Part shown: piece after piece, positions 1 to 64,000 of the stretch | Position numbering within the stretch: the stretch's first letter is position 1 | Layout: the number at the start of each line of letters is the position of its first letter | From: Tubulanus polymorphus | Taxonomy: Eukaryota; Animalia; Nemertea | DNA: 64,000 bases | Assembly: GCF_964204645.1 (NCBI RefSeq) | Contig: NC_134036.1 | Span: 7,726,812 to 7,790,811 of the forward strand | Reading direction: 5' to 3' | Position numbers and translations under genes: made by a program | The notes under the pieces: model-generated | The model's database searches: none | What the model was told of the DNA's origin: nothing | The model's input: the letters and a program-made list of their open reading frames with translations, nothing else

Positions 1-1982
1 TAGAATGTTGAAATTTTATCTAAAACGAGGAATGAAATTAAAGAAAGTACAAAGATATATTGAATTTAATCAATCGAAGTGGTAAGAAAAATATATAGAT
101 TTCAATACTCAACAGAGAACAATATCAAAAACAGATTTTGAAAAAGATTTCTTCAAATTAATGAATAATAGTTTTTATGGTAAAACATGTGAAAATATTA
201 GAAATAGAAATGATATTGAATTAGTAAATAATTCTGAAAGATTAAGACATTTACAATCAAGTCCTAGACATTTAGGAAATAAAAGATTTGAAGATTATTT
301 AACAGCAGTTAAATTAAAAAGAACATCAATGAAATTTAATAAACCTATATTTATTGGTTCGACTGTTTTAGAAGTATCAAAATTATTAATGTATGATTTT
401 TATTATAATGTTTTACAACCACTTTTTGGGGAAAAGCATATTGGAATATTATATTTTGATTCTGTAACAGCTGACACCCCAATATTATTAAAATGTAATG
501 ATAAAATGTTGATAAGAAGAATTTCAGAAATAATTCCAAAACAAAATGAATGTTATATTTCATATGGAGAAAAAGAATTAATACAAATAAATGGATTAAT
601 GGATGTTTGGACAAGAAATGAATGGAAAAAATTAAAGAATATTATTAGACATAAAACAAATAATAAAATCTATAGAGTTAGAACTAAATTAGGGTTCGTA
701 GATGTTACAGAAGATCATAGTTTAATTAAACGAAATGGCGATGAAATAAAACCAACTGATATAAAAATTGGAGATGAATTATTACATAAAAGATTTTTCC
801 AAAGAATGAATCATATGTCATTTGATGAAATAATTGATAATATTTATAATATAGAACCCGAAACATTAGAAGAAAAAGAATATTTTATCAAAGGATTTTT
901 CATGGGTGATGGTTCAGCAGGTGTGTATAATTATGTTAATCGCACTCAATATTGCTGGTATTTATGCAATCAAGACTTAAAATTATTAGAAAGAATTAAG
1001 AAATTCTGTGAAGAAGTTTATTCACATAAAACATTCAAAATCATAGATGTTATGAAATCATCGCAACGTTATAGAATACATGTGAATAATCCTAAAGATT
1101 TTGCTATAAAATATAATAACGAATTCTATATTCATGCAATAGTGAAAAGTAATACTTCAACTAAAGAAAAGATAGTTCCAGATTATGTATTAAATGCAAA
1201 CAATAATTTAAGAAAATGGTTCTTCATTGGATTCTACGCAGCCGATGGTACTAAAAGTTTCAAAAACCGCAAAACATTATCTTTAGCTCAAAAAGGAAAA
1301 GTTGCTATATCAGGCTTAAATATATTATGCAATTCATTAGGTTTTAATATGAATATTGGATTGATTAAATCTAAACCAAATTGCTTTAATTTAAAGCCAT
1401 GTAGAAAATGAGTTAACTGAAGAAGTTAAAGATTTATTTGAAATATATAACCCAACAGATTATGTTTATGATTTATCAACTGAAGATGGTACATTTAACT
1501 GTGGATTTCCATTAATAGCCAAAAATACTGACGCCTACATACTAAAAATCAAGACAAACGACATAACAAAAGACTTAACAACATTAAAACATCATTTTGA
1601 TTTTAGCAATTATCCCAAAGATCATGAACTATTTAGCAATGATAATAAAAAGATTCCAGGTAAATTTAAAGATGAATTAGGGGGTGATGAAATGATTTAA
1701 TTTGTTGGGATAAGAAGTAAAATGTATAGTTACAGAACAAAAGATCATGAAGCTAAAAAGTTAAAAGGAATAACAAAACATGTGGTTGATAAACATATAG
1801 AATTTCAAGATTATATAGAGTGTTTATATAAATCAATTGTAATGAAACACAAAATGAATTGTTTAAGATCAGAAGATCATGAGATGTACATTAATGAAGT
1901 TGAAAAAACTAGTTTAAATCCATTTGATGATAAAAGGCATATTTTAGATGATGGTATAAAAACATTACCTTATGGTCATTAA
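1..1982 (+). pseudogene. polB: pPolB 3' part with intein (element A)
   Basis: Nonsense codons at 83-85 and 1698-1700, +1 frameshift at ~1397. Confidence 0.9.
461..1526 (+). mobile_element. Intein allele in element A (frameshifted)
   Basis: SVTADTP...PLIAKN|TD; 1066 nt versus 1065 nt in C. Confidence 0.92.
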
Positions 1983-3296
1983 AACATAAAATCAATATCA
2001 TCATACTCGAAATCACTATTGGCTTCTTCATTTTCATTTAATTGTTCAGGTTCTTCTTCCATTCCATTTTTCTCATTTAAATAAAGTTCTATCTTGTTCC
2101 ACATTTCATCTCGCTCTCTTTGTTTCTTTTTGTTTGTTAATTCATCAAATGGAATTATAATATCTATGTTTAAATAATTTACAATCTTATTTAAAAAGAA
2201 TTCATAATTTATTGAATCTGTTATTCTATTTTCTAAATGATACATTAATATTTGTTTGAATATTTTTTTTATATTTTCCGTATCTTCTGATAATTTAGGT
2301 TTTTCATAATAATCGTTAAATAATAAATATAAATACATTTTCTTTTCTTTTGTGTTAATCAAATGTTGACGGAATAATTGTATTTATAATATCTTTTTTA
2401 GTTATTTCACCATTTTTATTTTCTATTATTTTCATTTTTTCAAGCCATTGCATATATTCTGGTGTATGATCTTCCATAGAAAATATTTTTAAAATTTCAT
2501 CTAGATAATTTAATTTTGGATCTATGAGAAAATCTCTAGTTTTTTCTTCACCCAATAAATTCTTTTGCCATCCACATTCATTACAAAATAACACAGTACC
2601 TTCTTGTCTTAAGGTCGCATAACTACATTGTGGACATTTTCGTTTATAATTTATTGGTAATATATCTTCATTAAGCTCCTGGTATTTTCTTACGTTTTCT
2701 TTATGTTTTATTGTTCTATTATGTAGATTTGAATTACTTGTTGTAATAATCAATTTACAATATTTACAATAATATGTTTTTCTTGTTAATTCATTATATT
2801 GTTTTTCTAACTTTTCAACTGTTTCTTTATTATCTGGTTACGTTTTCTCATATTTTATTTTTTCTAATAAATTATTTTTTCTTTCATTGAATTCAGTTTC
2901 AAATTTATTAGAAATTTTATCTATATGTGCTTTACGAAATTCATGATTCTCCCAATCTTCTATATTTTCAGGGCTATATTTTATTCGACAAGGCTCACAG
3001 AAATGATCTTTTATATTATCCTTATCATAGAATAAGAAAGGTCTTTTCCAAAAAACTTCAGGTTCAACTTCGGCAGAATTACTATTACTTTCATTACTAT
3101 CAACATTAGCCGTTGCGCCATTAATTCTACACTTCTCTGAATGTTTTTAAACATAATTTCTTGAGAATAATTTATTACATTTTGGGCAGTTTATTTTAGG
3201 GGGTTTATAATTTTCATCATATTTTTTCATATGTCGAGCCATATTACTTTTTCTTAGAAGTTCACCACAAATTTCGCATGCTATCTTCTCATCCAT
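1979..3296 (-). pseudogene. Zinc-finger protein pseudogene (element A)
   Basis: Homologous to 37944-39260; several frameshifts and stops. Confidence 0.8.
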
Positions 3297-3364
3297 TTAT
3301 TTAGGAAAAATTTTATTAAAATTAATTTTTAGTGATGAGCGGTATTTTTTTTACGTTATAAATA

Positions 3365-4131
3365 ATGGTAGAATTAAAAGAATACAGGATATTTGTTGAT
3401 TCAAGAAAACTTACAAATTATAAATCTCATAATTTACTAGTACAATTAGATAGAGAATTTAAGAATTGTGTAGATTTAAAATTAGTTAATATAAGTTTAT
3501 GTAATTCTATTTATAATATATCGAATAAAACTATTGAACATAACACTTTTTTAATTCATATTAGAAATATAAATAAATGGTTTCATCTATTTCTAAGACC
3601 AGGATTATATAATTTAGAAACATTAGCTCAAGAAATTAATCGTAGAGCACGGTTGAAAATTAGAAAAGATGATAAATTTTTAATAAGATTTATAAAAAGT
3701 GATAGCCCAAATAAAATTAAAATAAAGGTATTTGATGAAAGTCAACATGCATTTATAGTAAAAAAACCATTAGCTAAATTGCTAGGAATTGCACCAGATG
3801 TTGTTACAGTAAACGTAGAAGACATTTCAAATATAATACCTTTTACACACTTTTATATTTATTGCAATTTAATTGATCCTACAAAAACGATAAAACTATT
3901 ATCGCAACTAAAGATACAACATGTAATTCTAGTATATTCAATATTTTACCATTGAAGAATGTTAAACAATTTGGAACGCAAATAAATTATAATTTAACAG
4001 AATGTGATTTCAAACCTTGTATTCCACATTTCAATAATTTTGAATTATAAATAAGAAATCATAATGGTTATTTAATTGATTTGAATAACTTTCCTGTAAT
4101 ATATGAATTAGTTATAAGATGTAGAGAGTAA
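3365..4131 (+). pseudogene. Penton-like gene (element A), frameshifted at ~3890
   Basis: Homologous to 37078-37875. Confidence 0.8.
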
Positions 4132-4147
4132 TTTTTTCATTATATAA

Positions 4148-4504
4148 ATGAATATAACTGTTGGACCGAGTATATGTTTTGGATTTGATTTTAAACGTGA
4201 GAAAGAAATGAAATTTAACATTACTGATGTAATTACACATATTAAAAATATTGCATTTTCTAATGAAACAACATTTGAGTATGAAACAACAATAGATAAA
4301 GAAACTTTAAATGTAGAAAAGATTACTAATTTAATTAGAGAATCTTTAAGATTTTATGAATTAGATGAAGATTTTATCATCGATGATATTAAAAAAATAA
4401 TAATTGAAATATATACAAATGAAACTAGTAATGAAATAAATGTTGAATTAATCATAAATAAGTTAACTAAATATTTTGATGATAGTAATTTTTTTGATAA
4501 ATAA
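4148..4504 (+). CDS. Hypothetical protein (118 aa, element A)
   Basis: Orthologue of 36705-37061. Confidence 0.7.
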   Translation: MNITVGPSICFGFDFKREKEMKFNITDVITHIKNIAFSNETTFEYETTIDKETLNVEKITNLIRESLRFYELDEDFIIDDIKKIIIEIYTNETSNEINVELIINKLTKYFDDSNFFDK

Positions 4505-4726
4505 ATGAGTGATAATAAGTGGATAATAACTGGATTATATAATGGCGCATTACTATCAGTTGGAACTGTTGGTTATTCAATGGTATTAAAAAAAGTATTC
4601 AAAATGGGAAGTGTTAATGTTGATAGATTTGATATCAATGATATCTTAAAATTAACATTAGCAGTTACTTTATCTAATTTAACTATTGATTATTTGGAAA
4701 AACAAAAATATATTCCTCCCATATAA
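4505..4726 (+). CDS. Small membrane protein (73 aa, element A)
   Basis: Orthologue of 36483-36704. Confidence 0.7.
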   Translation: MSDNKWIITGLYNGALLSVGTVGYSMVLKKVFKMGSVNVDRFDINDILKLTLAVTLSNLTIDYLEKQKYIPPI

Positions 4727-4750
4727 ATGCATAATTTTTTTGCTAAATAA

Positions 4751-5173
4751 ATGGCTTCTGCAATTATAACTATTATAGGATCGGCAATTGTTAACGCTTT
4801 AGCATTTACTGGTGGTGGATATTTATTTAAACATATTGATAAAAATAGTTCATTAGGAGAACAAAGAAGACATAATTTAGCATTAGAGAAATACAATAAA
4901 GCAGCAGAAGAATATAAAGAAAAACGACAAAACTATATGGATTACATGAATAAAGAATTATATGATCAGAAGATTTCACATAGAGATTTTCAATCAGTTG
5001 ATGATGCAATGAGTTTATATAACGCAGTAACAAATAAAGAAAAATTACATCTATACAAACCTAAATTATCAGATTATTATACCCCAAGTAAAGAACAACA
5101 GAAATATGAAATAATTTGGATTTTAGGTGGAACTGTTATTGTTATATTTGTTGCTTATAAGTTTACTAATTAG
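4751..5173 (+). CDS. Membrane/structural protein (140 aa, element A)
   Basis: Orthologue of 36036-36458. Confidence 0.7.
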   Translation: MASAIITIIGSAIVNALAFTGGGYLFKHIDKNSSLGEQRRHNLALEKYNKAAEEYKEKRQNYMDYMNKELYDQKISHRDFQSVDDAMSLYNAVTNKEKLHLYKPKLSDYYTPSKEQQKYEIIWILGGTVIVIFVAYKFTN

Positions 5174-5192
5174 TAATTTTTTTTCTAAATAA

Positions 5193-5948
5193 ATGGAAGA
5201 TAATATTGATATTATTCCTCATGATATAAATAAAACTAAATTAAAAATATATTTAGAAAAACAAATATTAGAATTTGAAAGTGATTTAAAAGTTAAAAAG
5301 AAAAAATATTTAAAAAGTAAAATTATATATTATTTGATTATTAGTGGTTCGGTTACAATTAGTTCTGTAATAACATGTGACGTTCCAATTGAAAAAACTT
5401 TAGATGATTTAGGAATAACAGAAAACAAATTAATTCCAGATGATGGTGCTTTAAATAATGTTACAACAAATAATAATTATGAATATTATCTTTATTGCAA
5501 ACATCAATTAGAAATATTAATAGCATCTGGAAAATGTAAAAATTTTGTCAATAAAAATTTAACTTATAATGAATTAGATACAATGAAATCAGATGAAATT
5601 ATTAGATTATTTAAGATTTATGAAGCCGCGAGAACAGCTAAAATTAATGACGCGATATCAGAAAATGTAGTAAAAGGTAATAGTAAATTATGTAATTATA
5701 TACTACCAATTGAAGATGAAAATAGATTATATTCCGATTTAAAAAATGATTATTTAGTTATGACTGAATTAAATAAATGGATTGGATATTTATCGTTTCA
5801 ATTAGGTGGATTTATGACATTATTATCAACTGGGGTTATAACATTTTCAAATATTGAAAGTAAAAATATTTCTATAATAAATGAGCGAGGTGAAAGAAGT
5901 GAAGGAATTAAATGTGAAGAAAAAACCGAGAACTCAGAAACAAATTGA
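5193..5948 (+). CDS. Chimeric ORF created by deletion (144-aa gene 5' half fused to 201-aa gene)
   Basis: Junction SSVIT|CDVPIEK at 5376/5377. Confidence 0.85.
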   Translation: MEDNIDIIPHDINKTKLKIYLEKQILEFESDLKVKKKKYLKSKIIYYLIISGSVTISSVITCDVPIEKTLDDLGITENKLIPDDGALNNVTTNNNYEYYLYCKHQLEILIASGKCKNFVNKNLTYNELDTMKSDEIIRLFKIYEAARTAKINDAISENVVKGNSKLCNYILPIEDENRLYSDLKNDYLVMTELNKWIGYLSFQLGGFMTLLSTGVITFSNIESKNISIINERGERSEGIKCEEKTENSETN

Positions 5949-6249
5949 ATGGTCTCGGCAATTAGGGATTAAATCACAAGAATATAAAAAAGCTGTAAAA
6001 GAAAAAATAAGTAATAAAAATGTTAAAAAAAATGGTGAAAATATTGTTATTTCTACTCCTTCTGATAATAGAATATTTGATAAATATTTATATTTTACAG
6101 TTGGATTTGTAATTGTATTCATTTTGATTGGGTGTAAATGGTGTAAGAAATCAAATAAAATTCATGATATTAATAATTCTGAACCAACTGCTATCAAAAA
6201 TGAAAGTACTTCTGAAATTCCAAAATTGATAATACAAAAAAAGGATTAA
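5881..6249 (+). CDS. Basic single-pass membrane protein (element A)
   Basis: Orthologue of 28553-28948. Confidence 0.7.
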   Translation: MSEVKEVKELNVKKKPRTQKQIEWSRQLGIKSQEYKKAVKEKISNKNVKKNGENIVISTPSDNRIFDKYLYFTVGFVIVFILIGCKWCKKSNKIHDINNSEPTAIKNESTSEIPKLIIQKKD

Positions 6250-6716
6250 TATTTTAGAAAAAAAGCAAAAAAAAATAATTTTTTTTAATTAATTGAATAT
6301 CTCACTACTTTTGTCTATCTATGCGGAGCAATTAAATTGTCCAGATAAGTCATTTCGGATTCGAGATATTCATTATTTTTATTAATTTATTTTGTTTTTA
6401 CTTGAATATTGTATTACAGTCGTTTCTTATTATTAGTTTTTTCTTAAATTGAAAGATGACAACACTGGGTATGATAAAATGAATATTTGAATTTGAATTT
6501 GTTAATCAATTAACATAGTAATTGATTACTAATTTGATTAAAAATTATATCATAATTAAGTTAAAAATCCATAATTCATTTATCAGTTTTCATTCTTATA
6601 TTCTTTTCATTCGAAATAATTTATAATTTCAAATTTCACATATTTTTTTAGCACCAGCAACATTTACTTAGGTGTTTTAGCTAAGTATATAAGGCAATTC
6701 ATTCAACCACTGGAGT

Positions 6717-7004
6717 GCCGCCGGGCTTGTCTTGCAGGGGCATTTCGAAAATGCACCTTTGTCCACCCTCCGTGGTTCTCCTTCAGTTTCGACTTTCGAT
6801 CCTCCTTTCGGGGTAAGGGGTTGATAGGAAATGCATTAGGCGCCTTAAATATAATGTGTTTCCTGTCAACCATTGAAGGAGAATTGGTGAGGCGTGGGTC
6901 ACAGGGGTGTAAGTAGAAATGCTTGGGGATAGGTATCTCGTGGCGCCTCTCAATAACGGGATGCTTATCCCCTAAAAACTCTGCGAGTCAAGTCGGGTGG
7001 TTTT
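6717..7004 (+). ncRNA. Structured RNA, element A allele
   Basis: Stems 6819-6838/6852-6871 and 6925-6941/6956-6972; closing helix 6717-6729/6989-7001; TATATAA at 6686 and TTTT at 7001. Confidence 0.75.
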
Positions 7005-7361
7005 GCTAAAACTTACCGTAAAAACATTGAAATATTCCTTTTAATCACGAGAGAATGATGACTATCCTCCTGTCGTCACGGCCGAGCTAATTTAAATAAA
7101 CCTCGCTTTCAGCAACCAATGAAAACGTGGTAGTTCAATGCCGGCTAACTGGCTTGTGTGTGTTGTATGTACTGCGTGCTTAATATATAACTGCTAGCTA
7201 TCCAATATAACAACAACGTTGTGCAACACCTGTTTGATTGATCAATATTCAAATGAAGCACTCTCATATAATAACATGTAACAGATGTTTGACTGTATGA
7301 TTGTAGTTGTTTATAAAACGACTAAGGTCATTTTTAGATATTCATTATTTTTATTTTTTAT

Positions 7362-7688
7362 TTAATCAACAATTTCCAAATCATGATGACCGTCTTCATT
7401 TTTCCCATGATATATTATTTTAAATCCTACTAAATCTTTCAATTCCTCTGTACTCAATGAAACCCATTTATCGGGTAAAAACACTTTAAATTCTCGTGAT
7501 GTACTAACATTACAGTAGTTTAAATTAGCTGATACTTTCTCTCCATATTTAGTTTTTATCTTTTCTAATTTCAATATCTTATGTTCAATTTCTTTTGTAA
7601 CATCAACTAACTTTTTTATTTCAAATTGTTTTTTTGTTGGTTTAATTCTGTTATTTATTGTTGCTAAGAATGCTTTTCTATCTCCCAT
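7362..7688 (-). CDS. Hypothetical protein (108 aa, element A)
   Basis: Orthologue of 27244-27570. Confidence 0.7.
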   Translation of the reverse strand: MGDRKAFLATINNRIKPTKKQFEIKKLVDVTKEIEHKILKLEKIKTKYGEKVSANLNYCNVSTSREFKVFLPDKWVSLSTEELKDLVGFKIIYHGKNEDGHHDLEIVD

Positions 7689-7768
7689 TTATTAGGAAAA
7701 AAAATTACTTGTGGTGATGAGTGGTCGACCTTCGACCTCTGATCTGAAAGCCTACTTTCCCAATTACT
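7684..7768 (-). repeat. TIR of element A
   Basis: Begins AGTAATT (minus strand); shares TTTCAGATCAGAG and CCACTCATCACCACAAGTAATTTT blocks with the C TIR. Confidence 0.85.
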
Positions 7769-7989
7769 AATGTGGTGTGAGAATTAGTGATGTATTGATC
7801 CCACTAGAGGTCGGTAGTGTAATTTGAAAAAGCGATACATGAAAACCATTAATATACATATATACGACCTAGAAAAGTTTCATCACGTGTGGTTTCTTTG
7901 ATTTTCCCCGGTATTTATGTCGCTATTTGGTAGAAATGCCTTCAGTCAGACTGTGCACATGCACACCACCTCAGCCAATAGTAAACCCG

Positions 7990-8390
7990 ATAAAAGAAAA
8001 TGTTGAAAATTCGGAAAATATATTCATTAAAAACTGAAGTCATCCTCAACCCACCTTATCAATCATCCCCCATCAACAAACGACTAGACCATTTTGAAAA
8101 TACTCGAGAAAATGAAACACGACCGAAGCCGATATTAAAACGGGTAAAAGAAATTGTTGATAATTCGGAAAATATTTACATTAACAACTGATGTCATCCT
8201 TATCCTCCTTTTCTTACATCCCCGGGTAACAAACGACTCGACCATTCTGAAAATACTCGAGAAAACCAAACACGACCGAAGCCGTTATTAAAACACATGA
8301 AACAGAAGGTTGAAAATTCGGAAAATATTTACATTAAAAACTGAAGTCACCCTCACTCATCCTTGTCAACCATCCTCCAGCAACTACCAG
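7990..8390 (+). repeat. ~155-bp satellite-like repeat (also at ~17480-17690, 50940-51250, 51530-51850, 59330-59780, 60400-60720)
   Basis: Recurrent aaaactgaagtcatcctcaa ... cacgaccgaagccga units. Confidence 0.8.
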
Positions 8391-8419
8391 TTACTTTGTA
8401 AATATTTCACCGGATGAAC

Positions 8420-11078
8420 CCCCAAATAATAATAATTCTATACAAGATAAAGTTAAAGATGGTCTAATGAAATGCAAAATATCTATGAAAATTATCTAAA
8501 AAATCTGCTGCACCATGACCAGGTATTAAATAATTATTTCATATTAATAACACGTTCAAGATTGATTATTGAAAATTTAGATCAAGGACTAGAAAAAAAA
8601 AGAATTCTATTATGATGATTTAATTGATAATTTTAAACCAATATAGACAAAATGTGGATTTAATGTAACTAATAAAATGTGGAGTATTTGGCACCAGATT
8701 TGAAATATTTAGATGGTGATTATTATTGGCGTTTCAAAGATGACTATGATTTTAAGATATCTTCTTATAAATGTCGTGATAAAATAGTAACAAAATCAAC
8801 TTTGGCTAAATTGGAACAATCTAGAATTAAAAGAGTAAGTAATAAGAATGATTTAACTGATGTTACAGAACAAGAAATAACTCTAAATAGAAGAGAATTT
8901 AATCAAAGAAATGATTATATTTCGAAGATGATTCATGAAAATTTAGAACCAGAAACAATCCCAAAAGAAGTTATTAATTCAAAAACCAGTAAACCTAGAT
9001 CATCGGGATTTCAAACTGAAAAACTTTTACCGGAAGGAGTAATTGGTTTAACAGATCAATAAATAGAAGCTTTAACTATGTTTCATGAACAATTCCTCTG
9101 AGAAATTATTAGTATAAGAAATGAAGCTGAGAAAATTGTACATGAAAAAATTACGACTTTTGAAGATTAATCATCTAAATCAAATAAAGAATAAGAACAA
9201 TTAAGATCGGATTTAGATCGTCAAGTAATTGAAGAAATGTAATATAGACAAAATGAATTACGTTTAGAAGAAGAAATTGATAATTTAAAAGAAAATTCAA
9301 AAGTACAGAAAAAGAAAAAAAAATGATTTATTCAAATCAGGTGCTAATAGAATTTAAAGATTAAAAGATATTTTTAAATAATTATTAATAAATAAAACCA
9401 ACTTTTGAATTATCATTAAAAGATAGAATAAAATCATTATTTGAATTAAAAGGTATAACAAGATGTGTCTAAAGAAATTAGCAAAATATTTATGGGAATT
9501 ATCTAAAAAATCTGCTGCAGCATTACCTGGAATTATGGCATTAATTGATCGTTTTATTTTTAAAGTCTGTTGGAAATATTATTAGTTTTACTGCTTAACA
9601 TATTATTGTATTTTTAATTGCAGTTGTTAGTGCTATTATTTTCGGATTTTTAAATATGATAAAAAGTAGATAAGTAAGCTTTTTTATTAATAACTGGTGA
9701 ATGTAAAATATATAGATCCTTCAAATAATTCGAGAATATCTAATGCAAATCAAGCAGAACGTAATCATCATATAATTTCTCAATCCTTCAAGTAAAATAT
9801 TAATCCAAATGAAACTTTATATGTTAGAATTCCTAGATTAAATCAAAATACTTTTTATGCTTATCAAGCAGTATGTATTTATCAGCTGATAGGCTGAGAT
9901 TTCAGCCTATTCTTCTGTAAAACGTATATGGCGCCAAGTAAAACAAGATAAATTAAATAAGCTAATCCCACAAAATTTTGTAAAATATAAAGATATGAAT
10001 GAATTTACGTTAGAACAACGTAATGAAAAATGAAAAATCTTTAAAACAATGAAAAATCTTTAAAAAGATAATATTGGTTGATATTGAATATAATTGATTT
10101 TTTAGTCGTTATGTATGGAGTTTCCGACTATCCAGAAAAGATGCTGTACAAACATCAAAAGGTTCAAGAAAATTTCTTTCAGGTCCTGCGAATCCAGAAT
10201 AAAATAGAATTTGATGATGGAAAAGAATTTGATAATTCATTTGTTCATGGACTCTTAGATTTTTTAACAACATTGGATAAGAAAGCAGCTGAAGCAGAGA
10301 ACAAGAATGTGGAAATATTTTACAGCAAATAATACTTTTAAATGGATTTATATTTAACAAAAATTAATAGAAGGATATAATAATTCTTATCATTCGTCCA
10401 TTGGAATGAAACCTATTGATGTTAGAAAATATGAAAATGCTGAAATTGTTTGCCATAATTTATATGGAGCATTTCTTGTAGATGATTTTGGTGAACCTAT
10501 CTATATAAAGTTGGTCAGTAAGTAATAACAACAAAACCGTATGTCAATGAATTAGTAGATTTTGAAGGTGAAGAAGTTGATTGGTAGTTTATGAAGACGA
10601 ATTAATTCTAACTACTGAAAAACTAGAACAAGAATATAAAATTGAAAAAAAAAAAAATTAAAAACAAAAACTGCTAAAGAAAAAAATATTTTTAGTAAAA
10701 TGAGTTGGATGGCTAGATAAATTTAATGAATTGATATCATTAAGTGAAATTAAAAATATGTAAATCAATGAGGAATTATTTATATTTCAACATCATAATA
10801 TGTCATTTTCTCGTGTAACAAAATGTGGAAAAACTTATTTTTATATTGAATTCATTAGAAACTGTTTATAATAACTATTTTGATATATTAGTATTATTTT
10901 GTCTAAGATATGAATTCAATAAAACTTATAATAGGAACATTACTAGAAATACTAAAATTATTGTATTAGATCCTAGATTGTATTAGATAACAGTTAAAGA
11001 AAAATTTAGATAATTGTATTAAAATAGCAATTGATACATTGATACATCTAATACATTATTTAATATAGATAATTGTGA
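8420..11078 (+). pseudogene. Degraded Polinton fragment: 476-aa homologue, MCP 5' end, integrase, ATPase 5' end
   Basis: Collinear similarity to C 34235-30080 with many stops and indels. Confidence 0.85.
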
Positions 11079-11349
11079 CGTAAGCGGGCATTCGAAAATG
11101 AACCAAGAACCGATGACAGAGTTTCTGCCAAATCTTAAGAGAGTCAATAAGATGGTGAATCGCAATACGATATGATCGGTCGTGGCGGAATATCCTTCAT
11201 ATAATGTTTGAAAGTCCGCAGAGATAAGGAAGCGACGGTAACCGTTTTGAAACATCGTTATCTTTGTAATTCGCAATAATCATATGATTCAATATGCTCA
11301 AACTCATTGCGGTTTCATAATAATATATTCAATTATATAAAATTTGAAT

Positions 11350-14300
11350 TTGAATAGGATTTATCTAATTATCAGCATATCCACTATTTACAGATTCTAC
11401 ATTTTGAACTGTAGCCAAAGATCTCCATTCCCAAATAGGGTGGTTTCTTAAGAGGTAAATCTGCTTAACTGGAAAGCAAACATATCGATATTTTATTTCC
11501 CTTTCTATTTTCATGATGTGGAAAGAGTTTTCAACCGACATAAGAAGCCAATGAGTATAATCTTAATTGTCGAATCGCGTTAAGACTAATCAAAGCAATA
11601 GTATTTCGACCTATTGCCTAAATCTTTGAAATATGGCCAAGTTGATATCAAACTCTGGGTAGTTGATATCAAACTCTTTTTGAAGCCAACTTTCCTTTTC
11701 AAAATTTGTGGCCAGAATTTCAAAATCCCCGACTACGGGTCTGTTATGAAAGTATTCAGACCAGGAGCACATCCAGATACGTACAATACCAGTCATCGCG
11801 TTATATTGAAATGGTTGACGCCGGTACTAAACTATTTGATATGACAATTTATGGCAACGTGTGACTTTCAAAAACATTGCCACCGTAAAGTTCCGTATGC
11901 TTAGGTAACATTTCAAAATTGCTATAGTAAATACACGTTCACTAAGGAGCAAAATAGTATCGAATGGTTAGATTTTATTTTCATCCCACTTAAATCGAAA
12001 TTTAAAGTAGGATATAAAGAGTTCAAATAATGTAAGAACCAAATCAAATTGAAATCGGCGGAAACTAACCGAAGAATATCATCAACGTATCGTCGCAAAA
12101 GCTTGGGTCTACTTTCAGTGTAAAATGAATAATTGTACTTTCAAATTGTTACAAAAATAAACGAGCCAAAACAGGGGTGATTGATCCCCATAGCCATATT
12201 GAAAGTCTGTTTTAAAAAATTAGAACCAAATAGAAAATAGGAGAATTTTGTACAAAGTTCGATTAAATCCAATAGACAATCACTATCTGCGATTTCTACG
12301 GTATCCCTTGTGTTTTTATCAAAATGAAAATCAGAAGTAGCTAACTTTCTCCTAAGAAAATCGATAGAAGGTTTAAAAGTAACATTAGTGAATAAGCTCG
12401 CAACGTCAAAATATATAAATAATTTATCATGCCCAGGAATAACATTTTTAGACATTCTAATAAACCCTGATTATCATCAATATATCCACTATTTACAGAT
12501 TTTGAACTGCAGCCAAATATGCCCATTCCCAAATAGGATTGTTTCCAAAACAGGTTTGCCTGCTTATCTGAATGCAAATATCGAACCTACCAAAATGATT
12601 TCGATATTTCATTCCCCATTCATGATGCGGAAAGAGTTTACAACCGACATAAGATGCCAATGAGTTAATCTTAATTGTCGAATCGCGTTAAGACTTATCA
12701 ATTAGCAATAGTATTTCGACCTATTGCCCAAATCTTTGAAATATGGCCCAGTTGTTATCAGACTCAGGGTAGTTGATATCAAACATTTTTTGTAGCCAAC
12801 TTTCCTTTTCAAAGTTTCAAAATCCCGGCTACGGCTCTGTTATGAAAGTATCGAGACCGAGGGCACATCCAGATACGTGCTATACCAGTTATCGCGTTAT
12901 ATTGAAACGGTTGACGCCGGTACTAAACTATTTGAAATGACAATTTATACACGTTCACTAAGGAACAAGATAGTATCAAATGGTTAGATTTTATTTTCAT
13001 CCCACTTCAAGCGAAATTTAGAGTAGGATATATAAAGAGTTCAAATAATGTAAGAACCCAATCAAATTGAAATCGGCGGAAACTAACCGAAGAATATCAT
13101 CAACGTAACGTCGCAGAAGTTTGGGTCTACTTTCAGTGTAAAGAAGAAGAGCTGCGCTTTCAACGTGTTCCAAAAAACCCCAGCCAAAACAGGGGTGATT
13201 GTATTCCCCATAGCCATACTAAAAGTCTGTTTAAAAAAAAAATTAGAACCAAATAGAAAATATGAGTTTTTTGTACAAAGTTCGATTAAATCCAAGAGAC
13301 AATCACTATCTGCGATTTCTACGGTATTCCTTGTGGTTTTATCAAAATGAAAATCAGAAGTAGCTAACTTTCTCCTAAGAAAATCCATAGAAGGTTTAAA
13401 AGTAACATTAGTGAATAAGCTCGCAACATTAAAATATATAAATAATTTATCATGCCCATTTTAGCCATTCTAATAAAACCTGATTATTATCAATATATCC
13501 ACTATTTACTGATTTTGAATTACAGCCAAAGATGTCCATTCCCAAATAGGATGGTTTCCAAAACAGGTAAGCCTGCTTATCTGAAGGCAAACATATCGAA
13601 CCTACCAAAATGATTTCGATATTTCATTCTCCTTTCTATCTTTATGATGCGGAGAGAGTTTACAACCGACATAAGAAGCCAATGAGTTTAATTTTAATTG
13701 TCGAATTGCGTTAAGACTAATCAAAGCAATAGTATTTCGACCTATTGCCTAAGTCTTTGAAATATGGTCCAGTTGTTATCAGACTCGGGGAAGTTAATAT
13801 CAAACTCTTTTTGTAGCCAACTTTCCTTTTCAAAATTTAAAAATCCCCGGCTACGGGTTCGTCATGAAAGTATTGAGACCGAGGGCACATCCAGATACGG
13901 GCTATACCAGTCATCGCGTTATATTGAAATTGTTGACGCCGGTACTAAACTATTTGAAATGAAAATTTATGGCGACGTGTGACTTTCAAAAACATTGTCA
14001 CTGTAAAGTTCGGTATGCTTAGGTAACATTTAAAAATTGCTATAGCAAATACAGGTTCACTAATGAGCAAAATAGTATCAAATGGTTAGATTTTATTTTC
14101 ATCCCACTTAAATCGAAATTTAATAGAGTAGGATATATAAAGAGTTCAAATAATGTAAGAACCTAATCAAATTGAAATCGGCGGAAACTAACAGTAACAT
14201 TTTTAGACATTCTAATAAACCCTGATTATCATCAATGTATCCACTATTTACAGATTTTGAACTGCAGCCAAAGATGTCCATTCCAAATTGGATGGTTTCC

Positions 14301-14790
14301 AAAACAGGTAAGCCAGCTTATCTGAAGGCAAACATCGAACCTACCAAAATGATTTCGATATTTCATTCCCATTTATATCCTCATGATGCGGAAAGAGCTT
14401 ACAACCGACATAAGATGCCAATGAGTTTAATCTTAATGGTCGAATCGCGTTTAGACTAATCAAAGCAATAGTATTTCGACCTATTGCCTAAATCTTTGAA
14501 ATATGGCCCAGTTGTTATCAGGCTCTGGGAAGTTGATATCAAACTCTTTTTTAGCCAACTTTCCTTTTCAAAATTTCAAAATCCCCGGCTACGGGTCTGT
14601 TATGAAAGTATTGAGACCAAGAGCATATCCAGATACGTGCTATACCAGTCATCGCGTGATATTGAAATGGTTGACGATGGTACTAAACTATTTGAAATTA
14701 AAATTCATTGCATCGTGTGACTTTCAATAACATTGCCACCGTAAGTCTTGGATGCTTAAGAAGCATCTCTTTAATTTTTCGACGATCTCT
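11350..14790 (-). repeat. Tandem array of degenerate Penelope-like RT-derived units (~0.7-1.15 kb)
   Basis: Repeated units with FDVASLFTNV, AMG...PVLA and RYVDD remnants; 3-4 copies. Confidence 0.75.
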
Positions 14791-14859
14791 GTTTTTCTCA
14801 TCGCATGATTTCTTTTTTAATCAGATATCAGTTTTCGGTTCATTCAAGCTCAACACGTT

Positions 14860-15345
14860 CTAACCTGCCCCAATTCACATCGGCCCTACAATGCCTACCG
14901 ACATTTACACTGCCTATTGCAATACACCTATCAAACATTGTACTAAGCATACCCTTCCAAGAACTAAACCCATCCCAAACCCAACCACAACCCGACAACC
15001 CTACCCCACCCAGAGACCTTACCCTATCACATCCTGTCCTACCCTATCCTATTACCATACCCCACCTCATCCTCCTACCCGAACCCTACCACCGTCACTT
15101 CTGTAATGCCTTAAAACCAGCCTTTCTATCTCATCGCAGACCTACCGAACTACACTACCCTATCCTACCACATGCACCACTCACCCCGTGATCAGTTCTA
15201 CCAAACTCACCATCCAACCCAACCACACCAACGCATCCTGCACCATCCAACTCGACCTAACCTTATCACATTGTCCTATTCTACCCTACGTGTGAGCTCC
15301 TCTGTACCCTTCCCTATTCCAAACCACTCCTAATCCACACTACAA
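14860..15345. repeat. C/A-rich low-complexity tract
   Basis: Degenerate (CCTAC)-like repeats. Confidence 0.6.
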
Positions 15346-16103
15346 TCAGAGAGGTAGAAATGCCACGATGTCGCGGTTTAAATGGATGGGAATGATTCTT
15401 ATCGCTAATGAAGATGAGAGAATAAACATTCTTCCAAATGAGGAGGAATAAATGAAATGACTGTGTACACAATCAGTGTTACATGTACATCAGTCACAAC
15501 TTAGTTAGACTGAAACAATGAGTGAATCTTCTACATTAACAATCTTACACATATCAGACTGCATTCAAAATACTTTACAGCTCCTAGTGATAAACTCTAT
15601 CTTTTTTACTAAGCGATTCATTTTTCCTCCGTTGCTCCTCTGTCGCTCATATTGCTCTTGCAGCTCAAGTTTGTGAATCTATGTACAAGTTTGTGAATCT
15701 ATGTACCGGCACTGCACATCGATGAGCTCTGTAGAATTAACCTTTGCTGGAAGAAATCAAGGTTTTAAAAGACCAAACAAACTAGTCTTTTTTCGAAGTC
15801 GAACGAAGCGCTTTTTATTTTTTACTGAAAATGTTTACAAAAAGCGCTGTAATGACTATCGAAATAGAAATTAAGAATTATATGAACCACTGTTTGGGAT
15901 GTCTGGAGCTCCTGGTGGTATCACGTCGCCGTGGAACTTAATCCCGGTACCGAAGAGTTTGCCGATATTTTCTCTAGTTTCTAGCTCGGGAAAATGAAGC
16001 TCTGAAAAAACCTTGACAGTTTCCGGTTCTGTATTTTCAGCTTAGGGGTGAATAATTATATTTAAACTTACTTGTCTTTAAACTTTTGATACCGTTTCAT
16101 ATT

Positions 16104-16250
16104 GTGCTGCTGCTGTTGCTGCTCCTATGTTGACGGATGCTGCCTCTCCTATGTTGATGGATGCTGCTGCTCCTATGTTGACGGTTGCTGCTGCTCCTGT
16201 TTTGACGGATACTGCCTCTCCTATGTTGATGGATGCTGCTGCTGCTGCTA
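16104..16250 (+). repeat. 21-bp minisatellite (GCTGCTCCTATGTTGACGGAT-like)
   Basis: About 5 copies; shorter inverted copy at ~53115-53185. Confidence 0.8.
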
Positions 16251-19200
16251 TACTACTTGTAGATCCTGCTACACACGATGAATACCCCAGCGAAACGATA
16301 TCAGAAAACTCAATTCATTCTTTCACTTTTATTCATCGTTGAAAGATTCTAATTCATTTTTATATAAAATGAACACTTACTCAACCATTCAGATTAAATA
16401 AAGATCCCATGTTTTAATGTTGACTATTCAATCGATTTTGTTTCCAGTGTGCTATCAATCTAAAACAGATTGAGAAAACAGAAGGAAATTATTCTAAAAA
16501 AAGAAATCTTCACACTTAGGAGAAACTAACAACAATGAATATGTTGAATACTCACCGTTATATTCTAAAAGTTTTCGAAAATCTGATTCTGACTTGTCGA
16601 GATATCTATCACTAGGGCGTTTTGGGTATCTACAAACGAAAACTAAAGATTTAAGGTTTCCGAACGAAAATGTCAACTATAAGAATGAAATAAATTGAAC
16701 TTGAGAAATTAAACTAGGACTGAATAAAAGATTTGAATACAAAATTAATTCAGTTTTTGAAGAATGGTACTATACACCTACAACAAAATCTAACTACAAA
16801 ATCTTTGAAATGAAAGATAGTTCACGAATCCACTGATTTAAATACATTTCATGATCGTTAATCTTAATTATAATCTAAAGCTTACCAGATATGTTGGGAT
16901 TTTCTGACTTGGCTTTGGTGGGTAATCATATATCAATACAGGCTCTTTCTTCACTGGTGTACGTGCGCTATACGTGGTGGCTGGTTCTCGAATGAAGCTC
17001 TAACCAAGCGTTACCACAATACGATTTGGGCGGCGACTATTGTGTGGAAATTCGATCATACCGTAACCCAAAATTGGCACAATGAATTAGGTGTACTAAA
17101 ATATTCTAACTCTACTACTAAACTGTCTGCTTCATTTTTTATGGTGCATGCGGGTTTAATACACCAACTTCAGCGGGTTTAGAACGCGGCTACAAGACCG
17201 AAACAAGAGGCAGGAATATTCACATCACTCCTGTTTTAACTAATAGATACATGTATTCTAAAATAAAACGATGTAATTAGTTACTATATGCACCGGCACG
17301 AAAATTGACGGCCATCGGATCAATGTCTCCTTAATGGCAAATGTTATCGTTCAAAAATTTGATAATTTCAAATCATTTGTTTTGCTAAGTATTTTTAGTA
17401 AAGTCGATTCGTTTTTTTAATTGGGGACATTTGACAAGGAGGACTGAGTATGAATAAAATAAAATGTTGAAAAGTAGGAAATATTAACATAAAAACTGAA
17501 GTCATCCTCAATCCTCCTTGTGAAACATACCCCAGTAACAAACGACCGAGCCATTTTGAAAATACTTGATAACACAAAACATGGCCGAAGCCGAGAGATC
17601 AAAACAGAAGAAAGAAAATGATAAAAATTCGCCAAAAATATTCACATAAAAACTGAACTCATCCTCAATCCTCCTTGTAAACACCCCCGGTATGTGCTAT
17701 TTTCAGTTAAACAATAAATATTATTTTTCACCGAAACAGGTAAATTAAATCAATTTGGGCTTTGGTTTATTCTAGACTTGTCAAAGTGTTGAGACCAAAT
17801 GTTCTGTTTCTAAGACTCGTAGTTCATAGTTTTCCCCACATACATAACACCAGATCTCGATACAGCCCAGACACTATCTTATGCATCTTTCCACGGACAA
17901 ATTCATAAAAACCATCACATGAATATACTGATAGATATACATTCTGCCAAGTACAGTGCCTCCATCTTTATAAATGTATCGATATATTATTTGTAAAAAA
18001 CCTATACACCAACGATAAGGTTTAATTGACATACTTTTACAAGTAAAACCAGCCTACTTGTTTATAGGGCCCTTCAGAAAATTTCACATATTACATAAAA
18101 TATTGAATTAACCTTGCTTTTACATACTTAAAAAATCGTTTAAATAATAACTGACTAATATACATCTTAATTATCAGCCAAAAGATATTCATAAGTGACT
18201 TCACTCATTTATTTCGTCAAATATTGTGAATATTAAAGCAATCGTGTTTGGTCTTTCGGTATCATACATTGTAATTTACATGTACATCAACGTAACTTAA
18301 GATTGATGTGTTCAGTGGCGGCTAGGACCTTCTTAGTGACAGTCGAAACTGCAGCTTTCCCTCGTCCTCTATCTTCTTCAACACTGTACTGACAATATTC
18401 GTAGGCCTACTGTCGTCCAATGCCTCCTATGTGTGATGTCCTGTAAAAATCAAATTTACCTATAGAGTTGCGATGCATATCTTTGAAAAAAATCATTTCA
18501 GGATGATACGTACTATTTCGGATTTTGGATACTTCTCGACTGGTATGTAGCTTTAACCAGGCGCTTAATCGCTGATGTGTGCTTTATTCGTCCTTTTATT
18601 CAGTGGCTGCTATGTGGGCTGGCCTGTAGAATACAAAACTATCTATATAAATACAATCTACTCAATTGGATTTGAAAAAATAATTAGATGAAAAAAACAT
18701 ACCTTTTCTTTCAACATCTCCCTCTTTGTAGTTAGTATGTCGATTCATTCAAGTGTTGAATCGATGCCGTGTGTTTGGCTAGATTCGTCATCAGTGCCAA
18801 TACTCGTACTGCTGCCAATGCATCTGATGTGTGATGGCCTGCAAAAATCAATATCATCAATAGATTTACAATTTATAAATGCAAGTCTTTGAAAATAATC
18901 ATTTCAGGATAATACCTACCACTTTGGAATTCATGACTGATATGGGGCTTACCAGGCACTTTATCGCTGTTGTGTTTTTCATTCGCACTGTTGTTCAGTG
19001 GCTGCTATGTGGGTTGGCCTGTAGAATACAAAACTATCTATAGAAATGCTATCTACTTAATAGGATTTGAAAAACTAATTGGATGTAGAAACACGTACTT
19101 TTCGTTGCATCCCTAATTTTAGCAAGTATGTTGATTCATTCAGGTGCTGAATCGATGCCGTTTGCTAGGATAATACGTACTTCTTCGGAATTGGGATACT

Positions 19201-19254
19201 TCATGGCTGATATGGAGATCGAACACTCGAATTTATTTTCCGATCATTCAGTGA

Positions 19255-22200
19255 AAAAAAATATTATGAACAACATTTAAAATCTAAAAGTCATATTACA
19301 AATATCAATAATGATATTTCAGGTAAAGAATATTTTGATAAAGATAATGATAAGAAACAGAAGACAATTAAAAGAATAAAAAATAAATTAAACAATAAAA
19401 GACCATACATATATATTAATTCATTAGATAATAAAAAAGAAATAGAAATAACCGAGGCATTCAAAAGTGATATTGGACCAGCTGCCATTGAGTTTGAATT
19501 TCATAAAAGCAAACATTAGATGAAAATAAAAAGCTAAGTTCTAAGTTTTTAGAAAATATGAAAAATGTTATAAAAATAATTACTGAAGTTGAATACCCTG
19601 AAGTTCGTATATCTTCTTAAGTTAAATTTTTAAAATCTGAATATATAATATAAATTCCCTTTCACAACATATCATTTCAAAACAGCGTATAGATGATAGA
19701 TTAGATCAATGTTATAATGAAATAAAAAGTAAAATAGAAGAGAAATAATTTGAAGGATCGGGTTTAATATTTGATGAAATAATATTTATGACTTTACATG
19801 TTTATAACACAAAATATAATAAGTTAACTAAATCAAAACCAATTGATGAAAATAATTTATCATATTATAAAGATGATAATATAAATGGATCAAGTTATAT
19901 CAAATTACCATTTAAAACTAATGCTGTAATAAATGTACAAAATGTTTTCTATGGACAATTATACGTTGCTTACACCCAGTTGAAGATTATAAACGACATA
20001 GTTTTACATTAACACATTATAAACCATTTGAAAATAATTATAATATAGACAAGTATCCTGTTAGATTTAGAAATATCCCAAAAATAGAATGAGATAATGA
20101 TTTAAAGATAGATGTTATTCATTTAATCAAATTACCAAAAACAAAAGGTAACAATATTAAACATTTTACATTAGAACCTTTGTATTTATCAAATGATTAT
20201 GATTCAAATGATGTTATAGATATATTATATTATGAGAATCATTATATGTGGATAAAACGTATTGATTTATTTTTCAAATCAGAAAATGATTTTGATATTA
20301 AAATATATCTATGTAGAAAATGTATAACTAAATTCAGAACTGAAAGTGCATTATTAAATCATAAGCAATTATATAAAAATTATTGTAAAATAGTTTTACC
20401 AAATGAAAATGATAAAATATTAGAATTCAAAAAATATGATTACAAGAATAAAGTGCCATTTGTAATATATGGTGACTGAGTCACTCAATAAAGAAATAAC
20501 TGATCAAGATAGGAAAGAAATATATTATAAAAGAAAGAAATCAAATTCTGAAAATGATATAATTGATTATTCAGATTCTCAAATAACAAATACAATTAAA
20601 AAGATTCATCAAAGTGCTGCAGCTATTGGATTATATATAAAATCTGATTATCCATAACTAATTGAAAGTGAATATTATCATTATAGAAATGAAAATGATA
20701 CAAATAAAGAAATAATTATGACAGAAGAAGATAAAGAAGAATTTGTGTTTGCAGATAAATGTTATTATTGTGAAAAGATATTTGATTTTAAAGATAAAAA
20801 AGTTAGGGATCATGATCATTTGAATGGAAAGTTTAGAGGCGCAGCGCATGAGAATTGTAACTTACAAGCTATGAAAATCAATTTTGTTCCAGTAATATTT
20901 CATAATTTATCAGGATATGATGCACATTTATTTATAAGACAGTTGTGTCATAAAATAAAAGAAATCAATAATGAAATAGAAAGATTAAATTCAAATAGAT
21001 CAAAAGATAAAATAACAACTTATCTAGCTAAAACATCTGAGAATTATATATCTTGGGTATCTAAGATTTATAGACTCATATAGATTTTTAAGTACTTCAT
21101 TAGATAATTCATCAAAAACATTAGTTGATGATGAATTTAAAATATTAAAGCAACACTATCCAAACAATGATCATTTTCAATTAATGAGATATAAAGGCGC
21201 AATTCCATATTGATTTATAAATTGCATAAGGATTTTAATATAACTGAATTATTAAAAGAACAATTCTATGATGAATTCAAAAATGAATATGTGAAAGATG
21301 AAGTCTATAATAGAACATTGAATATTTGGAATCATTTTGGAATGGAAAATCATGGACAATTAGTAGATTTATATTTAAAATCAGATGTATTATTAACTGA
21401 TATATTTGAAAGGTTTAGAGATGTAAATCAAAAATATGTTAATATTGACCCATGTCATTGTCATTCTAGTCAAGGTTTAACTTGGGATCGTGGTTTAAGA
21501 TTTACGGATATAAAAATGGATTTGTTAACAAATTTAGACCAATTATTGTTATTCGAAAAATCTATAAGATGAGGTGTTTCAGGTGTATTAGGTGATATAT
21601 ATTTCAATGTAAATGATAACCCTGGATATAATCTATTATATATAGATGCAAATAGTATATATGGTTGGGCAATGATGGAACCTCAGCGTTATGGAGTATT
21701 TGAAATAACTGAAATTTTACAGTATGAAAATAATGATAAATTTGATTGGAAGAAAATAATTCTAGATATTTCGGATGATTCAGAGACTGGTTACTTTTTG
21801 TTGTAGATTTCGAATATCCTGAAAACATTAAATTTAAATCTATAAATCTAGCATACTGTCCCGAACATAAAACTGTAACGCATGAAGAATTATCAAATTA
21901 TCAAAACAGAATTAAACCCGATAATCATATTCGTACAGAAAAGTTAATGGTAACTCAGGAAGATAAATGTAATTATGTAGTACATTATAGAATGTTAAAA
22001 TGCTATTTGAATCAAGGAATGATCCTAAAAAAGTACATAGATATATTTCATTCAGTCAATCTAAATGGTTAGAGAAATATATAGATTTTAACACCAAACA
22101 GAGAACTAAAGCTAAAACTGATTTTGAGAATGATTTCTTCAAGTTAATGAATAATGCATTCTATGGAAAAACTTGTGAAAACATCAGAAATAGAAATGAT

Positions 22201-22862
22201 ATTGAGTTAGTCAGTAATGGCAAAAGAATTAGACATTTACAAACATATCCTAAGTTCATCGGTAACAGAATATTTGATGAAAATTTAGCTGCAGTTGAAA
22301 GGAGAACTTCTATGAAATTTAATAAACCAATTCATGTTGGAGCAACAGTTTTAGAAATATCATAGTTATTAATGTATGAATTTTACTATGACGTATTACA
22401 ACCTCATTTTGGAGAAAAGCATATAGAAATCTTATATTTTGACACTGACAGTTACATATTAAAGATAAAAACTAATAACATAACAGATGATTTAAAAACA
22501 TAAAAACATCATTTTGATTTTAGTAATTATCCTAAAGATCATGAATTGTTTAACAATGATAATAAAAAGGTGCCCGGTAAATTCAAAGATGAATTAGGAG
22601 GTGAAGAAATATAAAACTAAAACTCATGAATCAAAGAAATTGAAAGGAATAACCAAAAGCGTTGTTGAAAGAAAATATTCATTTCGAAGATTACATCAAT
22701 TGTATATTCAATGAAGAAGTTGGAAAACATAAGATGAAATGTTTAGGATCCGAAGATCATGAAATGTTTATTGAAGAGATAGAGAAGATAAGTTTAAACC
22801 CATTCGATGATAAAAGATATATTTTAGATGATGGTATACACACAGTTATGGTTGTAATATAG
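19255..22862 (+). pseudogene. polB: Intein-less pPolB pseudogene (element B)
   Basis: ORF fragments match pPolB; motif C is uninterrupted TAT TTT GAC ACT GAC AGT (YFDTDS) at 22435-22452. Confidence 0.92.
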
Positions 22863-22959
22863 AAGAATGCTTAAAATTAATAAGAGAAGAAAGAAAAGAG
22901 AATTAGATTATGAAAAGGATTCCAGCACGTTAATCAATTAAAAAAAAAAAATATTATAA

Positions 22960-23735
22960 ATGGAGAGTAAACAGTCACAAACTAACAATATTCACCATAA
23001 AAAATGTTCAAAATGTGAATTGAATAAGCCATTTACAGAATATTACACAAAAAAAACTAAGAAAGATGGTTTAAGAAACAATCGTAAAAGATGTTGGAAA
23101 CAGAAGAATAAACTGTATAATAAACAATGTTATATAGATAATATTGAAAAATATAAAGATAGAAGTAAACAATATTATCTAAATAATCTAGAAAAATGTA
23201 AAGAAACGAAAAAACAATGGAGAGAAAATAATCCAGAATATATTAGAGATTGGAAAAAAGATAATCGTGAACATTATGATGATTACAGTTATAATTATCA
23301 AAAAGAAAGGCGTCAAACAGATCTTAATTTTAAAATGAAACAATGTTTGAGAAATAGATCATCAAAATTATTCAGTAAAGAAACGCATTTAGAAACGCTA
23401 AAAAAATTCCTTGGATTGTTCGGATGAATTTCTCAAATCATGGATCATATATCAGTTCGATGATGAAATGAATAAAGATAATTATGGAAATTATTTTCAT
23501 ATTGATCACGTGTTACCAATATCTAAATTTAACACGAGTGATGAATACAATAAAAAAACTAATTTGGAATTGGAATAATCTAAGACCCATTGAAAAGAAA
23601 GAAAATAAAATTAAGTCTAACAAACTTGATATGAAATTATATTTTGATCAATTAGATAAAGCAAAGAAATTCATCGAATTATGGAATAGTGATCCAAATA
23701 ATGAACAATATGTTGAATCTTTATTGAGTGGTTAA
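22960..23735 (+). pseudogene. Free-standing HNH-type endonuclease, frameshifted
   Basis: N-terminal KKCSKC...DG motif, helical repeats, then NYG.YFHIDHVLP...WNNLRP...N..KSNK across frames. Confidence 0.75.
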
Positions 23736-23851
23736 AGATTAATATATCTCAAATCTTCAACTAGCTAGTATTTAAAATTCTTTTACTTCAAATGGCTAGT
23801 ATCATTTGAAGAATAAGTATATTATTTTTTCCGCTTTTTTTGCTAAAATAA

Positions 23852-24750
23852 ATGTCAAAGAAATCTAATAAGAATAATATTAATATTGAAAAGACAATTG
23901 AGGATTTAGGTATTACAGATACTAAAGATACAGTTGTTTCTAATTGTGCTCAAAATAAAAATAATATTGATTTCGAATTCTACTTATATTGTAAGCACCA
24001 TCTTGAGTTATTAATTGCTGGTGGAAAATCTAAGGATTTCTTGGGTAAAATTATAACTTATCAAGAATTAGATGCCATGAAACCAGACAAAGTAATCAAA
24101 CATTTAAAAATATATGAAGAAGCTAGATTAGCTAGACTAAATGACTCTATTAGTGATGGAATAGTTAAATGTTAATACCAATTGATGATGAAAATAAATT
24201 ATATAAAGATTTAAAAAAATTACTACTTAGTTATGACAGAACTGCAAAAATAGGTTGGGTACGCTTCATTTCAATTAGGTGGAATAATGACATTAATTTC
24301 TACTGGCGTGATAACATTTTCTCATATCAAACCTATAGTATGTAAATCAGATAATAATATCGAAACAGTACAAAAATTAACTAAAATAAATGAGTGATGA
24401 TGTTAAGAAGAAGCCTGAAAAACAAATTAAATGGGCTAGGGAATTAGGTAAAGATCTTCAGAATTAAAAAAGCTAAGAAAAAGAAATTAACTGATTTAAA
24501 CGAATCACAGAAATTATCAGATATTGATTCGAATGATAATCCATTTAATTCTTCTAATACTGGAAGAAATAATTACTTATATATTACAATTGGGTTAATT
24601 GCAGTTATTATATTCTCCGGCGTAATATATAAATATAAGTATAAATCTGATGATAACAATAATGATTCCGATGATAAACATGTTATACCTGAAAATAAGT
24701 CAAATGATAAAGTCATTGAAAATAAACCAAGATAATTATTAATGGATTAA
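23852..24750 (+). pseudogene. Homologues of the 201-aa and 131-aa genes (element B)
   Basis: YLYCKHHLELLIA.GK.K.F; KQIKWARELG plus transmembrane segment. Confidence 0.8.
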
Positions 24751-24751
24751 A

Positions 24752-25866
24752 ATGAGATGAAAAAAAGAACAATATTAAATAGATTTATATTATAACCCAG
24801 AGAGTGACGTATCATATTCTAGCGTAACAGAATTATGGGATATAATTAAATCTGATAAAGAAAATATAAAATATAGTGAACCGAGATTATTATAGTGAAC
24901 CGAGATTATGGTTACAAAATCAACCAACATATCAAATCCATAAGAAAATGGATAAGAATTATTTAACAAGAAAAGTTATGGTTTCATATATTGATCAACA
25001 ATGGCAAGCTGATTTAATTGATATGAAGAACTTAGAAGAATACAACAAAGGATATTTATATATTTGGAATTAAATGTTTATTAAATGTTATAGACATATT
25101 CAGTAGATACGCATGGTCAATTCCAATCAAAAATAAAACTGGTATAGAAGTTACTAATGCTTTCAATATTTAAAGAACCTATTCCAGATTAGATACAATT
25201 TGATGAAGGTAAAGAATTTTATAATAAACATTTTAAAAAATTATTATCTAATAACGATGTAGAATATTTTTCAACACACTCAAATAAAAAAGCATCTATT
25301 ATGGAATGATTCAATACAACATTGAAAACTAGAATGTGGAAATATTTCACTGCAAAAGAAACATAAATATATCGATGTGTTAGATGATTTAGTGAAATGT
25401 TATAATAATTCTTAACTTTTACGTATTGGTGTGAAACCTATACAAGCTAGAAAAGAAGATAATTCATGAATAGTTTGGAATAATTTATATGGTGCGTTTG
25501 TTACACACAATTTTGGAGAACCTAAATTTAAAATAGGACAAAATTGTTTGAATATCTAAATATCGAAAAACAATTTATAAAGGTTATACTCCAAATTTTA
25601 CTGAAGAAATATTTAAGATTAAAAAGATAATATTAACTAAAACGTTTGTTTATAAATTAGAAGATCTAAAAGATGAAAAAATATTAGGTTATTTTTATGA
25701 ACAAGAATTATCGCTTGTACCAAATCCAGATGATATAGAATATAAAATAGAGAAGGTATTGAAGAAAAAAAACTCTTAAAGGAAAAAAGTATTCTTTACA
25801 TAAATATAAAGGGTATGATGATAAATTTAATGAATGAATTTTATCTAGTAAAATTAAAAGAATAAA
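24752..25866 (+). pseudogene. int: rve integrase pseudogene (element B)
   Basis: QQWQADLIDM, QFDEGKEF and chromodomain remnants. Confidence 0.88.
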
Positions 25867-26487
25867 TGAATAAAGATTTATTTATATTTGAACCACATAA
25901 TATGTTAGTTACTGGAGTAACAAATTGTGGTAAAACACATTTTCTATTAGATTTATTAGAAACTATTTATAAAAATCATTTTGATAATATAATATTATTT
26001 TGCTACTTATTTTCCTACTTATTAAATGAATAAAACATATAATAAGGATATAGTTAAGATAAAAAAGTTTATTATATTAGATCCTAAAATAGTAAATGAA
26101 AATTTAGATAATTGTATTAAAATAGCAATTGATATTTACAAAGGAACAAATACATTATTCATTATAGATGATTGTGCAAATTTACATGATTCAAAATTTA
26201 GAGAAAGTGAGTTATGTTATTTAGCTTTCTCTGGGAGACATTTTGGGATAACAACTTGGTTTTTAAATCAAAAATATAATTCAATTGTTAAAGATTTTAG
26301 AGAGAATATTATATTCTTAGTTTTATTTTATAACTGAGATAGAAAATCAATGCAACAATCATTGGAAGAAAATCAAATTATACCTACTGAATTACATGAT
26401 GAATATATGAATAAATTAAAAAGTAATGAAGGTTCAAAATTATTACTGAGACTACAATTTCCCTATGAATATAAATTTATAAAATAA
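25866..26487 (+). pseudogene. Packaging ATPase pseudogene (element B)
   Basis: GVTNCGKT, LFIIDD, SGRH. Confidence 0.88.
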
Positions 26488-26495
26488 GGGGTATG

Positions 26496-26711
26496 AGGCT
26501 AAAAAATTGATACCTTGTTTCTCCGCTCTGCTGAGCTTAAATGTTGACCTGGCCGCCTATCTACCCTATACATTACTTTTCTTAAAATCGTGATCAATTT
26601 TACCATAACAGATCCGGCCGCTATAGAAATGAACTGTTTACAAATTTTATCATATTTTACAAAAATGACCCGGCCGCTGCGGAGAAACAAGGTATCATTT
26701 TTGTTTAGCCT
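26496..26711. mobile_element. MITE-like element with ~30-bp terminal inverted repeats
   Basis: aggcta...tgataccttgtttctccgc / gcggagaaacaaggtatca...tagcct. Confidence 0.6.
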
Positions 26712-26807
26712 AACCTTTAAGCATTTATGTATTAGATACGTATTAGATACGTATTAGATACCTTAATACTTAAAATTTGAAATATTATAGAATTTTGAAT
26801 TGTGTAT

Positions 26808-26916
26808 GAATGGATGAGTGGATGAATTGGATGAATTGGAAGAATTGGATGACTCATCCATTCATCCTTTCATCCAATTCATCCATTCATCCATTCATCC
26901 AATTCATCCAATTCAT
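26808..26916. repeat. Fold-back microsatellite (GGATGAATT)n/(CATCCAATT)n
   Basis: Direct short repeats followed by their reverse complements. Confidence 0.7.
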
Positions 26917-27158
26917 TAGAAACAGCTGAAAATGACTAAAAAATGTTTCAATTATTGCCCACAACATAGCGTCGCCAGATTTCTGATTTAATGGTCCAAA
27001 AACTTATTCGATCGCATTTTTCTCGTTCATTATCTGGTAGATGAGAGCGGGTTAAACAATCGCGTAGCGATATGTCCGCATTGACATTGGCAGTAAAGAA
27101 TGGGGAACAGCCTCTTCTCAATAGAAAAACACAAAATTATGTACCTCCGGTTTATAAA

Positions 27159-27248
27159 AGTAATTAGAAGATGGCGTTTTCAGATCAGAGTACGAGAGTA
27201 CGAGACACCACTCATCATCACAAGTAATTTTTTTTCCTAATAAATGGG
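27159..27248 (+). repeat. Left terminal inverted repeat of element C (~90 bp)
   Basis: Reverse complement of 44319-44408 with ~2 mismatches; ends at the TAAATG start of the first ORF. Confidence 0.95.
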
Positions 27249-27570
27249 AGATAGAAAAGCATTCTTAGCAACAATAAATAACAGAATAAAACCAGCAAAA
27301 AAACAATTTGAAATAAAAAAGTTAGTTGATGTTACAAAAGAAATTGAACATAAAATATTGAAATTAGAAAAGATAAAAACTAAATATGGAGAGAAAGTAT
27401 CAGCTAATTTAAGCTACTGTAATGTTAGTACATCGCGAGAATTTAAAGTGTTTTTACCCGATAAATGGGTTTCATTGAGTACGGAGGAATTGAAAGATTT
27501 AGTAGGATTTGAAATAATATATCATGGGAAAAATGAAGACGGTCATCATGATTTAGAAATTGTTGATTGA
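27244..27570 (+). CDS. Hypothetical protein (108 aa), possibly OB-fold ssDNA-binding
   Basis: Intact in A and C and starts inside the TIR. The KTKYG...FKVFLP beta pattern suggests an OB fold (inference only). Confidence 0.7.
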   Translation: MGDRKAFLATINNRIKPAKKQFEIKKLVDVTKEIEHKILKLEKIKTKYGEKVSANLSYCNVSTSREFKVFLPDKWVSLSTEELKDLVGFEIIYHGKNEDGHHDLEIVD

Positions 27571-27910
27571 ATAAGAAATAAAAATAATGAATATCTAGAA
27601 TCCAAAATGACCTTAGTCGTTTTATAAACAACTATAATCATACAGTACATCTGTTACATATTATTATAAGAGAGTGCTTCATTTGAATATTGATCAATCA
27701 AACAGGTGTTGCACAACGTTGTTGTTATATAATAAGCACGTAGTACATACAACACACACAAGCCAGTTAGCCGGTATTGAATTACTGTGTTTTCATTAGT
27801 TGCTGAAAACGAGGTTTATTTAAATTAGCTCGGCCGTGACGACAGGAGGATAGTCATCATTCTCTCGTGATTAAAAGGAATATTTCAATGTTTTTACGGT
27901 AAGTTTTAGC

Positions 27911-28190
27911 AAAATTGCCCTATCCTCGACCTACAGAGTTTTCAGGGGATAAGCATCCCATTATTGAAAGGCGCCACGGGACGCTTATCCCCCGTCATTT
28001 CTACTTACACCCCCGGCGACCCACATCAACCGGGATCTCCTTCAATGATTGGTAGAAATCACATTATATTAAAGGCGCCTAATGTAATTTCTACCAATCT
28101 CGAAATTCGAAATCGAAGGAGAAACCCGGAGAGTGGACGAAGGTGCATTTTCAAAATGCCTCTGCTGGCCAGAGCTACTCCAGTGGTTGA
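27911..28190 (-). ncRNA. Predicted ~290-nt multibranch structured RNA with two GGCGCC-loop hairpins
   Basis: Uninterrupted 17-bp (27945-27992) and 20-bp (28047-28099) stems on the minus strand (G-U allowed); compensatory changes versus copy A; upstream TATATAA (28201-28207, minus strand). Confidence 0.75.
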
Positions 28191-28552
28191 ATGAATTGCC
28201 TTATATACTTAGCTAAAACACCTAAGTAAATGTTGTTGGTGCTAAAAAAATATGTGAAATTTGAAATTATAAATTATTCCGAATGAAAAGAATGTAAGAA
28301 TGAAAACTGATAAATGAATTATGTATTTTTAACTTAATTATGATATAATTTTTAATCAAATTAGTAATCAATTACTATGTTAATTGATTAACAAATTCAA
28401 ATTCAAATATTCAAATAAAAACAAAATAAATTAATAAAAATAATGAATATCTAGAATCCGAAATGACTTATCTGGACAATTTAATTGCTCCGCATAGATG
28501 GTGCCATAAACGGCACCCACACAGTGATAGACAAAAGTAGTGAGATATTCAA

Positions 28553-28948
28553 TTAATTTTTTTGCTTTTTTTCTAAAATATTAATCCATTTTTTTATTAT
28601 CAATTTTGGAATTTCAGAAGTATTTTCATTTTTGATAGCAGTTGGTTCAGAATTACTAATATCATGAATTTTATTTGATTTCTTATACCAATTACACCCA
28701 ATCAAAATGAATACAATTACAAATCCAACTTTAAAATATAAATATTTATCAAATATTCTACTATCAGAAGGAGTAGAAATAACAATATTTTCACCATTTT
28801 TATTAACATTTTTATTACTTATTTTTTCTTTTACAGCTTTTTTATATTCTTGTGATTTAATTCCTAATTGTCGAGACCATTCAATTTGTTTCTGAGTTCT
28901 CGGTTTTTTCTTCACAGTTAATTCCTTCACTTCTTTCACCTCGCTCAT
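28553..28948 (-). CDS. Basic single-pass membrane protein (131 aa)
   Basis: Lys-rich N-terminus, transmembrane YLYFKVGFVIVFILIGC; homologues in A and B. Confidence 0.75.
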   Translation of the reverse strand: MSEVKEVKELTVKKKPRTQKQIEWSRQLGIKSQEYKKAVKEKISNKNVNKNGENIVISTPSDSRIFDKYLYFKVGFVIVFILIGCNWYKKSNKIHDISNSEPTAIKNENTSEIPKLIIKKWINILEKKQKN

Positions 28949-29486
28949 TTATTATAGAAATATTTTTACTTTCAATATTTGAAAATGTTATAACCCCAGT
29001 TGATAATAATGTCATAAATCCACCTAATTGAAATGATAAATATCCAATCCATTTATTTAATTCAGTCATAACTAAATAATCATTTTTTAAATCGGAATAT
29101 AATCTATTTTCATCTTCAATTGGTAGTATATAATTACATAATTTACTATAACCTTTTACTACATTTTCTGATATCGCGTCATTAATTCTAGCTGTTCTCG
29201 CGGCTTCATAAATCTTAAATAATCTAATAATTTCATCTGATTTCATTGTATCTAATTCATTATAAGTTAAATTTTTACCGACAAAATTTTTACATTTTCC
29301 AGATGCTATTAATATTTCTAATTGATGTTTACAATAAAGATAATATTCATAATTATTATTTGTTGTAACATTATTTAAAGCACCATCATCTGGAGTTAAT
29401 TTTGTTTCTGTTATTCCTAAATCATCTAAAGTTTTTTCAATTGGAACATCACCATTTTTAGATTTTATTTTCTTTTCACCTACCAT
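28881..29486 (-). CDS. Hypothetical protein (201 aa) with C-terminal hydrophobic segment
   Basis: Homologues in A (fused) and B (23852-24390). Confidence 0.8.
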   Translation of the reverse strand: MVGEKKIKSKNGDVPIEKTLDDLGITETKLTPDDGALNNVTTNNNYEYYLYCKHQLEILIASGKCKNFVGKNLTYNELDTMKSDEIIRLFKIYEAARTARINDAISENVVKGYSKLCNYILPIEDENRLYSDLKNDYLVMTELNKWIGYLSFQLGGFMTLLSTGVITFSNIESKNISIINERGERSEGINCEEKTENSETN

Positions 29487-29514
29487 TTATATAACAAAAA
29501 AATTAATTGTGTGA

Positions 29515-29770
29515 TGTTGCAACTAGAATTTAACTAGAATGTAACTAGAATTCAACTAGATTAACAAGTTAGTTGAAATATTGTTGTTTGTGTTTATTTC
29601 TTGTTAAATCTAGTTGATTTTTGTTTCAACTACTAACAACTAGAATTCAACTAGAATGTAACTAGAATTAAAATAGATTAACAAGCTAGTTAAAATATTG
29701 TTAAATCTATTTGATTTTTGTTACAACTACCAATAACTAGAATTCAACTAGATTAACAAACTAATTGAAT
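29515..29770. repeat. Intergenic array of short CAACTAGA(A/T)T repeats in both orientations (~120-bp higher-order unit)
   Basis: Repeated aactagaat units plus inverted aatctagttg copies. Confidence 0.8.
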
Positions 29771-30379
29771 TTAAATAAATTCATATTTAAATGGGTGTTG
29801 TAATCTAAATAGTAATTTTGATCTTTTAATATTTTTCAACTCATCCATATATTCATTATGTAAATCATGTGGAATAATATCATTTTCCTCAAGTGCATTT
29901 TTCATTGATTTTCTATCTTTATTGTAGAATAAAACTAGAAATCTAATGTTTTCTCTAAAGTCTTTAACAATTGAATTATATTTTTGATTTAAAACCCAAG
30001 TTGTTATTCCAAAATGTCTCCCAGAGAAAGCTAAATAACATAACTCACTTTCTCTAACTTTTGAATCATGTAAATTTGCGCAATCATCTATGATAAATAA
30101 TGTATTTGATCCTTTATAAATATCAATTGCTATTTTTATACAATTATCTAAATTTTCTTTTACTGTTTTAGGATCTAATATAATAAATTTATTATTTCTA
30201 GTAATGTTTCTGTCATAAGTTTGATTAAATTCATATGTTGGACAAAATAATACTATATTATCAAAATAGTTTTCATAAACAGTTTCTAATAAATTTAATA
30301 TAAAATAAGTTTTTCCACAATTTGTTACACCAGAAATTAACATATTATGAGGCTCAAATATAAATAATTCCTTATTCAT
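29771..30379 (-). CDS. A32/FtsK-like genome packaging ATPase
   Basis: Walker A GVTNCGKT, Walker B LFIIDD, SGRH motif. Confidence 0.92.
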   Translation of the reverse strand: MNKELFIFEPHNMLISGVTNCGKTYFILNLLETVYENYFDNIVLFCPTYEFNQTYDRNITRNNKFIILDPKTVKENLDNCIKIAIDIYKGSNTLFIIDDCANLHDSKVRESELCYLAFSGRHFGITTWVLNQKYNSIVKDFRENIRFLVLFYNKDRKSMKNALEENDIIPHDLHNEYMDELKNIKRSKLLFRLQHPFKYEFI

Positions 30380-31507
30380 TTATATATTTTTAATTTTACT
30401 TGATAATATCCATTCATTGAATTTATCTGGCCATCCAACCCATTTTACTAAAGAATATTTTTTTCTTTTAATAGTTTTTGTTTTTAATACTTTTTCAATT
30501 TTATATTCTTGTTCTAGATTTTCAGTAGTTAAACTTAATTCTTCTTCGTAAAAGTAGCCATCAACTTCTTCACCATCTAAATCTTCTAATTTATAGACAT
30601 ATGGTTTTGTTGTTATTACCTTTTTTATTTTATATATTTCTCTAGTAAAATTTCGATCGTATCCTTTGTCAAATATCTTTTTATACTTAGAAATTCTAAC
30701 ATTTTGACCAACTTTAAATTTAGGTTCACCAAAATCATCTACAAGAAATGCTCCATATAAATTATTCCAAACAATTTCAGCATTTTCAGGTTTTCTAGCA
30801 TCAATAGGTTTCATTCCAATAGAAGAATGATAAGAATTATTATATCCTTCTATCAATTTTGGTAAAACATCAATCCATTTAAAAGTATTATTTGCTGTAA
30901 AATATTTCCACATTCTTGTTCTTAATGTTCTATTAAATCGTTCAACAACTGCTGCTTTTTTATCTGATTTTGTTGAAAAATATTTAATATTATGATTATC
31001 TAAGAGTTCATGAACAAGTGAATTATCAAATTCTTTTCCATCATCAAATTGTATTTTTTCTGGTTTTAGTTTATCATCCGAAAGAAATTTTCTTAAAACA
31101 TTTGATGTTTGTACAGCATCTTTTCTATAAAGTGGGAAGCTCCATACATAACGACTAAAAATATCAATTATATTCAATATCCACCAATAATCATTATTAT
31201 CTTTTTTAAGATTTTTCATATCAATTAAATCTCCTTGCCACTGTTGATCTACATAACTTACCATAGTTTTACGAGTTTTATATTTTCTAACAATTTTTTT
31301 ATGTGTTGTATATGTTGGTTGTTCTAACATAAATTCATTTATATCTTTATATTTAACTAAATTTTGTGGGATTATCTTATCTAATTTATCTTGTTTTACT
31401 TTACACCATATATTTTTGGTAGAACAATAAGCAACCGAACTCTCAGGGTTGTAATATAAATTTCTTAAATATTGTTCTTTAGTATTAGGAGTTTTTTTAC
31501 CACCCAT
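30380..31507 (-). CDS. int: Retroviral-like (rve) DDE integrase with C-terminal chromodomain
   Basis: WQGDLIDM, IQFDDGKEF, VERFNRTL; chromodomain YKIEKVL...LVKWVGWPDKFNEWI. Confidence 0.95.
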   Translation of the reverse strand: MGGKKTPNTKEQYLRNLYYNPESSVAYCSTKNIWCKVKQDKLDKIIPQNLVKYKDINEFMLEQPTYTTHKKIVRKYKTRKTMVSYVDQQWQGDLIDMKNLKKDNNDYWWILNIIDIFSRYVWSFPLYRKDAVQTSNVLRKFLSDDKLKPEKIQFDDGKEFDNSLVHELLDNHNIKYFSTKSDKKAAVVERFNRTLRTRMWKYFTANNTFKWIDVLPKLIEGYNNSYHSSIGMKPIDARKPENAEIVWNNLYGAFLVDDFGEPKFKVGQNVRISKYKKIFDKGYDRNFTREIYKIKKVITTKPYVYKLEDLDGEEVDGYFYEEELSLTTENLEQEYKIEKVLKTKTIKRKKYSLVKWVGWPDKFNEWILSSKIKNI

Positions 31508-31537
31508 TTATATATCCTTAATCTTAACTTTATATTT

Positions 31538-32784
31538 CTAATATTGAATACTATCTAATTGTGAATTTACAATATTTAATTGTGCGTCAGATATAATATA
31601 AATATGCATTTTAAAATTTTTGATTCCTTTATTCTTTTTCATGAATAATTGTATTCCATCTTTAGTGTTCTGTAGTTTTTTTCCAGAACCATGTAATGAA
31701 TTATCTTCTGTTGTTCTAAAATCTAACCATAATGCATATTTATTACCGGTATAATAATCAATTTGATTAATGTTACAATTTTCAGATGATTTTACTTTTT
31801 CATTCATAAAATGTTTTCTAATTTCTGGCCATTGATCAATCATTCTCATTCCTTGACAAAATATTTTATTCGCTATTCCTTCGATAGTTATTTCTACTTT
31901 TGTTATTTCAGGATTATAATAATTATCAACATTTATTGCACCATTAGAATATGTTGCAATAGTAAAAAATATTAATATACCTTTAATAGATCTTCTAGGA
32001 AAGTTAATATTCTCATTAATTATTTCATCATTTGCATTAATAGTTACAGTTTTAAATTTATCAATATAATCATATAATAATGAAAATCCTTGATTGTATT
32101 GAGTTTGAATTGTGCTAGCAATATTTTCATTAGTTACTGTGTTATATTCTAAACATATATTCGATAATTTATAACCCATATCTTTAACAACGCTAGATAA
32201 TACAATTTCATTTACAGGAGCAAATGTTATCTCAAATATAATATCTTCTTGAATTGCGTATTTATATAAAGGTGCATTATTATTTATCAATTCAAAGTCT
32301 AATGGAATTTTATATTTGCTTCCATAAATCTTTTTAATCAAATTATCTACACCATTATTTACTACTGCGTTATTGGCTTCAGATCTTAATTTATTTTGGT
32401 TTTCTGATTGAATTCCTTGAAATATCATATTATTTCTATTTTTTCAGTTAACCATAAATCTTTATAATGTGAAAATAAATTATAATCATCTAATGAGAAA
32501 ACTGTTTCTGGACCAATCTTTATTGTTAATTTTTTAATCAAATATCTCCCAACATTATCAACAACATAATTATTATTATTACCGATTACTTTTATATCAG
32601 CTGATAAATAAATACTATTTGGAACATAAAAAGTATTTTGTGTTAATCTAGGAATTCTAACATATAAAGTTTCATCGGGATTAATATTTGAAGGGTTATG
32701 AGTAATTATATGATGTGATCTTTCTGCTTTAATAGCATTAGATATTCTATGATTCTTCGAAGGACTTATATAACTCCCACTCAT
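31538..32784 (-). CDS. Putative double jelly-roll major capsid protein (~415 aa), split by a 1-nt deletion in an A-run at ~32440
   Basis: Beta-rich, MCP-sized and adjacent to integrase/ATPase. The degraded homologue at 46755-46800 reads WLTKENIKNMIFQG in one frame, showing the two ORFs are one gene. MCP identity is inferred. Confidence 0.65.
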
Positions 32785-32804
32785 TTATTTAACAAAAAAA
32801 TTAA

Positions 32805-34235
32805 TTATTTATTTTTGATAATGTTTACTAAACCAAAAATAATAGCACTTACAACTGTAATTAAAAATAAAATAATATGTTCAGCAGCAAAGTTAAGAAT
32901 ATTCCCAGCAGATTTCAATATAAAACCAACAATTGAAGCAATAACTCCTGGTAATGCTGCAGCAGATTTCTTTGATAGTTCCCATAAATATTTTGCTAAT
33001 TTCTTTAAACCATCTTTAACTTTATCTTGTATAGAATTATTACCTGGAGGTTTATCTGGTTTATTTGGAGTAGGAGTAGATTTTAAAGCATTTGATATTG
33101 CTAAACCAATTGTTGTAAATAACATAGTTACAGCTGTTAGAATTGAAAGAACTGTTATTCCTTCAAACTTAAATAATAATCTTATTCTATCTTTCAATGA
33201 TATTTCAGAATTTGGTTTAATCAACAAATCTTTAAAAATAACTTTTAATCTATTAATATTATAATCATATGATTTTAATAATAATTTAATTTCTTCTTTC
33301 TGTACTTCTAAATTATCTTTTAAATTACTAATTTCTTTTTCTAAACGTAATTCTTTTTGCCTATATTCTATTTCATCAATTACTTGATGATCTAAATCAG
33401 ACTTTAATTGTTCTATTTCTTTATTTTTATCAGTTAATTTTTTTTCCAAATACATAATTTTTTGATCTCCTATACTTTTATTATGTGCAATTTTATCAGA
33501 TGCAAGTCTTATACTAATAATTTCTCTAATTGCTTTATCAGAAAATATATCTAAATCTTTTAATTCTTGATCTGTTGCATCAAATAATCCATTCGGTAAA
33601 AGTTTTTCAATTGGAACTTTATTTGATCTAAGTTTACTATTTTTGGAAGTTATATTCTGTTCAGAAGTTGTTTCTGTTTCTGATTTCTTTTTGATTATTT
33701 CAAATAATTCATTAATTCTTTGTTTAAATACATCTATATTATCATCTATTTCTTTTTGTGTAACATCAGTTATTTCATTACTATTACTTATTATTTTAAT
33801 TCTAAATGTTTCTAAATTTCTCAAAGTTGATTCTGATAATATTTTATTTTTATTATTTTTATAAGTGATATCAATATAATAATCACCTTTCAAACGATAA
33901 TAACATTTACCATTATCTAAAAATTTCAATTGATCTGCTAAAAGTCCAACGTCTTCATCATTTATGTTAAAATTAGATTTTTCAATTAAATATTCTAATT
34001 TAGGTATTTTGTTTAAATTATCTAAATCTTGTTTTACTAAATCTGGGTCTAAATTTTCAGGATTTAATTGTGATTCAGCATTTTTAATATAATCAGGCAT
34101 ATTTAAATTATTGTTATATTCTGGTTCATTACCATCATTAAAACTTGTTTCATCAAAATCAGGTGGTTGTTCATCAGTTATGTTAGGTTCATCAAAAGGA
34201 TCCATTCCAATATCTTCTCCACCTTCTACATCCAT
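32805..34235 (-). CDS. Coiled-coil protein (476 aa) with C-terminal hydrophobic helices
   Basis: Acidic N-terminus, heptad region, 2-3 hydrophobic segments; degraded homologues at ~8540-9672, 47140-48010 and 60725-61300. Confidence 0.8.
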   Translation of the reverse strand: MDVEGGEDIGMDPFDEPNITDEQPPDFDETSFNDGNEPEYNNNLNMPDYIKNAESQLNPENLDPDLVKQDLDNLNKIPKLEYLIEKSNFNINDEDVGLLADQLKFLDNGKCYYRLKGDYYIDITYKNNKNKILSESTLRNLETFRIKIISNSNEITDVTQKEIDDNIDVFKQRINELFEIIKKKSETETTSEQNITSKNSKLRSNKVPIEKLLPNGLFDATDQELKDLDIFSDKAIREIISIRLASDKIAHNKSIGDQKIMYLEKKLTDKNKEIEQLKSDLDHQVIDEIEYRQKELRLEKEISNLKDNLEVQKEEIKLLLKSYDYNINRLKVIFKDLLIKPNSEISLKDRIRLLFKFEGITVLSILTAVTMLFTTIGLAISNALKSTPTPNKPDKPPGNNSIQDKVKDGLKKLAKYLWELSKKSAAALPGVIASIVGFILKSAGNILNFAAEHIILFLITVVSAIIFGLVNIIKNK

Positions 34236-35565
34236 TTACATAATAAAAAAAATAAAATTTAAAATATAATATTCCTCCGATTACAATTCCTATACAAGTT
34301 ATAGCTAATTTAGTATTTTCATGGGATTTATTATCATCATTTAGTTTAATTATATCATGTTGAATTTTATCGGTTTTAATATCACCGTGTGGGTGCCGTA
34401 CGGCATCATTTTCTGTTGTATTGTAATCATTATTTAATTTAATATTCTTAGTTTTAGTTTCAGTTGATTGAATGTCTTTTTTATTTTTTTCACCTTCCAT
34501 TAATTTTGGAGCAGTAATAATCTTTTTATTTATATCATTTAATCCAATTGAATTATTCATTGTTGCAGTTTTAATTAGATTATTATAACCAATTATATTT
34601 CCCATCTTTAATACTAAATCATTAGAAATAATTAATAGATTAGGTCCTATACAATAATTTAATCTAATATGTGATTTATCTAAATAATTTTGATATCTTA
34701 CAATGTTTTCTGGAATCGATCTATTTTTATCATTATGAATGGAATCTTCAAATAATACTTTGAATTGTTTCTGCGCATCAAATGAAGTACTATTATTTCC
34801 AACTATTGGTGATCTTGTTTCAACTTGTGCACCTAAAATACATATCAAATAAGTTCTAATTGATTGATTTATTCTTTGTATACCGGGTTTTGTAAATCCT
34901 TCACTATAAGATTCAATAAAATAAACCCAACCATTATTATTATTAATTTCATAATTATGATAAGCTCCAATTCTATGCATATAATCAATTCTTTTTATTT
35001 CATACTGTTCACCGACACCTTGCAATTTACCATGCGCTCTAAAATCGAAATTAATATTTATATTAAATTCATTACATATTTTATAAAACTTAGATAGATT
35101 AATATTATTATCTAATTCTTTAAAATATTTTGATCCAGGTAAAGGGCATTCTAATTCATTTAATATAATTCTAATTTGAAAGTATACATGAAATCTAAAT
35201 ATTGTATGAATAAATTTTAAATCAGAATATTTCAAATTTTTATCTAAGTTATTCAAGTGATCATTGCAACTTATACCACAACCAGTTGTTGCACAATAAA
35301 CAGCAAAATTTAATTGGTTCTGCCAATATTTCATATTAGATTTTACTTTATATATATGATATTCATCTCGAGTAAAAGTAACTTCATATGTATTTAATAT
35401 ATTTTCCATTTTAGAAATAAAAAACTGTGATTCAGTAACATAAATTTCTAAATTAGTTAATGAATTTAAAACTACATTTTTATATGTAATATTTTTCTTA
35501 AAATCTATTGCCGGAATATTATATTTAATTGATTTATTATATTGGAAAGCTTTTGGAAACCCCAT
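34192..35565 (-). CDS. Hypothetical protein (457 aa) with C-terminal transmembrane anchor
   Basis: Long ORF with TAAATG start, WQNQLNFAVYCATTGCG motif and C-terminal LAITCIGIVIGGILYF. Confidence 0.75.
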   Translation of the reverse strand: MGFPKAFQYNKSIKYNIPAIDFKKNITYKNVVLNSLTNLEIYVTESQFFISKMENILNTYEVTFTRDEYHIYKVKSNMKYWQNQLNFAVYCATTGCGISCNDHLNNLDKNLKYSDLKFIHTIFRFHVYFQIRIILNELECPLPGSKYFKELDNNINLSKFYKICNEFNININFDFRAHGKLQGVGEQYEIKRIDYMHRIGAYHNYEINNNNGWVYFIESYSEGFTKPGIQRINQSIRTYLICILGAQVETRSPIVGNNSTSFDAQKQFKVLFEDSIHNDKNRSIPENIVRYQNYLDKSHIRLNYCIGPNLLIISNDLVLKMGNIIGYNNLIKTATMNNSIGLNDINKKIITAPKLMEGEKNKKDIQSTETKTKNIKLNNDYNTTENDAVRHPHGDIKTDKIQHDIIKLNDDNKSHENTKLAITCIGIVIGGILYFKFYFFYYVNGCRRWRRYWNGSF

Positions 35566-35581
35566 TTATATAACTAAAAAA

Positions 35582-36016
35582 TTAATAATTTATTAATTCT
35601 TTTAATAATTTATCTTGTTCTTCAACTGTTATATGGCCATTTAAACTTATTATATAATCTAGTGTGTTCTTTAATTTATTAATTTCTTTTATATTAGATT
35701 TTATTTTTTCTTTATTACTTTTTATATTTAATTTTGAACTTATACCAGTTAAAACACTTGAACTTAATCCTAATACACCAATTGATATAGCTAAAGGTGT
35801 TAATGGACTGAATATTGCTAAAAATGTTATTACAGAACTAATTGTAACCGAACCACTTATAATCAAATAATATATAATTTTACTTTTTAAATATTTTTTC
35901 TTTTTTATCTTTAAGTCACTTTCAAATTCTAATATTTGTTTTTCTAAATATGTTTTTAATTTAGTTTTATTTATATCATGAGGAATAATATCAATACTAT
36001 CAACTTTATCTTCCAT
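35582..36016 (-). CDS. Putative membrane protein (144 aa) with hydrophobic hairpin
   Basis: ~45-aa hydrophobic stretch flanked by Lys-rich coiled coils; 5' half also present in copy A. Confidence 0.75.
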   Translation of the reverse strand: MEDKVDSIDIIPHDINKTKLKTYLEKQILEFESDLKIKKKKYLKSKIIYYLIISGSVTISSVITFLAIFSPLTPLAISIGVLGLSSSVLTGISSKLNIKSNKEKIKSNIKEINKLKNTLDYIISLNGHITVEEQDKLLKELINY

Positions 36017-36035
36017 TTATTTAGAATAAAAATTA

Positions 36036-36458
36036 CTAATTAGTAAATTTATAAGCAACAAATATAACAATAACTGTTCCACCTAAAATCCATATTATTT
36101 CATATTTCTGTTGTTCTTTACTTGGGGTATAATAATCTGATAATTTAGGTTTGTATAGATGTAATTTTTCTTTATTTGTTACCGCGTTATATAAACTCAT
36201 TGCATCATCAACTGATTGAAAATCTCTATGTGAAATCTTCTGATCATATAATTCTTTATTGATGTAATCCATATAGTTTTGCCTCTTTTCTCTATATTCT
36301 TCTGCAGCTTTATTGTATTTCTCTAACGCTAAGTTATGTCTTCTTTGTTCTCCTAATGAACTATTTTTATCAATATGTTTAAATAAATAACCACCACCAG
36401 TAAATGCTAAAACGTTAACAATTGCCGATCCTATAATAGTTATAATTGCAGAAGCCAT
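36036..36458 (-). CDS. Putative membrane/structural protein (140 aa)
   Basis: N- and C-terminal hydrophobic helices around EQRRHN plus coiled coil; conserved in copy A. Confidence 0.75.
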   Translation of the reverse strand: MASAIITIIGSAIVNVLAFTGGGYLFKHIDKNSSLGEQRRHNLALEKYNKAAEEYREKRQNYMDYINKELYDQKISHRDFQSVDDAMSLYNAVTNKEKLHLYKPKLSDYYTPSKEQQKYEIIWILGGTVIVIFVAYKFTN

Positions 36459-36482
36459 TTATTTAGCAAAAAAATTATGCAT

Positions 36483-36704
36483 TTATATGGGAGGAATATA
36501 TTTTTGTTTTTCTAAATAATCAATAGTTAAATTAGATAAAGTAACTGCTAATGTTAACTTTAAAATATCATTTATATCAAATCTATCAACATTAACACTT
36601 CCCATTTTGAATACTTTTTTTAATACCATTGAATAACCAACCGTTCCAACTGATAGTAATGCGCCATTATATAATCCAGTTATTATCCACTTATCATCAC
36701 TCAT
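36483..36704 (-). CDS. Small putative membrane protein (73 aa)
   Basis: Two hydrophobic segments; conserved in copy A (4505-4726). Confidence 0.75.
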   Translation of the reverse strand: MSDDKWIITGLYNGALLSVGTVGYSMVLKKVFKMGSVNVDRFDINDILKLTLAVTLSNLTIDYLEKQKYIPPI

Positions 36705-37061
36705 TTATTTATCAAAAAAATTACTATCTTCAAAATATTTAGTTATCTTAGTGATGATTAATTCAACATTTATTTCATTACTAGTTTCATTTGTATATAT
36801 TTCAATTATTATTTTTTTAATATCATCGATGATAAAATCTTCATCTAATTCATAAAGTCTTAAAGATTCTCTAATTAAATTAGTAATCTTTTCTACATTT
36901 AAAGTTTCTTTATCTATTGTTGTTTCATACTCAAATGTTGTTTCATTAGAAAATACAATATTTTTGATATGTGTTATTACATCATTAATGTTAAATTTCA
37001 TTTCTTTTTCACGTTTAAAATCAAACCCAAAACATATACTCGGTCCAACAGTTATATTCAT
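36705..37061 (-). CDS. Hypothetical acidic protein (118 aa)
   Basis: Intact and near-identical in copy A (4148-4504); TAAATG start. Confidence 0.75.
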   Translation of the reverse strand: MNITVGPSICFGFDFKREKEMKFNINDVITHIKNIVFSNETTFEYETTIDKETLNVEKITNLIRESLRLYELDEDFIIDDIKKIIIEIYTNETSNEINVELIITKITKYFEDSNFFDK

Positions 37062-37077
37062 TTATATAGGTGAAAAA

Positions 37078-37875
37078 TTACTCTTTACATCTTATAACTA
37101 ATTCATAAATTACAGGAAAGTTATTCAAATCAATTAAATAACCATTATGATTTCTTATTTCTAATTTAAAATTATTGAAATGTGGAATACAAGGTTTAAA
37201 ATCACATTCAGCTAAATTATAATTTATTTGCGTTCCAAATTGTTTAACATTCTTCAATGGTAAAATGTTTAATATACTAGAATTACATGTTGTATCTTTA
37301 GTTGCTTCGAATGTTTTTGTAGGATCGATTAAATTGCAATAAATATAAAAGTGTGTAAAAGGTATTATATTTGAGTTACCGTGTTTGTTTCCACCAAATT
37401 GATTTGGAGTAATTCCTAATAGTTTAGCTATAGGTTTTTTTACCGTGTAAGTATGTATTCTTGTCATCAATGGATTAGATTTATCAAGTTTAATAAGTTC
37501 ATCATCAAGCTTTATTTTAATTTTATTAGAGCTCTCACTTTTTATGAATTTAATATTAAATTTAGAATTACCATTACCTAATCTAATCCGAGCTTTTCTA
37601 TTAATTTCTTGCTCTAATGTTTCTAAATCATATAATCCTGGTGTAAGCATAAGTTGAATCCATTTTTTTTCAAGTTTATCAAAAATAAGAAGGCTTCTAT
37701 GTTCATCAGTTTTATCCGATATATTATAAAAAGAATTACATAAACTTATATTTACTAATTTTAAATCTACACAATTCTTAAATTCTCTATCTAATTGTAC
37801 TAATAAATTATGAGATTTATAATTTATAAGTTTTCTAGAATCAACAAATATTCTGTATTCTTTTAATTCTACCAT
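37078..37875 (-). CDS. Putative minor capsid protein (penton, single jelly-roll)
   Basis: Pattern typical of Polinton/virophage pentons: IFVDSR, PGLY, FYIYCNLID, ILNILP, LEIRNHNGYLIDLNN..V..EL. Confidence 0.8.
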   Translation of the reverse strand: MVELKEYRIFVDSRKLINYKSHNLLVQLDREFKNCVDLKLVNISLCNSFYNISDKTDEHRSLLIFDKLEKKWIQLMLTPGLYDLETLEQEINRKARIRLGNGNSKFNIKFIKSESSNKIKIKLDDELIKLDKSNPLMTRIHTYTVKKPIAKLLGITPNQFGGNKHGNSNIIPFTHFYIYCNLIDPTKTFEATKDTTCNSSILNILPLKNVKQFGTQINYNLAECDFKPCIPHFNNFKLEIRNHNGYLIDLNNFPVIYELVIRCKE

Positions 37876-37943
37876 TATTTATAACATAAAAAAATTACCG
37901 CTCATCACTAAAAATTAATTTTAATAAAATTTTTCCTTAATAA

Positions 37944-39260
37944 ATGGATGAGAAGATAGCATGCGAAATTTGTCGTGAACTTCTAAGAAAAAGTAATATG
38001 GCTCGACATATGAAAAAACATGATGAAAATTATAAACCCCCTAAAATAAACTGTCAAAATTGTAATAAAACATTCTCTAGAAATTATTTCAAAAAACATT
38101 CAGAGAAGTGTAAAAATAATAACTTAATAGTTAATGTTGACAGTAACGAAAGTAATAATAATTCTGTTGAAGTTGAACCTGAAATTATTTGGAAAAGACC
38201 TTTCTTATTCTATGATAAGGATAATATAAAAGATCATTTCTGTGAGCCTTGTCGAATAAAATATAACCCTGAAAATATAGAAGATTGGGAGAATCATCAA
38301 TTTCGTAAAGTACATATAGATAAAATTTCTAATAAATTTGAAACTGAATTTAATGAAAGAAAAGATAATTTATTTAAAAAAATAAAATATGAGAAAACGT
38401 TACCAGATAATGAAGAAACAGTTGAAAAGTTAGAAAAACAATATAATGAATTAACAAGAAAAACATATTATTGTAAATATTGTAAATTGATTATTACAAC
38501 AAGTAATTCAAATCTACATAATAGAACAATAAAACATAAAGAAAACGTAAGAAAATACCAAGAGCTTAATGAAGATCTATTACCAGTAAATTATAAACAA
38601 AAATGTCCACGATGTATTTATGCGACCTTAAGGCAAGAAGGTACTGTGTTATTTTGTGTTGATTGTGGATGGCAAAGGAATTTATGGGGTGAAGAAAAAA
38701 CTAGAAATTTTCTTATAGAACCAAAATTAAATTATCTTGATGAAATTTTTAAAATATTTTCTATAGAAGATCATACACCAGAATATATGCAATGGCTTTA
38801 AAAAATGAAAATAATAGAAAATAAAAATGGTGAAATAACTAAAAAAGATATTATAAAAACAATTATTCCACCAACATTTAACACAAAACAAAAGAAAATG
38901 TATTTATATTTATTATTTAATGATTATTATGAAAAACCTAAATTAACAGAAGAAGATATGGAAAATATAAAAAAAATATTTAAACAAATATTAATGTATC
39001 ATTTGGAAAATAGAATAACAGATTCAATAAATTATGAATTCTTTTTAAATAAGATTGTAAATTATTTAAACCTAGATATTATAATTCCATTTGATGAATT
39101 AACAAACAAAAAGAAACAAAGAGTGCGAGATGAAATGTGGAACAAGATAGAACTTTATTTAAATGAGAAAAATGGAATGGAAGAAGAACCTAAACAATTA
39201 AATGAAAATGAAGAAGCCAATAGTGATTTCGAGTATGATGATATTGATTTTATGTTTTAA
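37944..39260 (+). pseudogene. Multi-zinc-finger protein (~438 codons) interrupted by one nonsense codon at 38799-38801
   Basis: Several CxxC...H motifs; copy A reads WLEKMK across the position that is TAA here. Confidence 0.75.
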
Positions 39261-42200
39261 TGGCCATAAGGTAATGTTTTTATACCATCATCTGAAATAT
39301 GCCTTTTATCATCAAATGGATTTAAACTAGTTTTTTCAACTTCATTAATGTACATCTCATGATCTTCTGATCTTAAACAATTCATCTTGTGTTTCATTAC
39401 AATTGATTTATATAAACACTTTATATAATCTTGAAATTCTATATGTTTATCAACCACATGTTTTGTTATTCCTTTTAACTTTTTAGCTTCATGATCTTTT
39501 GTTCTGTAACTATACATTTTACTTCTTATCCCAACAAATTCAATCATTTCATCACCTCCTAATTCATCTTTAAATTTACCAGGAATCTTTTTATTATCAT
39601 TACTAAATAGTTCATGATCTTTAGGATAATTGCTAAAATCAAAATGATGTTTTAATGTTTTTAAGTCTTTTGTTATATCATTTGTCTTGATTTTTAGTAT
39701 GTAGGCGTCAGTATTTTTTTGGATTAATGGGAACCCAGAATTGAATGTTCCATCATCTGTTGATAAATCATAAACATAGTCAGTTGGGTTATATATTTCA
39801 AATAAATCTTTAACTTCTTCTGTTAATTCTTTTTCTACATGCCTTAAATTAAAACAATTTGGTTTAGATTTAATTAATTCTATATTCATATTAAATCCTA
39901 ATGAACTGCATAATATATTCAATCCTGATATAGCAACTTTTCCTTTTTGAGCAAAGGATATTGTTTTGCGGTTTTGGAACCTTTTTGAACCATCTGCGGC
40001 ATAGAATCCAATGAAGAACCACTTTCTTAAATTATTTTTTGCATTCAATACATAATCTGGAACTATCTTTTCTTTTGTTGAAGTATTACTTTTCACTATT
40101 GCATGAATATAGAATTCATCATTATATTTTGTAGCAAAATCTTTAGGATTATTCACATGTATTCTATAACATTGCGATGATTTCATAACATCTATGATTT
40201 TGAATGTTTTATTTGGATAAACTTCTTCACAGAATTTCTTAATTCTTTCTAATAATTTTAAGTCTTGATTGCATAAATACCAACAATATTTAGTTCCACT
40301 AACATAATTATACACACCTGCTGAACCATCACCCATGAAAAATCCTTTAATAAAATATTCTTTTTCTTCCAATGTTTCAGGTTCTATATTATAAATATTA
40401 TTAATTATTTCATCAAATGACATATGATTCATTCTTGGGAAAAATCTTTTATGTAATAATTCATCTCCAATTTTTATATCAGTTGGTTTTATTTCATCAC
40501 CATTTCGTTTAATTAAACTATGATCTTCTGTAACATCTACAAATCCTAATTTAGTTCTAACTCTATAGATTTTCTTATTTGTTTTATGTCTAATAATATT
40601 CTTTAATTTTTTCCATCCATTTCTTGTCCAAACATCTATTAAACCATTTATTTGTATTAATTCTTTTTCTCCATATGAAATATAACATTCATTTTGTTTT
40701 GGAATTATTTCTGAAATTCTTCTTACCAATATTTTATTATTACATTTTAATAATATTGGGGTGTCAGCCATTACAGAATCAAAATATAATATTTCTATAT
40801 GTTTTTCCCCAAAAAGTGGTTGTAAAACATTATAATAGAATTCATACATCAATAGCTTTGAAATTTCTAAAACGGTTGAACCTATAAATATTGGTTTATT
40901 AAATTTCATGGACGTTCTTTTTAATTTTACCGCGGTTAAATAATCTTCAAACCTTTTATTTCCTAAATGTCTAGGACTTGATTGTAAATGTCTTAATCTT
41001 TCAGAATTATTTACTAATTCAATATCATTTCTATTTCTAATATTTTCACATGTTTTACCATAAAAACTATTATTCATTAATTTAAAGAAATCTTTTTCAA
41101 AATCTGTTTTTGATATGGTTCTCTGTTGAGTATTGAAATCTATATATTTTTCTAACCACTTCGATTGATTAAATTCAATATATCTATGTACTTTCTTTAA
41201 TTTCATTCCTTGTTTTAGATAAAATTTTAACATTCTATAATGAACAATATAATTGTATTTATTATTTTGAGTAAGTATTAATTTTTCTGTAAAAACATGA
41301 TCTTTCGGTTTTATTTTCTTCTGGTATTCACTTAAATAACTATCATCTACAGTTAAATGTTCTGGGCAATAAGGTAAGTTTCTTGTTTTAAACTTTATAT
41401 TTTCAGGATATTCTAAATCAACTACAAAGAAATAACCAATTGGTGCTTCATCTTTTAAACTAATAATTGCGCTTTCCCAATCAGTTTTATCACCATTTTC
41501 AACTTCTGTTAATATAAAATTTTTATATGGTTGAGGTTGCATCATTGCCCAACCATATAAATTATTGGCGTCAATATATAATAATTTATATTCATCATTT
41601 GCTTTAAAATACCTATCTCCCATAACACCACTAATTCCACCTCTAATTGATTTTTCAAATAATAAAACCATATCTGGTTCTTTTAATAAATCTAATTCTA
41701 CATTTGTATATTTTAAACCACATTGCCAGGTTAAACCAGGACTAGAGTAGCAATAACAAGGATCAACATTAAAATGATTCAAATTAACTTCTCTAAATTT
41801 TTCAAATATGTCAGCCAATATCATAACATCTGATTTTAAATATAAATCAACTAATTCACCATGATTTTTCATCTTAAAATGGTTCCAAATATTTAATGTT
41901 CTATTAAACACTTCATCTTTCACATACTCCTCTTTTAATTTATCATAAAATTGATCTTTTAATAATTTGGTTTCTTTGAAATCATCATGTGTTTTATAAA
42001 ATGAATAAGGAATTGCGCCTTTATATCTTAATAATTTAAAATCTTGGTCATTTGGATAATAATATCGAGTTATAACAAAATCATTATCAACTAAACTTTT
42101 TGATAAATTATCTAATGAACATGCTAGAAATCTATAAGAATCTAAAAATCTAATGCAACCAAATTGAAATGAAATATAATTTTCAGATGTTTTAGCTAAT

Positions 42201-43492
42201 AGTTTAAAATCATATTTTCTTACATTTACACCATTCATAGCATTATATTCTTCTATTTCTTGATTAATTGTACCCAATTTCTTTGATAATTGTTTTATAA
42301 ATAGATGGGTATCATAACCCGATAAATTATGAAATAATATTGGTACAAAATTTACTTTTTTAGCTTGTAAATTGCAATCTTCATGAGCAGCTCCACGATA
42401 TTTTGAATTTAAATGATTATGATCTCTAACTTTTTTATCAAATGAATAAAAACGTTTTTCACAATAACAACAATGAGTTGCATAATTAAAATCAATTTCA
42501 TCTTCTTTTGTCATAACTATTCTTTTATTTTTGTTTAATAATTTTGCAAAATCACTTTCTAATTCAATCATTTTATCACAAAAATCATTAACTACATTTT
42601 CACCTCTAAAAGAAATATATTGACTTTCATATAATTCGGGATAATTTGATTTTATATAAATTCCATAAGCAGCAGCTCTTTGATGAACTTTTTTAATTGT
42701 ATTTATAATTGGTGGGTCTTGAATTATATCTTCATTTAATTCACTTCCTTTATCCATTGATTTTAATAATTGTTTTTTGTTATATATTTCTTTTCTATCT
42801 TGATCAGTTAATTCTTTATTCAACGATTCAAAATCCCCATAAATTACAAATGGAACAATATTTTTAAATTTATGATTAGTAAATTTCAATTTATAATCTT
42901 TTTCTGTTGGCATTATTAATTTACAAAAATCTTTATTATCACATAATTCTTTATGTTTTAATAATGTATTCTCAGTTCTAAATTTAGATAAACATTTTCT
43001 ACATAGATAAATTTTATGGCTGTTAAAATCACTTTCTGTTCTAAAGAATAAATCAATTTGTTTTAACCACATATAATGTTCATTTTCATCTTTTTTGTAA
43101 TATAACAAATCTATAGCATTTTCATCATCATAATATTCTGTTAAATATAAAGCTTCCAATGTATAATCTTTAATATTTTCACCTTTTGTCTTTGGTAATT
43201 GCATTAATTCGAATACATTTATTTTTAAATTATTAATTTTTTCAATTTTAGGAATCATTTTTATAGTTACTGGATATTGATCAATTTTATATAATGTTTC
43301 ATATTTCCGATAATCTGTTATTCTACAAACATTTTCCTGTGTTGGATGTAAGCAACTAATAATTGACCATAGAAAACATTTATTATCTTCATTTTGAACA
43401 TTTATTACTGCTTTTGTTGTAAACGGTAATTTGATATAACTTGATGCTTTCATATCTTTTTCTGTTATAAAGTTTGAATCATTTTTAAACAT
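39257..43492 (-). CDS. polB: Protein-primed family B DNA polymerase with vOTU-like and EndoVII/HNH-like domains and an intein
   Basis: Motifs YGDFES (ExoI), FHNLSGYD (ExoII), YIDANNLYG (motif A), KLMNNSFYGK (motif B), YFD|TD (motif C, split by intein). N-terminal INVQNEDNKCFLW...HY is vOTU-like; CCYC...VRDHNH...YRGAAHEDCN is an EndoVII-like insert. Confidence 0.96.
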   Translation of the reverse strand: MFKNDSNFITEKDMKASSYIKLPFTTKAVINVQNEDNKCFLWSIISCLHPTQENVCRITDYRKYETLYKIDQYPVTIKMIPKIEKINNLKINVFELMQLPKTKGENIKDYTLEALYLTEYYDDENAIDLLYYKKDENEHYMWLKQIDLFFRTESDFNSHKIYLCRKCLSKFRTENTLLKHKELCDNKDFCKLIMPTEKDYKLKFTNHKFKNIVPFVIYGDFESLNKELTDQDRKEIYNKKQLLKSMDKGSELNEDIIQDPPIINTIKKVHQRAAAYGIYIKSNYPELYESQYISFRGENVVNDFCDKMIELESDFAKLLNKNKRIVMTKEDEIDFNYATHCCYCEKRFYSFDKKVRDHNHLNSKYRGAAHEDCNLQAKKVNFVPILFHNLSGYDTHLFIKQLSKKLGTINQEIEEYNAMNGVNVRKYDFKLLAKTSENYISFQFGCIRFLDSYRFLACSLDNLSKSLVDNDFVITRYYYPNDQDFKLLRYKGAIPYSFYKTHDDFKETKLLKDQFYDKLKEEYVKDEVFNRTLNIWNHFKMKNHGELVDLYLKSDVMILADIFEKFREVNLNHFNVDPCYCYSSPGLTWQCGLKYTNVELDLLKEPDMVLLFEKSIRGGISGVMGDRYFKANDEYKLLYIDANNLYGWAMMQPQPYKNFILTEVENGDKTDWESAIISLKDEAPIGYFFVVDLEYPENIKFKTRNLPYCPEHLTVDDSYLSEYQKKIKPKDHVFTEKLILTQNNKYNYIVHYRMLKFYLKQGMKLKKVHRYIEFNQSKWLEKYIDFNTQQRTISKTDFEKDFFKLMNNSFYGKTCENIRNRNDIELVNNSERLRHLQSSPRHLGNKRFEDYLTAVKLKRTSMKFNKPIFIGSTVLEISKLLMYEFYYNVLQPLFGEKHIEILYFDSVMADTPILLKCNNKILVRRISEIIPKQNECYISYGEKELIQINGLIDVWTRNGWKKLKNIIRHKTNKKIYRVRTKLGFVDVTEDHSLIKRNGDEIKPTDIKIGDELLHKRFFPRMNHMSFDEIINNIYNIEPETLEEKEYFIKGFFMGDGSAGVYNYVSGTKYCWYLCNQDLKLLERIKKFCEEVYPNKTFKIIDVMKSSQCYRIHVNNPKDFATKYNDEFYIHAIVKSNTSTKEKIVPDYVLNAKNNLRKWFFIGFYAADGSKRFQNRKTISFAQKGKVAISGLNILCSSLGFNMNIELIKSKPNCFNLRHVEKELTEEVKDLFEIYNPTDYVYDLSTDDGTFNSGFPLIQKNTDAYILKIKTNDITKDLKTLKHHFDFSNYPKDHELFSNDNKKIPGKFKDELGGDEMIEFVGIRSKMYSYRTKDHEAKKLKGITKHVVDKHIEFQDYIKCLYKSIVMKHKMNCLRSEDHEMYINEVEKTSLNPFDDKRHISDDGIKTLPYGH
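39713..40777 (-). mobile_element. Intein with LAGLIDADG homing endonuclease (355 aa) in pPolB motif C
   Basis: Block A SVMADTPILL, block B VTEDH, endonuclease blocks FIKGFFMGDGS and FFIGFYAADGS, block F YVYDLST, C-terminal KN followed by Thr. Removal restores YFDTD. Absent at the same site in element B. Confidence 0.95.
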
Positions 43493-44323
43493 TTTATTAC
43501 TTTTTGATGTTTTATTCCTTTTTGTATTATAAACATTTAAATCTAAATATATAATTCATCCAATGTTAAGCCAGAACCCTCAAAATATCTTTCTTCAATA
43601 TGACGTTTAAATTCATTTAATATTTTTTCTAACTTCTCTTTTATTTGTGTTTTTGAAATTATTTCTTCAGAGTGTGTTTGAATATTATAATTCATTTTTT
43701 CTTCTGACTTTATAAAACTTACTTTCCCAGAGATACTAATTTTTGGATATTCAACATCTGTTATCAAATCTAGTATTTTTTCTATTATTTCATTAAATTT
43801 ACTATAATCTTCTATTGTTGTACCTTTAAAGAATCTAAATATAATAGCTGCAGGACCAATTTTACTATGTAATGTTTCTAAGATTTCAATTGTATCTTTT
43901 ATTTCTAGTGAATCAATATAATTTCTAACATTTTCCATGTAAGGTTTATTTGAAATGGATTTAGTTTTTGAAGTTGATTCTTTTACTTTTTGAGGTTTAT
44001 TATCAAAATAATCTTCTCCTAAAACATTATTACTCAAATTTTGATGGTGTTTTTGTGATTCGAGATGTCTATTATAATTCCTTTTTACTATAAATTCATT
44101 ACAAACTTCACATTTTATTTCATCCACATTCATATTTTCTAATCGTTCTTTTCTTTCATTGGAATTTTTCTGGAGTTTCAAAATCTATAACATTTTTTAT
44201 ATGATTTGAAGATTTTTCATGTTTAGATTTATTAGATTTATCGATGTATTTTTTACAATATTGACAATAATATTGATTTTTATTGACATTATTGTTTTCT
44301 AGTTGCTGTTCATTCTCCCCCAT
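43493..44323 (-). pseudogene. N-terminal extension of pPolB (two C2H2-like zinc fingers plus probable terminal-protein region), split by two 1-nt frameshifts
   Basis: ATG at 44323 (MGENEQ...YYCQYCKK...H...H). Frameshift ~44180 leads into ORF 43543-44181 (CEVC...H...H; EGSG); frameshift ~43550 leads into the main ORF. The homologous region of element B (19750-19810) reads through as EGSGLIFDEIIFMTLHVYN. Confidence 0.8.
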
Positions 44324-44408
44324 TTATTAGGGAAAAAAATTACTTGTGGTGATGAGTGGTGTCTCGTACTCTCGTACTCTGATCTGAAAACGCCATCTTC
44401 TAATTACT
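44319..44408 (-). repeat. Right terminal inverted repeat of element C (~90 bp)
   Basis: Matches left TIR; ends ...TAATTACT followed by TSD TATAAA; contains the pPolB start codon (44323). Confidence 0.95.
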
Positions 44409-45077
44409 TATAAATATCACAGTGTTTGGATATCACTGTTATTCCAACTATCAGTACCCATGGGATTATTTGGGATTAATTCTCAGCGTCAGAATACGTA
44501 TTTCTAGAACAGTGGAACAGCAGCCTACTCGTGACTGAAACCCGTATGTGATCGTGCGGGAACGCCTTTACTAAAGTTAAAACCATTTCCTGATGACACG
44601 AAACGGTAAACGGTAGGCTACCACCATGATACGATATCACCAATAAAGATAGATCATTTTATTCAATTTTACTAGTGTTGTTTATTGGAGGAAAATATCA
44701 TTGTTAAGTACGCCGAGAACAACTATGTTGTATTATCAATCAGTTGACTGACATTGTAAAATTCGATTGGGCTATATTGTCATATAAGTTTTCTTTTCAG
44801 GACGTGGCGAGAGTCAAGTAGCGAAAAACGTCCCCCGGGTCAGCAGGCAGGCAGGGCGGCGCGGCCGGTCGGACGGAGGCGGCGCGCCTGCTGCGCACTC
44901 ATAAGGCGGTAGCACCCTCTTACGCACTCGGCAGAGATTCGCTTTGTAATGCGCGCCGGAGAAAAATACCTTTTATTTTCTTTTCCATGCGTTAAACAAC
45001 AGTGATTGAATTTACGCTTTGTTTGCAATATTGCGATGGTTATTTGCCGCTGCTGTAGTTTTTTGGAATTGAATCGA

Positions 45078-45302
45078 GCGGCCTTGGTAGCTCAGTGAGA
45101 TAAGGCGTGATGCTGTTGAATCCACTATCAATGCTGAGTGACAAGTGGGTTCGAGTCCTGCTGGCTGCGAACAGTGTGCGGCAACACTTCAAAGGCCGTT
45201 CCGTCGTGAGGTTAAATGAACAATCCAATGGGAATAGTCTTGGGAATCCATGATCCAAACGACGTACGTAAAGCCAAACAAACAAAAAGACAAACAAACA
45301 AT
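45078..45302 (+). mobile_element. tRNA-derived SINE
   Basis: A box TAGCTCAGTG, B box GGTTCGAGTCC, unique body, (CAAA)n tail. Confidence 0.65.
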
Positions 45303-45761
45303 CATCAGCCGGCCTCAGTGACACCAACGCCGGCATCGCTCTCTGCGACGTTTTGCATGCGTACATGCATCAGAGCTTGGAGCTCTAAGATCAGAGAGTC
45401 TTGCAATTGCATTCTTAAAAATCGTTCTGTTTTTGTTTTCATTATTCAGTGGAGCCTAACAGTTCATGCGTAAAAATGGGTTTCTGTATCCAAATCTTGA
45501 TTGATATATATATCTTTGCTGGGACATGATGGAAAAGATCAGAATAAACTAGTTTCGTCTTTTTAACAGAATCGCATTAATGAGGTTTAACAGTACAAAG
45601 AGCCTAGGCTAAATCGTTCGGCAGAAAATAAATTCATTTTCAGGAATAGAATCGTACTAGACAAATAGACCTTTAAGTCTGTGGTCCTCCCAATCAACAT
45701 CGTCATAGAAGATTTGCCGGCTGATATAAAACATTATAACCACTTAATACCACAGTATAAT

Positions 45762-48010
45762 CTACCAATGCTTCAAGGCCCATGGGCCTCTTGTTGACAT
45801 TGGTATAATTCCTAAATGATTCCCGAGTTTATATTTGTAGAATGTTTCTCTTGAAAATTTTTTTGGAATATAATTTTCAATTTCATTTTCAGATGGATGT
45901 TTATTTAAAAATTCTCTAAAATCATCATATTTAAGTTCAAATAAGTTCATTGCATGAGTTACATTTGGTTTAAAGTTATCTAACTTTTTCAATATGGTAA
46001 CTTTATCATTACTCGAGAAATAATCTATAAATGTTTTTCTGTACCACCGATAATCTGATATATTCATTTTATTGAATTTTGGATTTATAATTAATGGATT
46101 TTCTATTACATTATCTGTACCTATATGTTTCATTGAGTATTCATGATTCAATTGTTTATCATATATTATGTATTCTTTACATTTTTCACACCAAGATTTA
46201 AATACCTGTATTGCATGGGCTGAATCATTTCCACCTTTTGTTTTTAATTTATTATGTTTTGCCCAATTAGCCTTTGTTATACATTCATATACAGAAGACA
46301 CAATAATTTTGATCTTCTTTGCATTCATCTTTATATATATATACATTAGCATATGTTTTTACTAATTGTAAAATATGTTCATCTTTTCTTATATGCAATA
46401 AATAATCATTATGATTATCAAAATCTTCTTCACAATACATGTATCTAATGATATTTTTTGGTTTAACATTATTCTCATTAATAATTTCATCATATGCATT
46501 AGTAGTTACAGTTATATCTTGAACAACGCTAGATTGCACAATTTCATGAACTGGAGCAAATATTATCTCGAATATAATATCTTCTTGTATAGCATATTTA
46601 TATCAAGGTGCATTATTATTTATCAATTCAAAATCTAATGGAATTTTATATTGCTTCTATAAATCTTTTTTATCAAATTATCTGTACCATTATCTACTTT
46701 ATCATTAGCTTCAGATCTGAATTTATTTTGACTTAAGAATTGGATGCCTTGAAATATCATATTTTTTATATTTTCTTTTGTTAACCATAAATCTTAATAA
46801 TGCATGAATAAATTATAGTCATCTGATGAGAAAACTGTTTCTGTTCCAATCTTTATAGTTACCTTTTTAATTAAATATCTTCCAACATTATCAACAACAT
46901 AATTATTATCATGGTCAGTTACTTTTATATCAGCTGATAAATACTATTTGGAACATAAAAAGTATTTTTTGTTAATCGAGGAATTCTAACATATAAAGTT
47001 TCATCGGGATTAATATTAGAAGGATTATGAGTAATGATATGATGAGATCTTTCTGCCTTATTAGCATTAGATATTCTAGAATTCTTAGAAGGATTTATGT
47101 AACTTCCACTCATTTATTTAAGAGAAAAATTAATTATTTATTTTTGATCATATTAACTAACCAAAATTAATTGCACTTACAACTGTAATTAAAAATAAAA
47201 TAATATGTGCAACAGCAAAGTTAAAAATACTTCCTGCAGATTTCAATATAACACCAATGATCGATGCAATAATTCCGGGTAAAGCTGCAGCAGATTTTTT
47301 AGATAGTTCCCATAGATATTTTGCTATTTTTTTTAAATCCATCTTTAACTTTATCTTGTATAGAATTATTATTATTTGGAGGTTTATCTGGTTCATAAGG
47401 ATTTGGTGTAGATTTCAATGAATTTGATATTGCTAAACCAATTGTTGTAAATAACATAGTTACAGCTGTTGGAATTGAAAGAATTGTTATACCTTCTAAC
47501 TTAAATAATAATCTTATTCTATCTTTCAATGATATTTTAGAATCTGGTTTTATTATTAAATCTTTAAAAACAACTTTTAATTTTTTAATATGATTAAGAT
47601 CATATGATTTCAATAATATATCTCTTTCTTTTTCCTGCAATTCTTTGGTATATTTTAAATCATCAATTTCTTTTTCTAAAGATGACTTTCTGCTTTCATG
47701 TTCAGCTTCATCAATTACTTGAAGATCTCTATTTAATTCTAATTGTTTTAATTCTTCGTTAGCATCAGTTAATTCTTTTTCTAACATGGTATTTTAGAAA
47801 ATTTCATCTTAATATTAGCAATTTTTCGAGCTTATTCTTGCATACCTTTAATTTCTCTACGTGCTTGTTGAGGAAATACTTTTAATTGTTCTTCATTTAA
47901 ATCAAGTAATCTTTTTTTTAATGAAGATTGCATTCGATTTGTTCCAGTTTCAGTACCAGGTGTATCTAAAATACTAATCATATCTTCTTCAAATGAATTC
48001 ATTGTATCCA
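45762..48010 (-). pseudogene. Degraded Polinton fragment D: 476-aa homologue, deleted MCP and a zinc-finger-like ORF absent from C
   Basis: MSGSYINPSKN (47113); KYLWELSKKSAAALPG; ORF 45762-46352. Confidence 0.8.
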
Positions 48011-48020
48011 GTAAGTTATC

Positions 48021-49965
48021 TGTAACCGGCTGGTTGTTGTATCGGCAGGCTGGCTGGGGAACTAGCATTTACAGCAGCGGTACAGGATTCCATCCATCAG
48101 GAACAACAAGGCAGTTAAACCTTATATGTACAATCTTTATTGCATCCCGGAATGAGAATGATTATCATAGCTTTACATAGTCTTTATATACAGAATCATG
48201 AGTATAATGTGAGAACTAGGTGTCAGACAAGTTGTAGATATCGGGACTCACAAACAAACACCTAGTGACATGTTTGAGAGACATTAATTAATTATCGATG
48301 AGCACTGACTATAGCTAATTATCGTGAAAACATGTTGAGTAATGTCACATGTTGATTACGACCTTAAAGCACATATTGACATTATAGTCATAAGTTATAT
48401 TATATTACTATCGCTATCGCTATCGCTATCGCTATCGCTATCGCTATTACTATTATTATTATCATTATTAAATATGTAATAGAGCTATGAAATATTATGA
48501 ACTGTTCGATATGACATCGTAGATCTATATGATTATGAAATATGCAAATTATATCAGGGTGACAGATGCCCCCTTGTCAAATTGAATTTGGTCCTCCAAA
48601 TTTCGGAAAGCGCAGATGCTATAAGTTCATTAAAACTCCTTCCACTGCGAGAACGTGTAAAATTGAGTTCCACCGTGCGAAAATGTGCAAACGTTGGATA
48701 GAAACATCCGGATTCTCAGTCATTCACGAAAGAGTCACATGTTGTCGTTATATACGGACGATGCAATGATACGTTAACTGTAATTATCTGCAAAGGATCC
48801 CCGAATTCTGGCTGATTCTGCGACGAAGGAACAGAAGTAACGACGTGTTGTGTAGTTATAGCGTCCTGAAGTCCAGTTGGTGGTTGCAAGTAGTACTGGT
48901 ACGCATTTCTCCGTTTTGAAGATCTTCCGATTACTGACTGGAAATAACTTCATGACACAATGATAGTAACATGCAACATCTGACATGAGAGCAGTGTTCA
49001 GGCAATGACACAACACAAATACAGTTACCCTTGTCAACCAAAAGGAAAAATCATCATCATCCAAAATAAGTGGCCAGGTGTAACTGAGATTATATATTTG
49101 TCCACATAAAAATTCAACCAATTCATCTTCATGTTTTAGTTATACTAACAAAAATATGAACCTATGCAAATGAAAATTGCCGATTAAACCTTTAGTATAG
49201 TCGAAATAGTTTGTTGCGAAAAAAGTATAGATACGCACTGTACTGTAAGTAGATGAATTTGACTAATTAACCTTAGACATATCCCCTGAGAAGTGTTCCG
49301 TATTCTAATACTTATAGTACGAAATGAAACTAAAATTATTTATGCTGATTGGAACTAGATGCGTAGAAAAAAAGAATTGTGAATCATACTATTTAAACCG
49401 GCGATAACTTTTTTGATCGTACGGTAGTATCTTATATCCAAATTCCTATGATTTTCTATCATGTTCATCTGACCACTAATTCGAGACAAAGAAGCAACTA
49501 TATTACCTTCGGCTGACAAAAAGTTACCGTAATGCATTGTTCCCACTGAAACAGCAGCAACGTTCACGATCAGTACGGCCATCTTGTCACAGGTGTAGTT
49601 GAATACGATCTTCTCGTGAGGTCAACGTTCCAGTCACAACCAATAGTTTAACAGCTTCATCTGTACTTGTGTAAGTCACGAGGACTAAATTTTGGATTCT
49701 CCACCATCTGTAACCGTCCATCTGTGAAGGCAAATCCGGTTCTCCGCCATCATAAGGTATTACATAATATATATCTGATATCATTTCACTTGGACTTTGT
49801 ATTTCATATATTCCTCCTTCCATTTGACACTATAGTCATAAGTTATATTATATTATTATTATTATTATTATTATTATCATTATTATTATTATTATTATTA
49901 TCATTAATATGTAGTAGAGCTATGAAATATTATGAACTGTTCGATATGACATTGTAGATCTATAT
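48021..49965 (-). mobile_element. LTR retrotransposon remnant (LTR 48021-48564, partial second LTR ~49825-49965)
   Basis: TGTAAC...GTGACA termini; purine tract (GGGGG on minus strand) next to 48564; duplicated LTR segment with (TATCGC)n/(ATT)n microsatellites. Confidence 0.6.
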
Positions 49966-50493
49966 TTAGAATGTATTAAATCACTATCTCTTTCATTAAA
50001 AGGAGTTTTGAGAATATTTCTTAAGTTTCTTTATAATTGAAAACTGTATTAAATATTTAGGATTTTTGATTCCATTATCAAAAGTATCTACTAGTTCCGT
50101 AATTAAATATGTTTCTTTAGATAATATTTGATTAATTATAGTAATGTTATCAATTTTAAAGTGTCTTGCATACACTAAATTTGTTGCTGAGATATATTTT
50201 GTAATGTTGAACTGTGAAAATAATTTATTGGTTTCATTGATTTCGATTTTCAATTTGGGTTCTTCTGCTTCTTTCTTCATTTTTATAACGAGGTTTTTAT
50301 TAAAACTCATTCAAATATAAATATTCAATGTTTCACTCACACTTTACTCACACTTTTATGTTTAAAATCAAGAATCGTTAATTACTCGTTAGTTTTTATA
50401 TTATTTTAACTGTCCATTTATTTTAAATGTTTTTTATCCGAAATCTATGAAATTCATAAAAATAATGTTAATTTTTATGAAATTATTAGAAGA

Positions 50494-50580
50494 AATAGGG
50501 AATAAGTTGGTTCAGGTTGAAGGGGAGAGTGAGCTCGACCCTTCGGCCTTTGGCCTGGAACCAACTTATTCCCTATTACT
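50494..50580. repeat. Fold-back hairpin ending CCTATTACT (possible Polinton terminus or MITE)
   Basis: aatagggaataagttggttc / gaaccaacttattccctatt; related to 61917-61999. Confidence 0.6.
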
Positions 50581-53500
50581 TGAGTCACTATTGTGCACTT
50601 AAATCGCTGTTAGTATCACCGTTTCTATACACTTCACCATGTTGTTTTGGTTTGGGTTCTCAGAATGACGTCACACTTCCGGGTAGGGAAGGAATCAGCG
50701 CAGCCGATCAAAAGTCTCTTTTTAACACTAATTGAATAATAAAAATTAATTTCTTGACCACTAAATCAATAAATAATATAATTGATGATAAAAAATACTT
50801 TTAGCCATATCTTAAAAACCTCTTCATGACCCCTTTAAATCATTTGCTCTGTTTTGTGAAATAGTGTGGTCGGTTTTTTTATGAGGCTGTGGTAGCGTTT
50901 ATAAAACTTATTTTATTATTCGTTTCGTTCTTTTTGGATGTTTGACAAACCCGATTGAGGATGACTTCAGTTTTTATGTGAATCTTTTCCGAATATTTAG
51001 CATTTTCTCTTTTATCTTTTTTAATCTCGGCTTGGGTCGTGGTTTTTGTCTTCTCGAGGGTTTTCAGAATGTTCGTTTGTTACTGCGGGATGGTTGACAA
51101 GGAGGTTTGAGGATGACTTCAGTTTTTTATGTGAAAAATTTCCGAATTTCTAACATTTTCTTTTATCTGTTTTAATCTCGGTTTCGGTCGTGTTTTGTTT
51201 CATCAAGTACTTTTAGAATGGTGGAGTGGTTTGTTACCAGGTGATGTTTGACAGGGAGGATTGCGTGGAAAGGATTGGAGTGGAAAGTGGCGTGTGCGGC
51301 ATTCGACTGAGGTGTGCATGTGCACAGTCTATGTGACTGAAGACAGTTCTACCAAATAGCTACATAAATACCGGGAAAAAACATAGCAACCACAATGATG
51401 AAACTTTCAATGTCCTATATATCGATATCAATTTATTTCATGTATTTCCTGTATTGCTTATTCAAATTATACTCCCGATATCTTGGGTTCCGCTTGGTGG
51501 TTGGTATGAATAAATTTGTTCATAAGTAAAGTGTTCTCGAGTAATTTCAGAATGGTCGAGTCGTTGGTTGTAATGGGGTATGTTTTGGAAGGAGGATTGA
51601 ATATGGCTTCAGTTTGTTGTGTGAATATTTTCCGAATTTTCAACATTTTTTTTAATCTGTTTCAATCTCGGCTTCGGTCGTGTTTTGTATTTCTCGAGAA
51701 TTTTCAGAATCGTTAAGAGTTAAGAATCGTAATCGTTCAGAGTCGTTTGTTACTGGGGTATGTTTCACAAGGAGGATTGAGGATGACTTCAGTTTTTATG
51801 TATTTTCCTACCGTTCAACATTTTTTTTATTCGTACTCAGTCCTCCTTGTTAAATATCCCCAATTAATAAAACGAATCGTCAATAATAAAGATAATAGTG
51901 ATAAACAAGACACGACCGAAGTCGAGAATACAAAATACAGATTACAGTAAATTGTAGTAGCCACCTAATAAAACTGGGAACACTATTTAGCAAAACAAAT
52001 GATTTGAAATCATCAAATTTTTGTACGATAACATTTGCCATTAAGGAGACATTGATCCGATGGCCGTCAATTTTCGTGCCGGTGCATATAGTAACTAATT
52101 ACATCGTTTTATTTTAGAATACATGTATTTGTTAGTTAAAACAGGAGTGATGTGATTTATTCCTGCCTCTTGTTTCGGTCTTGTAGCCGCGTTCTAAACC
52201 CGCTGAAGTTGGTATATTAAACCCGCATGTACCATAAAAGAATGAAGCAGACAGTTTAGCAATAGAGTTAGAATATTTTAGTACACCTACTTCATTGTGT
52301 CAATTTTGGGTCACGATATGATCGAATTTCCACACAATAGCCGCCGCCCAATTCGTATTGTGGTAACGCTTGGTTAGAGCTTCATTCGAGAACCAGACAC
52401 CACGTATAGCGCACGTACACCAGTGAAGAGCCTGTATTGAGATATGATTACCCACCAAAGCCAAGTCAGAAAATCCCAACATATCTGGTAAGTTTTAGAT
52501 TATGATTAAGATAAGCGATCATGAATTGTATTTAAATCAGTGGATTCGTGAACTATCTTTCATTTCAAAGATTTTGTGGTTAGATTTTGTTCTAGGTGTA
52601 TAGTACCATTCTTCAAAAACTGAATGAGTTTTGTATTCAAATCTTTTATTTCTGGCCTAGTTTAATTTCTCAAGTTCAATTTATTTCATTCTGATAGTTG
52701 ACATTTTCGTTCGGAAATCTTACAATCTTTAGATTTCGTTTGTAGATACCCAAAACGCCCTAGTGATAGATATCTCGACAAGTCAGAAACATATTTTCGA
52801 ATAATTTTAGAATATAACGGTGAGTATTCAACGTCTTCATTGCTGTTAGTTTCTCCTAAGTCTGAAGGTTTCTTTATTAGAATAATTTGCTTATCTGTTT
52901 TAGATTGATAGCACAATGGAAACAAAATCGTTTGAAAAGTCAACATTAAAACATGGGATCTTTATTTAATCTGAATTGTTGAGTAAGTGCTCATTTCATA
53001 TAAGAATGAATTAGAATCTTTCAATGATGAATAAAAGTGAAAGAATGAATTGAGTTTTCTAATATCGTTTCGCTAGGGTATTCGTCGTGTGTAGCAGGAT
53101 CTGCAAGTGGTATAGCAGCAGCAGCATCCTTCAACATAGGAGAGGCAGCATCCGTCAACATAGGAGCAGCAACAGCAGCAGCAGCACTATATGGTATCAA
53201 CAAAGGATCCAAGTGGCATCAAAAGTTTTAAAAAAGTAAGTTTAAAGATAAGTTTTTCACCCCTAAGCTGAAAATACAGAACCGGAAACTGTCAAGGTTT
53301 TTCAAAGCTTTATTTTCCCGAGATAGTAACTGGACAAAATTTTTGCATACTCTTCGGTACCGGGATTAAGTTCCACGGCGATGTGATACCACCAGGCGCT
53401 CCCGACATCCCAAACTGTGGTTCATATAATTCTTAATTTCTATTTCGATAGTCATAACAGCGCTTTTTGTAAACATTTTCAGTAAAAAAATAAAAAGCGC

Positions 53501-54556
53501 TTCGTTCGACTTCGAAAATAAATTGCCCATGGGCAAAGGGTGGTTTACCTTGAAAGCTAGAGATTGTTTGGAATAAGGGCATTGCTTGAAAAATCTTTTA
53601 AATTCGTGACTTCAAAGTTCCACAAGTTTATATTGTATTTTAACTTTCTTAAAGAATTATTTTGTAGTCAAATAAGACCAATGATATACATTTGTTTATG
53701 GTCCACGTCCAAAATTTTGTAGGGTACAGCTAGGCGCGGCAGGGAAATTATTCTATAATTTCAAAAAAATATGTTTCACAATATGAAAAAATATTCAAAT
53801 AAGGACATCCCAAAATTATTGTCTGTTTGCCGTAACACCGACTCAACTTTTCAGCATGAGTCAGTAGGTGGTAGAAATTTTGTTTTGGCAAAAATTGTGG
53901 GTAACAAAAACAAATTTTTCACCTTTTTTTACATGGAAACAATATCGCAAAAAAAATCATCAACGTTGTGCACGGGATATTTGTCTAATAGCGTAGATTT
54001 CAAGAATAATTATAGAAATATAACTTCGTCCAGAGCGTCATCTCTGTGTTAAAAATGAAACAGCACATTGAATATGTGCGCGCGTTTACGTTACCAGCTT
54101 TAATATAGTCACTATTAAAAATGAATGAAAAACTGAAAAACTTAAATTAGCCCACGTGTCAAGGCATGTTTCCCCACGATGCACACTTGAATTCAAACAT
54201 AAGTAGCTCATACGTTGGCAGTGGGTCGGTGGGTCGGCCATTGTTTTGGGATGGCCTTGAATTCATATGATGTCATATATCGGAGGGTGGCTGAATATTG
54301 GGTCTTGGATACCTCTTCCAATGTTGGCCGTCGAAGCTAGAATACCGGTACAGAAGAAATCGGCTATTAGATCGCTATTAAATCCTAGAATTTACCACAA
54401 CAATATTCAGACCTCGACAGACCTTATAGTTTCCTGCTTAGAACGATGACCATACTCAAACGTGGTGAACGGATAATAAGATAAAATCCCACTATTTACA
54501 AGATTAAAAGTATTTAAAAACCAGAATTTATTTATTAAATCTAAAATATATAAAAG

Positions 54557-54598
54557 ACACGACGTTTCGATCTCACCCTAGAGATCATCGTCAGGTGT
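54557..54598 (-). ncRNA. Minimal hammerhead ribozyme of the Penelope pseudo-LTR
   Basis: CACAC-CTGACGA-T-GATCTC(TAGGGT)GAGATC-GAAAC-GTC-GTGT: intact CUGANGA/GAAA core, stem II and stem I. Confidence 0.75.
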
Positions 54599-55670
54599 GA
54601 GAAATAGACTAAAAACAGATATATATACAGAGGAGGACAGGTTAATTGAGTAAATTGGTGAGTGAGTAAATAATTAGTGTTTGGCAAGGCATGAAGTAAT
54701 ATACTTAGAAAGAAGGGAATCACGCGGGGAAAAGCCATTATTTAAATTGGTACTAATATCTGAGTGACGAGTAACTAGGGCAGACTCAACTATGTGGCGT
54801 TTAGTGTAATTGCTGGAAGTATAAATAATTTCGGCTTTATCGAAATTCCAAACGTGATTGGCTACGCCACTAGCCGGTTTTTGATTTATTATATCCTTTT
54901 TGTGTTCCGAAATTCGAGTTTTTAAATCACGACCAGTTTCTCCAAAGTGAATTTTATCACAGCCAAAACAAGGAATTTTGTAAACTCCGCAGTCCAAAGG
55001 TTTAGATTGATTTTTTTTAACCAAAGTCTTACTAATTTTGTTTTCATATGTGAAAATGATTTGTTTATACAATAAAGGGAGAGAGTGACGAAACTTTTCC
55101 AAAACAGGTACATACGGAACTACAATGAACTCTGAAAGGTGTTTTTTGTTTTCTGGAGGTTTAGAATTATAGAAAGTACGTTTAGCCTTAGAAATAGCGA
55201 TTTTCAAAATGTGATCAGGGTAAGCCAATTTTCGAAGAGAGTTGGATATATGGTCAAATTCAGCCGAAAGGAAGGTTTCATCGCAGATCCGTAGTGCACG
55301 GAGAAAGAGGCTTTGAGCGAGACCAATTTTGATTGATTTGGCAGTAAACGAAAAGAAGTGAAGGTATGCCTCGGCGTTGATAGGTTTACGGTAGACTGAG
55401 AAAATCAAATGAGAAAATTTATTGTGAATTAGAACATCTAAAAACGGAATTTGGTAATTTTGTTCCCATTCAAAAGTGAATTTCAAAGATGGATATTGGA
55501 GTTGATGAAGTCGATAAAAGAGGTAAGATCAAAATTATCAGAAACTAAGCACAGAATGTCATCAACATATCTAATCCAAAAGTTGGTTTAGAGCCAGCGT
55601 ACTTAGGGAGAATTTCGGATTCAAAGTGTTCAAGGAAAAGATTAGCCAAAATCGGGGATAATGGGTTACC

Positions 55671-56254
55671 TGTTGTGGGGGTCCTCTTCTCCAGTGTCAG
55701 GGTGACGTGTGTTGACCACCTGCGTTGTTTGCGTTTCACCAGCGTAGTTCCTTGGGGTTCTTTTCATAAATTAACTACAACTAGCTTCTTCTATCGATCC
55801 AGATCTTTATTCTTATACTCTCTTCTTACAATCTTCCTAGCACGTCCCCTCTTGTTCTAACCACTAGCTCAACCGACCTAGCTCTACCGACCAAGCTTTT
55901 CCCGACCCCACTGCCTTAAAACCCTCCCTTTTTATATCTATTCTTCCTTCGCTCGTGACGTATATTTCCACACCGCTTGGCCTCATTGCCAGAGACGTCG
56001 TCTATTACTATAGTTCTACTGGCTATGTAAATCATTTCTACGAACGCTACATTTATAACTCAACTTTCCAGAGCTCAAGGCTACTGCTATAACAAGCTTC
56101 CCACGTAGACACCCCCATCACTCTTACATATCTTCTATGCTTCTCTCTTATGTGTGACGTAAGTATTCACGTAGGTTGCCTGCTAACCGCAACTACTGCC
56201 CCGAACTCCGACTTATTTTCCCATTGTCTAAATAGGTAATTTATTACTCCAATA
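55671..56254 (-). mobile_element. Solo LTR (584 bp) inserted in the Penelope RT
   Basis: 4-bp TSD TACC (55667-55670, 56255-56258); termini TGTTG...CAATA; TATAAAA and AATAAA on the minus strand; splits the AMG|NPLSP motif. Confidence 0.8.
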
Positions 56255-57059
56255 TACCCATAGCGAAACCGAAAATTTGTTCATAGAATTTGTCTTGGAA
56301 TTGGAAATATATTTTGGTTGTACAGAGTTCCAAAAGTTCAAGTAAACATTCTACAGGAATTGGGAGATCAAGATTGGAGTCCGGGAGTTTTCCTCCTAAG
56401 AAATTGAGAGTTGGTTCCAATGGTATATTAGTGAACAAGGAAACAGCGTCGAAAGATATAAATTTTTGTCCATTAGGTTTGAGATTTTTTTTGATTTTGT
56501 CTAAAAGATCCATATTGTGCCGAATGTGAGAATCAGAAAAAGTACCCAAAGCCGGGGAGAGTACTTTAGCCAGATTTTTGGAGAGCCGATATGATGGAGA
56601 ATTGATATTAGAAATGATCGGTCTTAACGGTGAATTGGGTTTATGAATTTTTGGAAGACCATAAGCATAAGGAAGATTTGGAAGCCGAGAGTTAAATTTG
56701 GAGATGAAGTCCGAATGGTCAGGAAATTTCTTAGAGATGTTTTTTAAACCTAAACTAAAAGCCGATTGCATCTCTTTCAAAGGGTTGTTTTTGATGGATT
56801 TGTAGAAATTGGAATCACCGAGAATAGCAAACATTTTACAATAGCAAACAATAGCATCAAATTGTAATTGATCAAATCTTGAATAACAATTTTGCCGCCT
56901 TTATCAGCCTAGGAGATGCGGATGGTTTTGATGGATTTTAGTTCCTGGAGAGCAATCGAAAATCTCCGAGGAAAGAACTGGTTAGATTGACCTTGAAGGG
57001 TATTCCAAATGGTGTCCAAATTCATGAATATAAAATTGTATTGGAAACTAGCCGGAGGA

Positions 57060-59327
57060 GATCTTTTTGAACTGCAGCCAATGATGTCCATTTCGAATTA
57101 AGTGGGATGAAAATAAAATATAACCATTTGATACTATTTTTCTCCTTAGTTAACGTGTATTTACTATAGCAATTTTGAAATGTTACCTCCTAAGCATACG
57201 GAACGTTACGGTGGCAATGTTTTTGAAAGTCACACGTCGCCATTAATTGTCATTTCAAATAGTTTAGTACCGGCGTCAACCATTTCAATATAACGCGATG
57301 ACTGGTATAGCACGTATCTGGATGTGCCCTCGGTCTCAATACTTTCATAACCGTAGCCGGGGATTTTGAAATTTTGAAAAGGAAAGTTGGCTACAAAAAG
57401 AGTTTGATATCAACTACCCAGAGTCTGATAACAACTGGGCCATATTTCAAAGATTTAGGCAATAGGTCGAAATACTATTGATTTGATTAGTCTTAACGCG
57501 ATTCGACGATTAAGATTAAACTCATTGGCATCTTATGTAGGTTGTAAACTCTTTCCGCATCATGGAGATAGAAAGGGGAATGAAATATCGATATCATTTT
57601 GCTAGGTTCGATATGTTTGCCTTCCGATAAACAGGCTTACCTGTTTTGTAAAACAATCTTATTTGGGAATGGACATCTTTGGCTGCAGTTCAAAATCTGT
57701 AAACAGTGGATATATTGATAATAATCAGGGTTTATTAGAATGTCTAAAATGGGCATGATAAATTATCTATATATTTTGATGTTGCGAGCTTATTCACTAA
57801 TGTTACTTTTAGACCTTCTATGGATTTTCTTAGGAGAAAGTTACCTACTTCTGATTTTCATTTTGATAAAAACACAAGGGATACCGTAGAAATCGCAGAT
57901 AGTGATTGTCTCTTGGATTTAATCGAACTTTGTTAAAAAAACTCATATTTTCTATTTGGTTCTAATTTTTTTTTAAACAGTTTTTTAGTATGGCTATGGA
58001 GTATACAATCATCCCTGTTTTAGCTGGTTTATTTTTGGAACATGTTGAAAGCAAAGTTCTTCCTCTTCACACTGCAAGTAGACCCACACTTTGGCGACGT
58101 TACGTTGATGATATTCTTCGGTTAGTTTCCGCCGATTTCAATTTGATTAGGTTCTTACATTATTTGAACTCTTTATAAATCCTACTCTAGATTTCGATTT
58201 AAGTGGGGTGAAAATAAAATCTAACCATTTGATACTATTTTGCTCCTTAGTGAACGTGTATTTGCTATAGCAATTTTGAAATGTTCCCTAAGCATACGAA
58301 ACTTTACGGTGGCAATGTTTTTGAAAGTCACACGTTGCCATAAATTGTCATTTCAAGTAGTTTAGTACCGGCGTGTACCATTTTAATATCACGCGATGAC
58401 TGGTATAGCACGTATCTGGTTGTGCCCTTGGTCTCAATACTTTGATAACAGACCCGTAGCCGGGGATTTTGAAATTTTGAAAAGGAAAGTTGGCTACAAA
58501 AAGAGTTTGATATTAACTACCCAGAGTCTGATAACAACTGGGCCATATTGCAAAGATTTAGGCAATCGGTCGAAATACTATTGCTTTGATTAGTCTTCAC
58601 GCGATTCGACGATTAAGATTAAACTCATTTGCATCTTATGTCGGTTGTAAGCTCTTTCCGCATCATGAGGATATAAATGGGAATGAAATATCGAAATCAT
58701 TTTGGTAGGTTCGATACGTTTGCCTTCAGATAAGCAGGCTTACCTGTTTTGGAAACCATCCTATTTGGGAATGGACATCTTTGGCTGTGGTTCAAAATCC
58801 GTAAATAGTGGATATATTGATAATAATCAGGGTTTATTAGAATGTCTAAAATGGGCATGATAAACTATTTATATATTTTGATGTCGCGAGCGTATTCACT
58901 AATGTTACTTTTAAACCTTCTATGGATTTTCTTGGGAGAAAGTTACCTACTTCTGATTTTCATTTGGATAAAAAGACAAGGAATACCGTAGAAATCGTAG
59001 ATAGTGATTGTCTCTTGGATTTAATCGAACTTTGTCCAAAAAACTCTTATTTTCAATTTGATTCCAATTTTTTTTTCAAACCGACTTTTAGTATGGCTAT
59101 GAGTCATACAATCTCCCCAGTTTTAGCTTGTTTATTTTTGGGACAAGTTGAAAGCAAAGTTCTTCTCAATACTTTCATAACAGACCCGTAGCCGGGGATT
59201 TTGAAATTTTGAAAAAGAAAGTTGGCTACAAAAAGAGTTTGATATCAACTACCCAGAGTCTGATAACAACTGGGCCATATTTCAAAGATTTAGGCAATAG
59301 GTCGAAATACTATTGATTTGATTAGTC
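57060..59327 (+). repeat. Tandem array of degenerate Penelope RT-derived units
   Basis: Inverted homologue of 11350-14790. Confidence 0.75.
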
Positions 59328-60724
59328 AGTTGTTAATATAAATATTTTCCGAATTATCAACATTTTCTTTTACCCGATATAATATCGGCTTCGGTCGTGT
59401 TTCGTTTTCTCGAGTATTTTTAGAATGCTCGAGTCGTTTGTTACTGGGGGATGTTGGACAACGAGGTTTGAGGATGACTTCAGTTTTTTATGAGAATGTT
59501 TTCCGAATTGTTAACATTTTCTTTTATCTTTTTTAACATCGGCTTCGGTTGTGTTTTGTTTTTCTTAAATATTTTTAGAATGGTCGAATCGTGTGTTACT
59601 GGGGGATGTTTTAATATCGGTTTCGGTCGTGTTTCGTTTTCTCGAGTATTCTTAGAATGGTCAAGTCGTTTGTTGATGGGGGATGATTGACAAGGAGGGT
59701 TGAGGATGACTTCAGTTTTTTTAATGAATATATTTTCCGAATTTTCAACATTTTTTTTAATCTGTTTTACTATCGGCTGAGGTGTGCATGTGCACAGTCT
59801 GACTGAAGACATTTCTACCAAATAGCGACATAGATACCGGGGAAAATCAAAGAAACCACACGTGCTGAAACTTTCAAGGTCGTGTATATGTATATTAATG
59901 GTTTTCATGTATCGCTTATTCAAATTACACTACCGACCTCTAGTGGGATCAATACATCACTAATTCTCACACCGCAGACATCAAATTGATTAATCCCATT
60001 CTATAAACTTCCGATCGTTTCTCTCATTCAGCCCTCACGATCCGTGATTGGGGTACGTTGATCGGGTATTATACTGAAGTTCTGCTTTTGGTCATTAACG
60101 GTTGACAAAACCATCGTATGCCAATTACCAAATACTTGTTACGGATAAAAAAAACCTCTCGTTTGACTTGTGAGGTTTAAGGTTTTTCACTACTCTTTTT
60201 TCTGTAACTGTCAAACCAAGGTTTTTAATCTGTGACATGTAGTATTCCATGTTTATAATTTACGAATTGATGGATCTATCATAGTTAATTATATTGAGTA
60301 TAGCAATCAATGACTATTTCCTGGATAGAGATCTGGGAGCAAAATGAGTGACGTGAAACGGCCGCAGACGTGAAACTTAGTGATGGTCGCATTTTGTTGC
60401 TTGAATATTTTCCGAATTTCCAACATTTTGTATTATCTGTTTAAATCTCGGGTTCGGTCGTGTTTTGTTGTGCTCAAGTATTTTAGAATGGTCGAGTCGT
60501 GTGTTACTGGGGGATGTTGGACAACGAGGTTTGAGGATGACTTCAGTTTTTTTATGTGAATATGTTCCGAATTTTTAACATTTTCTTTTATCTGTTTTAA
60601 TATCGGCTTCGGTCGTGTTTCGTTTTCTCGAGTATTTTCAGAATGGTCGAGTCGTTTTTTACTGGGGGATGTTTGACAAGGCAGATTGAGGATGATTTCA
60701 GTTGTTAGTGTAAATAATTTCCGA

Positions 60725-61999
60725 TTTTTTAAGAATATATTCTAAATCATCTTTTTCTTTTTCTAAATATGCATTTCTTTTTTTAAATTCAATTTCTTCA
60801 ATAACTTTATTATCTCTATCTAATTTTAATTGTCCTATTTTTTAATTTTATTAGTTCTATCTTTTTCTAAAGTTCTAATTTTAAAATCTCTTATACTTTT
60901 ATCATGCGCAATTTTATCAGATACAAGTCTTCTACTTATAATTTCTCTAATTGCTTTATCAGAAAATATATTTAAATCTTCTAATTCTTGATCTGTTGCA
61001 TCAAGTAACCCATTTGGTAAAAGTTTTTCAATTGGAATTTAATTTGATTTAAGTTCACTAGTTTTGGAAGTTATATTCTGTTCATAAGTTGTTTCTGTTT
61101 CTAAATTATTTTTGATTATTTCAAATAATTCATTAATTCTTTTTTTAAATACTCTTTTATTTTCATTTCTGTGTCGGTTACATTTTCTATTTCATTACTA
61201 TTACTTATTCTTTTAATTCTAGATGATTCTAAATTACTCAAAGTTGATTCTGCTAATATTTTGTTTTGATTTTTATAAGTGATATTAATATTTATTATCT
61301 TATGAAGAAATATAACTTCATACATCTTCCACAAATGGTCTTTTATTGTTTAATTTATTTTTTATTCTTTTAATTGTCTTCTGTTTCTTATCATTATCTT
61401 TATCAAAATATTCTTTACCTAAAATATCATTATTGATATTTGTAATATGACTTTTAGATTTTAAATGTTGTTCATAATATCTTTTGTCACATAATAATTG
61501 ATTACATGTATCACATTTGTATGTTTCTTTTTCATTCTTCAATTCCTCTTATTTATTTTCTAATATATCATCTCTATATTCTAAGTTTAATCTATTTTCT
61601 AAGTGAGATTTAGTTTTATTATGTCTTGCTTTTTGAGATTAATCTATACTTATTTTACATGTTAAACAGTAGTACTTCTTGTTTGCTTTCATTTTAATAT
61701 CAGATTTTTTATTAAAATTGAACATAACACTTAACTCTCAACGCGTCCCGCCTCGTATGAGTATCCCAGAAACACCCGCCTATTTATACTACTCAACATT
61801 GGGGATTCCTCAGCTGCGAGTTGAGACTTGTGAATTATGAGGCTTGTGATTGGCTAGAGTAACGGGGAATACCCAGCGTGTGAGACTTGTAAATTATGAG
61901 ACTTGTGATTGGATAGAGTAATAGGGGATAAGTTGTTTGAAGTCAAAGGTTGACTCAAAGCTTTCGACCTTTGCTTGAAACAACTTATCCCCTATTACT
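60725..61999 (-). pseudogene. Polinton fragments: family-B pPolB 5' end (zinc fingers) joined to a 476-aa homologue, with probable terminus at 61999
   Basis: 61335-61480 is near-identical to 19255-19400; upstream TATA/CCAAT-like motifs and hairpin ending TATTACT. Confidence 0.7.
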
Positions 62000-62954
62000 A
62001 GCTCTATATCAGCCATGAAGTATCCCAATTCCGAAGAAGTACGTATTATCCTAGCACACGGCATCGATTCAGCACCTGAATGAATCGACATACTTGCTAA
62101 AATTAGGGAAAGTACGTGTTTCTACACCCAATTAGTTTTTCAAATCCGATTAAGTAGATTGCATTTCTATAGCAGCCACTGAACAACAGAGCGAATGAAA
62201 AACACAGCAGCGATAAAGTGCCTGGTAAGCCCCATATTAGTCACGCATTTCGAAGTGGTAAGTATTATCCTGAAATGATTATTTTCAAAGACTTGCATTT
62301 ATAAATTGTAAATCTATTGATGATATTGATTTTTGCAGGCCTTCACACATCAGATGCATTGACAGCAGTACGAGTATTGGCACTGATGACGAATCTAGCC
62401 AAACACACGGCATCGATTCAACACTTGAATGAATCGACATACTAACTACAAAGAGGGAGATATTGAAAGAAAAGGTATGTTTTTTTCATCTAATTATTAT
62501 TTCAAATCCAATTGAGTAGATTGTATTTCTATAGATAGTTTTGTATTCTACAGGCCAGCCCACATAACAGCCACTGAAAAAGGACGAATAAAGCACACAT
62601 CAGCGATTAAGCGCCTGGTTAAAGCTACATACCAGTCGAGAAGTATCCGAAATCCGAAATAGTACGTATCATCCTGAAATGATTATTTTCAAAGATTTGC
62701 ATCGCAAGTCTATAGGTAAATTTGATTTTTACAGGACATCACACATAGGAGATTTTGGACCACGGTAGGACTACGAATATTTTCAGTACAGTGTTGAAGA
62801 AGATACCAGAGAACGAGGGAAAGCTGCAGTTTCGACTGTCACCAAGAAGGTCCTTGCTTGAAGGTAATTGCTTGTAATATCCTCTGGACCTTAGCATGTA
62901 TTCATTTTGTATACCATTGACTTGTTTAATAACATTAATTTGTACTAAAAAAAA

Positions 62955-64000
62955 ACCGTCGAAAAATAAAAGAGATGTTACCTAAGCATCCAAGACCTTA
63001 TGGTGGCATTGTTATTGAAAGTCACACGATGCAATGAATTTTGATTTCAAATAGTTTAGTACCATCGTCAACCATTTCAATATCACGCGATGACTGTTAT
63101 AGCACGTATCTGGATATGCTCTTGGTCTCAATACTTTCATAACAGACCCGTAGCCGGGGATTTTGAAATTTTGAAATAGAAAGTTGGCTACAAAAATAGT
63201 TTGATATCAACTACCCAGAGTCTGATAACAACTGGGCCTTTTTTTAAAGATTTAGGCAATAGGTCGAAATACTATTGCTTTGATTAGTCTTAACGCGATT
63301 CGACCATTAAGATTAAACTCATTGGCATCTTATGTCGGTTGTAAACTCATTCCGCATCGTGAAGATGGAAAGGGGAATGAAATATCAAAATCATTTTGGT
63401 AGGTTCCATGTTTGCCTTCAGATAAGCAGGCTTACCTGTTTTGGAAACCATCCTATTTGGGAATGGACTTTGGCTGCAGTTCAAAATATGTTAATAGTAG
63501 ATATATTGATTATAATCAGGGTTCATTAGAATGTCTAAAATGGGCATGATAAATTATCTATATATTTTGATGTTGCGAGCTTATTCACTAATGTTACTTT
63601 TAAACCTTCTATGGATTTTCTTAGGAGAAAGTAACCTACTTCTGATTTTCATTTTGATGAAAACACAAGGGATACCGTAGAAATCGCAGATTACTGATTG
63701 TCTCTTGGATTTAATCGAACTTTGTACAAAACTCATATTTTCTATTTGGTTCTAATTTTTTTTAAACAGACTTTTAGTATGGCTATGGGGTATACAATCG
63801 GCCCTGTTTTAGCTGGGGTTTTTTGGAACACGTTGAAAGCAAAGTTCTTCCTCTTTACACTGAAAGTAGACCCAAACTTCGGTGAAGTTACGTTGATGTT
63901 ATTCTTTGGTTAGTTTCCGCCGATTTCAATTTGATTAGGTTCCTACATTATTTGAACTCCTTGTATATCCTACTCTGAATTTTGTTTTAACTGGAATGAA
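62955..64000 (+). repeat. Degenerate Penelope RT-derived unit
   Basis: Same unit as 57060-59327. Confidence 0.7.

Follow-up and report, generated by a model that had tools for sequence, protein, structure and literature searches.

A putative giant-virus-type homing intein in Polinton DNA polymerases of a nemertean, with signs of transfer between families and of active-site escape

Within a stretch of 64,000 nucleotides from Tubulanus polymorphus (contig NC_134036.1, positions 7,726,812 to 7,790,811; hereafter the window), the polymerase genes of one Polinton family (C) carry an insert in catalytic motif C, while a copy of a second family (B) reads through the same motif without interruption. 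This raises the question whether the two are donor and recipient of a homing intein, as was proposed in a preliminary description of the locus, and whether the residues at the site, DTDS in B and DTDA in C, make B immune to cutting.

Filled and empty polymerase genes in the window

Polinton/Maverick copies are clustered in the window, intermixed with satellites and Penelope-like relics (Table 1). Copy C2 is an integrated element of about 17 kb with terminal inverted repeats of 97 nt (96% identity) and a 6-bp target duplication, TATAAA, flanking AG...CT ends on both sides. Its ORFs matched the Pfam profiles for protein-primed polymerase (pPolB, PF03175), rve plus chromo, and Pox_A32. The capsid-like gene was a split ORF with a Capsid_N match of only E 0.009, and in the search for a maturation protease no protease family was found among the 20 window ORFs scanned. 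An ORF adjoining the C2 polymerase gene (38805-39260, + strand) had a match to the poxvirus late transcription factor VLTF3 (E 2e-6). The second family C copy, C1, was 92.9% identical to C2 over 5.4 kb.

Table 1. Polinton features of the window (positions counted from its first nucleotide)
Feature	Position	Strand	Remarks
C1 pPolB gene, 3' part	1-1979	+	cut by window start
C1 intein	461-1526	+	1,066 nt, frameshift near 3' end; 68 substitutions relative to C2
Family B element	~19.2-26.5 kb
Family B protein-primed PolB pseudogene	19848-22847	+	8 aligned pieces in three frames, 13 stops in aligned frames
Empty intein site, family B	22429-22464	+	motif C ILYFD/TDSYILK; insertion point between 22443 and 22444
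Broken HNH-like ORF	22960-23735	+	directly behind B polB; weak Pfam HNH match, E 0.038
Full-length family C Polinton (C2)	27159-44408	-	terminal inverted repeats, target duplication, integrase with chromodomain, A32-like ATPase, pPolB
C2 protein-primed PolB ORF	39257-43492	-	1,411 aa including intein, intact; PF03175 E 9e-19
C2 intein	39713-40777	-	1,065 nt = 355 codons, intact; Ser1...Asn355, then Thr
LAGLIDADG endonuclease part of C2 intein	39845-40438	-	codons 114-311; D150, K237, D262

The insert sits in frame at a precise codon and is absent from homologues. Its flanks lie at 446-460 (upstream) and 1527-1547 (downstream) on the + strand in C1, and at 40778-40792 and 39692-39712 on the - strand in C2. 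BLASTN alignments of B with C broke exactly at this site for both C copies. The same result came from raw reads of run X7, which carries the same species label and of which about 12% was sampled (9,262 reads aligned at a threshold of at least 80% and 2,269 at one of at least 90%). At the lower threshold 45 reads skipped exactly the 1,065 nt, their downstream codon not being resolved, and 48 further reads joined 39703 to 40778 via nine other letters. These nine-letter junctions were of three kinds (22, 16 and 10 reads), and all 48 read T-D-S. Together the two sorts of read show that the boundary is exact and not due to chance. The boundaries derived earlier from the C flanks were thus confirmed, and the uninterrupted B string is present exactly as it had been reported.

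The relation between B and C was more distant than had been supposed. The two were described as alleles of the same locus; they are neighbouring elements, but paralogues rather than alleles, 71-78% identical over the polymerase gene and 78-84% within ±100 nt of the site. B and C2 differed at seven positions within ±21 nt of the insertion point: the differences at -13, -1, +16 and +21 are silent, and those at +7, +8 and +9 form one codon, Ser in B and Ala in C2. Identity between B and C around the site showed no peak beyond that common to two further relatives, L041 and L042, so that the look-up for a co-conversion tract came out negative. No converted B-type allele was seen, and no filled allele with B-type flanks was present in the window. 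Since B is a dead, approximately 75% identical paralogue with 13 stops and no conversion signal, it is not a demonstrated recipient, and the proposed donor and recipient pair is supported only in part. What the B copy documents is the empty state, and its empty site taken alone is an ordinary boundary marker.

Behind the B polymerase lies the HNH-like ORF of Table 1. An intact homologue of 234 aa (29% identity) occupies the same place in L042 (positions 5129-5830); C2 and L041 have none at that place. A free-standing nuclease of its own is possible for the intein-free B lineage.

Anatomy and origin of the intein

Motifs and a structure model identify the C2 insert as a class 1 intein with a Hint fold and a LAGLIDADG domain, predicted to splice and to cleave DNA. 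The splicing motifs comprise Ser1, block B (T83-E-D-H86), block F (D337) and Asn355 before Thr; S1, T83, H86 and D337 were invariant in all 71 rows of the alignment. The residue preceding the terminal Asn is Lys, not the usual His, as in many relatives. Both LAGLIDADG motifs could be recognised, FFMGDG (D150) and FYAADG (D262, in 70 of the 71 rows), and the block D lysine K237 was kept in 71/71. In Pfam, PF14528 scored above its cut-off and Intein_splicing below its own. The model built from the 71-row alignment reached a pLDDT of 93.8 and a pTM of 0.92 (pLDDT only 38 from the single sequence). Its best fold matches were the intein endonucleases PI-PkoII, TliVMA and PI-PfuI; PI-SceI also matched, as did I-DmoI with a target TM of 0.70-0.75. 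PI-PkoII was also matched in sequence (E 4.7e-7), and the fold matches to the PI-PkoII/PI-SceI class ranged from E 5e-17 to 1e-9. Compared with that class the C2 intein is shorter (355 aa) and about 14-17% identical.

Between C1 and C2 the endonuclease codons differed by 20 silent and 18 replacement changes, giving a dN/dS of 0.18 (p 7e-7). This indicates that the domain was under purifying selection, a value that comes from a single pair with one broken copy (C1) and reflects past selection only. Eight of the 18 replacements fell at codons 160-163 and 264-275, right after both LAGLIDADG helices, in positions predicted to contact DNA. The share in predicted sheet segments (10/18 in 69/198 codons) was not significant (p 0.07).

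C1 and C2 are mosaic, with patches of 11-25% divergence at 286-400, 3101-3200, 3501-3900 and 6680-6980 on a background of 2-5%, which shows that DNA exchange occurs between fairly distant Polinton families. The patch upstream of the intein (286-400, p 3.5e-6) was considered as a mark of homing and rejected, similar patches being present elsewhere.

The insertion point is one which we take to be the 'Pol-c' site of the motif C PolB inteins of giant viruses and archaea. Those inteins share with the present one the YxD/TDS insertion point, the Ser start, the Asn end and the LAGLIDADG domain, mostly at 30-42% identity, and inteins in IMG/VR giant-virus bins were 41% identical to that of C2. The present case differs from them in its host, a PF03175 pPolB of a 17-kb integrated Polinton, in its C-extein (TDA), and in the many paralogous filled and empty copies within one nuclear genome. 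The intein search returned 263 matches; PF00136-type polymerases made up most of the 120 listed. Relatives of the intein were also present at 37 viral loci, of which many belong to giant-virus bins. A quick, midpoint-rooted tree was made of 70 of the 120 listed matches (those with near-full coverage) and the window intein. In it the seven Polinton-type inteins grouped together on a single branch (SH-aLRT 100), the 64 others coming from PF00136-type polymerases. The simplest reading of this topology is a single jump from a giant-virus-type PolB to a protein-primed PolB at the homologous motif, the direction being suggested by the midpoint root. The available part of PMC5784728 lists Phycodnaviridae, Iridoviridae and Mimiviridae as families with inteins in viral DNA polymerases.

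The residues after the intein were DTDS in 99 of the 120 listed matches and DTDA in 0/120; 13 had no pattern match and 8 read otherwise. DTDS can thus be regarded as the default site of the intein family. No other filled DTDA allele was matched in viral contigs. Relatives of the intein are also found in another kind of host protein, with type II topoisomerase domains (P0006, P0089, P0116, P0117, P0119 and P0120).

Filled, empty and variant sites in reads and relatives

In run X7 at the threshold of at least 80%, mean depth was 213 over ten intein bins and 567 over five flank bins chosen by the analyst. The ratio of 0.37 implies that roughly one third of the related copies are filled and that empties outnumber them; the coexistence of families with and without the intein in one species, as described earlier, is borne out. 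Raising the threshold to at least 90% reduced the precise skips from 45 to 3, among 17 skips in total (6 others started from 39703 and 8 from 39664). The small number of skips indicates that empty copies resembling C on both sides are rare. At the same threshold 82 reads ended at the upstream junction, compared with 172 covering position 40769 just inside the intein, so that empty copies with a C-like upstream flank do exist and are un-invaded. Every empty site with readable letters in these reads was DTDS, and two of these sites have TCT as the serine codon; the read tables do not resolve the downstream codon or flank haplotype of the filled reads. The T-D-S junctions and the drop in precise skips together imply that DTDA empties are rare or absent, DTDS being the state of those targets that are visible. 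From runs X5 and X6 there were only short, scattered matches. At both thresholds read depth over the C-terminal part of the intein (39713-40200) fell below that over its remainder, and 32 reads broke off at 40169; this points to intein subfamilies in which the second half of the endonuclease differs.

The polymerase relatives, known as proteins without DNA or host names, were compared in a tree of their exteins with 143 rows and with motif C left out; the rows were C2, a single-frame stretch of B and those 141 of the 259 proteins that passed a 200-residue filter. An intein-free clade had DTDS in 44/44 rows. The intein-bearing side (99 rows) held all 15 filled alleles, scattered over at least five separate branches, together with 81 scored and 3 unscored empties. 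The scored empties comprised 33 DTDS, 32 DCDS, 13 DTDA and 3 others. DCDS or DTDA thus made up 45/81, of which 43 lay within a single subclade of 76 rows, whose members may stem from a small number of host species. In the 18-row subclade holding the window sequences, DTDA was found in 2 of 16 empties. None of the 12 complete filled relatives in the tree was DTDA, unlike both filled copies of the window. The closest intein-free relative of C, L041, has a C-like gene layout and DTDS, from which the DTDA of C is likely to be derived.

Changes were counted in the 76 columns invariant in the intein-free clade, the tree lengths of the two sides being similar (14.1 vs 12.0). On the intein-bearing side there were 15 changes at T+1 and 10 at S+3; the intein-free clade had 0. 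Site-proximal columns were over-represented in the top ten (4/6 vs 6/70 of the others, p 0.002, with the column range chosen post hoc). In IMG/VR, polymerases with the YGD context showed an estimated 1,800 or so DTDS against 1 DTDA and 1 DCDS. Giant-virus polymerases frequently carry the intein and almost never motif C variants, so intein pressure alone does not produce such variants. The excess of DCDS and DTDA on the intein-bearing side of the Polinton tree would fit escape from cutting.

Comparison of close relatives pointed to the site itself. In the P0002 cluster (136 members, 40 examined, 15 listed) the filled allele and eight empty alleles 94-98% identical to it differed at 9-11 of the 30 residues around the site and at 1.1-5.6% elsewhere. 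The residues specific to the filled allele spanned -7 to about +44, a pattern that would fit a co-conversion tract, and all eight empties were DCDS or DTDA. Three other clusters had two or three site haplotypes each, with differences concentrated within ±6 residues. In the sister group of B, the empty alleles P0258 (DTDA) and P0123 (DTDS) differed at 7 of 1,241 residues, 5 of them within -14 to +3 of the site.

These results make the proposed immunity of B doubtful. DTDS is the default of the intein family, and DTDA and DCDS are carried by the empties of relatives. According to the available part of PMC3159444, intein endonucleases tolerate silent changes and a single replacement can abolish cutting. 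Four of the seven differences near the site are silent and of the tolerated kind, which leaves the Ser/Ala codon as the only plausible determinant. The polarity proposed for the locus appears to reverse the rule of the family, in which target sites would usually be DTDS and surviving ones DTDA. An AGY serine codon was also considered as the escape route of B, as a general rule. A first count of TCN:AGY codons gave 15:1 for filled and 36:25 for empty alleles (p 0.008), in a comparison of different host genes. A matched viral-contig test (82:24 vs 86:30, p 0.64; first 120 loci per scan, clustered at 90%) rejected the rule.

Coexistence of filled and empty sites

The reading that we prefer, at a probability of roughly 55%, is that B shows the DTDS of an intein-free sister family and that the LAGLIDADG intein of C, likely acquired once from giant-virus-type polymerases, is likely homing between co-resident Polinton copies. 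The intein would splice out of the polymerase precursor, its endonuclease would cut empty motif C DNA in other copies, and repair off a filled copy would transfer the intein with short donor flanks. An invaded site would take the donor's bases +7 to +9 by co-conversion and so become DTDA; the association of filled with DTDA and of empty with DTDS then requires no immunity. Cutting would also select escape alleles at the site (DCDS, DTDA), as it may have done in relatives. An enzyme under selection would need targets, and the visible ones are DTDS; we lean slightly towards B-type DTDS sites being still targets rather than immune. They would persist because a divergence of 20-25% and decay probably make repair from C rare. 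The majority of empties over filled copies (0.37) counts against efficient cutting, which should erode the empties.

That empties are the majority and persist in the reads is expected if the C endonuclease has switched to DTDA, a former escape allele, swept it near fixation and no longer cuts DTDS, the families coexisting through immunity in a cyclic arms race. This is possible, although we think it unlikely. DTDA is the state of empty alleles in relatives and is likely derived in C, given the DTDS of L041, and it marks both filled window copies in contrast to the 12/12 complete filled relatives; this linkage of intein and DTDA would nevertheless follow from co-conversion alone. A switch of specificity is compatible with the loss of PI-SceI cutting through one non-silent change (PMC3159444, in the part available) and with the lean of C1/C2 replacements to predicted sheet segments, but the latter enrichment is not significant. 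A selected endonuclease also needs targets, and DTDA empties amount to at most 3 reads. There is a smaller chance still, which we consider poor, that homing has not occurred in the host genome. The intein would then have been inherited with family C after past homing among free viruses only, B would be an unrelated dead integration, and the motif C variants would reflect drift or adaptation through ordinary recombination. The state of B agrees with this, its polymerase gene being a pseudogene that shares about 75% identity with C and shows no peak of identity at the site; so do the mosaic patches all along C1/C2 and the clustering of variants in one subclade. It is harder to reconcile with the concentration of filled/empty and empty/empty differences at the site in several clusters of at least 90%, with inteins on at least five separate extein branches, and with the conserved endonuclease (dN/dS 0.18).

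A wider history can be sketched tentatively, and we hold it with less than even confidence. Inteins in animal nuclear Polintons would go back to one jump from giant viruses, followed by homing between families and repeated escape from DTDS to DCDS or DTDA; in the present genome a former escape allele would have been overrun, closing a cycle of the arms race.

VSR insertions in Polinton pPolBs have reportedly been described by Jeong et al. Nuclease domains (HNH) inserted in Polinton pPolBs are treated in the available parts of Jeong et al. (10.1101/2023.08.22.554363) and Krupovic et al. (PMC11071308). In the main text of the former, as available, the words intein, homing and LAGLIDADG do not appear. 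The latter, in a single passage of the part available that names no splicing domain, suggests that nuclease insertions in polinton pPolBs are an outcome of intein invasions. The insert described here differs from these in being a complete Hint plus LAGLIDADG intein within the catalytic motif. Similar to the present case are also the viral-like polymerase inteins on nuclear scaffolds in the available part of Gallot-Lavallee et al. 2023 (PMC10710043), with spread between paralogues and empty paralogues protected by site disruption. Algae, a labyrinthulomycete and Anaeramoeba are the hosts in that study, and it is introns that protect the site, in contrast to the motif C residue changes seen here; that part of the text has 0 occurrences of 'Polinton'. 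In the openly accessible main texts and listings searched, including the available parts of PMC12220804 and PMC12721341, no Polinton pPolB was described as carrying a Hint plus LAGLIDADG intein, nor was motif C escape described. An earlier mention of Polinton inteins elsewhere is possible. What appears to be new, judged from sequence comparison, is that Polinton polymerases carry a putative homing intein of giant-virus type and show signs of homing between families and of active-site escape.

According to the parts available, metazoan genomes lack inteins (PMC5784728), and intein target motifs are thought too constrained to allow escape other than through silent changes (PMC3159444). Both statements would be challenged by a multi-copy element whose filled, empty and variant sites share one genome. 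Such an element would also let two matters be tested on natural sequences: what keeps homing inteins from reaching fixation and then decaying, and whether an altered active-site motif allows a host gene to escape.

No host gene was seen within the window, and an Rfam scan of it gave no match. Decayed Polinton fragments without a polB match lie at 8400-11100, 46470-47900 and 60740-61500 (integrase, ATPase, capsid-like and coiled-coil pieces). Broken pieces of Penelope-like retroelements with reverse transcriptase and a GIY-YIG-type part lie at 54674-56900 and 58850-59191. Their look-alike clusters were mostly arthropod, and their named eukaryotic matches were insects and flatworms (31-39% identity), with one match labelled E. 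coli. These relics make an animal nuclear context probable. A satellite of about 154 bp forms several arrays (7963-8384, 17454-17692, 50936-51830 and 59326-60744). Another family, made up of longer blocks in tandem, is present on both strands at 11365-14784, 57090-59165 and 62957-64000.

Follow-up and report, generated by a model that had tools for sequence, protein, structure and literature searches.

Results

A complete Polinton/Maverick and its neighbours

The 64-kb stretch of Tubulanus polymorphus DNA analysed here (the window) is AT-rich and carries a cluster of Polinton/Maverick elements, one of which, copy C, is complete. Its outline, with the two genes that flank the RNA island, is as follows.

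27159..44408, no strand assigned: complete Polinton/Maverick, copy C, 17,250 bp, with TIRs, TSD and genes
27159-27261 and 44304-44408: TIRs of copy C, about 103 bp, 93% identity
27153-27158 and 44409-44414: TATAAA target-site duplication (TSD) of copy C, 6 bp
27244..27570, plus strand: ORF108, convergent neighbour between TIR and RNA island, no Pfam family
28553..28948, minus strand: ORF131, upstream same-strand neighbour of the RNA, ending 377 nt ahead of the predicted start of the RNA

The host element is a Polinton/Maverick, because it combines TIRs and a 6-bp TSD with genes for a protein-primed polymerase (pPolB), an integrase and an A32 ATPase. Pfam profiles match the protein-primed PolB (PF03175, E 9e-19), the rve integrase (PF00665, E 6e-10) and the A32/FtsK ATPase (PF04665, E 3e-13); the integrase carries a chromodomain and counts ribbon worm and fish among its named relatives, and a VLTF3-like protein is also encoded. 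The capsid gene is split into two ORFs, the first of which matches Capsid_N weakly (E 0.009), and the predicted single-sequence fold of an intact capsid relative is too uncertain to use (pLDDT 34). Copy C also encodes a likely penton. Among the atlas look-alikes of ORF265 is a cluster of virophage minor capsid proteins, which we treat as a lead. No protease was matched among the 17 ORFs of copy C in a Pfam profile search. Polinton hallmark genes as found in copy C are named in PMC8502044. ORF108 has two database relatives, one of them P0135; its atlas look-alikes are mostly from arthropods, and the nearest named atlas cluster is the phi29 single-strand-binding protein (score 0.88, 44% of members), a weak lead.

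Copy A is an internally deleted Polinton at 1-7768, inverted relative to copy C. The two are 88-94% identical in their main blocks, and C 29453-35823 is absent from A. In both, pPolB (C 39257-43492, minus strand) contains an intein with a LAGLIDADG domain at residues ~920-1260; it is absent at the same place from the PolB of the 19848-22847 element and from that of a related locus in metagenome contigs (L004). Three imperfect repeats of ~97-117 bp lie at 29475-29785, between the ATPase gene and ORF201. Four more decayed Polinton pieces (8400-11115, 19235-26481, 46470-47911 and 60736-61518) belong to other families or subfamilies with a different gene order. Outside the Polintons there are strong fold-backs at 26776-26925, 50476-50625 and 61876-62025, about equally stable on both strands and probably small inverted-repeat elements, and a tRNA-derived SINE-like repeat at 45075-45230 (A box 45088, B box 45149).

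An island of high divergence with defined ends

Between ORF131 and ORF108 lies an island that occurs once per element, outside the TIR and 750-1,050 nt from one end. It is predicted to encode a small RNA.

27911..28176, minus strand: predicted small RNA of copy C, 266 nt, start placed 31 nt after the TATA start
6717..7004, plus strand: second RNA copy, in copy A, 288 nt, with one extra hairpin at the upper junction
28201..28207, minus strand: TATATAA box at -31, identical in copy A (6686-6692)
27911..27914, minus strand: T4 run that follows the terminal helix, the predicted terminator for Pol III

The coordinates and strands are those of an earlier note on this DNA, whose C is the minus strand of 27911-28207 and whose A is the plus-strand copy at 6686-7004. 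The note had also spoken of a ~290-nt unit: this length suits copy A (288 nt) but not copy C, which measures 266 nt from the predicted start, the quoted range having taken in the TATA box.

Copies A and C differ at 55 of 263 sites of the island (20.9%), compared to 4/237 in the upstream and 12/307 in the downstream flank, so that alignment of the copies bears out the proposal that the island diverges more than its surroundings (21% vs 2-4%). The limits are sharp. Identity is 98% as far as the 31st nt past TATATAA, exactly; the copies then differ at 21% of sites as far as the T4 run, beyond which identity returns to 96%. Since the divergence starts at TATA+31 and stops at T4, the diverged island corresponds to the predicted transcript. 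A terminal helix joins both RNA ends in each copy, with sequences that differ (GCUCU/AGGGC in C, GCCGCC/GGUGGU in A).

The first 202 residues of the likely penton (37078-37875 in C vs 3365-4128 in A) are only 63% identical between the copies, compared to 87-98% for most other genes. Judged by its sequence, the likely penton is a second variable module between A and C. A 35-bp direct repeat (97%) at 27577-27611 and 28433-28467 brackets an 856-bp block that includes the RNA and could mark cassette borders; in one related Polinton (L001), DNA at 1024-1123, between two other genes, is similar to the stretch beside the second copy of this repeat. In both copies the unit is framed by two inverted occurrences of an 8-bp word, GTTTTAGC (28212-28219, minus strand; 27903-27910, plus strand), one directly preceding the TATA box and the other overlapping the T4 end.

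A protein-coding role was considered and rejected: each copy holds a 94-codon open antisense frame, but indels shift the two into different registers.

Base pairing is maintained on one strand

The island folds far better than expected, and more so on one strand, with z-scores in copy C of -10.1 for the minus and -6.3 for the plus strand, and in copy A of -10.3 for the plus and -3.8 for the minus strand. The main elements of the fold in copy C are these.

28047..28099, minus strand: hairpin 1, a 20-bp stem with a 13-nt GGCGCC loop (28079-28067)
27945..27992, minus strand: hairpin 2, a 17-bp stem (19 bp in C) with a 14-nt GGCGCC loop (27975-27962)
28148..28152, minus strand: GAAAA, 5' strand of the invariant internal loop, 0/9 loop positions differing
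28002..28005, minus strand: AGUA, 3' strand of the same internal loop, 0/9 loop positions differing

In six core helices all 68 of 68 pairs hold in both copies: 53 are unchanged, 10 are changed on one side and 5 on both. The 10 one-sided changes are swaps between Watson-Crick and G-U pairs, and none gives A-C. The individual stems behave as had been described from the first comparison. The 20-bp stem (28099-28080 with 28066-28047) has 14 unchanged pairs, 4 double changes, 2 one-sided changes to G-U and 0 broken pairs; the 17-bp stem is uninterrupted in both copies, with 5 one-sided and 0 double changes; and the enclosing helices hold, TCTCCTTC/GAAGGAGA being invariant and the GCACC helix carrying one double change. 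Helix positions changed in 20 of 136 cases and loop positions in 2 of 27 (copies A vs C).

Because the core structure had been chosen using both copies, each copy was also folded alone, which allows an unbiased test in which the fold of a single copy is scored on its counterpart. Here 4/83 pairs were broken where the null mean was 12.0 (P about 1e-5); in the reciprocal comparison 5/83 were broken, the null mean being 16.4 (0/100,000 draws); 7 double changes were kept, with about 1.6 expected (P about 1e-4). The broken pairs sit at the edges of junctions and halfway along the long arm, whose middle (alignment columns 57-71) shows no pair-for-pair conservation. A shuffle control on the core-pair count is weak with two sequences, 18 of 500 shuffles reaching the observed value, and the covariation rests on two full sequences only, too few for an R-scape-type test.

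Which strand, and which nucleic acid, does the pairing serve? Across the core of the two copies there are 18 non-Watson-Crick cells, all of them G-U and none A-C. This wobble asymmetry favours one RNA strand, minus in C and plus in A, as first proposed, and together with an RNA-type internal-loop motif it upholds the preference for RNA over a DNA cruciform. Cruciform formation or quasi-palindrome correction was rejected on a further ground: it would erase G-T mismatches, yet 8-10 persist per copy. We consider it very probable that the stretch works as RNA on the predicted strand.

The island is unannotated, as had been stated, and an Rfam search of the 64-kb window returned 0 matches at gathering score. 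Two chance-level matches were obtained within 27600-28500 (E 2.2 and 3.6), and none was relevant at E up to 5.

Twin palindromic loops and an invariant internal loop

All four loops, of both hairpins in both copies, begin with GGCGCCT and end with AATA, exactly as the earlier note had it. GGCGCC occurs 5 times in 64 kb, 4 of these in the hairpin loops, with 0.6 occurrences expected from base composition. Both hairpins thus expose a GC-rich 6-nt palindrome in the loop, a DIS-type feature. The loop hexamers are predicted to be unpaired with a probability of at least 0.9, their only GGCGCC partners within either RNA are the two loops, and the hexamer duplex is worth -11.7 kcal/mol. GGCGCC is implicated in the dimerisation of MMTV RNA (PMC4264320). 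Joint alignment of the four hairpins as one family was unsuccessful, the two stems being alike in their loops only.

The geometry permits a contact within one molecule. In A as in C, the 5' strand of the central arm counts 47 nt and the two hairpins measure 20 and 17 bp; by simple arithmetic, a folded-back hairpin 1, a 6-bp kiss and hairpin 2 span 43-45 bp (20+6+17 to 19). This span is close to the 47-nt arm, and therefore the loops could meet within one molecule. We think it likely that the GGCGCC loops kiss, most simply inside one molecule; as both loops are identical, swapped dimers or chains would also be possible. Loop covariation is uninformative on kissing because the palindrome is invariant.

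The 5x4 internal loop, GAAAA opposite AGUA, is identical in A and C. In order and flanking pair we take the AGUA/GAA loop to fit the sarcin-ricin/loop-E motif consensus; a literature search found no paper stating that consensus.

A putative upstream promoter and terminator

Two further features, both on the minus strand, bear on transcription.

28238..28242, minus strand: GCACC at -66, putative PSE by its position, with a weak sequence match
28153..28156, minus strand: internal T4 at +21 in C (TTTC in A), located in a helix, where Pol III might stop prematurely

According to PMC7279448 and PMC1790723, a type 3 Pol III gene has a TATA near -30, a PSE near -50/-60 and a run of at least four T. 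The island has the TATA near -30 and the terminal T4 run. The arrangement of TATATAA 31 nt upstream and TTTT directly after the closing helix had been reported for copy A; it is present there, but it is not specific to A, the TATA box being identical in C. No A or B box was found on either strand of either copy by a search with consensus patterns, and the same patterns detect both boxes in the host repeat at 45088/45149. These features suggest, with a reasonable though lesser likelihood than the loop contact, that Pol III transcribes the RNA from an upstream TATA/PSE promoter. A T4 earlier in the unit is found nowhere in A and once in C, at +21; it counts against Pol III, which would have to read past it, though such read-through varies with context (PMC7279448, PMC1790723). 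The internal T4 is shared by the common C-like haplotype, and one sequencing-run record (X1 record 8) differs from C at one other site only.

A SINE insertion was rejected, with neither A/B boxes nor an A-tail present. Just after the terminator, CTTACCGTAA at 27894-27903 (minus strand) resembles the vertebrate U6 PSE; downstream of CTTACCGTAA there was no fold signal for a second RNA (z -1.3 to +1.0 across 27571-27970).

The claim of a virus-encoded structured non-coding RNA is thus sustained by the Polinton host, the one-strand wobbles, the RNA-type internal loop and a promoter/terminator spacing that fits Pol III.

Other copies and related Polintons

The stretch is present in four sequencing runs of one organism and one study, which may include the window's own source; no RNA run is among those listed for it. 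The analysis covered runs X1, X2, X3 and X5, the last an RNA run that gave 0 records and so speaks neither way on expression. The contigs of run X1 sort into one class resembling A, at depth 1,649, one resembling C, at 919, and minor ones at 34-58, depth here not being copy number. Two paired sites separate the common C-like contig of this run from copy C, and each becomes G-U when paired by hand. One minor contig (depth 42 of about 2,600) has 8 listed long-stem changes, of which 5 keep pairing and 3 appear to break it; the listing, paired by hand, covers 24/33 changes and 1/6 gaps, and the partner of one broken pair lies below the listing threshold. This contig counts against strict conservation of pairing; it may represent a decayed lineage. 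In run X3, a loose end at 28152 shows a variant in which the 5' strand of the GCACC helix departs considerably from the other copies and looks like the 3' strand of the A type; it may be a further lineage or an assembly artefact.

Protein-anchored searches recovered 8 related Polinton loci (L001-L008) in metagenome contigs, with 53-69% identity in ORF201, and 0 loci in viral and genome contigs. Sequence patterns gave 0, 1 and 0 matches in viral contigs, the single match lying in unrelated coding-like DNA, and 10 matches in genome contigs, all of which had at most 2 bp beneath a loop. The eight loci (38 kb, with the termini mostly outside it) contained no similar sequence, no palindrome-loop hairpin of at least 12 bp and no covariance-model match; with the window's other Polinton families added (102,290 bases in all), sequence, hairpin and covariance-model searches likewise gave no match to the RNA. 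In L001 a deoxynucleoside kinase gene follows ORF131 in place of the RNA. Because neither these loci nor the window's other families gave a match, the RNA looks, at the sequence level, like a family-specific cassette.

The excess divergence of the island may reflect escape from sequence-specific silencing or exchange of the cassette. Fast divergence need not mean an arms race, and exchange of modules among older lineages may explain it; we favour exchange as at least part of the cause, because the likely penton shows a similar excess.

Discussion

A putative decoy RNA and how it may work

Searches of the mostly open-access literature on Polintons, Mavericks and adintoviruses, main texts only, found no description of this RNA and no element-specific functional non-coding RNA in Polintons. 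We therefore regard it as a new, virus-encoded small structured RNA that is neither a VA RNA nor an EBER by membership and that, by analogy, probably works like one.

What could such an RNA do? In the explanation that we prefer, host RNA polymerase III would transcribe the cassette into an RNA of 266-288 nt. This RNA would close on itself, hairpin 1 folding back along the central arm to reach hairpin 2, so that the GGCGCC loop of one pairs with that of the other. The kiss would hide both hairpin tips and yield a rigid, closed bundle of short G-U-rich helices, which proteins could bind but which would be a poor substrate for cutting, and the bundle would act as a decoy for host double-stranded-RNA sensors or RNA-silencing proteins. 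The sequence of the helices would be free to turn over, with helix length, loops and the AGUA/GAA motif held, a pattern that fits a structure recognised by shape. The decoy reading was chosen because VA RNAs, viral RNAs of like kind that Pol III transcribes, inhibit PKR and are loaded onto Dicer (PMC4378190). A VA-like decoy is our best functional guess. The whole chain, from the Polinton cassette through a Pol III RNA closed by its loops to a VA-RNA-like decoy, is put forward tentatively, at a little under an even chance, and the choice of decoy function over another trans role more tentatively still.

Alternative explanations

The loops might instead pair between molecules, making the RNA a self-assembling scaffold whose rings, chains or condensate concentrate viral proteins at a replication or assembly site, or a pRNA-like packaging aid. 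Two identical self-complementary loops permit open-ended polymerisation, the stability computed for the hexamer duplex speaks for it, and fixed helix lengths suit a ruler or scaffold; the arm lengths, however, fit an internal kiss. The packaging ATPase, moreover, is of the A32/FtsK type, which is not known to use an RNA cofactor, and no such RNA was seen in relatives whose ATPases are 75-81% identical, within the stretches compared (the 38 kb of L001-L008, termini mostly outside, and the window's other families). These two points make the pRNA-like packaging role raised in the earlier note unlikely, and a scaffold in general is improbable. We hold in the same low regard a broader version, in which the small RNA would self-assemble via its twin palindromic loops into closed frames, rings or a gel and serve as a multivalent silencing-protein sponge or assembly scaffold, its cassette being swapped between Polinton lineages and its helices turning over to escape sequence-specific silencing.

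Slightly less probable is a cis-acting element in a longer Pol II transcript, either the ORF131 mRNA extended at its 3' end or a viral transcript started from the TATA box, with a part in stability, localisation or dimerisation. The island is on the same strand as ORF201 and ORF131; between the ORF131 stop and the island the minus strand has no AATAAA and only two ATTAAA, the first AATAAA coming at 27820, past the island; and the internal T4 in C would be irrelevant to Pol II. Against this, the limits of divergence match TATA+31 and T4, the ends pair as in a free-standing RNA, and what comes after ORF131 in relatives is other genes, with no structure of this kind.

Could the structure act as single-stranded DNA, in strand-displacement replication or excision? 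G-T wobbles are strand-asymmetric too, the Polinton polymerase is protein-primed, and the island's distance from one element end would suit such a role. The same strand also folds better as DNA (-60/-61 vs -52/-45 kcal/mol). We nevertheless consider this quite unlikely: the island is at one end only, outside the TIR, and absent from the relatives in the stretches compared, and 15-19 G-U pairs per copy, the AGUA/GAA motif, the TATA spacing and T4 are features of RNA.

Less likely again is that the long helices are processed into small silencing RNAs, miRNA or siRNA, with the transcript as their precursor. The helices are long and near-perfect, and viral Pol III pre-miRNAs exist (PMC4378190), but here the arms change and the loops are held, the reverse of a miRNA, and the stems are only 17-20 bp. 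That the RNA is a captured, fast-evolving host RNA (7SK-, SRP- or telomerase-RNA-like) with little current role is hardly credible, for all that its size and type-3-like promoter resemble such host genes, given the Rfam result, a CCCTAA run that is present in A and missing from C, and pairing maintained within the element family.

Relation to known RNAs

Polintons are distant kin of adenoviruses (PMC4378190, PMC8502044). Like adenovirus VA RNA I/II and the EBERs of EBV, the RNA described here would come from a dsDNA virus and be small and extensively base-paired, its two ends pairing with each other and its 3' terminus being oligo-U (predicted here). VA RNAs and EBERs are about 160 nt, however, in contrast to 266-288 nt here, and our RNA has an upstream TATA instead of A/B boxes, carries twin palindromic loops that they do not have, and shows no sequence or Rfam similarity to either family.

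With phi29 it shares the setting of a phage-like pPolB replicon and two RNA loops able to join molecules. The loops of phi29 pRNA, which join molecules, are complementary to each other and not palindromic; here, in contrast, the motor is of the A32/FtsK type and the RNA was not found in the related elements compared, whose sequences mostly stop short of the termini. The lysine riboswitch combines a loop-E/G-bulge helix with intramolecular kissing loops, and the architecture predicted here is similar in having an AGUA/GAA motif in a long helix and two hairpin loops able to meet, but it has no ligand-binding core, no expression platform and no Rfam match, and belongs to a eukaryotic virus. A G-bulge motif is attributed to the lysine riboswitch in PMC12510878.

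Retroviral dimerisation hairpins (HIV-1 DIS; the MMTV PBS palindrome GGCGCC) likewise expose a GC-rich 6-nt palindrome in a loop (PMC4264320). Unlike these, our case has two identical loops in one small RNA of a DNA virus, not in a genomic RNA, and its palindrome lies at the 5' edge of 13-14-nt loops. Protist Polinton-like viruses carry non-coding RNAs of known classes inside Polinton-type elements (tRNA, rRNA, group I introns, snRNA, snoRNA and miRNA; PMC12220804); the present RNA, though similarly placed, matches none of those classes.

The RNA bears on the question of what allows Polintons to survive in the germlines of animals that defend themselves by piRNA and RNAi, and because its ends, strand and tertiary contacts are all predicted for one discrete molecule, that question becomes experimentally testable. 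If our interpretation is true, VA-RNA-like biology would extend to relatives of adenoviruses that integrate, and the few known self-associating RNAs would be joined by a natural example that kisses through twin palindromes.

Follow-up and report, generated by a model that had tools for sequence, protein, structure and literature searches.

How a polymerase can function with its catalytic centre split in two is the question raised by the locus described here, which lies in a stretch of 64,000 nucleotides (the window, whose coordinates are used throughout). On the minus strand, at 39257..43492, it holds an uninterrupted ORF of 1411 aa for a protein-primed family B DNA polymerase (pPolB; PF03175, a family of organellar and viral members, E 9e-19). 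Exo I-III and motifs A and B of this polymerase are intact, and motif C alone is split: YFD (40778-40786, minus strand) ends at residue 905 and TDAY (39701-39712, minus strand) restarts at residue 1261. We put at roughly 70% the probability that the intervening residues are a pol-c intein with a LAGLIDADG endonuclease, residing in the pPolB of a Polinton, predicted to splice, likely capable of homing, likely of old giant-virus origin, and probably carried in an animal genome.

The insert and its carrier element

Translation of 40777..39713 on the minus strand gives 355 aa with no stop, from S1 to N355, corresponding to residues 906-1260 of the 1411-aa ORF, and the junctions read YFD|SVMADTP...GFPLIQKN|TDAY. 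The residue that follows TD is Ala (TDA) as against the canonical Ser, and Ala is also found there in empty relatives. The insert (39713..40777, minus strand) has the layout of a class 1 intein of the pol-c allele with a LAGLIDADG homing endonuclease (S1, T83/H86, D337, K354-N355). All its parts lie on the minus strand: an N-terminal Hint region with blocks A and B, at about aa 1-112 (40442..40777; the boundary is approximate), which is beta-rich in the structural model; the LAGLIDADG endonuclease region, at about aa 113-317 (39827..40441); and a C-terminal Hint region with blocks F and G (39713..39826). Block B is VDVTEDHSL at residues 80-88, block C FIKGFFMGDGS at 142-152, block D KEKIVP at 235-240, block E FFIGFYAADGS at 254-264 and block F VYDL at 335-338, while block G ends in KN. 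The acidic residues of both LAGLIDADG motifs are present (block C, 40322-40354, GFFMGDG with D150; block E, 39986-40018, GFYAADG with D262), and the block D Lys is K237.

The first-pass annotation had described a 355-aa in-frame insert between the Asp and Thr of motif C, with Ser1, TEDH, VYDL, a terminal Asn, a +1 Thr and two LAGLIDADG motifs. Its coordinates prove exact and agree with an empty allele, YFD|TDS, and every one of these features is found in the translation. In searches with Hint and LAGLIDADG profiles, which it had suggested as a check, two models score above their cut-offs (TIGR01445 intein_Nterm, in the N-terminal Hint region, 30.8 bits against 24.5; LAGLIDADG_3, 31.3 against 22.5) and the Pfam model Intein_splicing falls below (28.1, E 2e-6, against 35.8). 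The residues S1, T83, H86, D337 and N355 are identical in 82 of 82 aligned sequences. A penultimate His and a block-F His are common in class 1 inteins and are not obligatory; the insert has neither, its penultimate residue being K354. The substitution of Lys for the penultimate His had also been noted at first pass, and the Lys is indeed there, but it is no oddity: it is the usual state of the pol-c allele, shared by 100 of the 111 RNA-primed PolB relatives, with Mimivirus among them, and we therefore rejected it as a defect. A simple pattern, under which any miss counts as an absence, scored the block-F His as absent in 83 of the 111. Judged by its residues and blocks, the insert is confirmed as a genuine intein occupying the pol-c site, with the sequence features of class 1, and is predicted to splice. 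Its boundaries are fixed independently, because an empty allele lies in the same window and sequencing reads skip a net 1065 nt.

A structural model computed from a 57-row alignment reached a pLDDT of 94.4 and a pTM of 0.93; a single-sequence model reached a pLDDT of only 38, and the conclusions on the fold rest on the aligned model. Its best Foldseek matches in the PDB are intein homing endonucleases, with TliVMA (E 9e-17, TM 0.65) followed in order by PI-PkoII, PhoVMA, PI-PfuI, PI-SceI and then I-DmoI. As modelled, the insert has the Hint and LAGLIDADG fold of these intein homing endonucleases.

The polymerase gene belongs to a Polinton/Maverick of 17,250 bp (element A, 27159..44408), which has AGT...ACT termini and is flanked on both sides by a TATAAA target-site duplication. 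The left terminal inverted repeat (27159..27261, plus strand) is identical over its first 55 nt to the right one (44304..44408, minus strand). The element also encodes a retroviral-like integrase (30380..31507, minus strand; rve E 6e-10) with a weak C-terminal chromodomain match (Chromo E 8e-4), an A32-type packaging ATPase (29771..30379, minus strand; Pox_A32 E 2.5e-13), a VLTF3-like ORF convergent with the polymerase gene (38805..39260, plus strand; Pox_VLTF3 E 2e-6) and a zinc-finger protein; PF03175, PF00665 and PF04665 are all above cut-off. A probable major capsid gene occupies two frames at 31538..32784 (minus strand), with a break near 32430 and a weak Capsid_N match (E 0.009), and NCLDV capsid families are found on 10-18% of the members of its Atlas neighbours, with a low recognition score. 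Because the probable capsid gene is broken, element A may be non-autonomous. A minor capsid candidate at 37078-37875 had no family match in Pfam and further searches, the ORF at 34192-35565 gave no usable Atlas match, Rfam and ARAGORN found nothing, and a PHROGs search was uninformative. The terminal inverted repeats, the 6-bp target duplication, the pPolB, the rve integrase and the packaging ATPase identify the carrier as an integrated Polinton/Maverick; the PF03175 match, the repeats and the TATAAA duplication likewise uphold the first-pass assignment of the host protein to a Polinton/Maverick protein-primed polymerase.

No host gene was found in the window, the rest of which consists of repeats. 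The same intein, with the same mechanism, might therefore sit in a protist or a fungus, and giant viruses with pol-c inteins infect mostly protists and algae (PMC5784728; papers are cited throughout for the portions of their text available to us). On the same side, the nearest relatives of the polymerase come from short contigs. We regard such a host as unlikely, though a serious contender. Against it stands a Penelope-like RT/GIY-YIG remnant at 54677-56900 with 66 matches, of which those that name an organism are in six of six cases animals (four ants, a lancelet and a brittle star, at 28-36% identity), others lying at 40-57% identity. Repeats also fill the window, among them a tRNA-SINE-like head near 45080 (read by eye), and the integrase has its weak chromodomain match, as in animal adintoviruses. 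We accordingly take the host to be, with fairly good confidence, an animal.

Filled and empty copies

Three pPolB copies occur in the 64-kb window, of which A and B are filled and C is empty. Copy B (pPolB at 1-1982, plus strand) is part of a related Polinton; its intein (461..1526, plus strand) has 93.6% nucleotide identity, with one frameshift near 1393, and there is one stop in each extein. The decayed polymerase of copy C (about 19848-22847, plus strand) has an empty pol-c site, YFD|TDS, at 22435..22452 (plus strand), with its junction at 22443|22444. Neither copy B, nor empty copy C, nor the wider family described below had been mentioned in the first-pass annotation.

Both alleles can be followed in raw DNA reads from an independent run that bears the same species label (X7), of which about 12% was examined and 7850 reads were placed at ≥88%. 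Read depth is 244-349 in the seven nearest flank bins and 89-255 in eight bins within the intein, and about 218 reads extend over the first codons of the intein. The net 1065 nt are skipped by 29 reads, and by 8 more that have unknown letters between. In eight reads position 39712 is followed directly by 40778 (first mate on the plus strand in all, with 6 start points), and 21 skipping reads carry nine other letters that read T-D-S. Empty alleles make up about 12-15% of the close copies, more divergent empty copies falling below the threshold. Both alleles coexist in X7, and most copies are filled. An assembly artefact or chimera was considered and rejected, given the second filled copy, an N-terminal junction spanned by contig pieces from two other runs, and the continuous depth. 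We infer that the insertion resides in the germline, because of the target duplication and the many related copies in another sample.

The coding constraint on the insert was estimated from copies A and B, and all values derive from this one pair. The exteins have dN/dS of 0.05 and 0.07 and the whole intein 0.18, with 0.19 for the endonuclease region (21 changes synonymous and 20 non-synonymous; Fisher P = 7e-7) and 0.38, on few sites, for Hint-N. Judged from this pair, the endonuclease is under purifying selection.

A survey of Polinton pPolBs, also recommended at first pass, finds inteins at the same site in other Polinton-type polymerases, one family of which has both full and empty copies. 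A protein search with precursor residues 927-1281 (intein aa 22-355 plus 21 extein residues) gave 582 matches, the best 120 of which were examined. Six of these 120 are protein-primed polymerases with an intein at the identical D|T site (identities: P0003, 63%; P0004, 49%; P0005, 46%; P0007, 47%; P0010, 43%; P0012, 41%), and the remaining 114 carry PF00136 and are thus RNA-primed PolB, including that of Mimivirus. The P0004 cluster comprises 136 sequences, and the 15 that we examined, on contigs of 0.06-1.0 Mb, include 7 full copies (1537-1539 aa), 6 empty copies and 2 too short to score. Searching with the polymerase added 118 proteins (104 empty; 2 full, P0157 and P0178; 12 unscorable), and the three closest polymerases, at 71%, are empty. 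A fragment, P0289, was added by a 50%-representative search and has identities of 75% in the intein and 86% in the C-extein.

This patchy distribution bears on whether the intein still homes. On a thinned 48-row extein tree (8 full, 40 empty) the presence of the intein requires at least 6 changes, and placing the full copies in a single clade is rejected (p-AU = 4e-71). Within the main pPolB class, the identity of the intein is close to that of the extein (for example 49.6 versus 46.6%, and 42.8 versus 42.6%). P0007 departs from this pattern: its intein is 46.5% identical to that of element A, yet the exteins have no significant similarity, and from these sequences it probably represents a jump of the intein between polymerase classes. 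The filled copies P0004 and P0178 belong to different extein subclades and have in common an N-flank that is absent from their empty neighbours, which gives a small hint of co-conversion.

An intein that splices and no longer homes, inherited vertically and giving rise to empty alleles through repeated precise loss, would agree with intein and extein trees that are broadly congruent and with the parallel identities in the main pPolB class. We consider this quite unlikely, since both LAGLIDADG acidic motifs are retained in 8 of 8 full-length pPolB inteins, the endonuclease dN/dS is low, and the 2 full versus 104 empty copies among the 118 further polymerases would call for very many losses; the unrelated extein of P0007 and the N-flank common to P0004 and P0178 also speak against it. 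With regard to homing, which we prefer to vertical loss, the family shows what look like signs of a process that is still ongoing.

Origin and proposed mechanism

The first-pass annotation had called for separate phylogenies of intein and extein, set against giant-virus and archaeal inteins. Our intein trees (127 rows, and a careful, thinned subset of 53 rows) were rooted on second-site PolB inteins and place the intein as expected from a giant-virus source; archaeal and phage pol-c inteins are not among their rows. The pPolB inteins form one clade (support 100/100), nested through four well-supported branches within the motif-C inteins of RNA-primed PolB, and forcing the latter into a single clade is rejected (p-AU = 0.016). 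The intein groups with motif-C inteins and apart from second-site inteins. For P0007, its place inside the pPolB intein clade has a p-AU of 0.315, and its exact position is not fixed. The intein is 37-41% identical to pol-c inteins of giant-virus-type PolB, with 38% to that of Mimivirus, and several of the RNA-primed PolB relatives match giant-virus contigs (GVMAG) at 99-100%.

These patterns point to one old acquisition from a giant virus, followed by homing and loss within sublineages, as the simplest reading of the sequences. The acquisition would be old because the divergence of the pPolB inteins tracks that of their polymerases. A recent acquisition in the present host was rejected on two counts: the pPolB inteins form an old clade, and the composition of intein and extein matches (GC 25 versus 23%; GC3 14 versus 12%). 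The first-pass annotation had derived the intein from a large DNA virus, and the nearest non-Polinton relatives are indeed of giant-virus type, but the jump appears to be old and was not a recent event in the present host. It had also equated the site with that of the Mimivirus and archaeal PolB inteins, and this equation stands, the D|T junction being the same as in Mimivirus (YGD|TDS).

A donor other than a giant virus would mean either a common unsampled source, whether archaeal, phage or another eukaryotic virus, or gene flow in the opposite direction, with giant viruses receiving the intein from Polintons. Some room for such a donor is left by the tree, in which the pPolB clade has no settled sister group and a long stem (0.38-0.59) and archaeal pol-c inteins are absent, and by the moderate rejection of the alternative topology. 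We nevertheless hold it to be very unlikely, in view of the nesting through the four starred branches and of the 114 RNA-primed PolB, Mimivirus included, among the best 120 of the 582 matches. Scans of IMG/VR and JGI metagenomes speak in the same direction: they gave 191 viral or metagenomic loci, none with a pPolB around the intein (two of the three comprise the best 80 only, which is no proof of absence), and 168 of the 174 scored junctions read YGD. Finally, that the insert is a non-splicing domain, tolerated or inactivating, with the filled copies dead or dependent on the polymerase of empty copies, is scarcely credible: both C-terminal His residues are absent and the probable capsid gene of element A is broken, but filled alleles are in the majority in X7, strong purifying selection acts on the exteins of filled A and B (dN/dS 0.05-0.07), and the five splicing residues are invariant in all 82 sequences.

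For an intein acquired from a giant virus, we propose the following course of events. The element would be transcribed and translated as a 1411-aa precursor, with the motif-C aspartates D905 and D1262 held 355 residues apart. The Hint domain would then carry out class 1 splicing, in which an N-O shift at Ser1, aided by T83 and H86, is followed by transfer to Thr+1, and cyclisation of Asn355 would release the intein and leave YFDTDA, as the conserved residues and the fold suggest; the general chemistry is that reviewed for inteins (PMC7765530). Once free, the endonuclease would cleave another copy at its empty site, and repair off a filled copy would insert the intein there. We infer this homing step because the catalytic motifs are intact, the endonuclease is under purifying selection, full and empty alleles coexist and the presence of the intein is patchy. 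Homing may take place between chromosomal copies or during extrachromosomal replication, and both venues are compatible with the data. On a longer time scale, the trees suggest a single transfer from an RNA-primed giant-virus PolB to a Polinton pPolB, after which the intein would have diverged together with its polymerases, been lost and re-invaded, and probably jumped once to a second pPolB class. A broader claim, to which we incline only slightly, is that actively homing inteins are carried by Polintons in animal nuclear genomes, after one crossing from a giant virus, a spread across several hosts and the jump between polymerase classes. If this is true, animal genomes are not free of inteins, and Polintons once shared cells with giant viruses.

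Relation to known inteins and Polintons

The element resembles Polintons and animal adintoviruses in its terminal inverted repeats, 6-bp duplication, pPolB, rve integrase, A32 ATPase and probable capsid gene (PMC8502044, PMC10748475). It differs from the Polintons of those papers, as far as their available text goes, in having a full Hint-domain intein inside motif C, where their pPolB inserts are HNH or VSR domains. Adintoviruses also carry adenain (PMC8502044), whereas neither Pfam, applied to the listed ORFs of element A, nor a motif scan covering part of it gave an adenain match; both searches could miss a protease that has diverged or decayed. PMC11071308, citing PMC10748475, suggests that the endonuclease inserts of Polinton pPolBs are intein invasions, in the part of it that we consulted, and with the present locus this suggestion becomes a testable case. 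The word "intein" is absent from the main text and supplement of PMC10748475 in the form available, and likewise from those of PMC8502044, whose supplement probably contains no protein sequences (a common 4-letter motif was unmatched in it).

Virus-borne polymerase inteins in eukaryotic nuclear DNA have a precedent in PMC10710043, where nuclear scaffolds of Klebsormidium, Tetrabaena and a labyrinthulid are reported to encode viral-like DNA polymerases with inteins. Our case is similar in that respect and differs from these algae and this stramenopile, with Polintons unmentioned in the available text, in that a multicopy element has filled and empty alleles in one genome. A 2018 survey (PMC5784728) counted 257 eukaryotic and 136 viral inteins, from fungi, algae, amoebae, a choanoflagellate and large DNA viruses including Iridoviridae, and in the portion available it names no animal host. 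PMC12220804, PMC13768754 and PMC5718144 mention inteins in general terms only, in the parts consulted. Our literature search turned up no intein in a Polinton, in a pPolB or in an animal nuclear genome, although subscription journals, Repbase or bioRxiv supplements may hold a mention. The locus represents a known pol-c allele, but one whose class of host protein and carrier element, and probably also whose kingdom, have no counterpart in the reports we found.

Several consequences would follow. A virophage-like relationship has been proposed in which giant viruses and Polintons are the two partners, and the intein may serve as a dated marker of genes passing from the former to the latter. Since one genome holds many copies of both the filled and the empty kind, the stages of homing (invasion, co-conversion, decay and loss) may become readable at the scale of a population. 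The allele also appears to have crossed between polymerases that have no detectable similarity beyond a short motif, where PMC549080, as far as its available text goes, thought a single homing event unlikely.

Compared with the archaeal pol-c inteins of PolB and with PI-PkoII, TliVMA and PI-PfuI, the intein has the same Hint and LAGLIDADG fold, here taken from a model. Its identity to PI-PkoII, TliVMA and PI-PfuI in structural alignment is 14-17%, and the archaeal hosts differ in being cellular and RNA-primed. The closest likeness in layout is to the pol-c inteins of Mimivirus (APMV) and other Nucleocytoviricota, which have the D|T site, Ser1, the terminal Asn and Thr+1, the penultimate Lys, a length of about 350 aa and two LAGLIDADG motifs (PMC549080, PMC5784728); the Mimivirus intein was defined in PMC549080, according to which its position is common to archaeal PolB. 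Unlike in Mimivirus, the host protein is a protein-primed polymerase without significant similarity to the Mimivirus PolB, and unlike in giant viruses generally, the carrier is an integrating Polinton of 17 kb with many copies in the nuclear DNA. Extracted in the same way as the others, the Mimivirus intein (P0103) measures 351 aa, which matches its published length.

Polinton copies and fragments

At least three related Polinton copies, plus several fragments, are clustered within 64 kb, at window positions 1-7768, 8700-11075, 19412-26480, 46514-47911 and 60736-61291. This clustering suggests either a hot spot or insertion that happened repeatedly. In element A, the Polinton/Maverick with the uninterrupted intein-bearing polymerase, the gene that probably encodes the major capsid protein (31538-32784, reverse strand) is split across two frames, and 2 kb past the right terminus of the element is a piece of a related copy (46471-47113, reverse strand). 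Directly inside the left end of element A is a non-coding stretch of higher GC content (27570-28410) that is also present, 88% alike, at 6480-7360 in copy B, a related Polinton with a filled intein site. This stretch may belong to the end of the element or may be a nested repeat.

Residues after the intein site

In both filled copies, A and B, the intein is followed by T-D-A (39704-39712 in element A), compared with T-D-S in 21 of the 29 exact-length empty-site reads from run X7, an independent raw DNA run under the same species label. This difference could be the mark of either a conversion tract or the recognition site.

Inserts in related and viral polymerases

The N-terminal part of this class of protein-primed family B DNA polymerase (pPolB) carries an endonuclease VII (HNH-like) match, at about residues 335-375 in polymerase record P0002, and the same match is found in the relatives P0004, P0010, P0133 and P0144 and at window 20718-21080. 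This match is separate from the intein and has no Hint domain; it resembles the type of endonuclease insert in Polinton pPolBs previously suggested to be intein-derived (PMC11071308). Seven viral-type RNA-primed PolBs (P0006, P0008, P0009, P0013, P0014, P0034 and P0047) each carry two related inteins, one in motif C and one in motif B at KxxxN/S (slash, junction). Related inteins at the IMG/VR loci L028, L029 and L034-L036 directly follow VGD, whereas the junction in giant-virus-like loci is YGD.

Other repeats

A decayed Penelope-like retroelement (54677-56900, reverse strand) combines an RT with a GIY-YIG-type end; all six of its organism-named relatives are animals, and its closer relatives are short contigs. 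By eye, A-box and B-box-like motifs can be made out in a tRNA-derived SINE-like head at about 45076-45150 (forward strand), for which ARAGORN and Rfam gave no match. A dispersed repeat family occurs in both orientations (11368-14800, 57090-59327 and 62957-64000), with decayed, partly RT-like units of about 1-1.6 kb that are 85-93% alike.
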